Shown: piece by piece, positions 1 through 64,000 of the stretch | Layout of the letters: each line of letters starts with the position of its first letter | Numbering within the stretch: the stretch's first letter is position 1 | Assembly: GCA_018830005.1 (NCBI GenBank) | Contig: JAHJTE010000002.1 | Location: 73,517 to 137,516, forward strand | Length of the DNA: 64,000 nucleotides | Direction of reading: 5' to 3' | DNA from: Candidatus Omnitrophota bacterium | GTDB lineage: Bacteria > Omnitrophota > Gorgyraeia > JAHJTE01 | Made by a program: the position numbers and the translations under genes | The notes under the pieces: generated by a model | Seen by the model: only the letters and a program-made list of their open reading frames with translations | Databases searched by the model: none | What the model was told of the DNA's origin: nothing

Positions 1-11
1 AGGAGAACAAG

Positions 12-584
12 ATGCTTAAAGCGCTAATATCATCAAAGATTAGAAGATTGATTTTAAAGGTGTTCCTAACTAATCCCGAAAATAAATACTACGTACGCCA
101 GCTTTCCAAGCTGATTTCTGTATCTGTAGGTAGCCTACATAGAGAACTAATTAACTTAGAAAATGAAGGCATTCTAATATCTAATTATTTAGGCAACCTA
201 AGGCAATTTTACGTTAATAAAGAGCATCCTTTGTATAAAGAAATAAAGCAGATAATTTCCAAGACCGAAGGCATAGAAGGGAGGCTAAAGGATTACCTTA
301 AAGACACCCCGGGCCTAAAGACAATTTTTATTTATGGCTCTTTTGCGGAAGGTAAAGAAAGAGCTGATAGCGATATTGACCTATTCTTATTGGGCCAGCC
401 AAGCGAAGATAAACTTATTAATAAAATTTCTGATTTAGAGAAAGAGTTTACTCGTGAAATCAACTATACTATTTACACTAAATCCGATTTCAAAAGAGAA
501 AAAAAGAAAAGAAACTCTTTTATTCTGGATTTAATGAAGCATCCCAAGGTTTTTATAAAAGGCAAAGAAAGTGACCTGCGATAA
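12..584 (+). CDS. Minimal nucleotidyltransferase (MNT-type, antitoxin-like) with N-terminal winged-helix DNA-binding domain
   Basis: RBS aggaga upstream of ATG at 12; NTase-fold motif GSFAEGKERADSDIDLFLLG; N-terminal wHTH-like segment; 14-nt overlap with downstream HEPN gene. Confidence 0.6.
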   Translation: MLKALISSKIRRLILKVFLTNPENKYYVRQLSKLISVSVGSLHRELINLENEGILISNYLGNLRQFYVNKEHPLYKEIKQIISKTEGIEGRLKDYLKDTPGLKTIFIYGSFAEGKERADSDIDLFLLGQPSEDKLINKISDLEKEFTREINYTIYTKSDFKREKKKRNSFILDLMKHPKVFIKGKESDLR

Positions 585-1038
585 ATTCATAGATGATTAT
601 ATAAATAAAGGGCTTTTGAAACGCCAAAAGGTCGGCTTTGATCAGATTGATAAATTAATTATCAGAGCTAGGAAAGACCTAGAAAGTGCACACCTTATGT
701 TAAAAAATGACCCACCTTGGGCATATAATTGCGCTTATTCAGCAATGCTTCATTCGGCAAGGGCATTTATCTTTACGAAAGGCTTCAGGCCCACGACAAA
801 TTTTCAGCATAAAACTGTTGTAGAGTTTATAGGGCATTATTTTGGTCAAAAATTTACCACATTAGTTGAAAAATTTAACCGTATGCGTAAAAACCGCAAT
901 CTCTTTATGTATGAACCCTGGAAAATCAATATATCAAAGACCGATGCGGAAAATGCCTTGAAAACTACCACTGAATTTATCGAGCTCATTGCGGAAGAAA
1001 TCAAGAAAGAACATCCCCAAAAAAACCTCAATTTCTAA
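571..1038 (+). CDS. HEPN-domain protein (partner of MNT; toxin-like)
   Basis: Overlaps upstream MNT gene; all-helical composition; R-x6-H stretch (RPTTNFQH) compatible with HEPN Rx4-6H motif; typical HEPN/MNT gene order. Confidence 0.45.
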   Translation: MTCDKFIDDYINKGLLKRQKVGFDQIDKLIIRARKDLESAHLMLKNDPPWAYNCAYSAMLHSARAFIFTKGFRPTTNFQHKTVVEFIGHYFGQKFTTLVEKFNRMRKNRNLFMYEPWKINISKTDAENALKTTTEFIELIAEEIKKEHPQKNLNF

Positions 1039-1124
1039 TCACTAATTAACCTATGCTCCAGCCTTCCTACTTAACCCTATACCAATCCAACTTCCAAGTA
1101 TTAAATCTAAGGAGAAAAAAATAA

Positions 1125-1907
1125 ATGAGTAGATTTGGGTGCATAAAAGATAAGTTTGATGATCGGGATTATTTAATGCGGGCGTATCTACCCTTGGTAA
1201 AACTTCCCAGGAAGATTGACTTGACTCTTAAGATGTCGCCGGTCAGGGACCAAGGAGAAGAAGGAACTTGTGTTAGTTTTGCCACAGCTACTGGTATGAA
1301 AGAGTATCAAGAATTACTTGATTACGAAAAATTGGTGATACTTTCCCCGCGTTTTGTCTATAGTGAATGTAGGAAGATTGACGGTATGTCTGAATTGGAA
1401 GGCACGACCATCCGCGCAGCAATGCAGGTGCTTGGAGAAAAAGGTGTCTGCCGGGAAAAATTTTGGCCATATCAAGCTCACCAGAAAGACAAAGCCAAAG
1501 AAGGAACTGTTCAAGATGCCAAAAAATTTCGTATTATAACTTACGCCCGTATACTTAACCTAAATGAGCTGCGTTTGAACCTTGTTACTAAAGGTTCCTG
1601 CGTTATTGGCATTCAGGTCTTCAAGGGGATAATGGAGACAAAAACAGGTCTTGTGCCTTTGCCAAAGAAAAATGAAACTACCTTGGGCGGCCATGCTATT
1701 TGCGCAATAGGATATGACGATAGAAAGAAAGTCATCAAATTTAAAAACTCTTGGTCTGATAAATGGGGGCAGAATGGTTACGGATTCTTACCCTATGCCT
1801 ATGTTGAGCGCTACATGATGGACGCGTGGAGCTCGGTTGATATTGAGGATCCTAACCCGCTTACTCTGGCGATTGTATTGAAGTATAGAAAGCGGGCTTT
1901 AGCTTGA
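1125..1907 (+). CDS. Papain-like cysteine peptidase, family C1, no signal peptide (cytoplasmic)
   Basis: Catalytic triad contexts: QGEEGTCVSFA (Cys), GGHAICAIGYDD (His), NSWSDKWGQNGYGF (Asn-Ser-Trp); strong RBS aaggagaaaaaaataa upstream. Confidence 0.75.
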   Translation: MSRFGCIKDKFDDRDYLMRAYLPLVKLPRKIDLTLKMSPVRDQGEEGTCVSFATATGMKEYQELLDYEKLVILSPRFVYSECRKIDGMSELEGTTIRAAMQVLGEKGVCREKFWPYQAHQKDKAKEGTVQDAKKFRIITYARILNLNELRLNLVTKGSCVIGIQVFKGIMETKTGLVPLPKKNETTLGGHAICAIGYDDRKKVIKFKNSWSDKWGQNGYGFLPYAYVERYMMDAWSSVDIEDPNPLTLAIVLKYRKRALA

Positions 1908-2013
1908 CTCGTTCAATAGGGGACGGTTCTGTTTTTAAGGCGAATTAATTCTAAAAAATAGTCTCTGTCCTTAATTTTAACTGCCAGACAAGATAATATA
2001 GAAAATCCGCCCC

Positions 2014-2042
2014 TTGACAAATGCTGTCAAATAAGGTACACT
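2014..2042 (+). promoter_or_regulatory. Candidate sigma-70 promoter with palindromic operator for the Phd/RelE operon
   Basis: TTGACA (2014-2019), 17-nt spacer, TACACT (2037-2042); -35 lies inside inverted repeat TTGACAaatgcTGTCAA (2014-2030). Confidence 0.35.
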
Positions 2043-2098
2043 TTTAATGTAGATACAGTTGCAACTACATAAATTTAAGGTCAAAAAGGGGTGAAAAC

Positions 2099-2389
2099 AT
2101 GAACATTGCTACAGATCTCGTAAAAGCGACACATATAGGAATCAGAGAATTAAAAGAACATCTATCCAGGGGAAATCTAGACAAACTATTGGTTATAACT
2201 GATAGGGGACAGCCTGTAAGTGTCAACTTGCCTTACGAAGACATCTTAGAATTGCTTGATTTACTTGATGAACTAAGTGATCCTGAAACAATAGCAACTA
2301 TCAAGAAAGGTAGAGCAGCAATAAAAGCTGGCGCTAAGGGCATACCAGTATCAAAACTATTTAAAAAACTAATAAAAAAGGCTGGATGA
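2099..2389 (+). CDS. Type II antitoxin, Phd/YefM-like
   Basis: 96 aa; acidic C-terminal tail (LLDLLDELSDPE); 4-nt ATGA overlap with downstream RelE-family toxin gene. Confidence 0.6.
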   Translation: MNIATDLVKATHIGIRELKEHLSRGNLDKLLVITDRGQPVSVNLPYEDILELLDLLDELSDPETIATIKKGRAAIKAGAKGIPVSKLFKKLIKKAG

Positions 2390-2688
2390 ACTACAAGGTT
2401 CGCTTTCCTAATAATTCTATCCAAAAGAGGCTTGAAAAAGTTCTATCAAAAATCCACAAAAGCCTCCAAAGCGAAATTATAGAAGCGATAGAGCACCTTG
2501 CTAATGACCCGCGTCCCTTTGGTAGAACTCCATTCAAGAAGCTAAGACCGCCTGTTCAATTCTATCAACTAACTGCTCAATATCGCATCAGAATAGAAAA
2601 CTACCGAGTACTTTACGATATAGATGATAAGAAAAAAATCGTATGGGTTCTTGCCTTGCGAAAAAGAAGCGAAACTACCTATAAATAA
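2386..2688 (+). CDS. Type II toxin, RelE/ParE family
   Basis: 100 aa; C-terminal signature YRIRIENYRVLYDIDDKKKIVWVLALRKR typical of RelE/ParE. Confidence 0.7.
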   Translation: MNYKVRFPNNSIQKRLEKVLSKIHKSLQSEIIEAIEHLANDPRPFGRTPFKKLRPPVQFYQLTAQYRIRIENYRVLYDIDDKKKIVWVLALRKRSETTYK

Positions 2689-2711
2689 AGCCTTCCAACC
2701 TTTCTAAGACC

Positions 2712-3683
2712 ATGCTTAAGTCATCCTATTTAGAATTATACCAAACAAACTCTCAAGCCTTCCAGGCCAAGGTAGAGAAGGCCTACAAAACCCTAGAATC
2801 CTGCACCCTATGTCCCCATAACTGTAAGGTCAACCGGTTGGAGGGACAGATTGGAACGTGTAAGACAGGAGCAAAGGCTGAGGTTTACAGCTTCATGGCA
2901 CATCATGGTGAAGAGCCACCAATTTCAGGATCCAGGGGCTCTGGAACAATATTCTTTTCAAACTGCAATCTCCATTGCTGTTATTGTCAAAATTATGAAT
3001 TTAGTCAGATGGGAGGAGGCCGCGAAGTTGAGCCTGAAGAACTGGCAAAGATAATGTTAGAGCTTCAAACTAGAGGTTGTCACAATATAAATTTTGTTAG
3101 CCCAACGCATGTTGCGAGCCAAATTCTGCAAGGAATTTGGCGAGCAATACCCATGGGTTTAGAGATCCCGTTGGTTTACAATACTGGTGGTTATGACAAT
3201 GTTGAAATCTTGAAGCTTTTTGATGGGATTATAGATATTTACCTACCTGATATGCGCTATAATGATGCTGAGATTGCGCTAAAATTATCAGGTGCTAAGG
3301 AATACCCTAAATACAACAGACTTGCCATAAAAGAAATGTGGAGACAAGTCCCAAAGGCCGAATTTGACCAAAATAAGGTCATTTTAAGAGGTATGATTAT
3401 AAGACATTTAGTGCTTCCAAATGGCCTTTCTGGGACCTCCGGAATCATGAAGTTTCTAGCAAATGAAGTGTCTAAAGAAGTCCATGTAGCTCTCATGAGC
3501 CAGTATTTTCCCTGTTTTAAGGCCTCTAAGGAGCCCAAATTGGCACGAAGAATCACTCTCCAGGAGTATGAGTCAGCGAAAGGGGAGATGTCTAAAAATG
3601 GGCTTAAAAACGGCTGGTTCCAAGATGAGCATGGCTTGGATAGATTCCAAGGTATCAATATCAAACCCAATATCACTCCGTAA
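2712..3683 (+). CDS. Radical SAM protein, PflX/COG1313-like
   Basis: CX3CX2C motif CNLHCCYC; additional N-terminal Cys cluster CTLCPHNC...C. Confidence 0.6.
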   Translation: MLKSSYLELYQTNSQAFQAKVEKAYKTLESCTLCPHNCKVNRLEGQIGTCKTGAKAEVYSFMAHHGEEPPISGSRGSGTIFFSNCNLHCCYCQNYEFSQMGGGREVEPEELAKIMLELQTRGCHNINFVSPTHVASQILQGIWRAIPMGLEIPLVYNTGGYDNVEILKLFDGIIDIYLPDMRYNDAEIALKLSGAKEYPKYNRLAIKEMWRQVPKAEFDQNKVILRGMIIRHLVLPNGLSGTSGIMKFLANEVSKEVHVALMSQYFPCFKASKEPKLARRITLQEYESAKGEMSKNGLKNGWFQDEHGLDRFQGINIKPNITP

Positions 3684-3930
3684 TACCTTAAAACAACCCA
3701 AATCTAAACAAAAGTAACCCAAAGTAAGACCCGGTAAGTTTGCCAGAGGTTTTGCACAGGTTATTTTGAACTCTCCGCAAGCCTTTGAGCCCTATATACT
3801 TATATTTGATTTGATTAAGTTCACGAAGTTAACATAAGATATATTATAAGCACTAGTGCGACATCTAGACGAATTTGAATAATTATCAAGTTTATAAAGA
3901 AATAGGTAATTCTGGCGGGATTTTTATGTT

Positions 3931-4143
3931 TTATTCTAAACCACTTTGATCAGATTTTTGTTTCTCTAAATACCTCTTAATAAGTTTTAATTGTTCTTCC
4001 CCTGGCTTAGTCTTTTCTTTCAACCATCTCTGAATTGTCCTGGTACTAACACCTAAATACCTAGCCAGATCCTTTGTCTGGTAAGAATTTGTATAAAAAT
4101 AGAATTTATGCAACTTATACCATTCTTGTAGCTCTTTTTCCAT
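3931..4143 (-). CDS. Small helix-turn-helix DNA-binding protein
   Basis: 70 aa; HTH segment DLARYLGVSTRTIQRWL; stop abuts start of upstream LAGLIDADG gene. Confidence 0.4.
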   Translation of the reverse strand: MEKELQEWYKLHKFYFYTNSYQTKDLARYLGVSTRTIQRWLKEKTKPGEEQLKLIKRYLEKQKSDQSGLE

Positions 4144-4144
4144 G

Positions 4145-5026
4145 TTAAGTCCCTACCTTTAGACCTTCTAAAAACCGCTCATACTTACGCTCTAAAAATA
4201 GCCTATTTTGGTTATTTTTATATAAAATTTCAAATAATTTAGAGCTGTCTTTGTGAGCATATATGAACATGTAGCTGTATGCATTTTTGGTCTTCTGTTT
4301 GTATATTGTCCTTTTAGGCATATCTAAAAATTCAAGACATTTTTGCAATTTCTCTATAAAATTCTCAGAGCTGCTTACAAATTTAGATCTTAATGGAAAT
4401 TTTGGCCTACGTTTATCAAAGAAAACACTGCCGTCCCCATCAAACACTCCTCGAATAAAATCTGGCAGATACTCTTGAGGTACATTTGGAAATCTTACCG
4501 TCAAGCTTTTTTTAGACCCTATTCCCAACTTTCTTAAATCCTTAATCATGCCTTCCCGGGCAAAGCGAAAAATATACAGACCTTTTTGGTATTTGGATTG
4601 CTCGATTTTGTGTGACGCTCTTAAAGCCTCCTTCACCTTTTCAAGCAACTCCCTATCATTCATACTAAGTAAAATTGTCCCCGTCTTAGAAACACATCCA
4701 TCCGTAATAACTAAACCCAGCACATATGCCATTTCATGTGACCATTTGCCAAAAAAATGTTCATTTATATCAAAGAATTCTTGTGGCGCTTTCCCTTGTT
4801 TTTGTGCCTCAATTCTAGCCTGGGATTTAGAGCGTTGCTTTATTCCATATTTCTTGAGCTTCTTAAAGATAGCTACCCGAGAAACATTGTACAATAGGGC
4901 TATCTCTTGCAACGACTTACTATCCCTTAAATACAGACTAATTAGCTTATCTTTAGTTAGTTTATTTAACTTCATTGCTATATTCAGATTAGCTAGCCTT
5001 AGATTTACCTTTAAATTTTGTGGCAA
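4145..5026 (-). CDS. LAGLIDADG-type homing-endonuclease-like protein with N-terminal sigma-70-region-4-like HTH
   Basis: Two dodecapeptide-like motifs LGLVITDGCV and IRGVFDGDGSV; N-terminal HTH SLQEIALLYNVSRVAIFKKL; true start may be internal Met near 4978. Confidence 0.55.
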   Translation of the reverse strand: MPQNLKVNLRLANLNIAMKLNKLTKDKLISLYLRDSKSLQEIALLYNVSRVAIFKKLKKYGIKQRSKSQARIEAQKQGKAPQEFFDINEHFFGKWSHEMAYVLGLVITDGCVSKTGTILLSMNDRELLEKVKEALRASHKIEQSKYQKGLYIFRFAREGMIKDLRKLGIGSKKSLTVRFPNVPQEYLPDFIRGVFDGDGSVFFDKRRPKFPLRSKFVSSSENFIEKLQKCLEFLDMPKRTIYKQKTKNAYSYMFIYAHKDSSKLFEILYKNNQNRLFLERKYERFLEGLKVGT

Positions 5027-5372
5027 GCTCTAAAAGAATTGTACGATCTTTTTCAGTTCTAGTGCCTTCAATAGCCAACTTGTATGTTCCTCCAATAACC
5101 CTAATCCTCTTACCGCATACAAGCGCCTCAGAAACATCCTTCCTGGCCTTTCTTAGTATCCTGCTGAAGGTCTGCTGGCTTATACCCATAAATAATGCCG
5201 CATCTACCTGGTTTTTGCCCTCAAAATCAGCCAATCTTATCGCCTCTAATCCTTCCAGGCTTAATTCTACTTCATCTGGCCTGCCGGCCTTGCCTCTTGG
5301 GCTAAATTGGTTAATTTCCGGGATCCCTTTAATAAGCCTTGCTTTTTTTGGTCTTCCGCGATTTTTCATCAT
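4989..5372 (-). CDS. DUF134/UPF0251 family predicted DNA-binding protein
   Basis: N-terminal GRPKKARLIKGIPEINQFSP and HTH-like MGISQQTFSRILRKARK characteristic of DUF134. Confidence 0.6.
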   Translation of the reverse strand: MMKNRGRPKKARLIKGIPEINQFSPRGKAGRPDEVELSLEGLEAIRLADFEGKNQVDAALFMGISQQTFSRILRKARKDVSEALVCGKRIRVIGGTYKLAIEGTRTEKDRTILLELATKFKGKSKAS

Positions 5373-5543
5373 AATTTAAGTATATGTTGTATTGAGTAAA
5401 TCTATAATAATAACCAGCTATTTATTTCGAGTATATACCCAATATTATATTTTACACACAAAAATTATTTTGTCAATAATAAAATAAATCGTAATCAAAT
5501 TCTTGTGTTAAAGCAATCTTTTTATGTTATAATTTAACTAACC

Positions 5544-6929
5544 ATGCAAATCAAACAATCGCAAGAACTAAAAAGACTACTAGCTCCGCAATTACAGCAA
5601 TCGCTTAAGATTCTTACTCTTCCCTTATCTGAACTTAAGAATCTTGTTTCGCAAGAACTAGAAGCAAATCCAATCCTGGAAGAATCTCGGCCAAAGGACA
5701 CTGTAATAGTAAAAATCGACTCTCAGGAACCTCCGGAAAAACCATCAGACCCCCCTTCTACCCTGGATGCCATAGATGGCTACTTTTACCATGATTCCAA
5801 ATATGTATCCAAAGACGACACCACTACCACAGACCTGCGCGCCACAGTAATTACCAAAAAAATGAACCTGCAAGAGGTCTTGCTAAGGCAACTGGGTATA
5901 TTTTCTAGTTCTGAAGATGACCTCAAGATTGGTCAGGAAATCATTGGTAATATTGATGAAAACGGTTATTTGAAGGCTACAATCCCTGAAATTGCCCAAA
6001 CCCTTAATACAACAAGCGAAAAAGTGGAAAATACGCTTAAATTGATTCAGGGATTTGAACCAAATGGGGTTGCTGCAAGGTCGATTTCTGAATGCCTCCT
6101 AAACCAGCTTAAACTAGCCAAAAAGAAAGATCTACTACTTGAAAAAATCGTGGTATGCCACTTGGATGATGTAGCAAAAAAGCGATTTCAGAAAATCGCT
6201 AAATCCCTTGATCAGCCACTTGAAGCCATAGCACCTTTAGTTGAAAAATTATCAAAACTAGACCCCAAGCCAGGCCGAAATTACAGCCTAGATTATGCCC
6301 AGCACATTGTCCCTGATGTGATAATCGATCAGGATGATAATGATTTAGCTATCACAATAAACAATGAATATATGCCCAGCTTACGAATCAACAAGATCTA
6401 TATAAGGATGCTTAAACAAAAAAACCTTGATAAAAAAACCAGGGAATTTTTAACTCAAAAACTAAAGAATGCCCTAGAATTAATCCGCGCCATAACAAGA
6501 CGTCAGTCTACTCTACGCAGGATTGTCAACTTAATAGCTCAAATTCAGAATGAAGCAATCAAAAGGAACCTTTCACATCTGAAGCCATTAACATTTCAGG
6601 ATGTGGCCCGCAACCTCAATATCCACGAAACAACAGTCTGTAGGGCAATAATGAATAAATATGCCAAGCTGCCTTACGGCATCGTTGCCCTAAAAGACTT
6701 CTTCCCCTCCTCTATTGCTAATCGCAATGGCGAAAACGTCTCCTCAACCTATGTAAAAAAGATCATTAAGGATTGTATTGATGCTGAAGACAGAAAACAT
6801 CCTCTAAGTGACAAGAAGATCTTTGAGATCCTAACAAAGGATAAGAATCTTAACATCTCAAGGCGCACTGTAGCTAAATACAGGGAAGAACTGAAAATCC
6901 TCTCATCCTCATTCCGAAAAGAACGCTAA
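5544..6929 (+). CDS. rpoN: RNA polymerase sigma-54 factor
   Basis: Gln/Leu-rich N-terminal region I; C-terminal RpoN box ARRTVAKYRE; 461 aa. Confidence 0.9.
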   Translation: MQIKQSQELKRLLAPQLQQSLKILTLPLSELKNLVSQELEANPILEESRPKDTVIVKIDSQEPPEKPSDPPSTLDAIDGYFYHDSKYVSKDDTTTTDLRATVITKKMNLQEVLLRQLGIFSSSEDDLKIGQEIIGNIDENGYLKATIPEIAQTLNTTSEKVENTLKLIQGFEPNGVAARSISECLLNQLKLAKKKDLLLEKIVVCHLDDVAKKRFQKIAKSLDQPLEAIAPLVEKLSKLDPKPGRNYSLDYAQHIVPDVIIDQDDNDLAITINNEYMPSLRINKIYIRMLKQKNLDKKTREFLTQKLKNALELIRAITRRQSTLRRIVNLIAQIQNEAIKRNLSHLKPLTFQDVARNLNIHETTVCRAIMNKYAKLPYGIVALKDFFPSSIANRNGENVSSTYVKKIIKDCIDAEDRKHPLSDKKIFEILTKDKNLNISRRTVAKYREELKILSSSFRKER

Positions 6930-6979
6930 TCATATCAAGGCGCTAAAATTTTTAGATTAGAAAATAGGTTGGACTTATA

Positions 6980-7969
6980 CTATCTGGAGGGGTTAATAAC
7001 TACAGTCGCCAAATCAATTAGTTTGTTCATTAACCTTACGTTACTGGTATCGAATTTTACAGGTGAACTTCTTAAAACACCAAGATTCATAATACCAACT
7101 ACCCTATTTTGGGAATTTATGGGAAGAACCATTGCAGATTTTAATTTAGGCCGATTAAGGCGGGATTTTATTCTATTGTCGCTCAAATCGTCATCTATTA
7201 AAAGAGGCCTGTTTTCTTGCGCAACCATACCGGAAATACCCTCTCCTAACCTAACCTTCGTAGCATTTGCGATATCAAGAGGTATACCTTTGGATGACTG
7301 AATAGTTAGAATATCTCCACTCTTTTTGAAAAACATTATTGAACCAACATCTGCATTGCTTATCTGAAAGGCTACATCTAATAAGACATTCAAAATCTTA
7401 TTTAGTTGAGATGATACTTCCAACTCTTTCTCTTTCCTTATTGCTTTATAAGCGTATTTCAAAGTAACTCCGGCAACACCAGTAATCAATTTAATCAGGG
7501 ATTGGGCATTATAAAACGATGTAACCTTTATCTCTAACAGTGCACTCCAGAGTTCATCTAGATCAATCTTTAGTTCCTCTGCTATTGGCCTATACTCATC
7601 CTTTGGGTTACGGGTAATAAAAAACATCGGACCTAAGATAAGATAGCCTAAAACCTTACCATTATCCGATGTCAAGGGCGCAACGAAGTTATGTAAGCCC
7701 GGCAGACAAACAAAATCCAGATTCCTATTTACCCTTTGCTCTCCTCCCAAAAAAGTAGGCAAGCATTTTCCGCAAATTGTATTTTTAAATTCAGAGGGTT
7801 TGATTAACTCTCTGCACAATCGCGACTCACCGCTTACCGAAGTGATAGGCTCGCCTCTTTCATCTATAGTGCGAAGACCAACACTAGTTACAACAGAAAA
7901 AGTATCCTGGATATTCTGCCACTCTTTAATGTCAATGGTATCTTTTAATGAAGCTCTCCAGAATCTCAC
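6980..7969 (-). CDS. PocR-like sensor domain + GAF domain protein
   Basis: N-terminal PocR-like segment (CLPGLHNFVAPL); C-terminal GAF-like region (EGISGMVAQENRPLLIDD); last gene of the HK/RR operon. Confidence 0.5.
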   Translation of the reverse strand: MRFWRASLKDTIDIKEWQNIQDTFSVVTSVGLRTIDERGEPITSVSGESRLCRELIKPSEFKNTICGKCLPTFLGGEQRVNRNLDFVCLPGLHNFVAPLTSDNGKVLGYLILGPMFFITRNPKDEYRPIAEELKIDLDELWSALLEIKVTSFYNAQSLIKLITGVAGVTLKYAYKAIRKEKELEVSSQLNKILNVLLDVAFQISNADVGSIMFFKKSGDILTIQSSKGIPLDIANATKVRLGEGISGMVAQENRPLLIDDDLSDNRIKSRLNRPKLKSAMVLPINSQNRVVGIMNLGVLRSSPVKFDTSNVRLMNKLIDLATVVINPSR

Positions 7970-7971
7970 TG

Positions 7972-9402
7972 TTAGTTTCTACCCCTATCAGTAGCTTTGT
8001 TCGCCTCTAACAGACCGAACTTGCACATCTTTTTATAAAGTGTAGTTCTATTAATCCCTAATATCTTTGCTGCTTCGTTCCTGCTGCCTCCTACAGATGC
8101 AAGGACATTGACTATGATATCTTTCTCTGGATTAGCCAAGGCCTGCTTTAATTTCAATCTATCACCATTATCCCCGGAAACTGAAGCTGCCAACTTAGGC
8201 TTCTGCAAGTATTCAGGGAAATCATCCGGTGAGATTATCGTTTGTTTGCTTAAAATCACAGCCCTTTCTATTACATTCTCAAGCTCTCTGACGTTTCCTG
8301 GCCAAGGACAATTCGAAAGGACTGCTAGTGCTGCCCGGGAAAAGCCATCAATCTTTTTTCCCAGATGCTTTGAATGCTTCTTTATAAACTCATCAGCCAA
8401 TATTTCAATATCCTCTCTGCGATCCCGTAAAGGCGGAACCTCAATTGAGATAATATTCAAACGATAATATAGGTCCTGGCGGAATTTGCCCTGGGCTATT
8501 AATTCCTCTAGATTATGGTTTGTGGCAGCGATTACGCGCACATCTACTTTGATTGTATTGGTATCCCCTACCTTCTCAAGTTCACCCTCCTGCAACACTC
8601 TTAGTAACTTCACCTGAAGCGCAGGTGAAAATGCATCAATCTCATCTAAAAATATAGAGCCGCCATCAGCCAGCTCAAAACGGCCAATCCTATCTTTGAT
8701 TGCTCCGGTATAAGCGCCTTTTACATGGCCAAAAAGCTCACTTTCAAGCAATGTCTCGCTTAATGCACCGCAGCTAACCTCAACAAATGGCTTATTACGT
8801 TCTTTTTCGTTGTATTTATGAATAGCATGGGCAATCAGATGTTTTCCAGTTCCGCTTTCACCATGAATTAAAACCGTAGCCCTTGTTGTGGCAATCGCCT
8901 CAACGAGCGTATAAATCTTTTGCATCTTCAGGCTTTTACCAACGATGTCGTGAAAACGCTCTTTATGAGTAAGGGATAATTCTTCTTTTAATTTTATATT
9001 TTCATCAATTAGTCTACGCTGCTGCATTATACGTTCGATGATAATCTTGACTTCACTATCCACTATCGGCTTTGTTATATAATCATACGCACCGTTTTTC
9101 ATGGCCTCAACTGCATTTTCAATTGAACCAAAGCCAGTCATTAATATAACGGGGGTATCGGGTGAGATGATCTTTACATTCTTTAAAAGATGGACACCGT
9201 CCATTTTCGGCATCTTGATATCAGTAATGACTACATCCATAGTGTATTTCTTCAATAGCTCAAGCGCATCTTCGCTATTAGAGGCAGTACTTACAGTGTA
9301 GCCTGAGAGGGTCAATACCTCACTGAGTGAGCGCATTACCAAAGGCTCATCATCAACAACTAAGATATGCGTTCCGTTAGAATCTACTTTAGGTCTAAAC
9401 AT
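7972..9402 (-). CDS. Sigma-54-dependent response regulator (NtrC family; PrsR-like candidate)
   Basis: Receiver domain (VVDDEP...D); AAA+ sigma-54 interaction domain GESGTGKHLIAHAIH with GAYTGA; C-terminal Fis-type HTH. Confidence 0.9.
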   Translation of the reverse strand: MFRPKVDSNGTHILVVDDEPLVMRSLSEVLTLSGYTVSTASNSEDALELLKKYTMDVVITDIKMPKMDGVHLLKNVKIISPDTPVILMTGFGSIENAVEAMKNGAYDYITKPIVDSEVKIIIERIMQQRRLIDENIKLKEELSLTHKERFHDIVGKSLKMQKIYTLVEAIATTRATVLIHGESGTGKHLIAHAIHKYNEKERNKPFVEVSCGALSETLLESELFGHVKGAYTGAIKDRIGRFELADGGSIFLDEIDAFSPALQVKLLRVLQEGELEKVGDTNTIKVDVRVIAATNHNLEELIAQGKFRQDLYYRLNIISIEVPPLRDRREDIEILADEFIKKHSKHLGKKIDGFSRAALAVLSNCPWPGNVRELENVIERAVILSKQTIISPDDFPEYLQKPKLAASVSGDNGDRLKLKQALANPEKDIIVNVLASVGGSRNEAAKILGINRTTLYKKMCKFGLLEANKATDRGRN

Positions 9403-10600
9403 TCTCTAAATATTTTTGAGGTATGCTAATCGTAAATACAGTGCCTTTCTCAAAACAGCTGGCTACATTAATTGCTCCCTCATATTTATTTACTATCTCT
9501 CTTGAAATTGCAAGGCCTAATCCTGTACCTTTGCCCTTTTCCTTCGTAGAGAAGAAAGGTTCAAATATGGCCTGCTGGATGTCACTAGGAATGCCAGTGC
9601 CTGTATCTCTAAAGCTTATTTCAACAACTGAGTCCTTTAACCCTGTAGAGATCTCAAAGTCGCCTCCCTCAGGCATAACATCTAAGGCATTCTTTATAAT
9701 ATTGATGAATACACGCGAAAGTCCGATATCATCTATGCGCGGTAAATGTTTTGAGTAATTCCTGCTAACTCTAATGCCAGCATGAATCTTATCTTTTAGG
9801 CACACGAGTGAATCATCCAAAAGTGCATTAATATCTACAAAGCTCTTAACGCTTCTTTGTCTAGAATTTACAAGTTGAGAAAACTCAACAAGCGACTTTG
9901 TGATATTTGCAATCCGGTTTAATCCCTTCTTAGCCTCTGTCAAATACTCTCTGGCAACGCTATCTGATTCCATCTTCTCAAGCAGAAAGAGCGCCATATT
10001 TGTATAGCGGATTACACCATCTAAAGGATTGTTTATTTCATGTACCAGGTTAGCTGCTAATTTTCCCACAGAGGCATATTTTTCCAATAGGGTTGGCTGA
10101 TCTTCCCTTCCATTCTCCAAGGCCTTATCTATATTGCCAGAGTCAATTGCCATGCAGGCATATTTAACCATTGTTTCTGCACATTTCAGATCCTGTTCTG
10201 TAAAAGATTCCCCTGAAGACTTATCTGCAACATTAATTAAAGCAAGAAGCCCCTCTGATGCAAACACAGGTATAGAAATAAATGACTTTGTGCGATAATG
10301 ACTAAAGCCATTCTGTCGAAAACGTTCATCTGTTCCGATGTCTTTAACCAGAACCGCAGTCTTTATATCAACCACCTTTCCCGTAATGCCCTCTCCTATT
10401 CTGCGCCTTAGGCCCTTAAAGTTCAAATCCTGTGAATTATGGAATGAATCCAAAACTAATTCTTTATTCTCAGAATCAAATATAAACAAGGAACCGCATT
10501 CAGCGCTCAAAACCGACATTATGTCTTTAAGCGCACTGTTTAGAAAATCGCTCACAGAATTATTTGTTGCTTTAGTCACTGCTAATTTCGCACTATTCAT
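9395..10600 (-). CDS. GAF-sensor histidine kinase
   Basis: N-terminal GAF; H-box LVHEINNPLDGV; HATPase_c motifs (GTGLGLAISREIV); overlaps RR gene by 8 nt. Confidence 0.85.
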   Translation of the reverse strand: MNSAKLAVTKATNNSVSDFLNSALKDIMSVLSAECGSLFIFDSENKELVLDSFHNSQDLNFKGLRRRIGEGITGKVVDIKTAVLVKDIGTDERFRQNGFSHYRTKSFISIPVFASEGLLALINVADKSSGESFTEQDLKCAETMVKYACMAIDSGNIDKALENGREDQPTLLEKYASVGKLAANLVHEINNPLDGVIRYTNMALFLLEKMESDSVAREYLTEAKKGLNRIANITKSLVEFSQLVNSRQRSVKSFVDINALLDDSLVCLKDKIHAGIRVSRNYSKHLPRIDDIGLSRVFINIIKNALDVMPEGGDFEISTGLKDSVVEISFRDTGTGIPSDIQQAIFEPFFSTKEKGKGTGLGLAISREIVNKYEGAINVASCFEKGTVFTISIPQKYLENV

Positions 10601-11450
10601 CTTTATTACTCACCCCGCTTAATTCCTCTAAAAGCTTCTTTGAATAATTAACAAACCTGCTTTCAGGGTAGATCTTAATTAATTGCTGTAGAGATTCTTT
10701 CGCCTTATCATTATCTTTTAATTTATCTTTGTAAATCCTTGCCTTGTCTATAAATAGAGTGTCTATCTTTACAGTGTCTTTATAATTTACGATTATAGTA
10801 TCGATTGTCTTAACCGCATTGATCCAGTCCTGGAGTTCAAGATAACATCTTACTGCCAAACTATAAGCATTAAGGCCTAAAGGAGTATCCGGATGTCTTA
10901 CTGCCAAAACCTTATAATGAATAGCAGCCTCATTAAAAGCTGAGTTCATTTGGGCAGTTTGATTCTTTACCTTATAATGCTCTGCTATATAAATAGGCAT
11001 TCCTAAGCCCCTAATTGTTACCGGGTAATCTTTGATGATTAGATTGTATTTTCTCAAGGCCTCATTCCAATTACCTTCTATTTCATAGGTATTGCCAAAC
11101 AGATATAGTGCTTCTGAGGCAATCAATTTATCAGTCTTGTATTTGGCGGCTAGTTTAGTTAGATAGTCTCTACCCCTAATATAGTCTTCTTTAACAATAA
11201 AAAGCCGAGGTATGGTAAACTCGGCTTTAAGAGAAAGATTATTGTTCGGGTATTTATTTATAAACTTCTGTAGTTTATCAACTGCGGCTTGTAATTCTTT
11301 AGGGGGTGAGGCATGAGGATTCTTGAAAATCTTATCTGTTAACCTCTGTGCCCGCCAATATTCCCTCTCAATGCTATATTGATCAGCAGTACAACTTGCC
11401 AAGGAAAAGCAAAAACCGACTAAGATTATTAGAATAAAGAGTTTTTTCAT
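10593..11450 (-). CDS. TPR-repeat lipoprotein
   Basis: Signal peptide with lipobox LASC; Tyr/Ala-rich TPR-like repeats; co-operonic with HK/RR. Confidence 0.6.
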   Translation of the reverse strand: MKKLFILIILVGFCFSLASCTADQYSIEREYWRAQRLTDKIFKNPHASPPKELQAAVDKLQKFINKYPNNNLSLKAEFTIPRLFIVKEDYIRGRDYLTKLAAKYKTDKLIASEALYLFGNTYEIEGNWNEALRKYNLIIKDYPVTIRGLGMPIYIAEHYKVKNQTAQMNSAFNEAAIHYKVLAVRHPDTPLGLNAYSLAVRCYLELQDWINAVKTIDTIIVNYKDTVKIDTLFIDKARIYKDKLKDNDKAKESLQQLIKIYPESRFVNYSKKLLEELSGVSNKDE

Positions 11451-12331
11451 CTATCTTGAGACTTTTTATGCCCTAAGTACAACAAGGTCGTTGACATGAT
11501 AATCAGTGGGTCTATGATTAAAGAGCCTATTATTATACTTATACCTACAACAAAAAGAATGAATTCTGGGAAAAATTTATTGATTAAGAATAGCTTATTG
11601 GCATTTAAGATAATTATCGGGATATATAAAAGCATGGGCAAACCAACCAAAATAAGCGTAGCAATGAACTTCTTTAGGAAAAATACAATTGAATTACCAA
11701 TTGCCTTAAACAGGTTTTTATTATCTATAATTATTCCGGGGATAGCGTAAATGAATAGCGCCTGCAACAATACCGCAACTACGAAATTTAAAATTATAAA
11801 GATAGGGCCGATCCAGACTTTAGCACTAAGAAAGAGTAATCTTTCATGGCCAGCTACGAAATACTTAGCTAAACTAACGGTTAGTATCTTTGTAAACACA
11901 TAGTAGCCAAGAGTAAAGATTAAAACAACAGTAAAAAGAGAAAGATATTTCTTAATCGCTACATTAAAACACTTAGCTAAATTTATATGTTTATTTTTAT
12001 AAATATCGAAGATTATGGCAACCGCCATACCGGTCAATAAAGAGCCTATAAGGATAGTAAGCCCCATCCTTGCGTTGGAGACTATTTTAGGCAACAATAA
12101 GAAATTAAACGGGTAATGAAGAAATTTCTCACCCCAAAGGGTTCTTATTGGCGGGCCAAGTACAGCTACCAGAGGTACTCTTGGAGCTAGAGATAGAATA
12201 ATGAAGGAAAGATATTCAAAACTTATAAAAAGTATAAAGGGGATAAAAACAAGAGGGGCGCTTTTAAAAATTTGAAAAGACCTAACATAGGATTGTTTTA
12301 CTAAAGATACAGGGGAATCCTGAGAGCTCAT
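11447..12331 (-). CDS. Polytopic membrane protein (unknown function), first gene of regulator operon
   Basis: At least 7 hydrophobic segments; 4-nt overlap with downstream gene. Confidence 0.4.
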   Translation of the reverse strand: MSSQDSPVSLVKQSYVRSFQIFKSAPLVFIPFILFISFEYLSFIILSLAPRVPLVAVLGPPIRTLWGEKFLHYPFNFLLLPKIVSNARMGLTILIGSLLTGMAVAIIFDIYKNKHINLAKCFNVAIKKYLSLFTVVLIFTLGYYVFTKILTVSLAKYFVAGHERLLFLSAKVWIGPIFIILNFVVAVLLQALFIYAIPGIIIDNKNLFKAIGNSIVFFLKKFIATLILVGLPMLLYIPIIILNANKLFLINKFFPEFILFVVGISIIIGSLIIDPLIIMSTTLLYLGHKKSQDR

Positions 12332-12377
12332 ATATGCCTATTTTTCTAATGGGTATTTTGTTTACTGAAAGAAACAT

Positions 12378-12407
12378 TATTCTAACAGGCAAAAGTAATT
12401 GTGTCAA
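12378..12407 (-). promoter_or_regulatory. Candidate sigma-70 promoter for membrane-protein/TPR/HK/RR operon
   Basis: Minus-strand TTGACA (12407-12402), 17-nt spacer, TAGAAT (12383-12378), about 47 nt upstream of ATG at 12331. Confidence 0.5.
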
Positions 12408-12458
12408 GAACAAAATTCGTTGATTTTATTAAACTTACGAAAATTTGCCTTGACTGAA

Positions 12459-12743
12459 TTAGCTCCTCTTCTTTCTTCTAGAAAGCACTAGTCCTAACAA
12501 TCCGCTGCCTAAAAGCAACATAGAGCTCGGTTCCGGATTAACCACTGCCTGATCATAGCCAGGAGAATCATCACTTATATCATCGACTATGATATCATCT
12601 ACAGTGATACCATCACTGACTATGCTACTACTGGCAAAGGTATCAGTACTACCACTGGAAGAGCTACCACCTCCGCCTCCATTACAGCCAGAAAGAACTA
12701 GCCCAAAAAACAACACTAAAACTAAACTAACTGATTTTTTCAT
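12459..12743 (-). CDS. PEP-CTERM sorting-domain protein (small, Gly/Ser- and Asp-rich)
   Basis: Signal peptide; C-terminus VNPEPSSMLLLGSGLLGLVLSRRKKRS (PEP motif + TM + basic tail). Confidence 0.8.
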   Translation of the reverse strand: MKKSVSLVLVLFFGLVLSGCNGGGGGSSSSGSTDTFASSSIVSDGITVDDIIVDDISDDSPGYDQAVVNPEPSSMLLLGSGLLGLVLSRRKKRS

Positions 12744-12872
12744 TTTTACCCTTTTGTTGTAATTTTAAGACTTGTGGGGCAAACCCTTTTCAAGATTTGC
12801 CCCCTTATCTTTTGCAGTTTCGAAAATGCACCATCAGGGGGCATTTCTAAGAATTATTCTAAAAGAAAAAAC

Positions 12873-13526
12873 CTAGGATTTTTTCCTTTTTAAACCGAAT
12901 AAACCTAGAACACCCATTCCTAATAACGACATAGTTGCTGGTTCAGGAACTACTCCTACAGAAACGTCACTAAAAGTTCCCCAAGATGGAAGAGAACTAT
13001 CATAAGATGTTCTCAACACTATATTCAGATAATAATCTGATCCTGGAGTAACCATAACTGTAGACTGTTTCTTCCAACCACCACTTATACCCTCCAAGCC
13101 GTCTTCTGTGGCTCCACCCCAAGTAAGTCCTCCAATAATTGAAGCGCCATTCCAAAGATAATCTCCTTGAGTTATAACTGCATAGAACTCATCATAATAA
13201 GCAGAGTCATAACTGTTAAAGACCTTATCGAAATAGAGCTCGTAACCGTCAGGCGTTCCTAATGGAGCTAGAGATAGTCCTACGCCTTTCCAGCCTGCAG
13301 ATTGCGAATCACCTTCTTGTGGTAGAGTATCAAAATCTCCAATTGTAACAGATCCTGAAGTAGCAAGGATAACTGTTGTTAGTGAATCTCCGCTAATATT
13401 CGAATCTGGTGCGTAAACCACAGTAAAGATTGGATTGGAAATTTCAATATAGGCTGCTTCGGCATTTTGAAGCAATGCAAAACTTCCTAACGCCAAGATT
13501 GCCATACATAGCAAGATTTTCTTCAT
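12873..13526 (-). CDS. PEP-CTERM sorting-domain protein
   Basis: Signal peptide; C-terminus VVPEPATMSLLGMGVLGLFGLKRKKS. Confidence 0.8.
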   Translation of the reverse strand: MKKILLCMAILALGSFALLQNAEAAYIEISNPIFTVVYAPDSNISGDSLTTVILATSGSVTIGDFDTLPQEGDSQSAGWKGVGLSLAPLGTPDGYELYFDKVFNSYDSAYYDEFYAVITQGDYLWNGASIIGGLTWGGATEDGLEGISGGWKKQSTVMVTPGSDYYLNIVLRTSYDSSLPSWGTFSDVSVGVVPEPATMSLLGMGVLGLFGLKRKKS

Positions 13527-13657
13527 TCTATTTTCACCTCCTTTTTGTTAATTTTATCTATTAATCGCGTCCGTGGCTTTTAACGCGTTAATATTCTCCT
13601 CTTTATGAAATTAATAAACACAGAAACAACAATATATTTTTTAGTCTTCTCTTCATT

Positions 13658-14269
13658 TTATTTAAGCTTCTTTCTCTTTATACCAGCCAATCCTAACAAT
13701 CCTAATCCTAAAAGAGATAAGGTAGCAGGTTCTGGAATTGTAGACGTTTCAATAGTAAAATAAATACCGTCGTTATAATAATGACAATCCGGGTCAATAC
13801 CAAAACCAAAATTGCCATCACTAAGCCAAGCAAAATTGGCTGCAGGTATAGAGTAGGTTAAATTAACCTTATGGTTTGAATCTCCATAAGGGTCGTGCCA
13901 AACGCCTAACAAAAGTCCTTGAGTGGAAAAATTATCGCCGCCACCTTCATTATCCGTGCCTACAGTAACCGTACCAGTATATGTTCCGGCACCAGGCGCT
14001 ACATAAGCCGAGTCCAAAAGATGAGTGTAAAGACTATCATCCTCACCCCATAGGTGATCCCACATTTGTTGATAAGTCAAAGTTGCACTGGTTATGGTTT
14101 CTCCTGAAGGCACATACCAATCTATCCCCCAAGTATAGAATTCCTGATGAACTAAATCATAAAGGTCAGAGGGGCTCGGCGAAAAGGTGTAGGTATTGGC
14201 GAAAGCAAAATTCTGACAAAGCAGCATTATTGCTGCTGCTATTAGTAAAACTAAACATTTTCTTTTCAT
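13658..14269 (-). CDS. PEP-CTERM sorting-domain protein (start trimmed to internal Met MKRKCLVLL)
   Basis: Signal peptide after internal Met; C-terminus TIPEPATLSLLGLGLLGLAGIKRKKLK. Confidence 0.8.
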   Translation of the reverse strand: MKRKCLVLLIAAAIMLLCQNFAFANTYTFSPSPSDLYDLVHQEFYTWGIDWYVPSGETITSATLTYQQMWDHLWGEDDSLYTHLLDSAYVAPGAGTYTGTVTVGTDNEGGGDNFSTQGLLLGVWHDPYGDSNHKVNLTYSIPAANFAWLSDGNFGFGIDPDCHYYNDGIYFTIETSTIPEPATLSLLGLGLLGLAGIKRKKLK

Positions 14270-14271
14270 TT

Positions 14272-15156
14272 TTACCTCGCTCCCCTTCCGGTTAAAACTA
14301 TTACAACCGTATTGGCTAAAATTCTTAAATCTACTAATAAGCACATTTTTTTAATATATAAAATGTCGTATTTAATTTTCTTCTTTACGTCCTCAATTGT
14401 CTCATCATATTTATGCCAAACCTGCGCCAGTCCGGTTATCCCTGGCTTTACTACTAGACGTTGCTCATAATCACGAATTAATGTCCTTAAATCTCTAACT
14501 AGTTCCGGTCTCTCAGGCCTAGGTCCAACAATACTCATCTCACCCTTCAAAACATTAATTAACTGTGGAATCTCATCTATGTGGAGTTTTCTTAAGATTC
14601 TACCAACTGGAGTAATGCGTGGATCGTCTTTTCTGGCCCAAATTGCACCAGTAGCATTTTCTGCATCAAAGTACATAGTTCGCAATTTATAAATTTTAAA
14701 AAGTTCACCAAACCTTCCCATCCTATCCTGCTTATATACAATAGGACCTTTTGAGGTTAGCTTTATAATAGTGCCTGCAACTAAAAGAAATGGGAACGAT
14801 AGGACTAATCCAGTGCTAGCAAGCATAATGTCCATTATCCTCTTAAGTCTTTCAAAGCTTCTACGGACAAAACGAACTATAAGTCCGGTAACCCCGCTTA
14901 AAAGTAGAAACAAGGTGTTAAACTCAGGAGCGCGTGATTTCTCTGGAGTTTTAGCTGAAATGACAGGCTTACTATAATCAACAGTGCCTACTATATCCTG
15001 GGAGGAAATCTCTGAAGAGTCTAAATAAGTAACAGCAAAGGTCTGGCTTTCATCAAAACTTGATAAGAATAGAAAAAGACCAATTACGCAAATAAACGCA
15101 ACTAGTATCTTCTTAAAATTTGCTGTTGTCCTTAATTGTCCTGTATTTTGATTCAT
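14272..15156 (-). CDS. Polyprenyl-phosphate sugar phosphotransferase (bacterial sugar transferase, EpsB/WbaP-like priming enzyme)
   Basis: C-terminal Bac_transf signature DEIPQLINVLKGEMSIVGPRPERPE and KPGITGLAQV; N-terminal TM segments. Confidence 0.85.
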   Translation of the reverse strand: MNQNTGQLRTTANFKKILVAFICVIGLFLFLSSFDESQTFAVTYLDSSEISSQDIVGTVDYSKPVISAKTPEKSRAPEFNTLFLLLSGVTGLIVRFVRRSFERLKRIMDIMLASTGLVLSFPFLLVAGTIIKLTSKGPIVYKQDRMGRFGELFKIYKLRTMYFDAENATGAIWARKDDPRITPVGRILRKLHIDEIPQLINVLKGEMSIVGPRPERPELVRDLRTLIRDYEQRLVVKPGITGLAQVWHKYDETIEDVKKKIKYDILYIKKMCLLVDLRILANTVVIVLTGRGAR

Positions 15157-15183
15157 ATTTCTGCCTTTGTATCTTATATAAGA

Positions 15184-15199
15184 GCATTTTTTATGCCAA
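15184..15199 (-). promoter_or_regulatory. Candidate sigma-54 (-24/-12) promoter upstream of priming sugar transferase/PEP-CTERM genes
   Basis: Minus-strand TTGGCATAAAAAATGC: GG-N10-GC spacing, TGGCAt / aTGCt vs consensus TGGCAC-N5-TTGCW; about 28 nt upstream of ATG at 15156. Confidence 0.4.
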
Positions 15200-15480
15200 C
15201 TTTGCCTTATTGGTAAAAACTTTTTTTATGTTTTTTAACTTATTACTTTTCAATGGGTTATGAAAATAAAATTTTAAAAAAAATACATGCCAAATTTATG
15301 TTTTGGTCTTAGTATATGTTTTTGTTCCCAAAAGGAAACACAGATTAGATAAATTTTAAGATAAATACCATAACTTATTATTTAACAATATGTTATGAAA
15401 ATTTAATTTAAAATATGTATATATACATAAGGTGTTCATTTTTAAACAATTCTTAACAAAAATAAAGAGGAAATTGGATT

Positions 15481-16101
15481 TTAAGGGATGTATTTAGCGA
15501 GCAAGGGACTAATCTCATTACTAAAGGACTTAAGTAGCTTAAAGGCCTCTTCCTTATCATTTGTCTTCAAGTCTGTTGAAATTCTAATCATTGCACCAGC
15601 AGTTCTTTTTCCCAACATGCGATCGATAACTATTTTCATCTGTTGCTTTATATAATTATCAGTATAAACATTTCCAGCCTTGAACCAATAAATATACATC
15701 TGTGGAATCTTCTCTTTTTCAACAATCAACTTCATTGCCTTAATAGGACTGGTTAGCTGGATAGAATCCTTCTCTACTATTGTCATTCCGCTGCCTAAGA
15801 GACAAATCTCAGGTGGATGACTTACCTTACGATTATCTTCTGAATAGATTAAATAAAGATACACAGATTGACCTTGTTTATTTTTATATTCTCTTACGAA
15901 GAGATTTCGTGTTTCTAAAATCGCATAGTCATTTTCAGAAATTGGAATGTCTGTTGATGTCCACTCACCAAATTCCTTTGGGAAATCAGATACCTTAATA
16001 TTTGAAGTAGCATCTGTTCTTGTTGGTAAATAAGAGGCAAGGCTCAAATAAACAACAAGGATTAGAATTAAAACTATGATAATGAAGTTTCTATTATTCA
16101 T
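15481..16101 (-). CDS. epsI: EpsI-family exosortase-associated protein
   Basis: N-terminal TM anchor; HPPEICLLGSG motif characteristic of EpsI; immediately downstream of exosortase. Confidence 0.7.
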   Translation of the reverse strand: MNNRNFIIIVLILILVVYLSLASYLPTRTDATSNIKVSDFPKEFGEWTSTDIPISENDYAILETRNLFVREYKNKQGQSVYLYLIYSEDNRKVSHPPEICLLGSGMTIVEKDSIQLTSPIKAMKLIVEKEKIPQMYIYWFKAGNVYTDNYIKQQMKIVIDRMLGKRTAGAMIRISTDLKTNDKEEAFKLLKSFSNEISPLLAKYIP

Positions 16102-16122
16102 TTTGTATCCTTTCTTAAGATA

Positions 16123-16935
16123 TTATTTTAAGGTATTTTCTACAATCAATAGTCCAATAAATGCAAACACAAATACAAATAAACCCATTGCCGTATGGAA
16201 CATACCTGTTGCCCATTTAGCACCGTATATCTCACTAACTAAAGACAAAGAAACTATACGTATTACATTTGTAGAAATAGCAATTGGGATTGAAGAAGCA
16301 AACAAAATCATCCTTTTGGAACGAGAAAGATTGCTCAAGTATCCCATAAGTGCACCTAGGGCAATTAAGGCGATTAAACTTCTTATTCCTGAACATGGAT
16401 CCTCAACAATAAGATAAGAATTTGCTGTCTTTATAATGCTGCCCTCCCTTATTGCTCTAATGCCTAGATTATTTATGATAAATGTTGAAATCTTTGCAGC
16501 AAAGATCTTCAGCTGAAAGCTCAAATTTGCAATTGCAACCAAAGGCAGTGGAATCATAAATATTAAAAATGATATAGGGAAAAATAACTTTTTTAGATAG
16601 TCTTTACCAAAAAATAATAAAGCTATTCCAATAATAGTTAGGATTAGAGAAAATCCCGACGAGAAATATACCCTCCAAACTGCACTTATGAGATGGATTA
16701 ATAACCCTGCACCAAGAAATAACCAGCCCATATTTGAAGGATTAATCTTTATACTTTTTAATTTATCCCTCATCTGCCAAATAAGAAAGATGCTTATAAA
16801 TGGCACTAGAAAACCATGGTTGTAATAGCTATCCTTAGCATTCCACCTATCATACATCCAAATAAAGGTTGGAATGTAGGCGATAATTATTAAAGCTGCT
16901 AAGGTAGCTAGCTTAATCAAATCCTGCTTCTTCAT
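16123..16935 (-). CDS. Exosortase (XrtA-like transpeptidase)
   Basis: 8-TM protein; YNHGFLVP near N-terminus; catalytic-Cys context EDPCSGIRSL; conserved NVIRI Arg region. Confidence 0.75.
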   Translation of the reverse strand: MKKQDLIKLATLAALIIIAYIPTFIWMYDRWNAKDSYYNHGFLVPFISIFLIWQMRDKLKSIKINPSNMGWLFLGAGLLIHLISAVWRVYFSSGFSLILTIIGIALLFFGKDYLKKLFFPISFLIFMIPLPLVAIANLSFQLKIFAAKISTFIINNLGIRAIREGSIIKTANSYLIVEDPCSGIRSLIALIALGALMGYLSNLSRSKRMILFASSIPIAISTNVIRIVSLSLVSEIYGAKWATGMFHTAMGLFVFVFAFIGLLIVENTLK

Positions 16936-16982
16936 ATTCTCTCCTTATTTTGAACTATAAGTAGCCTTCTGCCTAATTCTAC

Positions 16983-18134
16983 TTACCTTTCCGTTCTCGC
17001 CCAGGCAACGCTTTGTCGTCCCGTGATATACCGCACGAAGCCTATTAATAGCGACAAATTCATTGAGACAAAATAATAACATAGATTAATCGGTTTTATG
17101 TTTATGCCAGACCAACTTAGAATCTGCCCAACAACTGCGCATATATAAAAAATGCATTGCATAGCGAATACCAATTTATATAAAGGATCCATCAACAAAA
17201 ATAGATTCAAAAAGACTGCAAAAATCAGGAAAAACGGCGCAAGCCATCTTAAGACCTTATGGGACCAGAACGAAAAAGACGAAAACCCCTTCAAGGGATT
17301 CAACATAGGCAACAGCCGGAAAAGAGCTTGAAAATCTCCAGCTCCGATGCGAATTCGTCTTTGTTTTTCCTGAATGATATGCTTTGTCGTCTCCTCGATA
17401 GCCACAGCCTCTTTCTCGTAAAAAACTTTATAACCTTTTTCTAAAATCTTCATAGGAATAAAAAAATCTTCGACAATGGTATCCGAAGGACACGGGATAA
17501 AAAGTTCCTTTCTGATTGCATAAATAGGGCCATTCGCCCCTAAAAGAGAACCTCGAGCTCCTTCAATTTTCTTAAGGAATGTTTCGTATCGCCAATAAAA
17601 ATTTTCTAATTCAGCGCTGTCGCTTCCTTGCGCATTGACAAATTTTAACAAACCGCATACACAGCCGATACGAGAATCATCAAAATAACAGACCAGTTTT
17701 TTTATAGCATCTGGTTCAAAAAAAGCATTGGCATCACTAAAAATAATAATGCCATGCTTGGTGCGCGGGAGTGTTTCATTGAGAACGTTGGCTTTTCCTT
17801 GCCTTTTGGAGTAATCAAACAAAATGACGCCATCTAAGTTGTACCTTCTTACAATTTCATTGGTACGGTCATCCGATCCATCAGAAGCAATAATTATCTC
17901 TAGGCGATCTTTAGGGTAGTCGAGTTCGAGGCAATTTTTTATTCGCTTTTCTATAACCTTCTCTTCATTATACGCTGCAATAATCAGCGATACTTTTGGA
18001 AGATTTTCAGTGGTTGTAAACTTCGGCCGCTGGATAAATTTATCAAATAAAAACAATAGCATCGGATATAAAATATAGGCATATCCGATTAAAAAAATAG
18101 ATAGCCAAAATGAAAATTTGATTATGCTATACAT
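16983..18134 (-). CDS. Family 2 glycosyltransferase with C-terminal TM segments
   Basis: GT2 motifs SLIIAAYNEE, SDGSDDRT, DAN; C-terminal hydrophobic helices. Confidence 0.8.
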   Translation of the reverse strand: MYSIIKFSFWLSIFLIGYAYILYPMLLFLFDKFIQRPKFTTTENLPKVSLIIAAYNEEKVIEKRIKNCLELDYPKDRLEIIIASDGSDDRTNEIVRRYNLDGVILFDYSKRQGKANVLNETLPRTKHGIIIFSDANAFFEPDAIKKLVCYFDDSRIGCVCGLLKFVNAQGSDSAELENFYWRYETFLKKIEGARGSLLGANGPIYAIRKELFIPCPSDTIVEDFFIPMKILEKGYKVFYEKEAVAIEETTKHIIQEKQRRIRIGAGDFQALFRLLPMLNPLKGFSSFSFWSHKVLRWLAPFFLIFAVFLNLFLLMDPLYKLVFAMQCIFYICAVVGQILSWSGINIKPINLCYYFVSMNLSLLIGFVRYITGRQSVAWARTER

Positions 18135-19053
18135 CGACTTGACATCCTTTTTTATGTCTTATCATTGTTCGGAGTGATTTTATAATCCTTTTTAAGCTCG
18201 GATCAAACAGCTGGCTTTTAATGATACATCTAACAAACAATCTATAATCCTTCTTTTCCATACATAGAATTTGTCGGGCAATACTCCAGAGTTTTTCGGC
18301 GTAGATTTCTCGATAAGAAGAATGCAGAGCAAAGGCTTCCGGTGCATAACTACACACAATCTTGTATTCGTATATGAATTTAGCAATTGGATTTGATTTT
18401 GTCGTACTATTTTTTCGAACTTTATAAATATACAAGGGTTCTTCAACTTTGCATATTTTAAATCCATGTTTTGCTAATCTTATCCACATTTCCCAATCCT
18501 CGCGAATACGAAAATCTTTATGGAATCCGCCTACTTTTTTAAAACACTCCTTCATTATGACAACTTTTGATGGACCCCCAATCACATCTTCCCTAAGAAC
18601 AGCAGAATATAAATTTTCATTAGCGCCAATCGCAACAGGTGCTTTAAAAAAATCTTTTTTTATGGTGGCCTCACTTGCATCTAACTCTAGCCGGTAGGCG
18701 TTTGTATATACCCATTGGCAGGCATTTGCAACCATGGCTTCGGTAGTCTTCTGCAGGAATTCTGGCAGCCATTCATCATCTGCATCTAAAAAGGCAACAT
18801 ATTGGCCTCTGGCCTCAGTAATTCCTTTATTTCGAGCAGCAGACGGCCCTTTATTTGCCTGCGAAAAATATCTTATGACCGAAGGATGTTGACGAATAAA
18901 TCTTTCAGCCACTTCACGGGTATTGTCGGTTGATCCGTCATCCACAATAATTATTTCAAAATCCTTATATGACTGATTAAGTACACTGTTGACGGCATCC
19001 GGCAAATATTGAGCCCGGTTGTATATAGGGATAATAACGCTAACGTTCGGCAT
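18127..19053 (-). CDS. Family 2 glycosyltransferase
   Basis: VSVIIPIYNRAQYLPDAVNSVLNQSY...IIVDDGSTD; DAD motif. Confidence 0.8.
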   Translation of the reverse strand: MPNVSVIIPIYNRAQYLPDAVNSVLNQSYKDFEIIIVDDGSTDNTREVAERFIRQHPSVIRYFSQANKGPSAARNKGITEARGQYVAFLDADDEWLPEFLQKTTEAMVANACQWVYTNAYRLELDASEATIKKDFFKAPVAIGANENLYSAVLREDVIGGPSKVVIMKECFKKVGGFHKDFRIREDWEMWIRLAKHGFKICKVEEPLYIYKVRKNSTTKSNPIAKFIYEYKIVCSYAPEAFALHSSYREIYAEKLWSIARQILCMEKKDYRLFVRCIIKSQLFDPSLKRIIKSLRTMIRHKKGCQVDV

Positions 19054-19064
19054 ATTAAAAACCC

Positions 19065-21041
19065 TTATGTTCTTACTTTACAGTTGTATTCCAATGATTG
19101 ATAAAGGCACTCAGTACTTTTAACCATCCTATCAATGGAAAAATGCCGACGCACCCGTTTATGTCCGGTCTCTCCCATCTTTTTGGCCAAGACTGGATCT
19201 TTGATTAATTTTTCCATTGTATCGGCCAAAGCCGTCGCATTATCAGGCGGCACCAAATATCCTGTCTCACCATTTACGACTTGCTCTCCATTGCCACCCA
19301 CATCTGTTGCAATAACAGGAATCCTTTTCTCCATACATTCACAGATAGCAACAGAAAGCCCTTCGGTTATAGAAGAAAGAACCGATATATCCGCTACATC
19401 CAAAATTCTTGGCACATCTTTTCGCAAACCCGTAAATGTTAATTTATGTTTATCAATCAAATCCTGCCCTTGTCTTATAAGAGACTCTTTCAAGGGCCCC
19501 TCCCCGATGATAAAAGCATTAAAATCTATATCCTTAAGATCAAGCATTCTCAATGCCTCAATAAAAATATGATTGGCTTTTTGGGGAACTAACCGTCCAA
19601 TATTGACAATTACAGGATCGGCGTTGCGCATATTCAATTCGTCACGTATTGCTTGGATATGCGTTTTGTTTGTTATTTTTTCGCTTGGCGGAACACAGTT
19701 GTAAATCACTTCCATTTTTGAAATGGGAATCCCAACAATATTTGCGTAAAACTTTTTAACCTCCTTACTAACAACGATAACTTTATCGGTCACGCGCGAT
19801 AAAATCCTATCGAACATTTTTTGATACCATTTTTTCCAGAAATCTACATTTTGCTCTGTCGCAATAGTAACAGGGGTATTTGTCAATTTAGCGGCAATGC
19901 GGCCCCAGAAGTTTCCACCCCACATATGCGTATGAACAATATGAATATCGTTGCCTCTAATAATTTTCATAATTCTTCCAATGATCGAGAAATCTATACC
20001 TCTTTTTTTATTCAGTGCAAATATTTTGACGACTGAATCTCTTACCGAATCAGCAAATTCGCCTTCGTCATTCAGGCAACATAAGAATAATCTGTACTTA
20101 TCTTTATTCGTGCCGCGAATCAAATGGATAAGAGCTTGTTCCCCACCACCCAAGCCGAGACTCCAAATTACATGTAAAATATTAATTTTGGTATTCGCCT
20201 TATGCCTTTTATTATTCGTCTCGCGTTTTAATTCTTTTCGTTTCTGCACTTGCTTATGCATCCATTCAAAAGCTCCGGCTATTTTTTTCCTAAAATCAAA
20301 CAAATTGTCAAAACCGCTTATTTCTATCCGCTGCATTTCCAAAGCTGGAGTTTCTTCAGTATTTATGCCCGGTTTTATAGTAAAAGCGACACCGCACCCT
20401 ATTTCCTTTAAAATCTCTAATGTATCTTGATTGTAATCACCATAAGGATAACAGAATATCTTCTGGTCAATTTCAGAATTAAGATGCTGACGCAATATGG
20501 CAATGCCTTTAAGAATTTCTTCTTTTTGTTGGCTCTTGGTTAGCTGTGACAAATGAAGGTGTGTAGCTGTGTGATTGCCAAACGTAATTTCACCTTCAGC
20601 CATTTTTTTTACTTCTTGCCAATTTAACATATCAGGGTCTGGCATTTGAACAAAGCGCTGGGCTTTATAATTAGTCCCAATTCTATCCGTTGCTAAAAAG
20701 ATACAAGCTGATAAATTTAATTCCTTAAGAATAGGGTGAGCATTCAAATAATTATCACGATAGCCGTCGTCAAAAGTTATAACAACTACGGGTTTTTGCT
20801 GGTTATAAATTAGCTTTATTCTATTTTCCGGGTTAATCAGTTCTGTTACGCTGACAACCTTACAGTGTTTTTTTAAATACTTTGCCTGTGCATGAAAAAT
20901 AGCTACGGGCGTATTGAGCTCGCTGGGGGGTAAATCATCGTTAACCCGATGATATGTCAAGACAATAATACCTTCCCGCTTTTTAAAGAAACTCAATAGA
21001 TAAAAAAATGTGCTCAGTAGTGATCTGGCAATATATTTCAT
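19065..21041 (-). CDS. Fusion: NodB-type polysaccharide deacetylase (N-term) + GT4 glycosyltransferase (C-term)
   Basis: VVITFDDGYRDNY and FGNHTATH (NodB motifs); C-terminal GT4 EX7E (EGLSVAICE) and GETGYLV. Confidence 0.75.
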   Translation of the reverse strand: MKYIARSLLSTFFYLLSFFKKREGIIVLTYHRVNDDLPPSELNTPVAIFHAQAKYLKKHCKVVSVTELINPENRIKLIYNQQKPVVVITFDDGYRDNYLNAHPILKELNLSACIFLATDRIGTNYKAQRFVQMPDPDMLNWQEVKKMAEGEITFGNHTATHLHLSQLTKSQQKEEILKGIAILRQHLNSEIDQKIFCYPYGDYNQDTLEILKEIGCGVAFTIKPGINTEETPALEMQRIEISGFDNLFDFRKKIAGAFEWMHKQVQKRKELKRETNNKRHKANTKINILHVIWSLGLGGGEQALIHLIRGTNKDKYRLFLCCLNDEGEFADSVRDSVVKIFALNKKRGIDFSIIGRIMKIIRGNDIHIVHTHMWGGNFWGRIAAKLTNTPVTIATEQNVDFWKKWYQKMFDRILSRVTDKVIVVSKEVKKFYANIVGIPISKMEVIYNCVPPSEKITNKTHIQAIRDELNMRNADPVIVNIGRLVPQKANHIFIEALRMLDLKDIDFNAFIIGEGPLKESLIRQGQDLIDKHKLTFTGLRKDVPRILDVADISVLSSITEGLSVAICECMEKRIPVIATDVGGNGEQVVNGETGYLVPPDNATALADTMEKLIKDPVLAKKMGETGHKRVRRHFSIDRMVKSTECLYQSLEYNCKVRT

Positions 21042-23362
21042 AAACTACCCATAAACAAATTTCTTAACTGTGCCGCGTTATTTATTACATCGAATTTTTC
21101 TTTTACGATTCTCTGCGCTGAAACTAACAACTTTTCTCTGAGTTTATTGTCATGATATAACTTTTCGATGGCATCGGCAATCATTGCAGAATTCTTTTCA
21201 GGAATAATCAAGCCAGTTTCTCCGTCCTTAATTAATTCCGGAAGAGACGGTAACATCGTACAAATAACCGACGCACCGGCCGCAATGGCCTCCATAAGCA
21301 CATTAGGTATGCCCCAGTGAATTTCGGGAACCATAGACAGTACAAAAACATCAGCTTGTCGATAAATCGGTATAAGCCGTTCCTGAGTTACATAGCCCGT
21401 TATCTCAACATTATCTTTGAGGTTTAGTGAATCGACTTGAGCCTTTAGCTCTTCTTCTAACTTACCACCACCGGCAATCGTACATTTGAATGAGAAACCT
21501 CTCTCTTTTAATATCTTGCATGCGTCAATAAGATACTTAAATCCTTTACATTCAAGTAATGAGCCTACTGATAATATTCTAAAAATTCCGCCATCTTCTT
21601 TAATTTTTTTTCGGGGGACCAATCTACTAATATCAATACCATGATAATTAATGATGATTTTCTTAGGTTCAAAATGACGTTTATTTCGGTTTTGCACCAC
21701 ATCAAGTAGGCGCCTTTTATTATCAGCTGTACATGTTGTTATAAACCTGGCATAATGCATTTTTTCAGCCAGCATAGTTGTATCGAGATAGATATCATGG
21801 GCATGCCCTGTAAAACTAAATAGGATTCGATTTACCTTAGAGATAACAAAGGCAATTGTTGCCGGATATGTAGCCCATTGACCATGAACATGTGTAATTT
21901 TTTGCTTCTTAGTTAACCAAGCAAAACCAATTGTTTTAGGCCAAGCAATCATCGTCTTTAAGAAAAAGTTTGGGCTCGCAATATTGCCAAAGAAGACTAC
22001 TGTAAAAGCAGTAATATATCGAATCGGATAGCGAATGAAATAAAACAGGTTAATGGCGATTACCTTTAAGGATATAAAAGGAAGGTAATGCGTTATGTCT
22101 ATTAAACCTTTTGCTTCTTCATGAATGATTTCGTCTTTCGGCGTTTTGATTGAATAAATGATAAAATTCAATCCGCTTTTTTTTAATTGTGCGAGTTCAC
22201 GCAAAATAAATGTCTCGCTATACCGAGGGAATGAGGAAACGATAAACGCGACCTTGGGTTTTAACAACTGTTGATAAAGATCTTCTGTATTCTGTGCTAA
22301 TTTCTGGGAGCTAAAGTGTTTTCTAACGCGATTGTATCCTGCTTGCCCCATACGTGTTCTTAATTCTTTATTGTTCAATAATTGAATTAACTTTTCAGCC
22401 ATAAATTGAGGATTGGACTCTGGAACAAAAAAACCTGTTTTGTTATTGATAATCAATTCCTGACATCCGTCGACATTAGTAGCCACAACAGGCTTGGAGC
22501 AAGCCATATACTCTAAAATCACATTAGGGCAACCCTCATAATGCGTCGAAAGTACGCCAACGTCTATCATATTACTTAAATCAGGCATATCCTTGCGCAC
22601 ACCTGTGAAAATTATGTTAGGAATTCCTTGTTTCTTTACGTATTGTTCAAGCTCTGCCTTCTTTTTACCGTCTCCTATAGCGAGGAAATAAACATTCTTC
22701 ATGAGCCCAGATACTCCTACAGCCGCGGCAAAAAATGTTTCATAATCCTTTTGCAGACTAAAACGGGCTACCATGCCCACGATAAGCGCATCTTCAGGGA
22801 TACCCAAATCTTTGCGCAATTCCTGTGGATGACTCAAGTGTTCAAAACGCTTTGTATCCATTCCATTGTAGATTGTTACAATTTTTTTCGAATCGAGCTT
22901 TCTTTCACGTATCAAGAATGTTCTAAGCGATTCGGCATTTACCGTAATGACATCCGTAAACCACGATAAAATTCTATCCGCAAATATATGGTGAGGCTTC
23001 ATCCATAAATTCCGGTCCCGAATAGAACAAATAATATTTTTTATACCAGCAATCTTTGCGGCTAAACGACCATAACAATCCGCCGTAAATAAATATGTGT
23101 GGACAATTTGAGGTTTCTCCTTCTTAAACAGACGAATCATATCAATTAACGTCCGCGCATTAAAGAACCCCTTGTGTCGAAAACTGATAATCTCATAACC
23201 TAAATCACTAATTTTATGGCCTAATAAATTGTAAGTCTCGTCTAAATTGACAATTTTAATATCGTACACATTGCGATTAGCAAACTTGAGATACTCAAGA
23301 ATCTGTTGTTGTGCCCCTCCTATCCCCAGATGGTCAATAACGATGATAAGCTTAGTCTTCAC
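21038..23362 (-). CDS. Tandem double GT4 glycosyltransferase
   Basis: Two separate GT4 C-terminal signatures: EGCPNVILE...TGFFV and HWGIPNVLMEAIAAG...GETGLII. Confidence 0.7.
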   Translation of the reverse strand: MKTKLIIVIDHLGIGGAQQQILEYLKFANRNVYDIKIVNLDETYNLLGHKISDLGYEIISFRHKGFFNARTLIDMIRLFKKEKPQIVHTYLFTADCYGRLAAKIAGIKNIICSIRDRNLWMKPHHIFADRILSWFTDVITVNAESLRTFLIRERKLDSKKIVTIYNGMDTKRFEHLSHPQELRKDLGIPEDALIVGMVARFSLQKDYETFFAAAVGVSGLMKNVYFLAIGDGKKKAELEQYVKKQGIPNIIFTGVRKDMPDLSNMIDVGVLSTHYEGCPNVILEYMACSKPVVATNVDGCQELIINNKTGFFVPESNPQFMAEKLIQLLNNKELRTRMGQAGYNRVRKHFSSQKLAQNTEDLYQQLLKPKVAFIVSSFPRYSETFILRELAQLKKSGLNFIIYSIKTPKDEIIHEEAKGLIDITHYLPFISLKVIAINLFYFIRYPIRYITAFTVVFFGNIASPNFFLKTMIAWPKTIGFAWLTKKQKITHVHGQWATYPATIAFVISKVNRILFSFTGHAHDIYLDTTMLAEKMHYARFITTCTADNKRRLLDVVQNRNKRHFEPKKIIINYHGIDISRLVPRKKIKEDGGIFRILSVGSLLECKGFKYLIDACKILKERGFSFKCTIAGGGKLEEELKAQVDSLNLKDNVEITGYVTQERLIPIYRQADVFVLSMVPEIHWGIPNVLMEAIAAGASVICTMLPSLPELIKDGETGLIIPEKNSAMIADAIEKLYHDNKLREKLLVSAQRIVKEKFDVINNAAQLRNLFMGSL

Positions 23363-23415
23363 AATTTACTCCCATGAACGATAGGCCCCGCCTTCTTTTA
23401 ATCCGCAAATGCCAC

Positions 23416-26400
23416 TCATTGATTTACCTTATCCTTCTTAATAAACTCAAAAGCCCCGATATCCGGGAATCCGTCACTCCGAAGATTATTATCATAATCA
23501 TTGGTGATGCTGTTAATAATAACACCGGCATCAATTGCCTTAGAATTCACTGTAAGCTTAAGACCACCGTCCGTAAAAGTATCATCGTTGGCAAATCCCG
23601 GCTCAGCAAACTTACTCCCCTTCTCTTGCTCTGGATAATCCACCTTTTTTAACCATGTTTTAAAATCAATATCATTCGCCCTAAACCATTTAGAGCCAAG
23701 ATGAAAGGGCTTTTTCTTACTGGAATGATACCAAAGGTTATGATCAAAAGACAAACCAAGAAAAGGCTCGCGTCTCCCTAATGGATCGGTCTTTATGTGT
23801 AGCAGATAAGTACTTGAATGCTTGGCAGAGACAATATTATTAAAAATGGAAACATTTTCATTGTTTCCACCATTATATGGAATCTTAATTCCTATAAAGT
23901 CTTCACCATTACCTTTTGCGTTCGGAAGGACAATGGTATTGTGGGCAATGAGAATATTTTTCATAGCGGAACCCCTAACGGCACCATAATGCGTTATTCC
24001 TCTGCGACAATTGACAATAATATTATTAGTAATCCTTATATTAGAGGTAACAGCTGGAGATTTTTCGTCGGCTGTCATGATACCCTCCGCTCTAAGACGC
24101 CGAAAACATTTTCCATCACGCGAGTTCTTGTCACCGTTGTTATATAAATCTCGCATATTAGGTTCATGACAGAAAATAAGATTCCCCTCGACAAGCACAT
24201 CTTTCCTCTTATTTATGTAGATATTGACGCTCCAATTATCAGAAACTATGTTATCTTTAATAATAGCGCCGTCCCCAGGCGCACCTATACCTTCACCGCC
24301 GTTTTGACTGATGATATTACCGATAATTTTTACATCTTTAGCATAAAAACCATCAATACCTTTACCCCAGCCACTGTCTTTCCATCTTCCTCTTGGCCAA
24401 TTACGCATGAAGTTATAATAAATGCGATTCTTAATAATTTCTGTGCCGTGGGAGACCTTTTTCCCATAATTAAACATGCTAATACCACTGTTACCGTTAA
24501 AGAGAATATTGCATCGTTCGATTCGGTTATGGTCGCCCAATATCTCAATGCCTTTGCCTCCGGCATACTTTATCGTTAAACCATAGAGCGTAACATACTG
24601 AGCCCCGCTTAAGAATATGGCATGCTGTTTTTTACTATCCTCAATAACCCCAACTTCAGAATCATTGGGGTTGGTTCCGTTTGGCGCGTAAACATAGAGA
24701 ACTTTTTCTTTCCAGCTGTAATACCATGTTTCTTCCTTTACATCCCTTAAGGAAAATTCTGGGAAAAGTGGCGTTTCATTAATAACAACAGCAACCGGTT
24801 TATCCAAACATTCGGTTTTATAGATATTTCGTTTATACGGTAACCATTTGCCGATATTCATCGATGCATCAATAACGACTTCCCCGTCTCCAAAAGGGCC
24901 AATCATTATTCGGTTCTCAGGGCTTCCCTTCTGGTAAATAGTAATTCGATTTATTTTATATCGACCGGATTTTATAAGAATTATGTCGCCCCCTTTTAAT
25001 TCTTTAAGGGCTCTCTCGATGGTTTTGAACGCATGATCTAGAGAATTACCGATGTTTCCATCATTTCCATTTTTCCCATCAACATAATAGTCTCTGCCGA
25101 TTGGAGTATGCGAAAAATCGTTATAAACACTAAGTGCTTTTGTGCCGCTGGAATTCCACCAACGACTATCGGTTTGCGCATATGCTGATGGAACAATAAA
25201 GAAAATAAATGCTATTACGCCGAGCAGGGCGACATTATGCCTTTTATTGTTTTTTCTATTCGACACTACCTGTTTCCCTTGGGCAACAAATCCTTTGCTA
25301 GCAGCTAATAACCCCAATATTATCCAAAAACTACCTACGACATTATCTCGGAAAAAATTAGAGTAAAATATGTTAACAACCATTAATGCCGTTAAACAGC
25401 CGATAAAACCTGCACCTAAATAATTAAATTCAGATTTTATTAGTGTTTTTGCTTCAAAGAATATGCACCATAACAACCACAAAAAGGCCAAAAGCCCCAA
25501 ACTGCCCATCTCCGCCATAATTTGAATAAAGCCATTGTGCGGATCAAAATTGCGCTCATAAGAAATCCGATAGTCCAACTGATTAAAGCCTATTCCCATT
25601 ATAGGATGTGCATAAAACAAATCCAATGCCACTTGCCATTTGAAAATGCGGCCTTGTGAACCTACATCAAGACTGGAAATATCAAGACTCTCTTCGGATT
25701 GCTGCTCATCGACCGTAACCGTGTCATCAATGCGATTAATGAGTGATTGAGGCATCCAATAGCGCCATTTTATTATTCCCAAGGAACCGACGATACACAG
25801 CATAACAATCAAAATTTTTGAGCGCTTCAAAAGAAATTTAAATGAAGAAAAAAACGTAATCGCGCTTCCGAGAATAATCGCGAGTAACGAACCTCTGGAA
25901 TAAGTAGACAACACGCCAGCAAAAATAGCAATAAATCCAATTCCACTAATCAACTTTAATATTTTCTGCTTAGCAAAAAGAAAATAAGAAAATAAAAAAG
26001 GGCCGAACATAGCTAAAAATGCTCCTGCGATATCCGAAGCCCTCCATGATTCACCGAAGGGACCAAATCCTCTTTTGTGGTCGGCAAAACTGGGCCCTTC
26101 CAATATTCCGGTGCGAAATGTATAAAAACCAATAATAGCAAGACTAATTAAAAAAACATTAAAAAGTAATCGCGATTCTTTTTTTGTCTTTACGCAGTAA
26201 GTAAAAACAAAATACCCGATTGGCAAAGTAATAAGCCTTTTAAAGTTCGTGGCTAGTACTATTACCGGCGTTCCCACGGATTGTATGGTTTGAAACACTG
26301 CATAAAAAAAAGACACTGTCCAAATAAACAAAAAAAAGAATAATGGAAGTTCAAATTTTGGACGTATCCTCAGGTGTTTTCTTCCGGAGATGAGCATTCC

Positions 26401-26508
26401 TAAAAAAATTACATTAAATATATCCACAATCGCTCCCACAGGAAGCTGCGGAATCTTAAGTCGAAACGGGAGATAAAACATATAAAGAATGAATATAAAA
26501 GTTTTCAT
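23416..26508 (-). CDS. Fusion: Wzy/O-antigen-ligase-like polytopic membrane domain + periplasmic right-handed parallel beta-helix domain
   Basis: N-terminal about 430 aa with more than 10 TM and Wzy_C signature HNGFIQIMAEMGSLGLL; C-terminal about 580 aa with YYVDGKNGNDGNIG...GDIILIKSGRY and repeated NxxxxN/G-rich beta-helix rungs. Confidence 0.65.
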   Translation of the reverse strand: MKTFIFILYMFYLPFRLKIPQLPVGAIVDIFNVIFLGMLISGRKHLRIRPKFELPLFFFLFIWTVSFFYAVFQTIQSVGTPVIVLATNFKRLITLPIGYFVFTYCVKTKKESRLLFNVFLISLAIIGFYTFRTGILEGPSFADHKRGFGPFGESWRASDIAGAFLAMFGPFLFSYFLFAKQKILKLISGIGFIAIFAGVLSTYSRGSLLAIILGSAITFFSSFKFLLKRSKILIVMLCIVGSLGIIKWRYWMPQSLINRIDDTVTVDEQQSEESLDISSLDVGSQGRIFKWQVALDLFYAHPIMGIGFNQLDYRISYERNFDPHNGFIQIMAEMGSLGLLAFLWLLWCIFFEAKTLIKSEFNYLGAGFIGCLTALMVVNIFYSNFFRDNVVGSFWIILGLLAASKGFVAQGKQVVSNRKNNKRHNVALLGVIAFIFFIVPSAYAQTDSRWWNSSGTKALSVYNDFSHTPIGRDYYVDGKNGNDGNIGNSLDHAFKTIERALKELKGGDIILIKSGRYKINRITIYQKGSPENRIMIGPFGDGEVVIDASMNIGKWLPYKRNIYKTECLDKPVAVVINETPLFPEFSLRDVKEETWYYSWKEKVLYVYAPNGTNPNDSEVGVIEDSKKQHAIFLSGAQYVTLYGLTIKYAGGKGIEILGDHNRIERCNILFNGNSGISMFNYGKKVSHGTEIIKNRIYYNFMRNWPRGRWKDSGWGKGIDGFYAKDVKIIGNIISQNGGEGIGAPGDGAIIKDNIVSDNWSVNIYINKRKDVLVEGNLIFCHEPNMRDLYNNGDKNSRDGKCFRRLRAEGIMTADEKSPAVTSNIRITNNIIVNCRRGITHYGAVRGSAMKNILIAHNTIVLPNAKGNGEDFIGIKIPYNGGNNENVSIFNNIVSAKHSSTYLLHIKTDPLGRREPFLGLSFDHNLWYHSSKKKPFHLGSKWFRANDIDFKTWLKKVDYPEQEKGSKFAEPGFANDDTFTDGGLKLTVNSKAIDAGVIINSITNDYDNNLRSDGFPDIGAFEFIKKDKVNQ

Positions 26509-26512
26509 CGGT

Positions 26513-27682
26513 TTAGCTTCTCGACAATGCCCTTCGATATATCTCTTCTATTTTCCGAGCCTCATCCGTTACATTAAAAACTTCTTCGGCCCTTTTACGT
26601 CCCCTCACGCCCATTGTTTTAGCCACATCGGGGTTTTTTAGAAGATACATCATTTTTTCTACCATAGCTTCAATGTCTCCGGGAGGCACGATAAATCCGG
26701 TATCGCTATCAACAACAACCTCAGATGGCCCCGGGATATTCGTCACAATGACTGGTTTTTGTAATGCCATAGCTTCAATAATTACATTTGGCATGCCTTC
26801 GGGAAACGTTGTTGACGCCAAAACCATAATATCCAAACCGGATATAATATCTTTTATATCGTTTCGCCAGCCCGTGAAAATCACGTTTTCTGTTAGCCCG
26901 TTTTTTTCAGTCAATTTTTTTACTTCAGAAAAATATTGTTTATCTCCACCTTTCGAATCACCAACGACGACAAACTTCACATCCGGCATATTCTCTATAA
27001 CGCACTTTGCCGCCAAGATAAATTCTTTTTGGCCTTTTCCTTCAACAATTCTTCCTACCATACCCACGAGCCGAGAAGAATTTAGTTCAAATTCATTCTT
27101 GAACTTTTCCGGATGAACATCATTGAATTCTCCTAAATCAATTCCATCATACACAATATTAATTTTGTTTTGTGGAATATCATTCTGATAAGTCTTAAGC
27201 GCTGCTTTATTTAAAATAAGAAATTGATTGATGAATCTGACAAAAAAACTTTCGCGCCTAATAAGCTTTCGCGTTTGCCTAACATGACAAAAAACCTTTC
27301 TGTTTGACAATCTCCCTGCGATAATCATAGGAATGCCAGAAATAATATTGGTATTTATGTGGATTAATTTTATGTTTTCCCTCCAAATAAAAAATAACAG
27401 TTTAAACGAAAGCGGTATCACGCGAAAAATAAATAAGAATAAAAAAAGTAATTTTCCGGCATTATCAATATCTTCTGCATTTTTAAACGGTATTTCTATA
27501 ACCCGAAACCCAGCTGATTCTATCCGCTTGAATTGAGGCCCTCTGTTATGAATAACAACAATTGGGAAGAATGTATCTATATCCAAGTTTTTTAAAATAT
27601 GGTACAAATTACTTCCTGAACCTCCAAAACCAGAGCTTGCTTCATAGAATAGAACGTTTAATTTTGCCACAATTGTCTCCAA
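26513..27682 (-). CDS. GT4 glycosyltransferase
   Basis: EX7E EGMPNVIIEAMAL and DTGFIV. Confidence 0.8.
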   Translation of the reverse strand: METIVAKLNVLFYEASSGFGGSGSNLYHILKNLDIDTFFPIVVIHNRGPQFKRIESAGFRVIEIPFKNAEDIDNAGKLLFLFLFIFRVIPLSFKLLFFIWRENIKLIHINTNIISGIPMIIAGRLSNRKVFCHVRQTRKLIRRESFFVRFINQFLILNKAALKTYQNDIPQNKINIVYDGIDLGEFNDVHPEKFKNEFELNSSRLVGMVGRIVEGKGQKEFILAAKCVIENMPDVKFVVVGDSKGGDKQYFSEVKKLTEKNGLTENVIFTGWRNDIKDIISGLDIMVLASTTFPEGMPNVIIEAMALQKPVIVTNIPGPSEVVVDSDTGFIVPPGDIEAMVEKMMYLLKNPDVAKTMGVRGRKRAEEVFNVTDEARKIEEIYRRALSRS

Positions 27683-27725
27683 TTTCGTAAATAAATATAT
27701 AAATCCATGATTTCATTATTAAACT

Positions 27726-28814
27726 TTAAACATTAATAGCCGCAGAGATAAAATTGCTTCTTTTTCGTTGAATATCTTTATAATAACTAACACGATCAAA
27801 TATTTTCTTCTGAATTATTTCTGTATTGTCGTATAGCTCATTTATATTATCTATTATTAAATCTAGCGATAAATTATCCGTCCGCATGTTAAATTTCTCA
27901 AGCCCCATAGACATCATAAAATCAAGACATTTAGGTCTGTATTCAAGCATAATCGAAGGAGTATATGAACACATAGCTAAGATAACAGAATGCATTTTTT
28001 CTCCTACAAACAAATCGCATGTCTCGAAAAATTGCATAATTTTACGCATTGATTTATATTCATTGAATACCGATACACCCCTACCAATTTTTCTTGCTGC
28101 TGTTTTAATAAACAATAAATCTTTTTCGCAAACTGGCATGAATTTGATATTCCATTTTTTACTGAGCATAATATTAGCGAATTTAACAATAAACTCTAGA
28201 ATATCGTCGTCTCTTCCCCATTGTCCAGAATCAGATACGCCAATATTGATGCCAATAACTTTCCTCCTTTTTTTCGCAATAATACCCGGCTTTGCTAACG
28301 ATAATGAAATGTCGCCAATGACTTCTGCTTTATCAAATCCTCGCTCGCATAATAATTGTTGTGATATCGGGCCTCTTACTCCTACAAATATTGATTTATT
28401 TAAAATTTCTAACCATTCATTTAGTGAATCTTGCCAATTTTTGACTCTATTCCAAAAAATCGGATTCCTAACACCTGTCCCAAAAACGAAAGTTTTACCA
28501 TATCTTTCTTGGGCTATTCTGTATTTTTCATGATATCCTTTAGCATTAATCAGTGTACCGCCGCCTTGACATACAGCTTGAAACATTTCCCTTTTTTTAA
28601 TTTTTTCGAATAATTCAATTTTGTGGGTAAATTTAAACGGCAATACGTCAAACTGACAAAAAAGTCTTTTAAATGCTTCGAACATTATCTCATCACCGAG
28701 ATTACCAAAGCCTACCCATCCAATATACCCTATTCGCCTTTTAAATGGCAATAGATACCGCCAATTCCTTCCTGCTGAGTTAATAATTGATAAAAAAGAT
28801 GCCATGTTATCCAA
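27726..28814 (-). CDS. Polysaccharide pyruvyl transferase (CsaB/WcaK family)
   Basis: IGYIGWVGFGNLGDEIMFEAF N-terminal signature of PS_pyruv_trans. Confidence 0.65.
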   Translation of the reverse strand: MDNMASFLSIINSAGRNWRYLLPFKRRIGYIGWVGFGNLGDEIMFEAFKRLFCQFDVLPFKFTHKIELFEKIKKREMFQAVCQGGGTLINAKGYHEKYRIAQERYGKTFVFGTGVRNPIFWNRVKNWQDSLNEWLEILNKSIFVGVRGPISQQLLCERGFDKAEVIGDISLSLAKPGIIAKKRRKVIGINIGVSDSGQWGRDDDILEFIVKFANIMLSKKWNIKFMPVCEKDLLFIKTAARKIGRGVSVFNEYKSMRKIMQFFETCDLFVGEKMHSVILAMCSYTPSIMLEYRPKCLDFMMSMGLEKFNMRTDNLSLDLIIDNINELYDNTEIIQKKIFDRVSYYKDIQRKRSNFISAAINV

Positions 28815-28824
28815 TATAAATCAT

Positions 28825-30063
28825 TTAATTGATATTGAAATTTAACTTAACGCTGTGAGCAACTTTAAGAAAAAATGAATATAATTTAGCAAGTTTCCCA
28901 CCAAGACATTGCTCATCAAACCTACGTATATTCCCTTTAGCCCCGGCATCATCAAGAATAGCCCGGGCAAGATCGTAGCGTTTTTGCGCTTCAAGCAGGT
29001 CTACAAGCGCTAGGTAATTAATCTTAAAATCAATTTGATTTTGGTGCCTGAAAGCTCTTTTGAGTTCCTGAGGAGATAGATCATGAATAGGAAAAGCCTC
29101 TGCATATTTTAATTTGCCTATTGCTAACAGCATAGCCATTGTTTTAATACATTTAATACATCTACCGCAATTTAAGAATTTATCATGATTGATAGTGCAA
29201 ACTCTTAAATTCTGTAAAGCAATATCCCAATCAGCAATTATTTTAATCTTTTCAATCCTAGCAGATAATTTATCATGAATTATTTTTAAATCTAAGCTGC
29301 TATAATTGCGATCTAATGAAGGGTGGGATCCCCATGGTTGCAAATTTCTCGGAGAATCTGTAGAAGCAATATACATCATACTTATTCTTGAAGTAAAACA
29401 ATGTGCAACTGAGGAAAGAGCGGCGCCATGAAACCATTTAATCCAAAAGTCGACATCACTATACAAATGTCTAACATTAGTAAAAACTGGTATCAGATTA
29501 ACCTGCGCTTCTTTAGCAACTTCTGCGGCGCTCTTCATTGCTCTATCAAAGATGTCAAACTTTTTTTCTGAATTCTCATCATGGTAGATATCGAACCCAT
29601 GAACGAGAAAGCAATCTTTAATAGAAGAGGGGTGATTTAGGGGGTAAGTAAGGCGGTTATTGCGTAAAGAAAAAATTGAATCCACTCCTCCTGAAAAAAA
29701 TAGTCCAGCCCGATTTCTCCGATTCGTAGACGTTGAACTTGCCTTTATATTTGCATCAATTTGAATGGGCCTATATTGAGAACCATACCATTTTCTGAAG
29801 GTCTGTATATTGGTCACTATGCCCTTATGCAGAATCGAACAAACTTCTCCCTCTATTTTTATCCTTTTTTCTCCCAAATACATAGCTGGTAAACAACAAC
29901 CAACCAAAAAAGCATTGGGGTTGACTACCAAATCATCTCTAAATTCATCACTTGTTTCAAAATAAATATCAAGGCTTGCCTTGTCTACATCTTCCCAGAC
30001 AACGGTGGCAACTGCTCGACTTAAACCATCTCTTGTTTCTTCTCTTATATTTTTGATTTCCAC
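28825..30063 (-). CDS. PP-loop ATP pyrophosphatase (WbuX / QueC-like N-acetyl-sugar amidotransferase candidate)
   Basis: SGGVDS PP-loop; C-terminal Cys cluster C-x8-CGRCxKC resembling QueC/WbuX zinc site. Confidence 0.5.
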   Translation of the reverse strand: MEIKNIREETRDGLSRAVATVVWEDVDKASLDIYFETSDEFRDDLVVNPNAFLVGCCLPAMYLGEKRIKIEGEVCSILHKGIVTNIQTFRKWYGSQYRPIQIDANIKASSTSTNRRNRAGLFFSGGVDSIFSLRNNRLTYPLNHPSSIKDCFLVHGFDIYHDENSEKKFDIFDRAMKSAAEVAKEAQVNLIPVFTNVRHLYSDVDFWIKWFHGAALSSVAHCFTSRISMMYIASTDSPRNLQPWGSHPSLDRNYSSLDLKIIHDKLSARIEKIKIIADWDIALQNLRVCTINHDKFLNCGRCIKCIKTMAMLLAIGKLKYAEAFPIHDLSPQELKRAFRHQNQIDFKINYLALVDLLEAQKRYDLARAILDDAGAKGNIRRFDEQCLGGKLAKLYSFFLKVAHSVKLNFNIN

Positions 30064-30081
30064 TTTTCGTACCTCAGCTAA

Positions 30082-30813
30082 CTAAAGTTTGATTGGTTTT
30101 CTCCCAAAAAGCTTTAGTGTTAACAAGCCTCGAATCATATTCTTAAACCATTTAAATTTATGCCATTTCATTAAAAATTGTTCAAAAACTATGATTCTTG
30201 CATATTTTTCGTATCCTAGTTTTGTCAATATATGTATACTACGATTATTGCTGGGATCTATAGCTCCTACCAGGTATCTATATCCTTGTCTACGACAAAA
30301 ATCAGTAATGTACGATTTAAGAAAAAAGCCTAATCCATTCCCCCTATATTCAGGTACTACGTAGAATTGAAATAAGTAGGCTTGATCTTCTTTAAAAATA
30401 ATCTCCAAATCAAAACCTCCCCGCAAGGGAATCTTCTTAAGAACTAAGCAAATAGCTCCGATAATACGAGCATCCCGAATAGCTAGGAAATAACGAGATT
30501 CCAAATTTAAAACATCTTCCAAATCACTTCTTTTAACTAAAATATCTTTACGCAATTCAAGATATTCATCAAAATATGTCCTATCGTTTTTAGACAGAGT
30601 TTTAATCTGGATTTTTTCCTGCCATAAACGTAGTTTTTTTTCATCAGCCTCTTTAGAAGACAGAGACTTATCCCAAAGATTCAAAATGTAAATATCAATT
30701 GCTTTTTGCTGTCGAGTTGATAAAGCTTTTATTGAACGTAGAATACTAAAAATATCTTTTCGCCATACATTCTTTAATTTTTCTTTAACCCCTTCCTCTT
30801 GAACTTGAATCAT
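30082..30813 (-). CDS. GNAT-family N-acetyltransferase
   Basis: Motif A VVPEYRGNGLGFFL. Confidence 0.6.
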   Translation of the reverse strand: MIQVQEEGVKEKLKNVWRKDIFSILRSIKALSTRQQKAIDIYILNLWDKSLSSKEADEKKLRLWQEKIQIKTLSKNDRTYFDEYLELRKDILVKRSDLEDVLNLESRYFLAIRDARIIGAICLVLKKIPLRGGFDLEIIFKEDQAYLFQFYVVPEYRGNGLGFFLKSYITDFCRRQGYRYLVGAIDPSNNRSIHILTKLGYEKYARIIVFEQFLMKWHKFKWFKNMIRGLLTLKLFGRKPIKL

Positions 30814-30851
30814 TCTGTAAATCTCCCAATAAAGATTGCTACTTGGATATA

Positions 30852-32696
30852 TTATGAATTAAAAGTTTTTGCAGCAAAAATTACAGTAACCAACGACCTA
30901 AGAACACTGCCGGAAAAGATATGATCATCACCACTCGGTAATTCCTTTTTCATTAACCTCTCAACGCTCTTAATATCCAATATTCCCTCTACGCAGGGTG
31001 CTATAGTTAAAGCCTCTGACATCAGTTTTTGAAAAGATTTGTTGCGCAGAGAAAATGTATCAACATAAAACTGCGAAGTTACAACCGGCAAATAACCGGA
31101 TAATCGCATAATGGGGAATCGCACTTTTTCATTATAGTTTTTCCACAGTTTGTATTTAACCTCGGCTTTTAATCCCCTCACTAAACCCTCAGCATATTTT
31201 GCATTTTGCTCTAAAGGAATCGCTGCAAGCTGCGGACTTTTTTTGATCAAAAGAAGATCAGTAATAAGACGACTAAACAATAAAGCCGGAGGAAGCGAAA
31301 AGACGAAATCCATTAAATCATTGTCTATGGGAGGCATCCTAAGACAATCGGCCGTAGCCAGTGCTCTAACTGATCCCCCTACTTTGAAACGGCCGTTCGT
31401 CCGTAACCACAAACCCCACATTTGATGGTAAGGATAATTCGCGATGCGTTGAATAAGGGCGACGAGTTCGTTTTTATAATCATTTACATAATCGTCAACA
31501 TCTCCCAAAAAACACTGTCGTAGTTCCTCAAGAGAGAGAAGCGACGATCCCGGAAAATTTAAGTAGTAAGCTGCCTTTTCTTGCTCGCTATTGAAGGATT
31601 TCATCTTATTGGGAAGATGCCCGCCACCGATGATTTGATCCGCTAGGTAACTTGACGTTACATAATCACAACCCTGAGAGAGTTTATTTATAGTTTCAAA
31701 AGTGTCAAGAGGAAATATGCGACGAGAAAAACTATCCAAACCTAAATATGCCCAAGCAGAATTGATATTGAAATCCCGGCAAATGGGCGAACGTTGCCAG
31801 GTGAAGCCCTGTACACGACTTACCTCTCGCGCCAGGAAGACTTCACTGTGATGCGGTTCGCCAAAAGTGACACATTCCGGCGAAATTCTAGCTTTTTTCA
31901 AGATATAACTATAGAGTCGGGAATCTTTCCCTCCAGACTGAAGATAACGTACCTTATCTCCGGGCTTAAATAGGCGTTTAACCGCATGGGTATATCTATA
32001 TTCAAGCTCATCAAGCAATAGTAGCTGGCTAGTCCCCCAATTTTTTTCTGAGAAAGGCAAAGCTTTCTCTTCAATCAGTTTCAGTTCGCCCTTATTTATC
32101 CGGTAGCTTGAATTCGGCAACAAACGAACAACATTCTCCAAAATTGTGCGTTCCTCGAATGCTATCCCCATATACAACAAATCAAACAGGCCTCTCTTAC
32201 TCAATTTTGGGGAATAACCGGGAATGAGCTTCAAAGTCATAATAGACGACGTTAAAACAAAACTATCATGGCCTACAACTACAAAAAATACCTGGTAAAT
32301 TCCCAGCCGATCCAAGGCTACTTCTGCGAATTGTTCTTTAGGGCTCAAAACAAAAAAGTTATACATGCCGTTTAAGCCGATACACGCTGATATACCCGAT
32401 TTCTTGTAAAGCATATAAAGCGATTGGGCATTGGCTTTTTGGTAAGTATCTTTCGAATTCTCCATAGATACCTTTTCACCCACATACCCGTTTAAGATGG
32501 CGATTTGATTTGAATCTCGGTCGACAAAAATATCAAGCGTATCATTCTTGTTTTGCGTATAGACAACATGGGCATTATCGAATTGGTATTTTGAAGTCGT
32601 AAGCCATGAAAAGAACTTCAATTTCGCAGCTATGCTTTTGAGAGCACTCTCACTTAAGGGTTTATTATTATGGAAATGAATGAAAAAATGACTCAT
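30852..32696 (-). CDS. Asparagine-synthase-like PP-loop protein lacking N-terminal Cys nucleophile
   Basis: SGGKDS PP-loop and AsnB-like N-domain traces (LNGMYNFFV); no Cys at position 2. Confidence 0.55.
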   Translation of the reverse strand: MSHFFIHFHNNKPLSESALKSIAAKLKFFSWLTTSKYQFDNAHVVYTQNKNDTLDIFVDRDSNQIAILNGYVGEKVSMENSKDTYQKANAQSLYMLYKKSGISACIGLNGMYNFFVLSPKEQFAEVALDRLGIYQVFFVVVGHDSFVLTSSIMTLKLIPGYSPKLSKRGLFDLLYMGIAFEERTILENVVRLLPNSSYRINKGELKLIEEKALPFSEKNWGTSQLLLLDELEYRYTHAVKRLFKPGDKVRYLQSGGKDSRLYSYILKKARISPECVTFGEPHHSEVFLAREVSRVQGFTWQRSPICRDFNINSAWAYLGLDSFSRRIFPLDTFETINKLSQGCDYVTSSYLADQIIGGGHLPNKMKSFNSEQEKAAYYLNFPGSSLLSLEELRQCFLGDVDDYVNDYKNELVALIQRIANYPYHQMWGLWLRTNGRFKVGGSVRALATADCLRMPPIDNDLMDFVFSLPPALLFSRLITDLLLIKKSPQLAAIPLEQNAKYAEGLVRGLKAEVKYKLWKNYNEKVRFPIMRLSGYLPVVTSQFYVDTFSLRNKSFQKLMSEALTIAPCVEGILDIKSVERLMKKELPSGDDHIFSGSVLRSLVTVIFAAKTFNS

Positions 32697-32876
32697 ATGC
32701 CAGCCTTCTTATTATTTATTAAGTTGCCATTCGATTTTTGCTAAGAATACCAGATTGTCGCTACCCGACATTTCAGCAGCTGCAATTCGGAATATATCAT
32801 TTTTTCTAAACGAATTAATAATTCCTGTATTCTTTAATTGCATTTTTCAATTTGTTAAGACTGCTGTTTATAGCCT

Positions 32877-34322
32877 TTACTGGGACAATACTAGCTTCTT
32901 CATTTCTATAATAAAGTTTCTTTCGATTCTGTGTAGCGAGTAAACATATACTGCTATAGCAAAAGAGAATAAGATTAAAAATCTTAATGAAATAAGCAAA
33001 TTATATGGCATAATAAAATTCTTAATCAAAATTAAACTTAATGCCATAATTAAAGATGAAATCAAGGCTGGTTTGAGGTTTAGGTAAACTTGTTTTAAAC
33101 CAAAATTCAATATTTTCATTTGAAAGCTTAAGCTAACAATAAAAGCAATAAAACTTGATGCTCCTACAACTATTCCTACTCCATTTATTCCAAATAATTT
33201 TGCCATAGGCACAATGAATATGAGAAAAATGGTTACCTGCATTGCAGTTATCCAAAAGACAATTTTTGGCTTACCACAAGCCAAAAAAACACCACCCAAA
33301 CCGGAAGATAGACTATTAAAAACACCTGCGACTGCTAAAATTTTTAAAACGCTTATTGCGCCTATCCACTTCTGTCCATAAACAAAGCTTAATAATTCTT
33401 CTGCCAAAAAAATTAGCCCTACTCCAAAAGGAAGGGCAATTAAACTAACATGCTTAAAAACTTTAAAGGATGCCCTTTTTAAATCATCTAAATTTCCTTG
33501 AAGTTTGGAATAAGCTGGAAAAATAACGCGCTGGACCTTCCCTCCAAAATAATCTCTAGCAAAATTAGCCAAATTAAAAGCGATTGCATATAGTCCTAAG
33601 GCAGCGACCCCCAAAAGCTTTCCCACTAAAAGATTATCTAAATTCATTTTTAAAAACCAAACTACTCCACCCAGAAAAAGGAACTTGCCGAAATGAAACA
33701 TTTCAAAGGCGATTTTCCTGTCAAATTCAAGTCTTGGATGCCATTTGCTAAAAACCCAAAACATTATATTTTGACAGAAAGTCTTTAATACATAAGCAAA
33801 CACTAAACTCCATATTCCTACCCCAGATATCGCCAAAATAATAGCAGTTATAGAATAAATAATTCCTGTGCTAATCTCAATCTTTGATATGTTTTTAAAC
33901 TGCATACTCTTCTCTAGCAGGGCTCTGGGAACATTTCCAAAACAACTGATAATAAAGATTACGCCTAAGGCTCTTACAACCCCCACTACTTCCTGATTAT
34001 TTAGGAATTTACCAATCACCGGTGCTGAAATTGCTAAAATCAGATATATGCTCACGCCCAACACGGGAATAATAAAAAAGGCAGTGTTTGCTGCCTTTTC
34101 TACATCGTCTTTTCTACGTATTAGTGCTGAATCAAAGCCCATGCTCTTAAATAGACCTAAGGTATCAATAGCTATAAAGGCAAGGGAAAATAAACCAAAA
34201 GTAGCTGGATTTAAAATTCGCGCTAAAACAATCGTTGTACCAAGAGAAATAATCCTACTAATAAAACTCAAACCCACAAGCCACTTTATTCCATTAACCG
34301 TTTGTTTCTTTAGGGAAGTCAT
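32877..34322 (-). CDS. Polysaccharide biosynthesis flippase (Wzx/MOP superfamily)
   Basis: About 12-14 TM; N-terminal KxxxxNxxW-type start typical of Polysacc_synt. Confidence 0.8.
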   Translation of the reverse strand: MTSLKKQTVNGIKWLVGLSFISRIISLGTTIVLARILNPATFGLFSLAFIAIDTLGLFKSMGFDSALIRRKDDVEKAANTAFFIIPVLGVSIYLILAISAPVIGKFLNNQEVVGVVRALGVIFIISCFGNVPRALLEKSMQFKNISKIEISTGIIYSITAIILAISGVGIWSLVFAYVLKTFCQNIMFWVFSKWHPRLEFDRKIAFEMFHFGKFLFLGGVVWFLKMNLDNLLVGKLLGVAALGLYAIAFNLANFARDYFGGKVQRVIFPAYSKLQGNLDDLKRASFKVFKHVSLIALPFGVGLIFLAEELLSFVYGQKWIGAISVLKILAVAGVFNSLSSGLGGVFLACGKPKIVFWITAMQVTIFLIFIVPMAKLFGINGVGIVVGASSFIAFIVSLSFQMKILNFGLKQVYLNLKPALISSLIMALSLILIKNFIMPYNLLISLRFLILFSFAIAVYVYSLHRIERNFIIEMKKLVLSQ

Positions 34323-34397
34323 TTTTATATTTCGCTTTGTATTATACGTATTTGTTTTTATTTATGAATTTTTCTATAAAATTTGATAGACATTTTG

Positions 34398-35051
34398 TTA
34401 GCTTGAGTTAACGATAACGCAATATAGTTGACCAATTTTTTTAAAATCGTATTTTTTAAATCCTGCCTTTTTTAACAAATTTTCAATACTTGTTTTTGTG
34501 TAAAAATAAACATTACAACCTTTTAATGCTAATCTTAACATTCTTAAGACAGATCGCCACGTCTTAGCTCGTGGAAAACTCATAATGGCCTTATCTCGGA
34601 TTAAAGTTTTCATTTTTGCTAAAACTGGAAGTGGCTCTTTAATATAATCAAATAATCCAATACCAATACAAACATCAAATTTCTCAACCGGCATATAATT
34701 TATAAGGTCGGTTTGAATAAATAAGCATTTTCCATTTAAACCTTCTTGATTTGCCCGGTTCTGACATATTTTAATCATCGTTTCTGAAATATCTATACCT
34801 ACTACTTTTTGCGCATTATCTTTAGCGAGCGATAGCGAATATAGACCAGTCCCGCATCCTACATCAAGAAACATTCTGTTAGAAATGGGCTTAGACGCTT
34901 CCATAGCGTACTCATAACGCTTATACATATCCCATCTAAATATCGAATCCAGTAAGTTTTTTATTTTATTTTTTTCGTGTGAATAGATTGAATCAAAATT
35001 TTTTGCTTCTCTATTCCAAAACTTTTTTTGTTTAATGAACTCTTCATTCAT
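34398..35051 (-). CDS. Class I SAM-dependent methyltransferase
   Basis: Motif I LDVGCGTGLYSLSLA. Confidence 0.75.
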   Translation of the reverse strand: MNEEFIKQKKFWNREAKNFDSIYSHEKNKIKNLLDSIFRWDMYKRYEYAMEASKPISNRMFLDVGCGTGLYSLSLAKDNAQKVVGIDISETMIKICQNRANQEGLNGKCLFIQTDLINYMPVEKFDVCIGIGLFDYIKEPLPVLAKMKTLIRDKAIMSFPRAKTWRSVLRMLRLALKGCNVYFYTKTSIENLLKKAGFKKYDFKKIGQLYCVIVNSS

Positions 35052-35869
35052 AAAGATAAGATCTCCTTTATTGAAGTAAATTCAAAATCACTTAATAATT
35101 TATTAAGCCTTTTAAATGTTTTACCCAAATTATAATAATGCCTGAACCGTTTAAAGCCCCCTACCTTTACTCGTGGCTGCTTACTATCTATCTCCCATGG
35201 ATGTAAATAGAAAATAACAGGACGACCTTGCTTCATACAATGTTTTATGAAGAATTTAGTTAAAGGATACGGAAAAAGTCGGAAATATCCGCCACCACTG
35301 CAAGGCACTCTTCTGCCATAAAACTCTGCACAACTTAAAGGAACTTCAATAAGTGAGTTATCAAATTCATAAATAGATAGTTGGGAATTTGGTATTCCAT
35401 AATCTGGATGAAAACTAATGGGAAAAATTGAAGAATCATACCGAATGCCATTTTTTATAAGAATATCCAGAGCCCACAATGTATCTTTTTTGATTGTAAA
35501 AGACGGTGCTCGAAATCCTAGAATTTCATCATGCTTTATGCATCTTTTTGTGACATATAGAGCTTTTTTCAAATCTTCTTCAAAACCAATTGGTGTCATT
35601 TCGGTAATCAAGGTATGAGAGTATCCGTGAGTGGCTATTTCGTGACCTCTTTCTTCAATTTCACTAATTAAATCAGGAACTCGCTCGGCTATCCAACCAA
35701 GAATAAAAAAAGTTGCTTTGGTGTTATATTTGACAAATAGATCAAGAATTTGTCTCGTATTTTTTACTAGTCGTAGTTCGCATTTTCCCCAATCCTCCTT
35801 CTTGATAACTGAGCTTAAATTTTCAACACAAAACCAATCTTCTAAATCAACAGATATAGCATTTTTCAT
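35048..35869 (-). CDS. XrtA/PEP-CTERM-system polysaccharide deacetylase
   Basis: N-terminal NAISVDLEDWF and overall match to PEP-CTERM locus deacetylase subfamily. Confidence 0.75.
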   Translation of the reverse strand: MKNAISVDLEDWFCVENLSSVIKKEDWGKCELRLVKNTRQILDLFVKYNTKATFFILGWIAERVPDLISEIEERGHEIATHGYSHTLITEMTPIGFEEDLKKALYVTKRCIKHDEILGFRAPSFTIKKDTLWALDILIKNGIRYDSSIFPISFHPDYGIPNSQLSIYEFDNSLIEVPLSCAEFYGRRVPCSGGGYFRLFPYPLTKFFIKHCMKQGRPVIFYLHPWEIDSKQPRVKVGGFKRFRHYYNLGKTFKRLNKLLSDFEFTSIKEILSL

Positions 35870-35949
35870 TTCCTCTATTCCCTTCTCGTTAACTTTGATA
35901 AATTAATCGTTTACTTGTTTAGTGCTTTTTCTTATGTTGATACCTTTGC

Positions 35950-36804
35950 TTATTTCTCCGCGACAACCCGTATTCCTAAAAATGCCTTAAATGGTGCTGT
36001 ATTAGCTATATCTACCTTTAGTTTCGGTGGAAGTAGATCCAAGCCATTTTCAAGCCATCCAACTAAGTATGCGGGACACCGCATATAAACCCCCTTCCCT
36101 CCAATATATATCGTTACTTTTGAAAAACCGGCTTCTTTAAAAAGCTGACTAAGTTCCTTCACACTATACTCTTTCAAATGAAAGCCTGTCGCAGAATTGT
36201 CAAAATATTTTGAGATATCATGAGGACCTGATAGACGGCTTGGAGTAATACAGATATATTTTCCACCCCGAGATAAAGTCCTATAAATTTCCCTAAGTTG
36301 CTCAAAGGCATCTTCTGGATGAAGATGTTCCATAAGCTGGTAACTATAGGCAATATTTATACTTTCTGACTCAATAGGAATATGACATCCATCGGAAATG
36401 ATGACTTTTAGCTTTTTGGAAAAATCACTGTTTTTTGTTATGACCTCTGATACATCAACAGCGTAGACATTCTTGACATATCGAGAAACCTCAGACGATA
36501 AGCTACAATCGCCGGCTCCGATTTCAAGAAATACAGCCTCAGGATACAAAAATCGTTTAAGAAGCCTCATTTGCCTTCGGACAGCAGCGTTTCTTGCTTC
36601 GTGACTATGCTTACGAGCTAAAAGAGAATGTCCAGGAACACGATGAAATAGTTCATCATAAAGAACATTATACAATTCAATCCTCTCTTCTTTGTGGGCA
36701 TTACGAAGCCTATTAGATAACTCTTTTTCAACCTCATAATGTTGCCTTAGTTGTTCGTGCGTCCTTTTTTCCCACTCAGGAGGCTTAATGCGTAAGATTT
36801 TCAT
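35950..36804 (-). CDS. Class I SAM-dependent methyltransferase
   Basis: Motif I FLEIGAGDCSL; acidic motif II AVDVSE. Confidence 0.65.
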   Translation of the reverse strand: MKILRIKPPEWEKRTHEQLRQHYEVEKELSNRLRNAHKEERIELYNVLYDELFHRVPGHSLLARKHSHEARNAAVRRQMRLLKRFLYPEAVFLEIGAGDCSLSSEVSRYVKNVYAVDVSEVITKNSDFSKKLKVIISDGCHIPIESESINIAYSYQLMEHLHPEDAFEQLREIYRTLSRGGKYICITPSRLSGPHDISKYFDNSATGFHLKEYSVKELSQLFKEAGFSKVTIYIGGKGVYMRCPAYLVGWLENGLDLLPPKLKVDIANTAPFKAFLGIRVVAEK

Positions 36805-36859
36805 GTATTTATCATCTATTTAACTCTGAATACTGACATCTGATAACCAACAACTACTA

Positions 36860-37648
36860 TCAGAGGTAGCGATAAAGATACCCAGGTATATGATACTGAA
36901 GATTAGTAAGGATATATCCTAGAATCTTGGCTTGGGCCTGCCTTAACAACCCTTCCCCATGCTTAAGCACACCTTTCTGAGTTCTGTTTGTCTGCACTAC
37001 CATTATTACGCCATCAGTTTGAGCCCCTAGGAGACCAGCATCTGTTACTGGAATAATAGGTGGTGCATCAAAGATGATATAATCATACTTTGACTTGAGG
37101 ACTTTAATGAAGTTTTTTGACTGAGGTGAGCCCAGGAGTTCGGCAGGATTATGGGGGGATTTGCCTGACGGTAAAACGGTGAGATTAGCAATGCCTATAT
37201 CAACTAACGCATCATCTACATTTGCGCCATTGCTCAATAAATCTGAAAGTCCAACTTCCTCTTTAAATCCTAAATACTTGCTAATCCTTCCTCTGCGCAT
37301 ATCCGCATCTACCAGTATAATCTTTTTATTATGCAGATCATGTGCCATGGAGATTGCTAAGTTTATGGCAGTAATTGTCTTTCCTTCTCCATGAGTAGAG
37401 CTGGTAATAGTAATCGCCTTAATCGGGTACTTTGAATCAATTGCCTGGATATTAGTGCGAAGTTTCTTATATTGCTCTGCCACAGATGAAGATGGTTCGT
37501 GTAAACTTACGATCCTAGGGTCGATCTTTGAATCAAGGCGTTTTTTGACTACAAACTCAAACTTCATGCCTGCTTTTTCCTCAAACTTTTCAATCTTTTG
37601 CAGTCTTTCTTCAGCTGCCTTTTTTAATGCATTGGTGATTTTACCCAT
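36860..37648 (-). CDS. Exopolysaccharide tyrosine autokinase (BY-kinase, cytoplasmic catalytic subunit)
   Basis: Walker A HGEGKTITAINLA, Walker A' DADMRRG, C-terminal Tyr cluster YHIPGYLYRYL. Confidence 0.75.
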   Translation of the reverse strand: MGKITNALKKAAEERLQKIEKFEEKAGMKFEFVVKKRLDSKIDPRIVSLHEPSSSVAEQYKKLRTNIQAIDSKYPIKAITITSSTHGEGKTITAINLAISMAHDLHNKKIILVDADMRRGRISKYLGFKEEVGLSDLLSNGANVDDALVDIGIANLTVLPSGKSPHNPAELLGSPQSKNFIKVLKSKYDYIIFDAPPIIPVTDAGLLGAQTDGVIMVVQTNRTQKGVLKHGEGLLRQAQAKILGYILTNLQYHIPGYLYRYL

Positions 37649-38468
37649 TGTCTTTTCTCCTAGTTAGAAAATTCCATTCTTTTATTGATTCATCTATAAA
37701 TTTCTTTGTTATTGTTTTCATTTCGTAAACGTATCCGGAAAGAAGCGCGCTATCACAAACAAGGTTAATTAACCTGGGGACTCCTTTTGAGTAAGTATAG
37801 ATTGAATCTAAGGCGCCTTGACTAAATATGTCAACTCCATTTGAACTTGCTACCTTTAGCCTATGACGGATATAATCCTGGGCCTCATTTTTATCTAACG
37901 CTTCTAAGTGATAATAGACAGAGATTCTCTGTTTAAATTGTTCTAAGCGAGGATGCTCTAATTTTGTCCGTAATTGTGGCTGGCCAATAAGTATGATCTG
38001 AATCATCTTATCAGTTTCAGTTTCTAAATTAGAGAGCATCCTCACCTCTTCTAATACCTTTGGGGTCAAATTCTGTGCTTCATCAATTATCAATACGACA
38101 TTTATATCATTACTGAGTTGTTTTATAAGGTAGGCATTAAGTTGAGATAATAGCTTTTGTTTACTTCCTGATTTGAAATCAATTTCTAGCTCTTCTAGAA
38201 TTTGTGCAATCAACTCCTTGCAAGTCAGATGGCTATTGGTAATAAGGGCTACTTTGGTAGCACAATCAAGTTTATTAAGGAGTGTTCTGCAGATAGTAGT
38301 CTTACCTGCCCCAATCTCACCTGTTATCACGACAAAGCCCTTTCTTTCGCTTATAGCATAGATCAGGCTATTTAAGGCCTCTGTATGCTTAGAGCTAGGG
38401 AAGAAAAACCTTGAATCTGGTGTTGTGTTAAAGGGTTTATCAGTGAACTGATAGAATTTTTCGTACAT
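37641..38468 (-). CDS. PEP-CTERM-locus AAA ATPase (ExeA/GspA-like, TIGR03015-type)
   Basis: P-loop GEIGAGKTT; N-terminal FxxxPF; 8-nt overlap with BY-kinase gene. Confidence 0.75.
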   Translation of the reverse strand: MYEKFYQFTDKPFNTTPDSRFFFPSSKHTEALNSLIYAISERKGFVVITGEIGAGKTTICRTLLNKLDCATKVALITNSHLTCKELIAQILEELEIDFKSGSKQKLLSQLNAYLIKQLSNDINVVLIIDEAQNLTPKVLEEVRMLSNLETETDKMIQIILIGQPQLRTKLEHPRLEQFKQRISVYYHLEALDKNEAQDYIRHRLKVASSNGVDIFSQGALDSIYTYSKGVPRLINLVCDSALLSGYVYEMKTITKKFIDESIKEWNFLTRRKDNG

Positions 38469-38477
38469 AATTTACCT

Positions 38478-39794
38478 CTAGCTTCTAAAGAAAGCCATAA
38501 ACATTGAAATGATAATAAGCAATGCGCTGACTACTAAACCAATAATAATTATCATCTTTTTCTTTCTTTTTTCCTTATCAATCTCTTCCTGGGTAGTAAG
38601 CCGGGAAATCGCTCCTAATATAGGGAGCTCTAAATTACTTTTTGCATCTTCTATATCCAGGAAAGACTTATCCATAAATTCCCTGCCTAAGACCAGACCA
38701 GTACCAGCCATACCTCCAAAGAAAAGACCTAAGAATATAACTAGTATTTTCTTAGGCTTAGAAGGCTGTAAGGGTAATCTGGGAGGGTCTAAAATAGTAT
38801 AACGAGTCCCTTCTTTTGATACTTCCAGGCGCTGGGTAATCTTTGCAGTTTCAAGCTTTTGTAAGAGCATATTGTAAATATTCTCATTTACTCTTATATC
38901 CCGGGCTAAGACAGAGTCAATCTTATCCATTAACAGCAATTTATAAATAGAGTCTCTTGCGCTTTCGCCCTCATTAGCAGCATCATTGGAAGCATAAGCT
39001 GTTGCGCCAATTGAAGACAAGCTATCTCCTGTAACCTTGTCTATCTCTTCTTTTAAAGCCTCATATACTGGATTTGTTACTGGCTTCTCAATATCTCCTA
39101 CCTCGTATCCTCCAGAATTAAGCTCCTGATTTAGGGCCTGTATTTTCTGCCTTAAGTCCTTAACCATGGGGTGCTGTTCAGTAGAATCACCGAGAAGCTT
39201 CTTAAGCTGATCTTCTAATGATGCAATCTCTGTTTCCTTTATCTTTCTCTTATAGATCCTTAGCTGGTCTTTAATAAATTCTATGGCTACATCTGTTTCT
39301 TTACTCTGGGACTGAACGTTCTTTTCAATAAATACATCAGTTATAGTCTTTGCAATAAGCTGGGTCTCTTCAGGTTCTTTGCCAAAATAAGCTAATCTTA
39401 TAATATTAGGTCCACGCATCTGAACTAGGATATTATTTCTTAAGCTTTTTATAAGATTTTCATATTCTAACTGGTTTTTTACATTCTTTGCTAAATCCAG
39501 CTTTTTAGCTAACTCTACCAGACTGCTCCAGCTTAATATCTGCTCCCGTAGGGTGCGCATCCTCTGTGCAACTGAAGTAGATACAGCCAGGCCTTGAATT
39601 AAAGGATTAATAATCTTCTCTTCCTCAACCAAAATCACAGTTGAAGATTCATATGTTGGCGGTAAAGTAAAGGCAAGAGTAATGCTTATCACCAACCCCG
39701 CAAATATCGGAGTTATAAACAGCCATTTTCTTCTAAAGAGTATCTTTAGATAATCTGCCGGGTTTCTTTGTTTAGCGTTTTCATAATTTTCCAT
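38478..39794 (-). CDS. Polysaccharide chain-length determinant (Wzz-like)
   Basis: N- and C-terminal TM helices flanking coiled-coil periplasmic region. Confidence 0.7.
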   Translation of the reverse strand: MENYENAKQRNPADYLKILFRRKWLFITPIFAGLVISITLAFTLPPTYESSTVILVEEEKIINPLIQGLAVSTSVAQRMRTLREQILSWSSLVELAKKLDLAKNVKNQLEYENLIKSLRNNILVQMRGPNIIRLAYFGKEPEETQLIAKTITDVFIEKNVQSQSKETDVAIEFIKDQLRIYKRKIKETEIASLEDQLKKLLGDSTEQHPMVKDLRQKIQALNQELNSGGYEVGDIEKPVTNPVYEALKEEIDKVTGDSLSSIGATAYASNDAANEGESARDSIYKLLLMDKIDSVLARDIRVNENIYNMLLQKLETAKITQRLEVSKEGTRYTILDPPRLPLQPSKPKKILVIFLGLFFGGMAGTGLVLGREFMDKSFLDIEDAKSNLELPILGAISRLTTQEEIDKEKRKKKMIIIIGLVVSALLIIISMFMAFFRS

Positions 39795-39808
39795 TTTTTC
39801 CTCTTTTT

Positions 39809-40633
39809 TTATGGGGTCATGGTTGTTGCTGAACGAACACCAGAAGCAGCTGTTCCAACTGGTGCAACAACCGGATTAATTACTCTCATAATCTTTGCCA
39901 TTACCGTAGCCGGAACGTAAAATACATCACCCGGTTTCATCTCTATATTCTTTTTTAGTTCTCCACCGTAAAGGATCGAATACAAATCAACCTTCTTTTT
40001 CTTTCCCTTGCCGTTTTCAGAAGGGGTTATCAACTCGCATTTACGCATAGCAGCAGCTAAGGTAGGCAGACCTGCCTGAACTACAGCCTCTCTTACGGGT
40101 ATATTCTCTGAGCGCATATAATATTTCCCAGGTCTTGCTACCTCTCCAAGTACATAGATAACCTTGCTTTTATAATCTAAAATGGTTATGTTTATTTCAG
40201 GGCTTATGATGAAATTAGCAACAAGCTCCTTAATTTTTTCTTCCAGCTCCTTTTTGGTAAGACCTGTAACCTCTATATCTCCTACAAATTTATACTGTAT
40301 CTTTCCTTCTAGATTTATAGGATAAACTCCGCTAAACTCGGGGTGGCGCATTACAGTTATCTCTACCACATCCTCAGGTCCTAATGTGTATTTTAATGGA
40401 TCAAAGTAGTTGGCATTAGCAGGAATTGAACTAGCAAAATCTAAGGCTGGAACACTGGCTGCTTGACTGTCCTTAGGTATCACCTCAACAGCTCGCATGG
40501 TCCTGCCATCCTTGGAGATGATCTCTGTTGCCCTTATGGTCTTGTCCTGGGCAAATGCCGGAACTAAAAACAGACCAATTACTAAAACAATAGTAAAAAT
40601 CTTAATTATCTTATTCATCGCCATCCTCCCCAA
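39809..40633 (-). CDS. Polysaccharide export protein (Wza-like, Poly_export + SLBB)
   Basis: Signal peptide; ...KFVGDIEVTGLTKKELEEKIK... and YVLGEVARPGKY; probable start at internal Met around 40618. Confidence 0.8.
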   Translation of the reverse strand: MGRMAMNKIIKIFTIVLVIGLFLVPAFAQDKTIRATEIISKDGRTMRAVEVIPKDSQAASVPALDFASSIPANANYFDPLKYTLGPEDVVEITVMRHPEFSGVYPINLEGKIQYKFVGDIEVTGLTKKELEEKIKELVANFIISPEINITILDYKSKVIYVLGEVARPGKYYMRSENIPVREAVVQAGLPTLAAAMRKCELITPSENGKGKKKKVDLYSILYGGELKKNIEMKPGDVFYVPATVMAKIMRVINPVVAPVGTAASGVRSATTMTP

Positions 40634-40853
40634 AATAAATAATCGTTTCCTTAAAATCTCTCAATTTTTTAAGGTCCTTCTTGTCATAGACCCTCCAACC
40701 ACGCCAATCACGCTTGGAACGAGTAACCTTGCCAGATTTCTCCCAACGCACAATTGTCTTGGGTGTTACTCCAATGCGATCGGCTATGTCGGTTATAGTC
40801 ATTCTTTTATGTTCATGATTATTAGCCAATTTTAACCTCCTGTTTTTTAACAT
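40611..40853 (-). CDS. MerR/excisionase-type HTH DNA-binding protein
   Basis: MTITDIADRIGVTPKTIVRWEKSG; heads the Wza...exosortase gene string. Confidence 0.5.
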   Translation of the reverse strand: MLKNRRLKLANNHEHKRMTITDIADRIGVTPKTIVRWEKSGKVTRSKRDWRGWRVYDKKDLKKLRDFKETIIYFGEDGDE

Positions 40854-40885
40854 TTAATTTATGATTACGTTTTCTGGTCTGTCTG

Positions 40886-40905
40886 AGTATGTCCTAGTAT
40901 GTCCT
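40886..40905. repeat. Perfect tandem 10-mer AGTATGTCCT x2, with degenerate flanking copies from about 40876 to 40917
   Basis: Read directly: agtatgtcct agtatgtcct gtattgtctt; 33-64 nt upstream of HTH gene start. Confidence 0.6.
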
Positions 40906-41211
40906 GTATTGTCTTATATATACTAATACAGCATTATCTATGCCAATTAACACCATTAAAAAATATATATTAATCAGATATTGTAACTCTTTTATTTACA
41001 ATAGGTAATGAATTGAAATTATTTTGGGTTGGAATTACTTTTCGGCTAGGTATTACTGGAGAATGTTGCTAAATTTAAACGAAGAGAATTTATACTTAAA
41101 AAAATACTAAAAATGATTGCTCTAACATGTTGCTATACAATGAGATATCCATGATGTGTATTAATATAAACAGAAAATCTAAATAAACATCAAAATTATA
41201 AATTTTAAAAC

Positions 41212-41568
41212 TTAGAAGAGATCTTCAGAAATGCCTACCTTCCTCCTAAGGACCTTCTTCTGGGAATGGATCTTTTTCTTCTCTAATCTCTTCTCATGCT
41301 TTGCGCGGGATACATTGGTGGGAATACGCGGTTTTGGCTTCTTGCTTAATTGCTTTAGTTTATCCTTTAAGCGATGAAAGGCGAGTTCTAGATTAGCAGA
41401 CTGATAGCGATGCTCTGTAGCAACGCTGGTAACTCCAGTAGGCCGATGATGCAGGCGGACGGCTGTCTCTCTCTTATTCTTTCTCTGGCCGCCTGGACCT
41501 GAGCTCCTATAAAAAGTAACAGTTGTCTGTTTCTTTAAATCGCTTAAATGTAAACTAAGCTTATACAT
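41212..41568 (-). CDS. arfB: Peptidyl-tRNA hydrolase ArfB-like (RF-1 domain, GGQ)
   Basis: SGPGGQRKNK motif; basic C-terminal tail. Confidence 0.65.
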   Translation of the reverse strand: MYKLSLHLSDLKKQTTVTFYRSSGPGGQRKNKRETAVRLHHRPTGVTSVATEHRYQSANLELAFHRLKDKLKQLSKKPKPRIPTNVSRAKHEKRLEKKKIHSQKKVLRRKVGISEDLF

Positions 41569-41581
41569 CCCTAGGCTTCAG

Positions 41582-41944
41582 CTATTTCTTGAAATGAGCC
41601 GCTATTTTTTTGAATGTGCTAGTTAAATCCTTCGAAACATCACCCAGCCCGACTTTTAAGTCCCCTAATGCCCCTTCGGAAGCCTTCTTATAAACATTGA
41701 ATTTCTTAACCAATTCTTTCTCTTTGACCTGGTATTCTTTTAAGAGTTTGCGAAAATTAGCCCTTGCCTCAATACCAGTATCAATTGCCTCAGTCTTAAA
41801 TTTTTCTATCCCGGGCTTCCATTTCTTAAGCTGGGCCTTGCTTTTTGTTTCTAATTTCTTTAGTTCTCTCTTTACCTTCTTTATCTTTGGTTCTAATTCT
41901 TTAAGTTGTTTTTTGATCTGCTTTTCGATATTCTTTTTCTTCAT
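41582..41944 (-). CDS. Lys-rich coiled-coil protein of unknown function
   Basis: Heptad-like KKxLKELE repeats; no known motif recognised. Confidence 0.3.
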   Translation of the reverse strand: MKKKNIEKQIKKQLKELEPKIKKVKRELKKLETKSKAQLKKWKPGIEKFKTEAIDTGIEARANFRKLLKEYQVKEKELVKKFNVYKKASEGALGDLKVGLGDVSKDLTSTFKKIAAHFKK

Positions 41945-41969
41945 CTCTGCCTCCTTTATTAGCTAAGGA

Positions 41970-42239
41970 TTATTCGAAATTAAAATGTTTTCTTATTTTT
42001 TCACTTATTTTCCATTTACACTTCAATCCTTTGGGGAATTCAACAAAGTCACCTTTGCCGAATTCTACGCTCTGATCAGCGCATTCCACCTTTGCCTTGC
42101 CTTCTAAAATAAAGCACTTTTCAATCTGATCATACTCCCAGTCAAAAGAAGATGGTTCTTTCTCCCATATTGGCCAACCATCTACACCCTGTTGTTTTAA
42201 CATCTCCTGAGTAGGTTTCTCAACCTTTATCTTATCCAT
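41970..42239 (-). CDS. Small cupin-fold protein
   Basis: 89 aa; cupin-like beta-strand pattern (ILEGKAKVE...GDFVEFPKG). Confidence 0.45.
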   Translation of the reverse strand: MDKIKVEKPTQEMLKQQGVDGWPIWEKEPSSFDWEYDQIEKCFILEGKAKVECADQSVEFGKGDFVEFPKGLKCKWKISEKIRKHFNFE

Positions 42240-42259
42240 AACAACACCTCCCTATGTAA

Positions 42260-43066
42260 TCAACGTCCTTTTATTAAGCTGAGTACGTTTTCCTTTGTGA
42301 AAATATCCATATCAGAAGGATTTTCCAGAAAATTCTCTACATCCTGCCTTACCTTCTGCCAATCTGTTGTTTTAACAACCTCAAAGATAAAATCCTGCCA
42401 GGTATTCTCTGATGGCATTTCCTTCTTCCACCCAGTTTGCTTAAGGGCGTTTTGTAAGAGGGTAATATTGGGCGAGATATCTCTCCAGCGCGAAAGATAC
42501 CATCCCAGGTCAAAAAAATCTCTGCCCTTGGTATATTTCCTGCTCAACAGTGCACTAAACTTACCGGCAAAAAGCGAAGAAACATCATAGGATAAAAAAG
42601 AAATTGGGAAATACTTATTAACGATATCTGTCTTTAATACTGCTCCTTTTGGCGGATTTGTATCAATCTCAAGCTTTACTGAAAACTTTTGCTCTTTATA
42701 AGGAGAAATTCCAGCCTCATGCATTAATCTCTCGAACTTAACCATTGCATTTTGAACAGTTTTCTCATGTTTATAGGAAATAGAAATATCGTAACCAGCC
42801 AGTTTTAATTCCTGCTTTATTTTCGCCACCAGTTCAACAAACTCATACTCCTTTTCTCTTGTCAGAGAAAAATCTAAGTCTTCTGAGAAGCGTGGCAGAT
42901 TATATAGAAAGCGTAATGCCGTACCGCCTAAAAATGCGGTAGAACGAAATACCCCTTCATCATGCATAATCCTTAAGATATATGCCTGCAGGTATTCACG
43001 CATAATATTCAATTTTGCGTTAAAACCATTCTTTGCCCCTACTAATTCTAAGCAGTAATCCTTCAC
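42260..43066 (-). CDS. AbiEii-family nucleotidyltransferase toxin (type IV TA)
   Basis: STAFLGGTALRFLYNLPRFSEDLDFSL signature. Confidence 0.75.
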   Translation of the reverse strand: MKDYCLELVGAKNGFNAKLNIMREYLQAYILRIMHDEGVFRSTAFLGGTALRFLYNLPRFSEDLDFSLTREKEYEFVELVAKIKQELKLAGYDISISYKHEKTVQNAMVKFERLMHEAGISPYKEQKFSVKLEIDTNPPKGAVLKTDIVNKYFPISFLSYDVSSLFAGKFSALLSRKYTKGRDFFDLGWYLSRWRDISPNITLLQNALKQTGWKKEMPSENTWQDFIFEVVKTTDWQKVRQDVENFLENPSDMDIFTKENVLSLIKGR

Positions 43067-43701
43067 AACACCTTTTCTCCCTTCTTGCTAGCGACCCTAT
43101 ATTCCTTGATTGCCTTGGCTACCTTTAACATCTTTGGTTTCTTAAATCGCTGCGCATATTCCAATAGTTTCTTAACATTTACTTTCTCTAGATTCTGAAG
43201 CCTTAATCCCTTTAGATAATCTAAAGAGACCTTTAGTCTCTTTACATAGAAAAAATCAAGAAGCGCTTTCTCGCAAGATGCAATAAAGGCTGTCTGTTTA
43301 TTAACAGTAACGGAGCTATAGCCCCAAAAAAGAGACTCTTTAATATGCCTATAATCAAAAATCCCTGCTTTGGATACAAACCTTGCTTCTCTTTTTGTAG
43401 TAACTGATGTAAATACAGTTGTTGCCTCAGGAATCAAATTATGGTACTCAAATGCTTTTTCTAAACTAATATATGAAGGTGTTTTTAAAACAGCAGCCAG
43501 ATAAGGTTCGTAAACCTCGATCTTGCGATACGGCTCTGCCAATAAATACATACCTTTTTTAAGCTGGATAATCTTGCCTGCCTTTTTCCAACGACTAATT
43601 TGCACTTCGACCAAAGCAGGGTTAGATACGCCTGCAAGCAAAGCTTCGGGATTAATTACTGGTAATTTACTTGTAATCTTTAAGAATTCTTCCCAATCCA
43701 T
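43063..43701 (-). CDS. AbiEi-family antitoxin/transcriptional regulator
   Basis: N-terminal AbiEi_4-like segment; 4-nt overlap with AbiEii gene. Confidence 0.7.
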   Translation of the reverse strand: MDWEEFLKITSKLPVINPEALLAGVSNPALVEVQISRWKKAGKIIQLKKGMYLLAEPYRKIEVYEPYLAAVLKTPSYISLEKAFEYHNLIPEATTVFTSVTTKREARFVSKAGIFDYRHIKESLFWGYSSVTVNKQTAFIASCEKALLDFFYVKRLKVSLDYLKGLRLQNLEKVNVKKLLEYAQRFKKPKMLKVAKAIKEYRVASKKGEKVL

Positions 43702-43747
43702 AACAATAACATAACATATTTGTTAAGTAAATGCAATAGAAATAGTA

Positions 43748-44320
43748 TTAAAATTTATTCTTATGAACTACCTGCTTAAGGGACCTTTTGGGAACATGCA
43801 AAGTACCCTGCTCATCCTTCCAATACTTAACATCTCCCTTGCATTCTTCTATAACCGAGCTCTCTTCAGGAAAGCCTAAGGCAAGCACAAACTCAACGCT
43901 ATAATTATCCGGGACTTTAAAAATTTGTCTTATCTTTTCTTTATCAATTGCCCCTAACCAACAAGAAGCCACGCCTTCACTCCAGGCCGTAAGTATCATA
44001 TTCTCTATTGCGCTGCTAGCATCTACTATACCCCAGGAGCTTTTCTTAGTATCAGTAATGACTATTATATAGGTAAGAGGCCTTTCATCCTTGCCTGGAT
44101 TTCCCTTTGGAGCAATATATCCAGCCCATTTTAAAGCATTAAACAACTCATCTCTTAACTTTGGCTCATTAACAACTATAAATTCACAAGGCTGCAAGTT
44201 TGAAGCACTTGGAGCAAGCCTTGCGCTTTCCAATATTTTCTCTAAGAGCGACTCTCCTATCGACTCTTGTTTAAATTTACGAATTGTCCTGCGTGAGATT
44301 ATGGTTTTATAAACGTCCAT
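43748..44320 (-). CDS. Nitroreductase-family protein (start trimmed to MDVYKT)
   Basis: RRTIRKF...LAPSASNLQPCEFIVV. Confidence 0.7.
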   Translation of the reverse strand: MDVYKTIISRRTIRKFKQESIGESLLEKILESARLAPSASNLQPCEFIVVNEPKLRDELFNALKWAGYIAPKGNPGKDERPLTYIIVITDTKKSSWGIVDASSAIENMILTAWSEGVASCWLGAIDKEKIRQIFKVPDNYSVEFVLALGFPEESSVIEECKGDVKYWKDEQGTLHVPKRSLKQVVHKNKF

Positions 44321-44321
44321 T

Positions 44322-45212
44322 TTAGATACCACTAGATAAGCAATATGCACTATGAGCCTTATTATATGTCTCTTTTGCGCGCCAGGAGCTTCTGGCAAGA
44401 GGCTCAGAAACAACCACTCTAAAGCCTAAAGACTCTGCACTCTTTTTAAGTTTAGCAAACTCCTCTGGTTTATAATACTTTTTAACCGGCCAATGAGCTT
44501 TTGAGGGTGAAAGATATTGGCCCAGATAAAGGATATCAACACTTACTTGCCTCAAATCATTCATAGTTTTAACAATCTGCGTTTGATTTTCTCCTAGTCC
44601 AATCAAGAGAGCGCTCTTTGTAATAATCGCATGATTAAAATCCTTTAGAGATTTCAACACCTCTAAGGACTTATCATAACTAGAGTCAGGTCTGATTTCA
44701 GGATAGAGCCCTCTTACAGTCTCTATATCATGACCAATAACCTCAGCCCCAGAATAAGCGATCCTCTCAAGAAGTTGAGGCGAATTTGCAAAATCAGGTA
44801 TTAATAGCTCTATTTTTACGTGTGGGCTTTGCTGCTTAATCAGAAATACAGTTTGAATAAATCCTGAGAGACCCTTATCCTTCAAATCATCCCGCGTAAC
44901 AGAGGTTAGAACAACATAATCAAGGCCTAGTTCTCTAATAGCCTGGGCAACCCTTTCAGGCTCATTAGGATCTGGCACATCCAAATCAGCCTTTGAGACA
45001 TTACAGAACTTACAGCTGCGAGAACAGTTCTTACCTAGTAATATATAGGTAAGAGCAAGTCCAGACCAACAAGTGCCTATATTAGGACAAGCTGCCTCCT
45101 GGCATACAGTCCTAAGATTTAAGCGCTGATTTAGCTCTTTTATGCGCTTAAAAGAACTATTGGTGCTTAACTTAACCTTTAACCAGTCTGGTCTCTGACT
45201 TGAATTATCCAT
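44322..45212 (-). CDS. lipA: Lipoyl synthase (start placed at internal Met to avoid 89-nt overlap with lpd)
   Basis: Cys motifs CEEAACPNIGTC and CSRSCKFC; DELHV-like core. Confidence 0.85.
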   Translation of the reverse strand: MDNSSQRPDWLKVKLSTNSSFKRIKELNQRLNLRTVCQEAACPNIGTCWSGLALTYILLGKNCSRSCKFCNVSKADLDVPDPNEPERVAQAIRELGLDYVVLTSVTRDDLKDKGLSGFIQTVFLIKQQSPHVKIELLIPDFANSPQLLERIAYSGAEVIGHDIETVRGLYPEIRPDSSYDKSLEVLKSLKDFNHAIITKSALLIGLGENQTQIVKTMNDLRQVSVDILYLGQYLSPSKAHWPVKKYYKPEEFAKLKKSAESLGFRVVVSEPLARSSWRAKETYNKAHSAYCLSSGI

Positions 45213-46602
45213 GGATTGGCTTATCAAATACTGCCTTTGCTGCATCAACAGCAAGTTCGGAGAGTGTTGGGTGGGCATGAACGGTATGGGCAATATCCTG
45301 AACGCGTAAATTATTACTTTTAGCTACTACAAACTCATGTATTAGCTCACTTGCCTCATGGCCTGCAATATGTACTCCCAGGATTTTACCGCTTCTTTTC
45401 TCAGCGATGATCTTGATAAAGCCGTCTTGCTTATGTAAAAGAATGGCCTTTCCGCAAGACCTATAAAAATGCTTAACTACTACAATATCTAGCCCTTTAT
45501 CCCCTGCATTCTTTTCAGTCAAACCAACGCTTGCTGCCTGAAACTCTGAATATACAGCAGACGGTATGGATGAATAATCAATCGGCTTAGGCCTTTTTCC
45601 TGAAATCACATCAGCTGCCAGGATGCCTTCAGCTGATGCCACGTGGGCTAACATAGGAGAGTTTATGCAATCACCAATAGCATAGATATTCTTTATATTG
45701 GTCTGCATTTTTTCATTTACAACAATGCAGCCTTTTTCCAGCAAAACTGCTATTTTCTCCAAACCAAGGCTTTCAGTGTTGGGTGAACGGCCTACACAAA
45801 GAAGCACGTACTCAAACTCCTTATTAATTACCCCGTTAGCAGTCTTGATCTGGGCAATAGAAGAATGGGTTTTTCTCTCTAAGTTAACTACAGAACTCTC
45901 AAGTAAAATTTCAATCCCTGTTCTTTTGAGGTATTTGCTAATTTCCTGGGCAATATCAATATCCTCAAGCGGTAACAACTGGCCTGTAAGCTCAACTATG
46001 CACACCTCAGAGCCTAGGCTTTTAAATAATGAGCCGAATTCTACTCCTATAGCACCGCCGCCAATAACAAGTAGACTCTTTGGTATTTCCTTGAGCCTAA
46101 ATACACCCTCACTTGTAATTACATTTTTATCATCTGGCTCAAGACCAGAGAATACTTTCGGCCGCGAACCTGTGGCAATAATAAAGTTGGAGGCATTGAC
46201 CTCTGTCTCATTGTCGCCACTTATAACCAAAACAGATGTCTTGGAGGAAAAGCGTGCTTGGCCAATAATCAAATCAATATTATTCTTTTTGAATAAATAC
46301 TCAATTCCGCTGCGAAGCTGAGCAGAACTTGATAGAGCGCAAGAGACTAGCCTAGAAAAATCCACCTCTTTAGCTTCCAGGTCTATACCAGCCTTGGCTG
46401 CTTCCTTTGGAATATCATAAAGGTGAGCACTGTTTAATAAGGCCTTGGTGGGAATACAGCCTTCGTTCAAACACACTCCACCTAAGTGTTCCTTGGCATT
46501 CTCTATAACACATACAGATTTTCCTAATTGGGCCAGCCTTATAGCTGCAACATAACCGCCAGGTCCAGCTCCAATTACAACAACATCATATGTCTTTGGC
46601 AT
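45205..46602 (-). CDS. lpd: Dihydrolipoyl dehydrogenase (start trimmed to MPKTYDVVV)
   Basis: GAGPGG FAD motif; redox disulfide GGVCLNEGCIPTK; C-terminal HAHPTLSE. Confidence 0.9.
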   Translation of the reverse strand: MPKTYDVVVIGAGPGGYVAAIRLAQLGKSVCVIENAKEHLGGVCLNEGCIPTKALLNSAHLYDIPKEAAKAGIDLEAKEVDFSRLVSCALSSSAQLRSGIEYLFKKNNIDLIIGQARFSSKTSVLVISGDNETEVNASNFIIATGSRPKVFSGLEPDDKNVITSEGVFRLKEIPKSLLVIGGGAIGVEFGSLFKSLGSEVCIVELTGQLLPLEDIDIAQEISKYLKRTGIEILLESSVVNLERKTHSSIAQIKTANGVINKEFEYVLLCVGRSPNTESLGLEKIAVLLEKGCIVVNEKMQTNIKNIYAIGDCINSPMLAHVASAEGILAADVISGKRPKPIDYSSIPSAVYSEFQAASVGLTEKNAGDKGLDIVVVKHFYRSCGKAILLHKQDGFIKIIAEKRSGKILGVHIAGHEASELIHEFVVAKSNNLRVQDIAHTVHAHPTLSELAVDAAKAVFDKPIHG

Positions 46603-46673
46603 ATTTAACTCCAATCTTTCCCAGTTAAACCTATTGCTTATTCTACCATTTACAGAAAAAAATGGCAATACAC

Positions 46674-46702
46674 AAAAAAAGGCGCCCCTTTTTAGGGACG
46701 CC
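46674..46702 (-). terminator. Rho-independent terminator (minus strand)
   Basis: Minus strand GGCGUCCC-UAAAAA-GGGGCGCC (8-bp stem incl. one G.U) followed by UUUUUUU. Confidence 0.65.
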
Positions 46703-46719
46703 TGTATAATATTCCTGAG

Positions 46720-46917
46720 CCGACAAAGGTTAACTTACCTTACCTCTCTCTTCGGTAACCCAACCACCATACTATGGACCTTCCCCCACTAAAAGTGAGG
46801 TTTCGGGTCGCTATAGCTATAGGTTTGCGGCTTTGTCCTGAACGAATTGCTCAGGATCCCTCAAGGAAATAATCCCTGAAAGATGTCCCTAGATTTCTCT
46901 AGGTTTACCCTTATCGG
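46720..46917 (-). ncRNA. Candidate structured RNA (about 200 nt, GC-enriched; riboswitch-like leader of lpd-lipA or 6S-like sRNA)
   Basis: No ORF in any frame; long-range 18-bp helix (16 pairs incl. 2 G.U) between 46900-46917 and 46720-46737; internal hairpins CCUCAC-UUUUA-GUGGGG, CCUAG-AGAAAU-CUAGG, AAGGU-AAGUUA-ACCUU; terminator immediately 3'. Confidence 0.35.
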
Positions 46918-46976
46918 CTTAAATAAAAGAACACTTAACGTAAAGTATACCCTATAGATAAGGAAAATTCAAGATC

Positions 46977-47159
46977 CTATACCTCAGAATCCTTTATGAG
47001 GCGACGATAATATTCCAGGCATTTCTTACAAGTTGGATTCTTCTCGTGCCACTCAGGGTGATCCTTCAGTATCAGATTCATCAAGTATTCTTCTGCCTTA
47101 ATATGAGAAATAGCAGCAACCTCATCAATCTCACGTTGGCAAATTTGGCATCTGTACAT
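46977..47159 (-). CDS. Small C4 zinc-ribbon protein
   Basis: CQICQ...CKKC pairs in 60 aa. Confidence 0.3.
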   Translation of the reverse strand: MYRCQICQREIDEVAAISHIKAEEYLMNLILKDHPEWHEKNPTCKKCLEYYRRLIKDSEV

Positions 47160-47227
47160 AAGTTAGCATCCTTTTTTTGTTAATACTAACATAAAAAGCA
47201 TGCTATGTCAACGTGATATGATCTATA

Positions 47228-48856
47228 TTAAATATATTTATTCTTATTAATCAAACTAACGAAAACAGGTACAATCTTAGGGTCAAATTGCAAACCAGCA
47301 TTAACCCTCAGTTCCTTAATTGCATCCTTGACTGTCATTTTCTTCAATCTGTATGGCCTGTCACTTGTCATCGCATCAAAGGAATCTGCACAGGCAAGAA
47401 TCCTGGCACTTAAGGGTATTTCAGTTTCGGCAATGCGATCAGGATAACCATCGCCATCAAAGCGCTCATGATGATTCCTAACTAAAGGTATGCATTGTTT
47501 CATAAATTTAAGCGGTTGGAGTACTTTTGCGCCCTTAATCGGATGAAGCTCGATAATCGAGCGCTCAACTGCAGTCAATCTTCCTGGTTTATTCAAAATC
47601 AAATCTGATATTCCTACCTTTCCAACATCATGAACAGTGCCGCCATAATGGATTATCCTAAGCATATTATCAGGTAGTTTTAACTTGCGAGCAATATCCA
47701 ATGCATACATTGTAACCCGCTCTGAATGACCTCTTGTATAAGGGTCTCTGGCTTCCATTGCCAAAACCAATGCCCTCAATGTACTGAAATAGTTCTTATG
47801 CACATCATCATAGTTTTTATTTTCCTGAATGGCGACAGCAATCTGATTGGAAAATGCCTTAATCAATTCAATCTCTTCATCACTAAACTGCTTCACATGG
47901 CGATAAAACACGCTAAATACAGCAAGATTTTGCTGTTTGAAAGCTGCTGGAACAACAAGTGCTGAACGCAGATGCTCCTCTTTAGCCTTATCAGGATACA
48001 AGACGCGATCATCATGCTGCATGTCATTGCAAATAAAGACCTTACCACTTGCTGCTGCCCTACCCTCTATACCTTCACCTATCTTAAGAGGAGTCTCCAT
48101 AAGCATGTTTTTACCCAAACCAATGGCAGTCTTTGGAACAAGCATTCTAGACTCATTATCTACATAACGAACTGAAGCAGCATCAGCATGCAATAAGTCT
48201 TTGGCTAATTTTGCAATCAACGAAACAGCCTTTGCAGTATCTCCGTTTGAACAAACTAACTTATTGGCAATAACTAAATCATGCAACTCTTCCTGTTTAT
48301 AGTTTAATCTCTTCAGCAATGTCCTGTATCTTTTATTCAAGGTATCGTTGCCACTAGACACCTTCTTGCTAACAGAACGCATGCGCTTAATCTCAACATT
48401 AAGTTTTTTATTTGAACTCTTAAGTTTACCACAAATACTTTTAAGACTGGTAATCTTACTAGAGTGTTGCTTGCTGAGTCTAACCCGATCAGTGACCTCG
48501 TAAACTAACTCTAATACTTGAATAACATTACCCTTTTTATCTTTAATAGGATTAGCAATAACTTGAAATAATCCTTTCCTGCCATCCTCCAAGATTCCAG
48601 GACGTAATGCCTTATATGTCTTGCCAGTTTTAAATGATCTTCTACATGGACATCCCACACAGATATCATTTCTTCCTTCGTATATTTTATAACAATGTTT
48701 ACCTATGATATTCCTTGTTTTTGCAAACCATTTAATATGCGTAGCATTAACCCAAACAATACGAAAGTCGCGGTCAATTAGTGAAAAACCAGCCGCGACT
48801 TCATCTACGACATGCAATCTTTTAATTAAACTTTTTAGTTGATTTACCTTTAGCAT
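47228..48856 (-). CDS. PAS (4-Cys) - GAF - HD-GYP c-di-GMP phosphodiesterase
   Basis: HD-GYP motifs HDVGK and HHERFDGDGYP; central GAF; N-terminal PAS with C-x8-C-x2-C-x-C cluster. Confidence 0.8.
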   Translation of the reverse strand: MLKVNQLKSLIKRLHVVDEVAAGFSLIDRDFRIVWVNATHIKWFAKTRNIIGKHCYKIYEGRNDICVGCPCRRSFKTGKTYKALRPGILEDGRKGLFQVIANPIKDKKGNVIQVLELVYEVTDRVRLSKQHSSKITSLKSICGKLKSSNKKLNVEIKRMRSVSKKVSSGNDTLNKRYRTLLKRLNYKQEELHDLVIANKLVCSNGDTAKAVSLIAKLAKDLLHADAASVRYVDNESRMLVPKTAIGLGKNMLMETPLKIGEGIEGRAAASGKVFICNDMQHDDRVLYPDKAKEEHLRSALVVPAAFKQQNLAVFSVFYRHVKQFSDEEIELIKAFSNQIAVAIQENKNYDDVHKNYFSTLRALVLAMEARDPYTRGHSERVTMYALDIARKLKLPDNMLRIIHYGGTVHDVGKVGISDLILNKPGRLTAVERSIIELHPIKGAKVLQPLKFMKQCIPLVRNHHERFDGDGYPDRIAETEIPLSARILACADSFDAMTSDRPYRLKKMTVKDAIKELRVNAGLQFDPKIVPVFVSLINKNKYI

Positions 48857-48877
48857 ATTCTCTTTACCTATATATCA

Positions 48878-48908
48878 AAATAAAAAACCGCCACTGTTTT
48901 AGCGGCGG
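48878..48908 (-). terminator. Rho-independent terminator (minus strand)
   Basis: Minus strand CCGCCGC-UAAAACA-GUGGCGG followed by UUUUUUAUUUUG. Confidence 0.5.
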
Positions 48909-49119
48909 CAATTATAGACTTTCAACATTATGTCATTTCCCGGTTCCTTATTAAACCATGGCTTTTGCTAACTTAATAAATACCTCCTAAAAGCGCTTTC
49001 TCAATAGATAGTACTGTTTATAAAAGTATACATGACTTTCCTAGCTTTTTCAAGACTATGAAAAAGTTTATCAAAAAAGATTTAACTTACTTTAAAATAA
49101 GGGATTATGTCGAAATTTG

Positions 49120-49431
49120 CTATTTTTTGAAGAAATTTTCTGCCTGAGAGCGGTCTGAGGCATGCTTAAAATCAGCATAGTCAATAAGCTCTAATTCCGG
49201 CCGCATCTGCCCTATTCGCTTTATAAGATGAGGAGGAAATCTTCCCTGATTTTGGCGGGTAGCAATAAATTTAAACTCGGAGTTGCATTCTGGACACTTT
49301 TTAGCCTTTAGGTAATCTATTCCTATTGCTCTGCAGTTTGCACAATCGGCACTCAACTGGCCAACAATAACAAGATGTTCCTTTACTTCATTAATATCAA
49401 AATGTTTCCATACCCTTAGTCGAACACGCAT
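49120..49431 (-). CDS. Zinc-ribbon protein of unknown function
   Basis: CANC...CPEC pairs. Confidence 0.3.
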   Translation of the reverse strand: MRVRLRVWKHFDINEVKEHLVIVGQLSADCANCRAIGIDYLKAKKCPECNSEFKFIATRQNQGRFPPHLIKRIGQMRPELELIDYADFKHASDRSQAENFFKK

Positions 49432-49476
49432 TTTTTGTATTCTACAAAAAGATTTAAATTACAATTAACATAATTC

Positions 49477-50004
49477 TTAGACTAGTTTATAAACTCTATC
49501 CTGTATGCGAACCCGCTTTGAAACCTTCAGGCCCACCTCATCTCCTTTTACTGCTGTCTGTATGGAGACATGGTTTATTTGGATAGATTTAACGCGCTGT
49601 TTGAGATTTGTAGTAGAGCCGATAATCCTAATAGTATCTCCAACCTTTAAATTTCCACTGGTTACAGTAAGAACACAAACTGATATCTGCGGAAAAAAGT
49701 GAGTAATAACTCCAATCAGCTCTTCTCTAGCTGTCTGGATATATGTTTGCTTCTTAGTTACCTTAACCCTTACTATTTTCTTTTTTCTTGGTTTCTTTGG
49801 CCTGGACTTGCGAGAGACTAATTTAGATTTTAACTTTTTTCTTTTCTTGAGAGGGGATTTTTTCTTTAATCTAACTTTTTTTCTAGCTGTTTTCCTTTTG
49901 GTTTTAATTTTCTTCACGGTAACCATTGTTTTTGGTTCCATGCTTTGCTTTATTCTTTTGATAAGGCCGAAAATCATTTTTCTTCCTATTTGAACCTCTC
50001 CCAA
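49477..50004 (-). CDS. Lys/Arg-rich N-terminal tail + IF2-C2/EF-Tu-domain-2-like beta-barrel protein
   Basis: About 70-aa K/R-rich low-complexity region; C-terminal GVITHFF...NLKVGDTIRI...VKGDEVGLKV resembles translation-factor beta-barrel. Confidence 0.3.
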   Translation of the reverse strand: MGEVQIGRKMIFGLIKRIKQSMEPKTMVTVKKIKTKRKTARKKVRLKKKSPLKKRKKLKSKLVSRKSRPKKPRKKKIVRVKVTKKQTYIQTAREELIGVITHFFPQISVCVLTVTSGNLKVGDTIRIIGSTTNLKQRVKSIQINHVSIQTAVKGDEVGLKVSKRVRIQDRVYKLV

Positions 50005-50483
50005 TGGACTAGATGATCTAAAGATTTTTTGGGTGCAATTTCGTTCTTCTCTTTCGAATATCCCAAGGCGATCATACTCACTAACTTATATTTATAAGGC
50101 ACTTTTAGGATATCCAGGACATTTACACAATAGTCTTTCTTATCTCCTGCTACCCAACAGGCTGCGAGCCCAAGATCAACAGCCGCAAGCAGTAAATTCT
50201 GCGTTGCAGCAGAGCCATCCTCAAGATAATACTTAGTATCCTCAGATACTATCGCAATGCAAACCGGAGCATCTTTGATAAAATTACCATTGGGAGCTAG
50301 ATCAGAGATTTTCTTTTTGGTCTGTTTATCTGTTATCACAATAAATTGCCAGGCCTGAATATTCCTTGCAGTAGGCGCAAAACGGGCACAATCCAGCAAT
50401 TCTTTAATTATATCCTTAGAAACAGCTCTTGATTCAAATGTCCTTATACTTCTTCTCTTTTTGATCGTCTGAATGGTTTCCAT
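49986..50483 (-). CDS. Nitroreductase-family protein
   Basis: KKRRSIRTF...FAPTARNIQAWQFIV. Confidence 0.7.
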   Translation of the reverse strand: METIQTIKKRRSIRTFESRAVSKDIIKELLDCARFAPTARNIQAWQFIVITDKQTKKKISDLAPNGNFIKDAPVCIAIVSEDTKYYLEDGSAATQNLLLAAVDLGLAACWVAGDKKDYCVNVLDILKVPYKYKLVSMIALGYSKEKNEIAPKKSLDHLVHWERFK

Positions 50484-50499
50484 GGTTCTTATGAGGAGG

Positions 50500-51570
50500 C
50501 TATCTTAAATCTAACAACGAATCAATTTCGCCAAAATGATTCTTTTCACTTACTGGGTTATTGGGATCTTCGCACCATTTCCCATCAACAACAAAGCGAT
50601 AGCGATAGCGGCCGGGTTTCAGGTTTAGGTGTTTTTTCCAAATGCCGTTTTCTTCTTTAGTAAACATTGACTTCTTATTTGGCGACCATTGATTAAAATC
50701 ACCTGCTAAATAAACCTCCTTTGCCTCAGGTGCATGAAGTCTGAACTCTGCCTTAATAAAGCGCTCTATTTCCTTCTTAATTACCTCTTTAACATCATCA
50801 AGACGTACATCACTAGCTTCGGCTGCGCTTATGATTTCCCGCGCCAGAGAAAAGTAATCTTTGCTGCCTCGGCAGTATTTATTGAAATCAAAAACAGCAA
50901 CACCGCTATTTGCTGCTTCTTTCAGCTTAACATTGACATGGATAATGCTGTTGAATATCTTTTCTTTAAATTTCTCGCTTATGTCTGCAAGCATATTATG
51001 CGAATATTGTAATCGAGAATCAAACATCGTAACCAAGACCTTGAAGTCTACGGTGTGTTTTAGACGCTGACGAATCAACTCAGCAATACATAGAAGCCGA
51101 TCTAAGCCTTCAAATGAAAAACGACTCATCTCTACAGGAATAATAAGCTCATCAGAAGAACAAATCGCATTAACAGTTAATATACCAAGATTAGGAGGAC
51201 AATCCATAATACAGTAGTCATAATCATCTATTTCTGAAAGTGCTGCCTTAAGCCGGCCCTCGCGGCCTATTTCAGTTGACATCTCCTGCTCAAGTGTACT
51301 CATAAGCAGACTAGAAGGTGCGATAGAAAAATTATTCTTAACTTTTAAAACAACCTCTTTTATCTTCAATTTTGGCTTGGAAAAATTACTTAAACAATCA
51401 TACATACTCTTCTCGCTCTCTATACCTAAGCCTATGCTGGCATGCGCTTGAGGGTCTAAATCAATCAACAGGGTCTTTTTGTTGTTCATAGAAAGCGCTG
51501 CAGCTAAATTAATAGCTGTTGTTGTCTTGCCGCAGCCGCCTTTTTGATTTGTAATGGAAATTATTTTCAT
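50500..51570 (-). CDS. ParA/MinD-family ATPase fused to C-terminal CBM48 (AMPK-beta / glycogen-binding) domain
   Basis: Deviant Walker A KGGCGKTT; C-terminal VYLAGDFNQW...GIWKKHLNLKPGRYRYRFVVDGKWCEDPNNP. Confidence 0.7.
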   Translation of the reverse strand: MKIISITNQKGGCGKTTTAINLAAALSMNNKKTLLIDLDPQAHASIGLGIESEKSMYDCLSNFSKPKLKIKEVVLKVKNNFSIAPSSLLMSTLEQEMSTEIGREGRLKAALSEIDDYDYCIMDCPPNLGILTVNAICSSDELIIPVEMSRFSFEGLDRLLCIAELIRQRLKHTVDFKVLVTMFDSRLQYSHNMLADISEKFKEKIFNSIIHVNVKLKEAANSGVAVFDFNKYCRGSKDYFSLAREIISAAEASDVRLDDVKEVIKKEIERFIKAEFRLHAPEAKEVYLAGDFNQWSPNKKSMFTKEENGIWKKHLNLKPGRYRYRFVVDGKWCEDPNNPVSEKNHFGEIDSLLDLR

Positions 51571-52160
51571 TCTTTTTTAGTAAATTTGATTTTATCTATA
51601 AATATACGCCCTTGTTCTTTTTCAATATTCCAGCCCTCGACAATAAAACTAATACCGCTAAGGTCAGAGAAGCTCTTCAGCTCAGAGATCTCAAGCGGAA
51701 TCTTGAATGTCTTCCAGCGTGATTCTATGCCTCTAATATAAATTGATTTCTTCTCGCGGCGCGAACTCTCAAGGCCCACCTTAATCAAGCTGCTAAATCC
51801 TTCTTGCGGATCACCCCGCAGGGCAAACTCCAATACATCATAATCAACCAAATTTATCTTAGGTAAATCAAGACTAATGCTCTTTATCTTTTCATGAGTC
51901 TGGGAAAAGTTATAATTAAGCTTTAGAGGCAGGATATTAGCCAAAACCGAAAGGCTCTTTTTTTGCGCCTTAACAGTGTTGGCTTTCTTAAAAATATTCC
52001 CTGAAAATAACAAGACGCCAATAAGGACAATAAGACTTACAATGCCGATACCGATAAAGAGATTGGGTCTATTTTTAGAATTAATGTTGCCTCTTGAAAC
52101 CTCTTCCCTTCTTGTAAAATAGGTGTCAGCAATTCGATTGTAAAGGTGTGTATATTTCAT
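51567..52160 (-). CDS. Single-pass membrane protein, translationally coupled to ParA-CBM48 gene
   Basis: TM helix LFIGIGIVSLIVLIGVLLF; stop overlaps ParA start (ATGA). Confidence 0.35.
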   Translation of the reverse strand: MKYTHLYNRIADTYFTRREEVSRGNINSKNRPNLFIGIGIVSLIVLIGVLLFSGNIFKKANTVKAQKKSLSVLANILPLKLNYNFSQTHEKIKSISLDLPKINLVDYDVLEFALRGDPQEGFSSLIKVGLESSRREKKSIYIRGIESRWKTFKIPLEISELKSFSDLSGISFIVEGWNIEKEQGRIFIDKIKFTKKE

Positions 52161-52253
52161 AAGTTAAAGCTATATTCTAAAACCTTCCAGGCCTATATAC
52201 TCATTTATTATATAACAAAATTTTACTAAAATAAATATTTTATGCAAAAAAAA

Positions 52254-52290
52254 TCCCCGGTTCAATTAAGAACCGGGGATTCAAAGCTAC
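52254..52290 (-). terminator. Rho-independent terminator after porin gene
   Basis: Minus strand AUCCCCGGUUC-UUAAUU-GAACCGGGGAU followed by UUUUUUUU. Confidence 0.65.
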
Positions 52291-52304
52291 CTACTAAACA
52301 ACTC

Positions 52305-53672
52305 TTAGAAGGAAACCTTCATTGAACCAACAGCCTGACTTGCTGTAGAGTTAGTTGAACTATCAAATGCATTACCAGGTATAAATGCACCTAGCTTCAG
52401 ACCGAACTGTACATCTTCCGTATAGTCATAAAGCAAACTTAGATCGATTTCCTGACCTACAAAAGATTTATCAGTCAAGTCTACGCTCTGTGGCAATGTT
52501 TCATGATTAGTTGCAGTTAAAGTACTGTCAAAACCATATGCCTCAGCCCACCAGTATAAATAGCCGCCAAGTTCTACATTGATGTCATCAGCAAGTTCTG
52601 CAGTGGCAACTAAACCAGCGAGGTGAATATTGGTCTGATCCAATAGAGCACAAGCAATATCACCAAATGTCTGATTTTCATACAATGGATCCCATGCATG
52701 GTAACTAGGATGTTCTGCGTTTACTGGATCCCAACCATCATCATTACCGCTAAAGTATGCATAAAGAGCAGTCAGAGTTGGAGAATATCTTACTTCTGGC
52801 CAAGCATAAGTAGCAGCTGTTTCAATAGCTACTGCTTCTCTATCAACTGTCCTATCATCCCTATCAACAGCAACATCATTTATGTAGGTACCAAGCTGAT
52901 AAGCGCCTTCTAAGCTGTAAGTCAAATTTTCAATCGGATGAGTTACAACTCTTGCACCAAAGACCTGCGTTGCTTCACCATTTCTAATCTCAGCAGAAAC
53001 CTCTGTATCTTTAATTCGATCATAGAAATAAGCTTCTAAGATTGAACTCCAATCATCACCTAAATCATAATTAGCTGAAATACCATATAGAGTCTGATCA
53101 TCAGCAGCGCCAGCAGTAGTTTCAGCAATCTTTGCATAGAGTAAATCAACAATTAAAGGCGAATAATCTAGGGTTGCTCTCATAGCATCAAATGCTTTTT
53201 GCTTGCTTAAATCTGGCTGGGTAGTTGCAACTGTAGTTGTTACTGCACTATTGTTATCATCAGGATCACCAACAATCATTTCAGAACCCATATGAAGTTC
53301 CTGACGACCTAGCGTTAACGTTAAAGGAGAATATAAAAACTCCTTTAAAGTTACGTAAGCCAAATCAAGCTGGATATCTTCTGCATCTGTTGCGTCAGTA
53401 TCCCATTCTCTTTCGTTAAGGAGCCTGGCTGTAACTGAAACATTGTCAGTTAAATCAGCATTAATCCCTAACCTCAAAAATCCCAGAATAGCACGTTCTT
53501 GGTTATCAGTAGCGGTTTGAGATTGAGTAACCAAATCCCAGCAATCACGAGCCAAAGGTACAATCTCTAGATCACCGCTTACTTTTACGTTCTGGACAGC
53601 AGCAAATGCCGGAGTAGCAATAAATGCTACAACTGCGGCTGCTAGCAGAACTAGTGTTAAGCGTTTACTCAT
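52305..53672 (-). CDS. Outer-membrane beta-barrel porin-like protein
   Basis: Signal peptide ...ATPAFA; alternating beta-strand pattern; C-terminal ...SMKVSF (terminal Phe). Confidence 0.5.
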   Translation of the reverse strand: MSKRLTLVLLAAAVVAFIATPAFAAVQNVKVSGDLEIVPLARDCWDLVTQSQTATDNQERAILGFLRLGINADLTDNVSVTARLLNEREWDTDATDAEDIQLDLAYVTLKEFLYSPLTLTLGRQELHMGSEMIVGDPDDNNSAVTTTVATTQPDLSKQKAFDAMRATLDYSPLIVDLLYAKIAETTAGAADDQTLYGISANYDLGDDWSSILEAYFYDRIKDTEVSAEIRNGEATQVFGARVVTHPIENLTYSLEGAYQLGTYINDVAVDRDDRTVDREAVAIETAATYAWPEVRYSPTLTALYAYFSGNDDGWDPVNAEHPSYHAWDPLYENQTFGDIACALLDQTNIHLAGLVATAELADDINVELGGYLYWWAEAYGFDSTLTATNHETLPQSVDLTDKSFVGQEIDLSLLYDYTEDVQFGLKLGAFIPGNAFDSSTNSTASQAVGSMKVSF

Positions 53673-53869
53673 TTGTTTTTCCTCCTTAAGGAACATTTAA
53701 TTTTATATAATGAACAGCTAGATCTTTTTCTAGCAACGTTGTTTCACTTATATGTATATCATCAGACTTTTTGATAACCTTTGGGCGTCTTTTTCCTCAC
53801 GCTCCTTTCTGCCCAGATTTAAAGCCATCACTGATGGTATAACCTATATAACTAGTTATATCTAAAGTA

Positions 53870-54523
53870 TCAAATAACCTTATATTTGTCAAGGATTTTT
53901 TGATAATTTTCATAGATTTTTTCAACGTCTTTTTGGCTAAGTCCCGCACCATAAGCAACGTCCCTAAGTTGTTCTGGTGCAATTATATCGTACGGTATGT
54001 GCGCGTCGTTATTCAGGCTAAGTTCCGCACCAAATTGAAGAGCTTTTTTTGCAACATAGCCATTGGTAAGACTATGGCCCTTGCGAGATGTTAATTCAAG
54101 AGAAACGCCTTTTTTGGCTGCTAATTTAAGCTCTGAATCAGAGATAAACCCGGGATGAGCCAATATATCAATATCAGCTTCTAAGGCTGCTTTATTGGTT
54201 CCTTTTCTGACTGGTTCAACAATGGTCTGGCCATGTGCGACAATAATCTTGATTCCTCTTTTTCGAGCCAGGCTTGCAAGGGGCGCAAAATCCTCTAAGT
54301 TTAAATGAGTCAACTCTATACCGGGCAGAATTTTTAATTTTGCATTTTTTGGCCAGCCTTTACAAAATTTTAGAATTGCATCAATTACAAAGTCAATATT
54401 TGAAATATCTACGTGGTCTGTTATGGCAATTGCTTTATAGCCAGCTACTTCATAACGTCTAGCAAGTTCTGCTGGTAGGAGCTCGCCGTCGCTTAATAAA
54501 GAATGGCAGTGAAAATCATACAT
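53870..54523 (-). CDS. PHP-domain metal-dependent phosphoesterase
   Basis: MYDFHCHSLLSDG...ITDH PHP motifs. Confidence 0.65.
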   Translation of the reverse strand: MYDFHCHSLLSDGELLPAELARRYEVAGYKAIAITDHVDISNIDFVIDAILKFCKGWPKNAKLKILPGIELTHLNLEDFAPLASLARKRGIKIIVAHGQTIVEPVRKGTNKAALEADIDILAHPGFISDSELKLAAKKGVSLELTSRKGHSLTNGYVAKKALQFGAELSLNNDAHIPYDIIAPEQLRDVAYGAGLSQKDVEKIYENYQKILDKYKVI

Positions 54524-54550
54524 AATGTTTATAGCTTCTTCTGGCCCGAT

Positions 54551-54626
54551 TTATAGATTATGCGCCTGGGTGGATTCGAACCACCCCAAGACGGGCCTTA
54601 GGAGAGCCCCGCTCTATCCAAATGAG
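54551..54626 (-). tRNA. tRNA-Arg (anticodon CCU)
   Basis: Minus strand GCGCCUG-UA-GCUC...GAGC-G-GGGCU-CUCCUAA-GGCCC-(GUCUUGG)-GGUGG-UUCGAAU-CCACC-CAGGCGC-A; cloverleaf with UUCGAAU T-loop; CCA not encoded; apparent 7-nt variable region. Confidence 0.8.
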
Positions 54627-54641
54627 CTACAGGCGCTTTTT

Positions 54642-55163
54642 TTAATATTTAATCAGGGAAAAGACTGGTAAATCACCTAACTTTTCTCTTCCCTTTAACT
54701 CAGTAAGCTCGATTAAAAAACAGATGTCGATAATATTTCCTGCAAGTTTTGCTACTAAATCGCAAACTGCCTTAACTGTTCCACCTGTGGCAAGAAGATC
54801 ATCTATGATCAATATGTTAGCTCCGGGCTTAAATGCATCCTCATGGATAGTAAGCGTATCCTGACCATACTCAAGATCATAAGTAACCTCGAGCGTTTTG
54901 TAAGGCAACTTCCCTTTTTTTCTTACTGGGACAAAGCTGGTTCCTAGCTTGTAAGCAAGGGCGCCTCCAAAAATAAATCCGCGTGCCTCAACAGCAACTA
55001 TAGCATCGATTTTTTTATGCTTATAGTTTTGCGCCATTAAATCAATACTTGCAGAAAAGGCATCCTTATCAGCTAAAAGTGTCGTTATATCCTTGAAGAG
55101 TATTCCTGCCTTTGGAAAATCAGGGATGGAACGGATATATTTAGCGAGATCCTGTTTCTTCAT
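54642..55163 (-). CDS. apt: Adenine phosphoribosyltransferase (start trimmed to MKKQDLAKY)
   Basis: PRPP motif ILIIDDLLATGGT; VAVEARGFIFG. Confidence 0.85.
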   Translation of the reverse strand: MKKQDLAKYIRSIPDFPKAGILFKDITTLLADKDAFSASIDLMAQNYKHKKIDAIVAVEARGFIFGGALAYKLGTSFVPVRKKGKLPYKTLEVTYDLEYGQDTLTIHEDAFKPGANILIIDDLLATGGTVKAVCDLVAKLAGNIIDICFLIELTELKGREKLGDLPVFSLIKY

Positions 55164-55968
55164 TCGTCTTCTCCTCTTCTGATGTAAACCGGCGAATCTT
55201 CTTAATCGCCTGTGCCTCAATCTGCCTGACCCTTTCACGCGAGACCTTTAATTTCCTGGCAATCATCGCCAAGGTATGGATTTTTCCGTCTCTGAGACCA
55301 AAACGTAAATCCAAAACTTCTTTTTCTCGACGATTTGTTATGTGGAGTAAATTTTCAATATCATCGTGGTCCAATGCCTGTTTTAGGCCTTGTTTTGAAG
55401 TCGAGGTTGTATCCTCTATCAAATCCATAACCTGACTCTCATCTGCCTCTCCAATCGGAGCCTCCAGAGAGGACATCTTGGTTATCCAGTTTTCTATATC
55501 ATTTACCTTATCCACGTGTAATTTCATTTTTTTTGCTACTTCTTCCTGTGAAGGATTACGTTTTAATTTCTGGCGCAGGGCCTCTTGCGTCCTTTTCCAT
55601 TTGGCAATAAGTTCATTCATATAAACAGGAATTCTGATAGTACGTGATTGCTCAAAGATTGCGCGAGTAATTGCCTGCTTAATCCACCAGGCAGCATAAG
55701 TGGAAAACCTAAAGCCCTTCCTATAATCAAATTTATCAACCGCCCGCATAAGCCCAACATTGCCTTCTTCAATCAAATCAATTAAAGGCAGTCCAAAATG
55801 AGCATAGCGCTTTGCCATGCTAATCACAAGGCGTAAATTTGAACGAATGAGTTTACGCCTCGCCTCTTTATTGCCACGCAAAACTTCTTTAGCTACTGCT
55901 GCTTCCTGCTTGGCTGTCAGAAGCGGGATATCGTGAATATCTCTTAAATAAGTTTTAATGGCTTCCAT
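55141..55968 (-). CDS. Sigma-70-family RNA polymerase sigma factor (compact RpoD/RpoS-like)
   Basis: Region 2 DLIEEGNVGLMRAVDKFD and TYAAWWIKQAITRAI; region 4 HTH near C-terminus. Confidence 0.85.
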   Translation of the reverse strand: MEAIKTYLRDIHDIPLLTAKQEAAVAKEVLRGNKEARRKLIRSNLRLVISMAKRYAHFGLPLIDLIEEGNVGLMRAVDKFDYRKGFRFSTYAAWWIKQAITRAIFEQSRTIRIPVYMNELIAKWKRTQEALRQKLKRNPSQEEVAKKMKLHVDKVNDIENWITKMSSLEAPIGEADESQVMDLIEDTTSTSKQGLKQALDHDDIENLLHITNRREKEVLDLRFGLRDGKIHTLAMIARKLKVSRERVRQIEAQAIKKIRRFTSEEEKTNEETGSR

Positions 55969-55988
55969 GATCTAATAATTAATAAAGG

Positions 55989-58745
55989 TTATTTCTTTGC
56001 CTTTCTAGCTTTGCCTTGAGCATTATTAAGCGCTGCTTGGGCAGCGGCAAGTCTTGCAATCGGAACCCTAAAAGGAGAGCAACTAACATAATCCATGCCC
56101 ACCTTATGACAAAACTCTATAGAAGCAGGATCGCCTCCGTGCTCGCCACAGATACCTACCTTGAGCCCAGGCCTTGTGCTTCTACCCCGCTCTATTCCCA
56201 TTGTTATTAACTCTCCCACGCCAGTTACGTCAACTGTCTTGAATGGATCGTCTTCTAAAATAGATTTCTGTAAATAATCCTGCAGAAATCCTCCGATATC
56301 ATCGCGTGAAAACCCAAAGCTCATCTGAGTAAGATCATTCGTGCCGAATGAAAAGAATTGAGCAACCTTGGCAATTTCATCAGCAATGAGTGCTGCGCGC
56401 GGAATCTCAATCATCGTACCCGCAAGAAACGACAATTTTCTTAAATTATATTTTTTTAAAACCTGTTTATAAACCTCATTTATCAAATTAAACTGATTAT
56501 CTAGTTCGCGAGAAGCGCAAACTACAGGAATCATTATCTCTGGTTTAACCTTAACGCCTTCCTGCGTCAACTCTGCAGCTGCCTCAAGGATAGCACGTAC
56601 CTGCATCTTTGTTACTTCTGGATAAGTAACTCCCAAGCGCACTCCGCGATGACCCATCATCGGATTGCTCTCATGCAAGGCCTCAGCACGTTTCTTTACT
56701 TCAGCAACGCTAATAGATAAACTATTTGCCAAGGCATCTAGCTGCTCCTCTTGTTTAGGAACGAATTCATGCAACGGCGGATCAAGAAGCCTTATAGTAA
56801 CTGGTAGGCCTTCCATTGCGCGCAATGTACCTTTAAAATCATTCTTAACGTGGCCAAAAAGCTCATCAAGCGCTTTCTTCCTTTCAAGGCTTGAATTTGC
56901 CATTATCATCTTGCGCAGCTTAAACAAAGGCTCTGCGCAATTCTTGCCATAGAACATATGTTCGGTTCTAAACAGACCAATACCTTCAGCGCCAAAACTA
57001 CGTGCGCGTTTTGCATCCTCTGGCGTATCAGCATTAGTCCTGATATTAAGCTTGCGTAAAGAATCACAATGTGTGAGAAATGAAAATAACAGCTTATTTT
57101 CCTCACCAGCATCTATCATTCCAAGCTTTCCACCATAGATGTTGCCTTTAGTGCCATTGAGTGTTATCCAGTCTCCTTCTTTAACAACCTCAGAGCCTAC
57201 ATTAATTATCTTTTCCTCAGCATTAATCTCTAAAACAGAGCAGCCAACAATACAACATTTACCCCAGCCCCTAGCAACCAATGCTGCATGGCTTGTCATG
57301 CCACCGCGAGCAGTAAGTACTGCCTTGGCAGCACGCATGCCTTCAACATCTTCCGGACTTGTCTCTTCTCGTACCAAAATCACTTCTTTGCCTTCATTTG
57401 CCCATTTCACAGCATCGCCTGAAGTAAAGACAACTTGACCCACTGCTCCTCCTGGACCAGCAGGAAGGCCTTTAGCAAGAGGTTTTGTAGCCATCTCTTC
57501 TTTGGGGTCAACGATTGGATGTAGTAACTCATCTAGCTGATTAGGAGTAACCCGCATCACTAAAGTCTTTTTATCAATCAGCTTTTCCTTATACATATCC
57601 ATAGCCATACGTAAGGCTGCCGGACCATTTCTTTTGCCAACCCGGCACTGAAGCATAAACAGCCTGCCTTCTTCTATGGTAAATTCAATATCCTGCATAT
57701 CCTTATAATGTTTCTCTAGTCTCCTCTGGATGCTATCAAGTTGTGAATATATCTTAGGCATTACCTGTTGTAGGGTTTTTAAATCTTTGTTGTGTTCGCT
57801 CTGAGAATAGCTATTGATAGGTGCCGGAGTTCTGATACCAGCAACAACGTCCTCACCCTGGGCATCAATAAGATATTCACCATAAAATTGATTCTCTCCG
57901 TTTCCGGGATTGCGTGTAAATGCTACTCCGGTTGCGCTATTCTTACCCATGTTGCCAAATACCATTGTCTGTACATTAACTGCTGTGCCCCATTCATCAG
58001 GAATATTCTCAATGCGACGATAGGAAATTGCACGCTTGCCATTCCAGGAAGCAAAAACTGCGCCAATACCACCCCAGAGCTGCTTCATCGCATCATCAGG
58101 AAATTCCTTTCCTAAGACTTCTTTTACCTTCAATTTATATTCAGCGCATATCTTCTTTAAATCATCTGCATCCAACTCTGTATCTGATTTAGCGCCCTTT
58201 TGGCCTTTGACTCTTTCCAGTATTGCCTCTAATTGTTTTCTCACACCTAGATTATCGCTTTTAGGCTCAATCCCAGCTGCCTTTTCCATAACTACATCAG
58301 AATACATGGTAATAAGCCTGCGGTACGCATCATAGACAAAACGTTCATTTCCGGTCATATTAACAAGGCCGGGTATTGTCTTTTGCGTCAAGCCGACATT
58401 CAACACAGTGTCCATCATTCCAGGCATTGATTTTCTGGCACCGGAACGAACGCTTACCAAGAGCGGATTACTAGAATCACCGAATTTCTTACCCATAACC
58501 TTCTCCACCTTTGACAAGGCCTTATTTACCTCTTGCATTAACCCAGCTGGGTATTTCTTATTATTTTTATAATAATAGATACAGACATCGGTAGTGATTG
58601 TAAAACCAGCTGGCACTGGTAATCTTAAATCTTTATGGCCTGCCATCTCAGCTAGATTAGCGCCTTTGCCACCTAAGAAATTCTTCATTTTTCCATTTCC
58701 ATCTGCCTTGCCTGCTCCAAAGAAGTAGACATTTTTCTTCGCCAT
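55989..58745 (-). CDS. ppdK: Pyruvate, phosphate dikinase
   Basis: 918 aa; N-terminal ...LLGGKGANLAEM; phospho-His region GGMTSHAALVARGWG; C-terminal PEP-utilising TIM barrel. Confidence 0.95.
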   Translation of the reverse strand: MAKKNVYFFGAGKADGNGKMKNFLGGKGANLAEMAGHKDLRLPVPAGFTITTDVCIYYYKNNKKYPAGLMQEVNKALSKVEKVMGKKFGDSSNPLLVSVRSGARKSMPGMMDTVLNVGLTQKTIPGLVNMTGNERFVYDAYRRLITMYSDVVMEKAAGIEPKSDNLGVRKQLEAILERVKGQKGAKSDTELDADDLKKICAEYKLKVKEVLGKEFPDDAMKQLWGGIGAVFASWNGKRAISYRRIENIPDEWGTAVNVQTMVFGNMGKNSATGVAFTRNPGNGENQFYGEYLIDAQGEDVVAGIRTPAPINSYSQSEHNKDLKTLQQVMPKIYSQLDSIQRRLEKHYKDMQDIEFTIEEGRLFMLQCRVGKRNGPAALRMAMDMYKEKLIDKKTLVMRVTPNQLDELLHPIVDPKEEMATKPLAKGLPAGPGGAVGQVVFTSGDAVKWANEGKEVILVREETSPEDVEGMRAAKAVLTARGGMTSHAALVARGWGKCCIVGCSVLEINAEEKIINVGSEVVKEGDWITLNGTKGNIYGGKLGMIDAGEENKLLFSFLTHCDSLRKLNIRTNADTPEDAKRARSFGAEGIGLFRTEHMFYGKNCAEPLFKLRKMIMANSSLERKKALDELFGHVKNDFKGTLRAMEGLPVTIRLLDPPLHEFVPKQEEQLDALANSLSISVAEVKKRAEALHESNPMMGHRGVRLGVTYPEVTKMQVRAILEAAAELTQEGVKVKPEIMIPVVCASRELDNQFNLINEVYKQVLKKYNLRKLSFLAGTMIEIPRAALIADEIAKVAQFFSFGTNDLTQMSFGFSRDDIGGFLQDYLQKSILEDDPFKTVDVTGVGELITMGIERGRSTRPGLKVGICGEHGGDPASIEFCHKVGMDYVSCSPFRVPIARLAAAQAALNNAQGKARKAKK

Positions 58746-58777
58746 TACCTAAAACTCCTTTCCTGTTGTATAAAAAA

Positions 58778-60085
58778 TTAACCTAAATTGTCTTTTAAAT
58801 ATTGCCCTACGTTACCAACATCTATCCTGTCTTGTTTCATTGAGTCTCTGTCGCGAACAGTAACCTTAGAATCCCCTAAACTCTCTACATCAACTGTAAC
58901 GCAATAACAGGTACCAATCTCATCCTGTCGACGATAAAGTCTTCCGATACTTGCTGTATCATCATAAGCACAGAAAAAAGACCTTTCTAAATCAGCTGCT
59001 ATTCTCTTACATAAGTCGACTATTTCCTTATTCTTTTTAAGAAGCGGCAATACTGCTACCTTTATAGGCGCAAGTTGTTTTCCGAGGCCTAGGACGACTC
59101 TTTGCTGGCCACGTACCTCTTCTTCCCTATAGGCATCCACAAGAAAAGCCAAGATTGCCCTGTCAACGCCTCCGGAAGGCTCAATAATAAAAGGTAAGCT
59201 CTTTTCGTAGGATAGATCTTTCTTAGAACAATCCTGATGTTGCCTTAAATCAAAATCTCCTCTGTTGGCAATGCCCTCAAGTTCACTCCAGCCAAAAGGA
59301 AACTTATATTCAATGTCAGTGCAGGCCAAGGCGTAATGCGCCAACTCCTCTTTTTTGTGTTCGCGCTTTTTTAGATTCTCTTCCTTCATACCGAGTTTTA
59401 AATACCAATCGAATCTATCATTAATCCACTGCTTGTAGAATTTATCAGCCTCGTTCGGCAAGACAAAATATTCTATCTCCATCTGTTCGAATTCTCTGGT
59501 CCTGAAGGTAAAGTTTCCCGGCGTGACTTCGTTACGAAATGCCTTACCGATCTGGGCAACGCCAAATGGTAATTTTTTACGCGTAGTATTCAGGATATTG
59601 GAGAAATTGACAAATATTCCTTGGGCAGTCTCAGGGCGCAGATAGGTTTCTGCTCCACCAACTCCTAACGCACCCAAGGTAGTCCTAAGCATTAGATTAA
59701 ATTCTCTGGCGTCTGTCAAGCCAACGCCGTCATTACCGCATTCTGGGCACTTATTTGGTTTTTTAGGATTCCAGCGCGGATCATCCGCTTTTATTCTTTT
59801 TTTGCAAACCAAGCAATCTTTGTATTTATCGATAAAGCTTTTCACATGCCCTGACGCCTTCCAAACCTCAGGATGCATAAGTATGGCAGCATCTAGACCC
59901 ACCATGTCTGAACGCATCTGCACGTTCTCTTTCCACCAGGCATCTTTAACATTTCTCTTTAACTCTACACCTAAAGGACCGTAATCCCAGGTATTTGCCA
60001 GGCCGCCATAAATCTCAGAACCCTGGAATATAAATCCACGCCGCTTACAGAGTGAAACTATTTTATCCATTAAGTTATCAGACAT
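58778..60085 (-). CDS. glyQS: Glycine--tRNA ligase (class II, alpha2 type)
   Basis: CKRRGFIFQGSEIYGGLANTWDYGPLGVELK N-terminal signature. Confidence 0.9.
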   Translation of the reverse strand: MSDNLMDKIVSLCKRRGFIFQGSEIYGGLANTWDYGPLGVELKRNVKDAWWKENVQMRSDMVGLDAAILMHPEVWKASGHVKSFIDKYKDCLVCKKRIKADDPRWNPKKPNKCPECGNDGVGLTDAREFNLMLRTTLGALGVGGAETYLRPETAQGIFVNFSNILNTTRKKLPFGVAQIGKAFRNEVTPGNFTFRTREFEQMEIEYFVLPNEADKFYKQWINDRFDWYLKLGMKEENLKKREHKKEELAHYALACTDIEYKFPFGWSELEGIANRGDFDLRQHQDCSKKDLSYEKSLPFIIEPSGGVDRAILAFLVDAYREEEVRGQQRVVLGLGKQLAPIKVAVLPLLKKNKEIVDLCKRIAADLERSFFCAYDDTASIGRLYRRQDEIGTCYCVTVDVESLGDSKVTVRDRDSMKQDRIDVGNVGQYLKDNLG

Positions 60086-60095
60086 CTTTTAGCGA

Positions 60096-60929
60096 TTATA
60101 ATTTCTTCAACTCTTCTTCTTTGATTGAAAAACTATGCTCTTTCGTCGGGAACTTAGCTTCGATAACCTCTTTTTTATATTCCTGGACAGCTGTCTTGAT
60201 TGCTCTTGAGAGATCTACATACTGCTTTATGAATTTTGGCCGAAAGCGCTGAAAAAGCCCCAACAAATCATGGGTAACTAATACCTGGCCATCGCAATGA
60301 ATACCAGCGCCAATGCCAATAGTAGGGATTTTAAGTTCTTCTGTTATTCTTTTGGAAATCATATCCGGTACGCACTCCAGTACGATAGAAAAACAACCCA
60401 AGTCTTCTAGGAGGTGAGCCTGTTCTATTAATTTGGCTGCCGTAGCAGCATCTTTACCCTGGACCTTAAATCCACCTATCTTTTCTGCGGTCTGGGGCGT
60501 AAGGCCAATATGGCCCATAACTGAAATTCCGGCCTTTATTATTGATTCTGTTACTTCAAGACAACGATCAAACCACTCAAGCTTAACGCAATCACAACCT
60601 GCCTCATCCAAAAACCTACGGGCATTTTTTACTGAATCCTTAATATCAACCTGGTAGGATTCATAAGGCATATCTCCAATAACTAAAGAGTATTTAACAG
60701 CGCGCCTTACTGCCTTGGCATGATGAAGCATTTCAGCCATTCCTACCTTAGTTGTTGAATCCAGACCCAATACAACATTGGCCACAGAATCCCCTACTAA
60801 GATCATATCAATACCACACTCATCAATTATAGAAGCAAGAGGAAAATCATAGGCAGTAAGCATGGTGATTTTTTCACGCCTTTTCTTCTTCTCCAGAATC
60901 TGGGGGATTGTAATTTTCTCTCTGGTCAT
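60096..60929 (-). CDS. panB: 3-methyl-2-oxobutanoate hydroxymethyltransferase
   Basis: MLTAYD...VGDS...GHIGLTPQ signature. Confidence 0.9.
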   Translation of the reverse strand: MTREKITIPQILEKKKRREKITMLTAYDFPLASIIDECGIDMILVGDSVANVVLGLDSTTKVGMAEMLHHAKAVRRAVKYSLVIGDMPYESYQVDIKDSVKNARRFLDEAGCDCVKLEWFDRCLEVTESIIKAGISVMGHIGLTPQTAEKIGGFKVQGKDAATAAKLIEQAHLLEDLGCFSIVLECVPDMISKRITEELKIPTIGIGAGIHCDGQVLVTHDLLGLFQRFRPKFIKQYVDLSRAIKTAVQEYKKEVIEAKFPTKEHSFSIKEEELKKL

Positions 60930-60988
60930 AAGAGTCCTCTGCTATTACAAAAATTCTATTTTAGCAAGCTATAAACATACTGTCAAGG

Positions 60989-61927
60989 TCAGCGGCTTAT
61001 TATCTTAACCTCTATACCTTCAAATTTATCTGCCAATGCTAAACCCTTTTTCTCACCCAGGATGAAAATTGCTGTTGCCAACGCATCAGAAGTCATGGCG
61101 CGATCTGAAACAACAGTTACCGAGCTAATCCTTGAATCTATGGGATAACCAGTGCGGGGGTCAACAATATGACTGTAACGCTTTCCTCCCAGAGTAAAGA
61201 ATTGCTCATAATCTCCACTTGTAGCAACCGCCCTATCAACCAAAGAAAATACCTGACTAAATTTTCCTTCTTTTTCTGGATGCCTCACTGCAATCTTCCA
61301 GGGTCTATTAAATTTTTTTCCCAAACAATAGATGTCACCGCCGGCATTAATTAAAGCAGAGCTAATGCCTGCTGCCTTTAATTTTTCTACGGCAATATCT
61401 ACAGCAAAACCTTTAGCAATTGCACCTAAATCGATTTTCATACCTGCTTTTTTAAATTTGATTAAGCCATTTTCCCTATCAACAGAAACCTGCTTCCAGT
61501 CCACTAATTCCCTGGCCTTTTTTATTTCCTTATGAGGCGGCAATTCTTTACCCTTAATCGCCTTCTTCCAGATATCACTCAAAGGGCCGATAGTAATATC
61601 AAATGTCCCTGAGGATTCCTCTGATATCCTTAAAGACTCAACTATTAAATCCAGCAATTCTTTATCAGCGCTAACTATACCATCTCTATTCAACTCAGCT
61701 ACAGGACTTGAGCTTTTAAAATGACTTAATTTTTCATCAAGGCGCTTAAAGGTATCGAAGACAATCTTTGCTGCCTGATCCGAGTTAGAGGTGACCTCGA
61801 CAATCGTGCCCATAAGAAACTTTCTCTGAAGCGTAAAGGCCTCTTCTGAATCGCGATAAGAGCATCCAGAAAAAATCAGAGAAATAAAAACTATAATTAA
61901 TAATTTAGATAAAAATTGTGGTTTCAT
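60989..61927 (-). CDS. apbE: FAD:protein FMN transferase (ApbE family) lipoprotein
   Basis: Lipobox FSGC; ...INAGGDIY... and TSGDYEQFF ApbE motifs. Confidence 0.8.
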   Translation of the reverse strand: MKPQFLSKLLIIVFISLIFSGCSYRDSEEAFTLQRKFLMGTIVEVTSNSDQAAKIVFDTFKRLDEKLSHFKSSSPVAELNRDGIVSADKELLDLIVESLRISEESSGTFDITIGPLSDIWKKAIKGKELPPHKEIKKARELVDWKQVSVDRENGLIKFKKAGMKIDLGAIAKGFAVDIAVEKLKAAGISSALINAGGDIYCLGKKFNRPWKIAVRHPEKEGKFSQVFSLVDRAVATSGDYEQFFTLGGKRYSHIVDPRTGYPIDSRISSVTVVSDRAMTSDALATAIFILGEKKGLALADKFEGIEVKIISR

Positions 61928-63645
61928 TTCTTTAAAATCCTCATTAACTCCTTCAAGCCTTTAGTGTTAATACAATCCTTTTTCTCTATCCATCCCCGAC
62001 GAGCAGTGGCAACGCCCAAACGCATAAAATCCAGATGGTTAAGATTGTGGGCATCGGTATTTATAGCCAGATTAACGCCGTGCGCCTTTGCCTGGCGAGA
62101 ATTAATATCATTTAAATCAAGCCTATCTGGAAATGAATTTATTTCCAATGCGGTGTTAGTGCTAGCTGCTACTTTGTAGATCTCTTTAAAATCAATGTCG
62201 TAGGACTCGCGCACACCCCAAAGCCGGCCTGTAGGATGGGCAATAATATTAACGTATTTATTCTTGCATGCCTTTATAATCCGCTGCGTGAGTTCCTTCT
62301 TTGGCTGCTTAAAACCAGAGTGAATTGCAGCAACAACAACGTCAAATTCAGCCAAAAGATCTGCCGGGTAATCAAGCTCCCCATGCGAATCAATGTCAAC
62401 TTCAGCAGCGTATAAAATACGAATTGAGGAAAATTCCTTATTCAATCTTTCGATCTCCTGTTTCTTTTTCTTCAATGCCTCCTTATCCAGGCCACTTGCA
62501 ATCTTTAAACTTTGAGAATGATCAGCAATAGCTATATATTCATAACCCTTATTTTTTGCCCTAGAGGCAATATCGGAAATAGAATTTAGGCCATCTGAAT
62601 AATTTGAATGAACATGCAAATCGCCTTTTATGTCTGATAGCTCTAATAACTTTGGCAATCTATTTTTAATAGCTAATTCCACTTCACCCCTGTCTTCCCT
62701 TAATTCTGGCTGAAGAAAAGATAGGCCTAAAGATTTAAAGATGCCCTCTTCTGTTTTTCCAGCCAATAACTTCTCTTTTTTACCTTTAACAGAAAACAGG
62801 CCGTATTCGTTTATCTTCATTTTCTTCTTAAGCGCGAGCTGCCTTAGTCTAATATTGAAATCCTTTGAACCAGTAAAATAAAGCAAGGCCGCACCAAAGC
62901 TCATCACAGGTACAACCCTCAAATCAACCTGAATGCCGCTGGCTGCAATTATACTTGCCCTTGTCTGACCCTTAGCAAGTATCCTTTTTACGCCTCCTAA
63001 ATTGATAAAGCTATCAATAATCTTTTTAGCGTTATTTGAAGCTGCAAGGATATCAATGTCTCTTACAGTCTCTTTCATGCGTCGTGCTGAACCAGCATAC
63101 ATAAGCTTCTTAGCCTGCTTGTTGCAAGAGAGATTATTCAGGATGCCCTCAGCAATCTGAAGTGCCTTAGCCAAAGAGATCCTTTCTCTCCCCTTTTTAA
63201 AGATGTCTATGCCTGCTAAGATATTGGAAACCGTCTTTTCCCTAATCCCTTCTAACTTATGAAGCCTGCCTCTTTTTGCGCATATCTGGAGTTCTGTAAC
63301 AGATTTGACTCCCAGTTTTTTGTATAACAAACCTACGGTCTTAGGACCTAAACCAGGGACCTCAAGTATATCCAGAAGGCCCAGAGGAATGGTCTTTTTT
63401 AGATCCTCATGAAATTTAAGACTTCCGGTTAAGGCTATTTCCTTAATCTTTGCTGCTAAGTCTTTCCCTATGCCTGGAATGGTTTCTAATTGATCTTCCC
63501 TGATAAGTGTGTTAATGCCCTCATTTAAGGATTCGATTGTTGCTGCAGCACGCGCATAAGCACGTATGCGAAATGGATTATCGTTTTTAATCTCTAGAAT
63601 TTTACTTATCTGCCTGAAGATTTGAGAAATCTCAAGATTATCCAT
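61924..63645 (-). CDS. DNA polymerase X family protein with C-terminal PHP domain
   Basis: N-terminal NxxIAxxLxxIAxLLE-like segment (ISQIFRQISKILE), pol-beta-like core GSARR...DIDIL, C-terminal PHP (HVHSNYSDG). Confidence 0.85.
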   Translation of the reverse strand: MDNLEISQIFRQISKILEIKNDNPFRIRAYARAAATIESLNEGINTLIREDQLETIPGIGKDLAAKIKEIALTGSLKFHEDLKKTIPLGLLDILEVPGLGPKTVGLLYKKLGVKSVTELQICAKRGRLHKLEGIREKTVSNILAGIDIFKKGRERISLAKALQIAEGILNNLSCNKQAKKLMYAGSARRMKETVRDIDILAASNNAKKIIDSFINLGGVKRILAKGQTRASIIAASGIQVDLRVVPVMSFGAALLYFTGSKDFNIRLRQLALKKKMKINEYGLFSVKGKKEKLLAGKTEEGIFKSLGLSFLQPELREDRGEVELAIKNRLPKLLELSDIKGDLHVHSNYSDGLNSISDIASRAKNKGYEYIAIADHSQSLKIASGLDKEALKKKKQEIERLNKEFSSIRILYAAEVDIDSHGELDYPADLLAEFDVVVAAIHSGFKQPKKELTQRIIKACKNKYVNIIAHPTGRLWGVRESYDIDFKEIYKVAASTNTALEINSFPDRLDLNDINSRQAKAHGVNLAINTDAHNLNHLDFMRLGVATARRGWIEKKDCINTKGLKELMRILKK

Positions 63646-63693
63646 TAATTTTTTCCCTGTTTTTTCCTCTTAAGTGAAAAAATCTAAAATAAA

Positions 63694-63963
63694 CTAACTC
63701 TTGGGTATTTTGAATAATAAACTTCCCTTAAATCCTCTAGATAACCTATAGAGGAAAAAATATGCACCTGGCGAGGCTATGGGATTTCTAAATAAATCAA
63801 AGACCAGATGCATGGTTATGCCTATTGCAAAAGCTGTCCAAAACAAATTAAACTCAAACAAAAGAATCATCAACCACAATAAGAATACTAATTCAAAAGA
63901 ATGAAAGACAATGTAGATTCTTTCCTTGTCCTTAACTATATTAGAATAATACAATGCCTTCAA
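63694..63963 (-). CDS. Small hydrophobic hypothetical protein
   Basis: ORF only; two hydrophobic segments. Confidence 0.2.
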   Translation of the reverse strand: MKALYYSNIVKDKERIYIVFHSFELVFLLWLMILLFEFNLFWTAFAIGITMHLVFDLFRNPIASPGAYFFLYRLSRGFKGSLLFKIPKS

Positions 63964-64000
63964 ACTAAACTCTCTATTTTTTATAGACAGGTATTCCGGA

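Follow-up and report, generated by a model that had tools for sequence, protein, structure and literature searches.

Do any bacteria actively control where their glycogen lies? ATPases of the ParA/MinD family are a general bacterial means of placing chromosomes, plasmids, carboxysomes and chemoreceptor arrays, and we know of no ParA/MinD positioning system for glycogen. In E. coli, glycogen has been reported to gather passively into condensates at the poles, where it displaces the nucleoid, biases the position of division and passes unequally to the daughter cells (PMC12706056); this raises the question of active control in other bacteria. Here we describe a gene pair in a 64,000-nucleotide stretch of DNA from a Candidatus Omnitrophota bacterium (the window, by which we mean the whole stretch analysed) that offers a concrete and testable candidate: a Soj-type ATPase with a built-in, putatively glycogen-binding module, present in at least 78 species-level genomes of several phyla and repeatedly located beside an alpha-glucan hydrolase. 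The ATPase, ParA-CBM48, and its partner may be the first dedicated machine organising bacterial glycogen stores.

The gene pair and its distribution

The pair consists of two overlapping ORFs:

50500..51570 (-), ParA-CBM48 gene, ORF of 356 amino acids plus stop, with Pfam matches to AAA_31, CbiA, AMPK1_CBM and CBM_48
51567..52160 (-), TM197 gene, ORF for a single-pass membrane protein of 197 amino acids, whose stop overlaps the ParA start (ATGA)

Both ORFs agreed with the original prediction in coordinates and strand. The ATGA in which the stop of TM197 overlaps the start of ParA-CBM48 can be read in the sequence at 51567-51570, and the deviant Walker A motif KGGCGKTT and the C-terminal motif were present as quoted there. 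An assembly artefact was ruled out as the origin of the fusion, since three independent contigs carried the identical protein and the fusion was full length in all relatives examined, that is, in the 120 best database relatives (120/120) and in 78 independent species-level genomes. A protein identical to ParA-CBM48 was found in a Candidatus Omnitrophica MAG.

The full-length fusion occurs in at least 78 species-level genomes, mainly of Omnitrophota, and also in MAGs whose labels include Myxococcota, Eisenbacteria and Margulisiibacteriota. The loci were partly collected by the pattern QKGGCGKT, which was not used for the 27 aligned database relatives. Counts of CBM48 residues and of TM197 adjacency refer to 80 loci, those of ATPase residues to 78 loci and the ParB motif search to 82 loci. 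The literature on ParA with CBM48, glycogen or granules yielded neither a description of this architecture nor a ParA-based glycogen system. Members of the ParA-CBM48 family are annotated merely as 'AAA family ATPase', and the TM197 family, with at least 1004 members, is annotated throughout as 'hypothetical protein'.

The ATPase core

Three regions were distinguished in ParA-CBM48:

50815..51570 (-), Soj/ParA-type ATPase core, residues 1-252 (phmmer against the PDB, Foldseek, conservation)
50758..50814 (-), residues 253-271, a variable linker containing one short helix (AF2, 257-269), poorly conserved and of differing length among the aligned sequences
50503..50757 (-), AMPK-beta-type CBM48 beta-sandwich, residues 272-356 (Pfam, match to 1z0n, pLDDT above 90)

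The ParA/MinD nature of the core was borne out by Pfam (AAA_31, 175.3 bits; CbiA, 73.6 bits), with CBP_BcsQ matching at 33.7 bits. Among solved structures, phmmer retrieved ParA 8ray (E 2e-47), T. thermophilus Soj 1wcv (E 1e-36) and H. pylori Soj 6iub (E 2e-34) for the ATPase core, and a Foldseek search with the AF2 model (mean pLDDT 81.6) placed Soj/ParA proteins at the top (E 2.5e-22 to 1e-19; target-normalised TM 0.82-0.85). The protein carries the deviant Walker A KGGCGKT (signature K10, K15), D37/D39 and the Walker B D123. Residues K10, K15, T16, D37, D39 and D123 are kept in 78/78 loci, a set found partly via the pattern QKGGCGKT.

Residues R189 and R218 of B. subtilis Soj have been reported to mediate nucleoid binding (PMC6393308). 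We mapped the Soj DNA-binding set R189, K201, R215 and R218 (positions from PMC6393308) onto ParA-CBM48. The equivalent of R189 is R186, an arginine in 77 of the 78 loci, and that of R218 is K215, which is K or R in 65 of them. At position 198, 68/78 relatives have K or R, yet the window protein has S, and position 212, another of the four, is the non-basic V or I.

The resemblance to chromosomal Soj/ParA (33-38% identity), the conservation of the reported nucleoid-binding residues and the very wide, housekeeping-like spread of the gene in the phylum would also suit a nucleoid-associated regulator of segregation or division, similar to Soj, MipZ or PomZ and tuned by glycogen load, in which CBM48 would be an energy-status sensor and not a cargo handle. 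The mnmG/gidA gene, which adjoins many chromosomal parAB loci, is a neighbour of ParA-CBM48 in two divergent loci. The displacement of the nucleoid and the shift of the division site by E. coli glycogen condensates (PMC12706056) make such a coupling plausible. However, neither the window nor the 82 loci with their 10-kb flanks had an ORF with the GERRxRA ParB motif. As candidate partners the loci conserve a membrane protein or a degenerate MinD-like protein rather than ParB, an FtsZ-related protein or a PomXY-like one, and the adjacency of a GH57 gene (see below) suggests glucan handling over division. We consider a segregation or division regulator unlikely; were glycogen load to tune a nucleoid-bound regulator after all, bacteria would have a counterpart of the glycogen sensing by AMPK beta. 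A canonical parAB locus is unsupported, with no ParB motif in any locus, and the NCBIfam ParA_partition equivalog scored 99 bits against a cut-off of 180.

The C-terminal CBM48 module

The C-terminal domain had been predicted to be a CBM48/AMPK-beta glycogen-binding domain, and both profiles matched it above their curated cut-offs: AMPK1_CBM with 50.0 bits (cut-off 26.8, residues 282-349) and CBM_48 with 36.5 bits (cut-off 22.4). Among solved structures, the last 95 residues were closest in sequence to the AMPK beta-1 CBM, 1z0n (E 8e-11). A residue-level alignment to 1z0n identified W295, R325, W332, F346 and D350 as putative sugar-binding residues. They correspond to W100, K126, W133, L146 and N150 of AMPK beta-1, for which a sugar-binding role was reportedly described by Polekhina et al. 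in 2005. Both tryptophans, W295 and W332, are found in 80/80 loci across several phyla, as are G347 and N or D at position 350. Position 346 is F or Y in 68/80 loci, and position 325 is R, K or Q. When the domain alone was searched against 1.84 billion representatives, multi-copy CBM48 proteins dominated the best 150 matches, among which the closest relatives were tandem CBM48 repeats, some of them within GH13 amylase/pullulanase proteins.

E-set and CBM48-like folds also serve purposes other than glucan binding, and the module might accordingly have the CBM48 fold and bind no alpha-glucan, acting instead on proteins or another ligand, with a neighbourhood held together by phylogenetic inertia. 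Consistent with this, the NCBIfam T9SS plug model matches the CBM48 region at 30 bits, below its cut-off, position 325 varies, AMPK L146 is replaced by F or Y, and the window has no glycogen genes (about 0.8-41 kb and 42.6-61.6 kb covered). On the other side are W295, W332, G347 and N/D 350, each in 80/80 loci of several phyla, the GH13 amylase/pullulanase modules among the closest domain relatives, the association with GH57 in three independent arrangements, and an adjacency to TM197 that outlasts the replacement of all other neighbours in one clade. We regard a module that binds no alpha-glucan as very unlikely.

The membrane protein TM197 and alternative partners

The upstream gene product can be divided as follows:

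52116..52151 (-), N-terminal helix motif LYNRIADTYF, residues 4-15, predicted cytoplasmic (conservation; AF2 helix 4-15, low confidence)
51993..52070 (-), transmembrane helix, residues 31-56 (AF2 helix; hydrophobic maximum at residues 34-52)
51579..51956 (-), putative beta-jelly-roll CBM-like domain, residues 69-194, predicted extracytoplasmic

TM197 had been described as a single-pass protein with its N-terminus inside. The first part of this description stands, as there is a single strongly hydrophobic segment (residues 34-52). The orientation holds at the family level, where K+R residues average 6.4 on the N-side vs 2.5 on the C-side and the N-side is the richer in 45/49 homologues, but the bias of the window protein is ambiguous (3 vs 4). 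No Pfam or NCBIfam model matched TM197. Within the N-terminal motif, Y7, A11 and Y14 are invariant across the 49 homologues, and the motif was also seen in the divergent c16 clade; we propose that it could be the peptide that contacts ParA-CBM48. The ectodomain, which is predicted to face outward, was likened to CBM8, CBM11 and CBM30. It had no significant sequence-family match, the CBM30 model reaching 19 bits, below its cut-off, in one distant homologue.

That the membrane protein is a partner of the ATPase, as had been suggested, is consistent with the gene order. In 59/80 loci a TM197 homologue is the gene directly upstream of ParA-CBM48, in the same orientation and at a distance of -80 to 228 nt (mostly 10-50). 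The adjacency is also kept in a divergent clade (hhalign probability 97%) whose other neighbours are not the same. Loci of other phyla without TM197 have a different neighbour, placed downstream, which in at least 10 loci starts with a ParB-like peptide, 'KLGRGLxDxSxLFLS' or 'RDLxDVxxYFLP'. This alternative candidate partner is a degenerate MinD-like protein. Because such a peptide begins the neighbour in the loci that lack TM197, the ATPase fits a partner that presents a peptide.

Neighbourhood and transcription unit

Further features on the same strand, listed from upstream to downstream, surround the pair:

52305..53696 (-), Alginate_exp-family outer-membrane beta-barrel (Pfam Alginate_exp, 95 bits), the porin, upstream in 39 loci, in a separate transcription unit
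52220..52282 (-), intrinsic terminator of the porin (52282-52251) and promoter-like hexamers (52265-52220) before TM197
49986..50483 (-), nitroreductase (ORF, Pfam), downstream and co-oriented
49477..50004 (-), Lys-rich EF-Tu-domain-2 (EF-Tu-D2) protein (ORF, Pfam), downstream and co-oriented
49120..49431 (-), Cys-rich protein of 103 amino acids (ORF), downstream and co-oriented
48887..48909 (-), terminator-like hairpin (9-bp stem, 6 GC pairs, T-run), probable end of the transcription unit

A two-gene module had been predicted. The porin belongs to a separate unit, its strong terminator (13-bp stem, 7 GC pairs, T-run) lying between it and TM197. Two promoter-like sites ahead of TM197 agree with the consensus at 9/12 positions and are consensus matches only. 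No riboswitch or sRNA was found upstream with Rfam, whose sole match was below threshold and coincided with the porin terminator. The prediction of only two genes has to be revised. Between ParA-CBM48 and position 48909 there is no terminator-like site of comparable strength, and since the next strong terminator is found only at 48909-48887 (-), the unit probably also carries the nitroreductase, EF-Tu-D2 and 103-aa genes. Judging from these signals, TM197 and ParA-CBM48 are probably part of a longer operon. Of the 46 loci with an EF-Tu-D2 gene, 45 have it downstream of ParA-CBM48 on the same strand. As a possible McdB-like partner it was considered, and ranked below TM197, because it is missing beside the gene in the divergent clade in which TM197 is kept. 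A search with PADLOC gave no meaningful match to anti-phage defence for any of the five operon proteins. Part of the synteny conserved within Omnitrophota may reflect shared ancestry.

A GH57 amylopullulanase-like gene, closest among PDB entries to the Aquifex amylopullulanase (E 3e-81), is found just upstream of the pair in 30 loci and is absent from this window. GH57 genes also occur near ParA-CBM48 in two unrelated arrangements, at loci L056 and L059, the latter with an extra stand-alone CBM48 of the same type. Among 145 ORFs that neighbour the gene at 30 divergent loci, a Pfam census revealed no dominant family, no glgA, glgB, glgC or glgP, and GH57 only twice. Likewise, the Pfam listings for about 0.8-41 kb and 42.6-61.6 kb of the 64-kb window contain no glycogen genes. 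Glycogen synthesis has been reported as encoded in Omnitrophota MAGs (PMC8542988).

The porin conserved upstream in 39 loci and the predicted outward orientation of the CBM8/11/30-like domain bring up another reading, in which the pair would organise a polysaccharide machine of the envelope, in analogy to BcsQ or CapA/CapB. The ATPase and TM197 would then localise or gate synthesis, export or uptake, and CBM48 would hold a cytoplasmic glucan primer or substrate. BcsQ and CapA/CapB are established precedents for pairing ParA/MinD-like ATPases with membrane adaptors, the core matches Pfam CBP_BcsQ (33.7 bits), and solved BcsQ structures are among its fold matches. However, the conserved gene set includes no glycosyltransferase, synthase, flippase or ABC transporter, the porin is in a separate transcription unit, and the C-terminal tyrosine cluster of the kinases is absent. 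The NCBIfam tyrosine-kinase and BcsQ models fall far short of their cut-offs (pepcterm_TyrKin 43 vs 231, eps_fam 35 vs 108, cellulose_yhjQ 66 vs 158), and the core is 33-38% identical to chromosomal Soj vs about 15% to BcsQ. The window does contain an EPS/exosortase locus, about 9 kb from the pair, but it owns a separate AAA_31 ATPase. An organiser of envelope polysaccharide is, in our judgement, improbable.

A possible tether or positioner of glycogen

We tentatively propose that ParA-CBM48 uses an ATP switch to tether or position cytoplasmic glycogen, a reading to which we give somewhat less than an even chance. The Soj-like protein would dimerise upon ATP, and its C-terminal CBM48 would attach it to cytoplasmic alpha-glucan (glycogen). 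The ATP-bound dimer would show two CBM48 modules, so that glycogen binding would be bivalent and hence tighter, and it would also expose the basic Soj-type surface for the nucleoid. ParA-CBM48 could in this way tether or distribute glycogen particles along the nucleoid, or keep them at an envelope site, with the result that glycogen would be inherited by both daughter cells and be accessible to degrading enzymes. Through its predicted cytoplasmic N-terminal peptide, TM197 would touch the ATPase, whether to recruit it or to set off hydrolysis, and its outward CBM-like domain would anchor the system at the envelope or supply it with information there.

That the protein binds glycogen and the nucleoid, that it contacts TM197 and that it has such a role in the cell are our inferences from the Soj-like core with its conserved K10, K15, D37, D39 and D123, from R186 and K215 as equivalents of the Soj nucleoid-binding residues, from a CBM48 above cut-offs with aligned sugar-contact residues and GH13-linked relatives, from the GH57 gene beside the pair in 30 loci and in two other arrangements, from the conservation of TM197 upstream in 59/80 loci, and from the glycogen synthesis reported for Omnitrophota MAGs (PMC8542988). 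The tether or positioner reading is weakened by the lack of a glycogen gene in the covered parts of the window (about 0.8-41 kb and 42.6-61.6 kb) and of a GH57 neighbour there, by the census of 30 divergent loci (no glgA, glgB, glgC or glgP; GH57 twice) and by two of the four Soj DNA-binding positions that are not conserved as basic (212, V or I; 198, S here). CBM48-fold modules elsewhere also have regulatory or protein-binding roles, which weakens it as well, and a model of cytoplasmic granule partition neither needs nor explains the outward CBM-like domain of TM197.

A more far-reaching version, possible though doubtful, is that an ATP-driven system of ParA-CBM48 and its partner positions and partitions glycogen particles throughout the phylum. 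It would be the first active positioner of a polysaccharide storage inclusion, with the handle in the ATPase, the dimer as avidity switch, and an activating peptide coming from a transmembrane protein that couples granules to the envelope or to extracellular glycan. If this were true, two traits would be new for the ParA/MinD family: a cargo handle inside the ATPase, with dimerisation as the glycogen avidity switch, and an activating peptide supplied by a transmembrane protein with an outward CBM-like domain. ParA and cargo would be coupled in a new way, by fusion and not by an adaptor, the partner with its CBM-like ectodomain would be of a new kind, and two large families annotated 'AAA family ATPase' and 'hypothetical protein' would gain a function.

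Comparison with known systems

Chromosomal Soj/ParA proteins (B. subtilis Soj, 1wcv/2bek, 6iub, 8ray) have the same fold as the ATPase core at 33-38% identity, and both share the deviant Walker A with the signature lysine, the catalytic aspartates and the equivalents of R189/R218. ParA-CBM48 differs in the added C-terminal CBM48, in an invariant Cys within the Walker A motif and in that no ParB was detected within 10 kb in any locus, its putative partner being a membrane protein or a degenerate MinD-like protein.

MinD also matches in fold, and its C-terminal surface-binding element becomes doubled when ATP makes it dimerise, as in the avidity switch that we propose here. However, ParA-CBM48 has no C-terminal amphipathic membrane-targeting helix, its C-terminus being the CBM48, and neither minC nor minE was found in its neighbourhood. 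Membership in MinD was rejected, as NCBIfam minD models scored 65-67 bits vs cut-offs above 200 and the C-terminus is a beta-sandwich in the AF2 model. BcsQ and the CapA/CapB BY-kinase pairs resemble the present pair in that adjacent genes encode a membrane adaptor and a cytoplasmic ATPase of ParA/MinD fold with a link to envelope polysaccharide. Yet identity to the solved BcsQ is about 15% and the conserved set lacks bcs, cap and wz genes. Membership in the BY-kinases (scores above, no C-terminal tyrosine cluster) and in BcsQ (scores above, no bcs genes nearby) was likewise rejected.

The two carbohydrate-binding modules have relatives on other proteins. Compared with the AMPK-beta CBM (1z0n, 1z0m, 2f15), the CBM48 keeps the two tryptophans and most sugar-contact positions, but it sits on a P-loop ATPase and not on a kinase scaffold, with K126 changed to R/K/Q, L146 to F/Y and N150 to N/D. 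The domain of TM197 sits on a membrane anchor, whereas CBM11, CBM30 and CBM8 modules sit on an enzyme.

McdA/McdB and other cargo-positioning ParA/MinD systems likewise have an orphan ParA-type ATPase beside a small dedicated partner, which TM197 would be here, and McdA (6non/6nop) is a fold match. The logic that we propose is alike, a large cytoplasmic cargo being positioned on the nucleoid. However, in ParA-CBM48 the cargo module is fused to the ATPase and not carried by the partner, the partner is membrane-anchored, and the cargo would be a polysaccharide particle in place of a protein shell. PhaM, which acts on PHB granules and is not a ParA, and the glycogen condensates of E. coli present the same problem that ParA-CBM48 may address, namely the distribution of a storage inclusion with respect to the nucleoid and its inheritance.

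Gene pair and transcription unit

The two ORFs of the original prediction were found as described, both on the minus strand, with the stop codon of the membrane protein TM197 overlapping the start codon of the fusion protein ParA-CBM48 (...AAAGA-ATGA-AAATA). The source is an uncultured Omnitrophota bacterium, and an identical 356-aa protein is on record in a Candidatus Omnitrophica MAG. TM197, ParA-CBM48, a nitroreductase, an EF-Tu-D2 protein and a 103-aa protein likely form one transcription unit. Neither a riboswitch in the operon region of the window nor a defence-system signature among its operon proteins was found.

Features of the gene pair and its surroundings
52282-52251 (-), strong intrinsic terminator with a 13-bp stem, 3' of the porin gene (consensus match only)
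after the porin terminator (-), promoter-like hexamers (consensus matches only)
51567-52160 (-), TM197, 197 aa
50500-51570 (-), ParA-CBM48, 356 aa
49477-50004 (-), EF-Tu-D2 protein: Lys-rich, histone-tail-like N-terminus plus an EF-Tu domain-2 beta-barrel
48909-48887 (-), next terminator of comparable strength (consensus match only)

Distribution of the fusion

The fusion is genuine and not the assembly artefact that had been a concern, as the best 120 database relatives are all 351-385 aa long, cover the full query and contain AMPK1_CBM. A survey of one genome per species yielded at least 585 confirmed relatives. Of the 80 best loci, 78 contain a complete gene ending in the CBM, as do the two contigs of the window genome; in the remaining two loci the gene is cut by the contig end. 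Among the matches listed, most relatives are labelled Omnitrophota and some 'uncultured Planctomycetales' or 'Planctomycetia'. The same architecture, at 38-46% identity, occurs in MAGs labelled Myxococcota, 'delta proteobacterium', Eisenbacteria, Margulisiibacteriota, Auribacter, Phycisphaerae and Thermodesulfobacteriota. Database names are limited to 'AAA family ATPase', 'chromosome partitioning protein' or 'hypothetical protein'.

The C-terminal CBM48 domain

Pfam bore out the CBM48 assignment of residues 274-349 (AMPK1_CBM 50.0 bits, cut-off 26.8; CBM_48 36.5 bits, cut-off 22.4). Among solved structures, the AMPK beta-1 carbohydrate-binding module co-crystallized with cyclodextrin (1z0n, E 8e-11) comes closest, followed by the N-domains of GlgB, pullulanase and neopullulanase, and the domain is modelled by AF2 with pLDDT above 90. 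The AMPK beta-1 residues W100, K126, W133, L146 and N150, which reportedly contact the sugar (Polekhina et al. 2005), correspond in the alignment with 1z0n to W295, R325, W332, F346 and D350 of ParA-CBM48.

Conservation of CBM48 residues over 80 loci from several phyla
position 295, W in 80/80
position 332, W in 80/80
position 347, G in 80/80
position 350, N or D in 80/80
position 346, F or Y in 68/80
position 325, R in 40, K in 23 and Q in 17 of 80

This conservation, like the relatives described next, fits a putative alpha-glucan-binding module. A beta-sandwich with a non-glucan role would be very unlikely, as this conservation speaks against it. Searched alone against 1.84 billion representative proteins, the domain retrieved 10,810 relatives, the best ranked with 3-18 tandem copies per protein; of ten tandem proteins scanned, two have a GH13 alpha-amylase catalytic domain as well, one of them with pullulanase domains in addition. 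Multi-copy AMPK-type proteins include P0255 (1812 aa), P0261 (6207 aa) and P0312 (5025 aa), all retrieved by this domain, and four-copy proteins of ~480 aa that have no other recognisable domain are abundant.

The ATPase half

Residues 1-224 matched AAA_31 (175 bits) and CbiA (74 bits) in Pfam, and the nearest solved sequences are chromosomal ParA/Soj proteins (8ray, E 2e-47; T. thermophilus Soj, 1e-36; H. pylori Soj, 2e-34). A fold search with the AF2 model (mean pLDDT 81.6) also placed ParA/Soj proteins first (TM 0.82-0.85 on target, 33-38% identity), with McdA, BcsQ, MinD and FleN well behind. All 78 relatives compared have K10 (the signature lysine), K15/T16 of Walker A, D37/D39 and D123 of Walker B. 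A caveat is that this set was gathered in part by the pattern QKGGCGKT; in 27 database relatives gathered without it these residues are likewise invariant, the unusual Cys13 included. This cysteine (C13, window 51532-51534, -) lies in KGGCGKT where Soj and MinD have Val, and is invariant in the relatives examined.

The non-specific DNA-binding patch of Soj consists of four basic residues, BsSoj R189, K201, R215 and R218, of which R189 and R218 have mutational support according to PMC6393308. These positions were transferred to ParA-CBM48 by sequence alignment to solved Soj/ParA.

Counterparts of the BsSoj patch
BsSoj R189, R186: R in 77/78
BsSoj K201, position 198: K or R in 68/78, S in the window protein
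BsSoj R215, position 212: V or I, non-basic
BsSoj R218, K215: K or R in 65/78

The patch is retained in part only. Because the catalytic residues and part of the patch are kept, the core looks catalytically competent and is plausibly able to bind the nucleoid. No ORF of the window, or of 82 related loci taken with flanks of 10 kb, contains a ParB-box motif; a ParABS locus was rejected on this test, and ParA-CBM48 is in this respect an orphan ParA. The protein might instead be a nucleoid-bound regulator of segregation or division tuned by glycogen through AMPK-like sensing, which is attractive because E. coli glycogen pushes nucleoids aside and moves division sites (PMC12706056). However, neither ParB nor a division partner is linked to it, and we consider this reading unlikely.

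TM197, the proposed membrane partner

TM197 matched no Pfam or NCBIfam model. Its AF2 model (pLDDT 81) comprises the following elements.

Predicted elements of TM197
residues 4-15, short N-terminal helix
between this helix and residue 31, disordered basic stretch
residues 31-56, single long hydrophobic helix
residues 69-194, confident beta-sandwich

In the homologue alignment Y7, A11 and Y14 of the N-terminal helix are invariant, as are E136, Y141, W149, F172, E175, W177, N178, G184 and D189 of the sandwich. The predicted N-in/C-out topology is supported for the family by a clear positive-inside bias (K+R 6.4 on the N-side and 2.5 on the C-side; N>C in 45/49), but the window protein alone is ambiguous (3 vs 4). 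It belongs with its nearest relatives to a separate subclade, at 21-29% identity to the main Omnitrophota group, that has an unusually basic segment immediately after the membrane helix, so that its own charge bias is not a sufficient guide to its topology. From the family bias and the sandwich model, the pair is predicted to combine a cytoplasmic alpha-glucan module with an outward-facing CBM-like module, a feature out of reach of the original prediction.

Gene neighbourhood

In 59/80 loci, profile searches place a co-oriented TM197-family gene directly upstream of ParA-CBM48, with gaps of -80 to 228 nt, mostly 10-50 nt. In a divergent clade (ParA identity 40-46%) the upstream protein has 236-304 aa and resembles TM197 at profile level only (hhalign probability 97%, E 4e-11). 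The pairing is unlikely to be mere inherited synteny because it persists in this clade, where the other neighbours are not those of the main clade. The main-clade order is sigma-70, APRT, PHP, Alginate_exp porin, [GH57], TM197, ParA-CBM48, [108-aa membrane protein], Lys-rich EF-Tu-D2 protein. The EF-Tu-D2 gene is kept downstream in 46 loci and not in the divergent clade; its product may be nucleoid-associated or may serve as an alternative partner. The 108-aa multi-pass protein (motif YHAKQGL; 32 loci, e.g. L001:11120-11446) has no family match, and its gene is absent from the window.

The GH57 gene (Glyco_hydro_57, 222 bits in Pfam) stands between porin and TM197 in 30 loci and is absent from the window locus. 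Its top solved relative is the amylopullulanase of Aquifex aeolicus (E 3e-81), an enzyme that cleaves alpha-1,4 and alpha-1,6 bonds. Two unrelated arrangements also include GH57.

GH57 outside the main-clade order
L056, GH57 two genes upstream of ParA-CBM48
L059:6676-8253 (-), GH57, convergent downstream of ParA-CBM48 and adjoining the next feature
L059:6337-6642 (-), 101-aa CBM48 standing alone, of the type fused to ParA (HMM E 2.6e-28) and, like the GH57 gene, close to ParA-CBM48

Pfam listings over about 0.8-41 kb and 42.6-61.6 kb of the 64-kb window show no glycogen genes, and a Pfam census found no glgA, glgB, glgC or glgP among 145 neighbour ORFs of 30 divergent loci; for the phylum, PMC8542988 reports that MAGs of Omnitrophota encode the synthesis of glycogen.

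A role in organising an envelope apparatus for polysaccharide, similar to that of BcsQ or CapAB, would cover both the membrane partner and the porin, yet the conserved gene set includes no synthase or transporter, which leaves this explanation improbable. A large PEP-CTERM/exosortase exopolysaccharide locus lies ~9 kb from the pair, with no apparent link.

Other features of the window
~12000-41000 (-), exopolysaccharide locus, including three small PEP-CTERM proteins, Bac_transf and several GT2 and GT4 glycosyltransferases
15481-16101 (-), EpsI
16123-16935 (-), exosortase EpsH
23416-26508 (-), 1030-aa Wzy_C plus beta-helix protein
32877-34322 (-), Polysacc_synt flippase
36860-37648 (-), AAA_31 ATPase of the exopolysaccharide locus itself
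38478-39794 (-), Wzz/GNVR
39809-40633 (-), Poly_export
54561-54636 (-), tRNA gene (53 bits in Rfam), flanked by the genes for APRT and PHP
~2386-2688 (+), 4145-5026 (-), 5544-6929 (+), 7972-9402 (-), left end of the window: ParE-family toxin and small upstream partner, LAGLIDADG_3 ORF, sigma-54, sigma-54-dependent response regulator and its GAF histidine kinase

A possible second kind of partner

TM197 was not detectable by profile searches in about 21/80 loci, mostly outside Omnitrophota. At least ten of these have directly downstream a gene for a 270-330-aa protein of degenerate MinD/ParA-like fold (CbiA 19 bits).

Loci encoding the degenerate MinD/ParA-like protein
L057:9126-10058, L058:11128-12045, L059:4476-5462, L074:3339-4277, L070:11186-12031
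L072:11096-11950, L077:11179-12033, L064:11129-12061, L076:4705-5511, L080:5536-6462

Its N-terminus takes two forms, KKLGKGLEDISYLFLS, KKLGRGLEDFSHLFLS or RKLGRGLSDVSHIFLS in one and, in Myxococcota-labelled MAGs, MPRDLADVLHYFLPE or MTRDLGDVLHYFIPE in the other, with the patterns KLGRGLxDxSxLFLS or RDLxDVxxYFLP. We take the LGRGL...L part to resemble the N-terminal ParA-stimulating peptide of ParB/Spo0J. The predicted cytoplasmic N-terminus of TM197 carries a related-looking motif (HLAKIYLD, RIADTYFT, QLADIYFS or HVADTYFY). The MinD/ParA-like protein is often followed by one of 190-230 aa that matches NucS_C weakly, and the two look like an alternative partner set. We infer that each lineage may equip ParA-CBM48 with a dedicated partner presenting an N-terminal peptide.

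Proposed function and comparison with known systems

The architecture and its conservation are solid, and the function proposed here is a well-motivated inference. Our preferred reading, tentative and at somewhat less than even chances, is a Soj-like ATPase whose ATP-dependent dimer would display a pair of CBM48 modules together with a basic face for DNA binding. Glycogen particles in the cytoplasm would be tethered or distributed by it, either on the nucleoid or at a site on the envelope; the N-terminal peptide of TM197 would recruit or reset it. This model accounts for the fusion itself, for the strict conservation of the sugar-stacking tryptophans and catalytic residues and the retention of nucleoid-binding ones, and also for GH57 as a neighbour and for the peptide-bearing partners. 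It gives no reason for the outward-facing CBM-like domain of the partner.

In the literature searched, neither a ParA-CBM48 protein nor an active system for positioning glycogen was described. Assignment to MinD, BY-kinases or BcsQ was rejected on their defining tests; ParA-CBM48 belongs to the ParA/MinD superfamily, where it is nearest to chromosomal Soj. It would work most like McdA, a cargo-positioning orphan ParA, from which it differs in that its cargo handle is fused onto the ATPase and its partner is a membrane protein.
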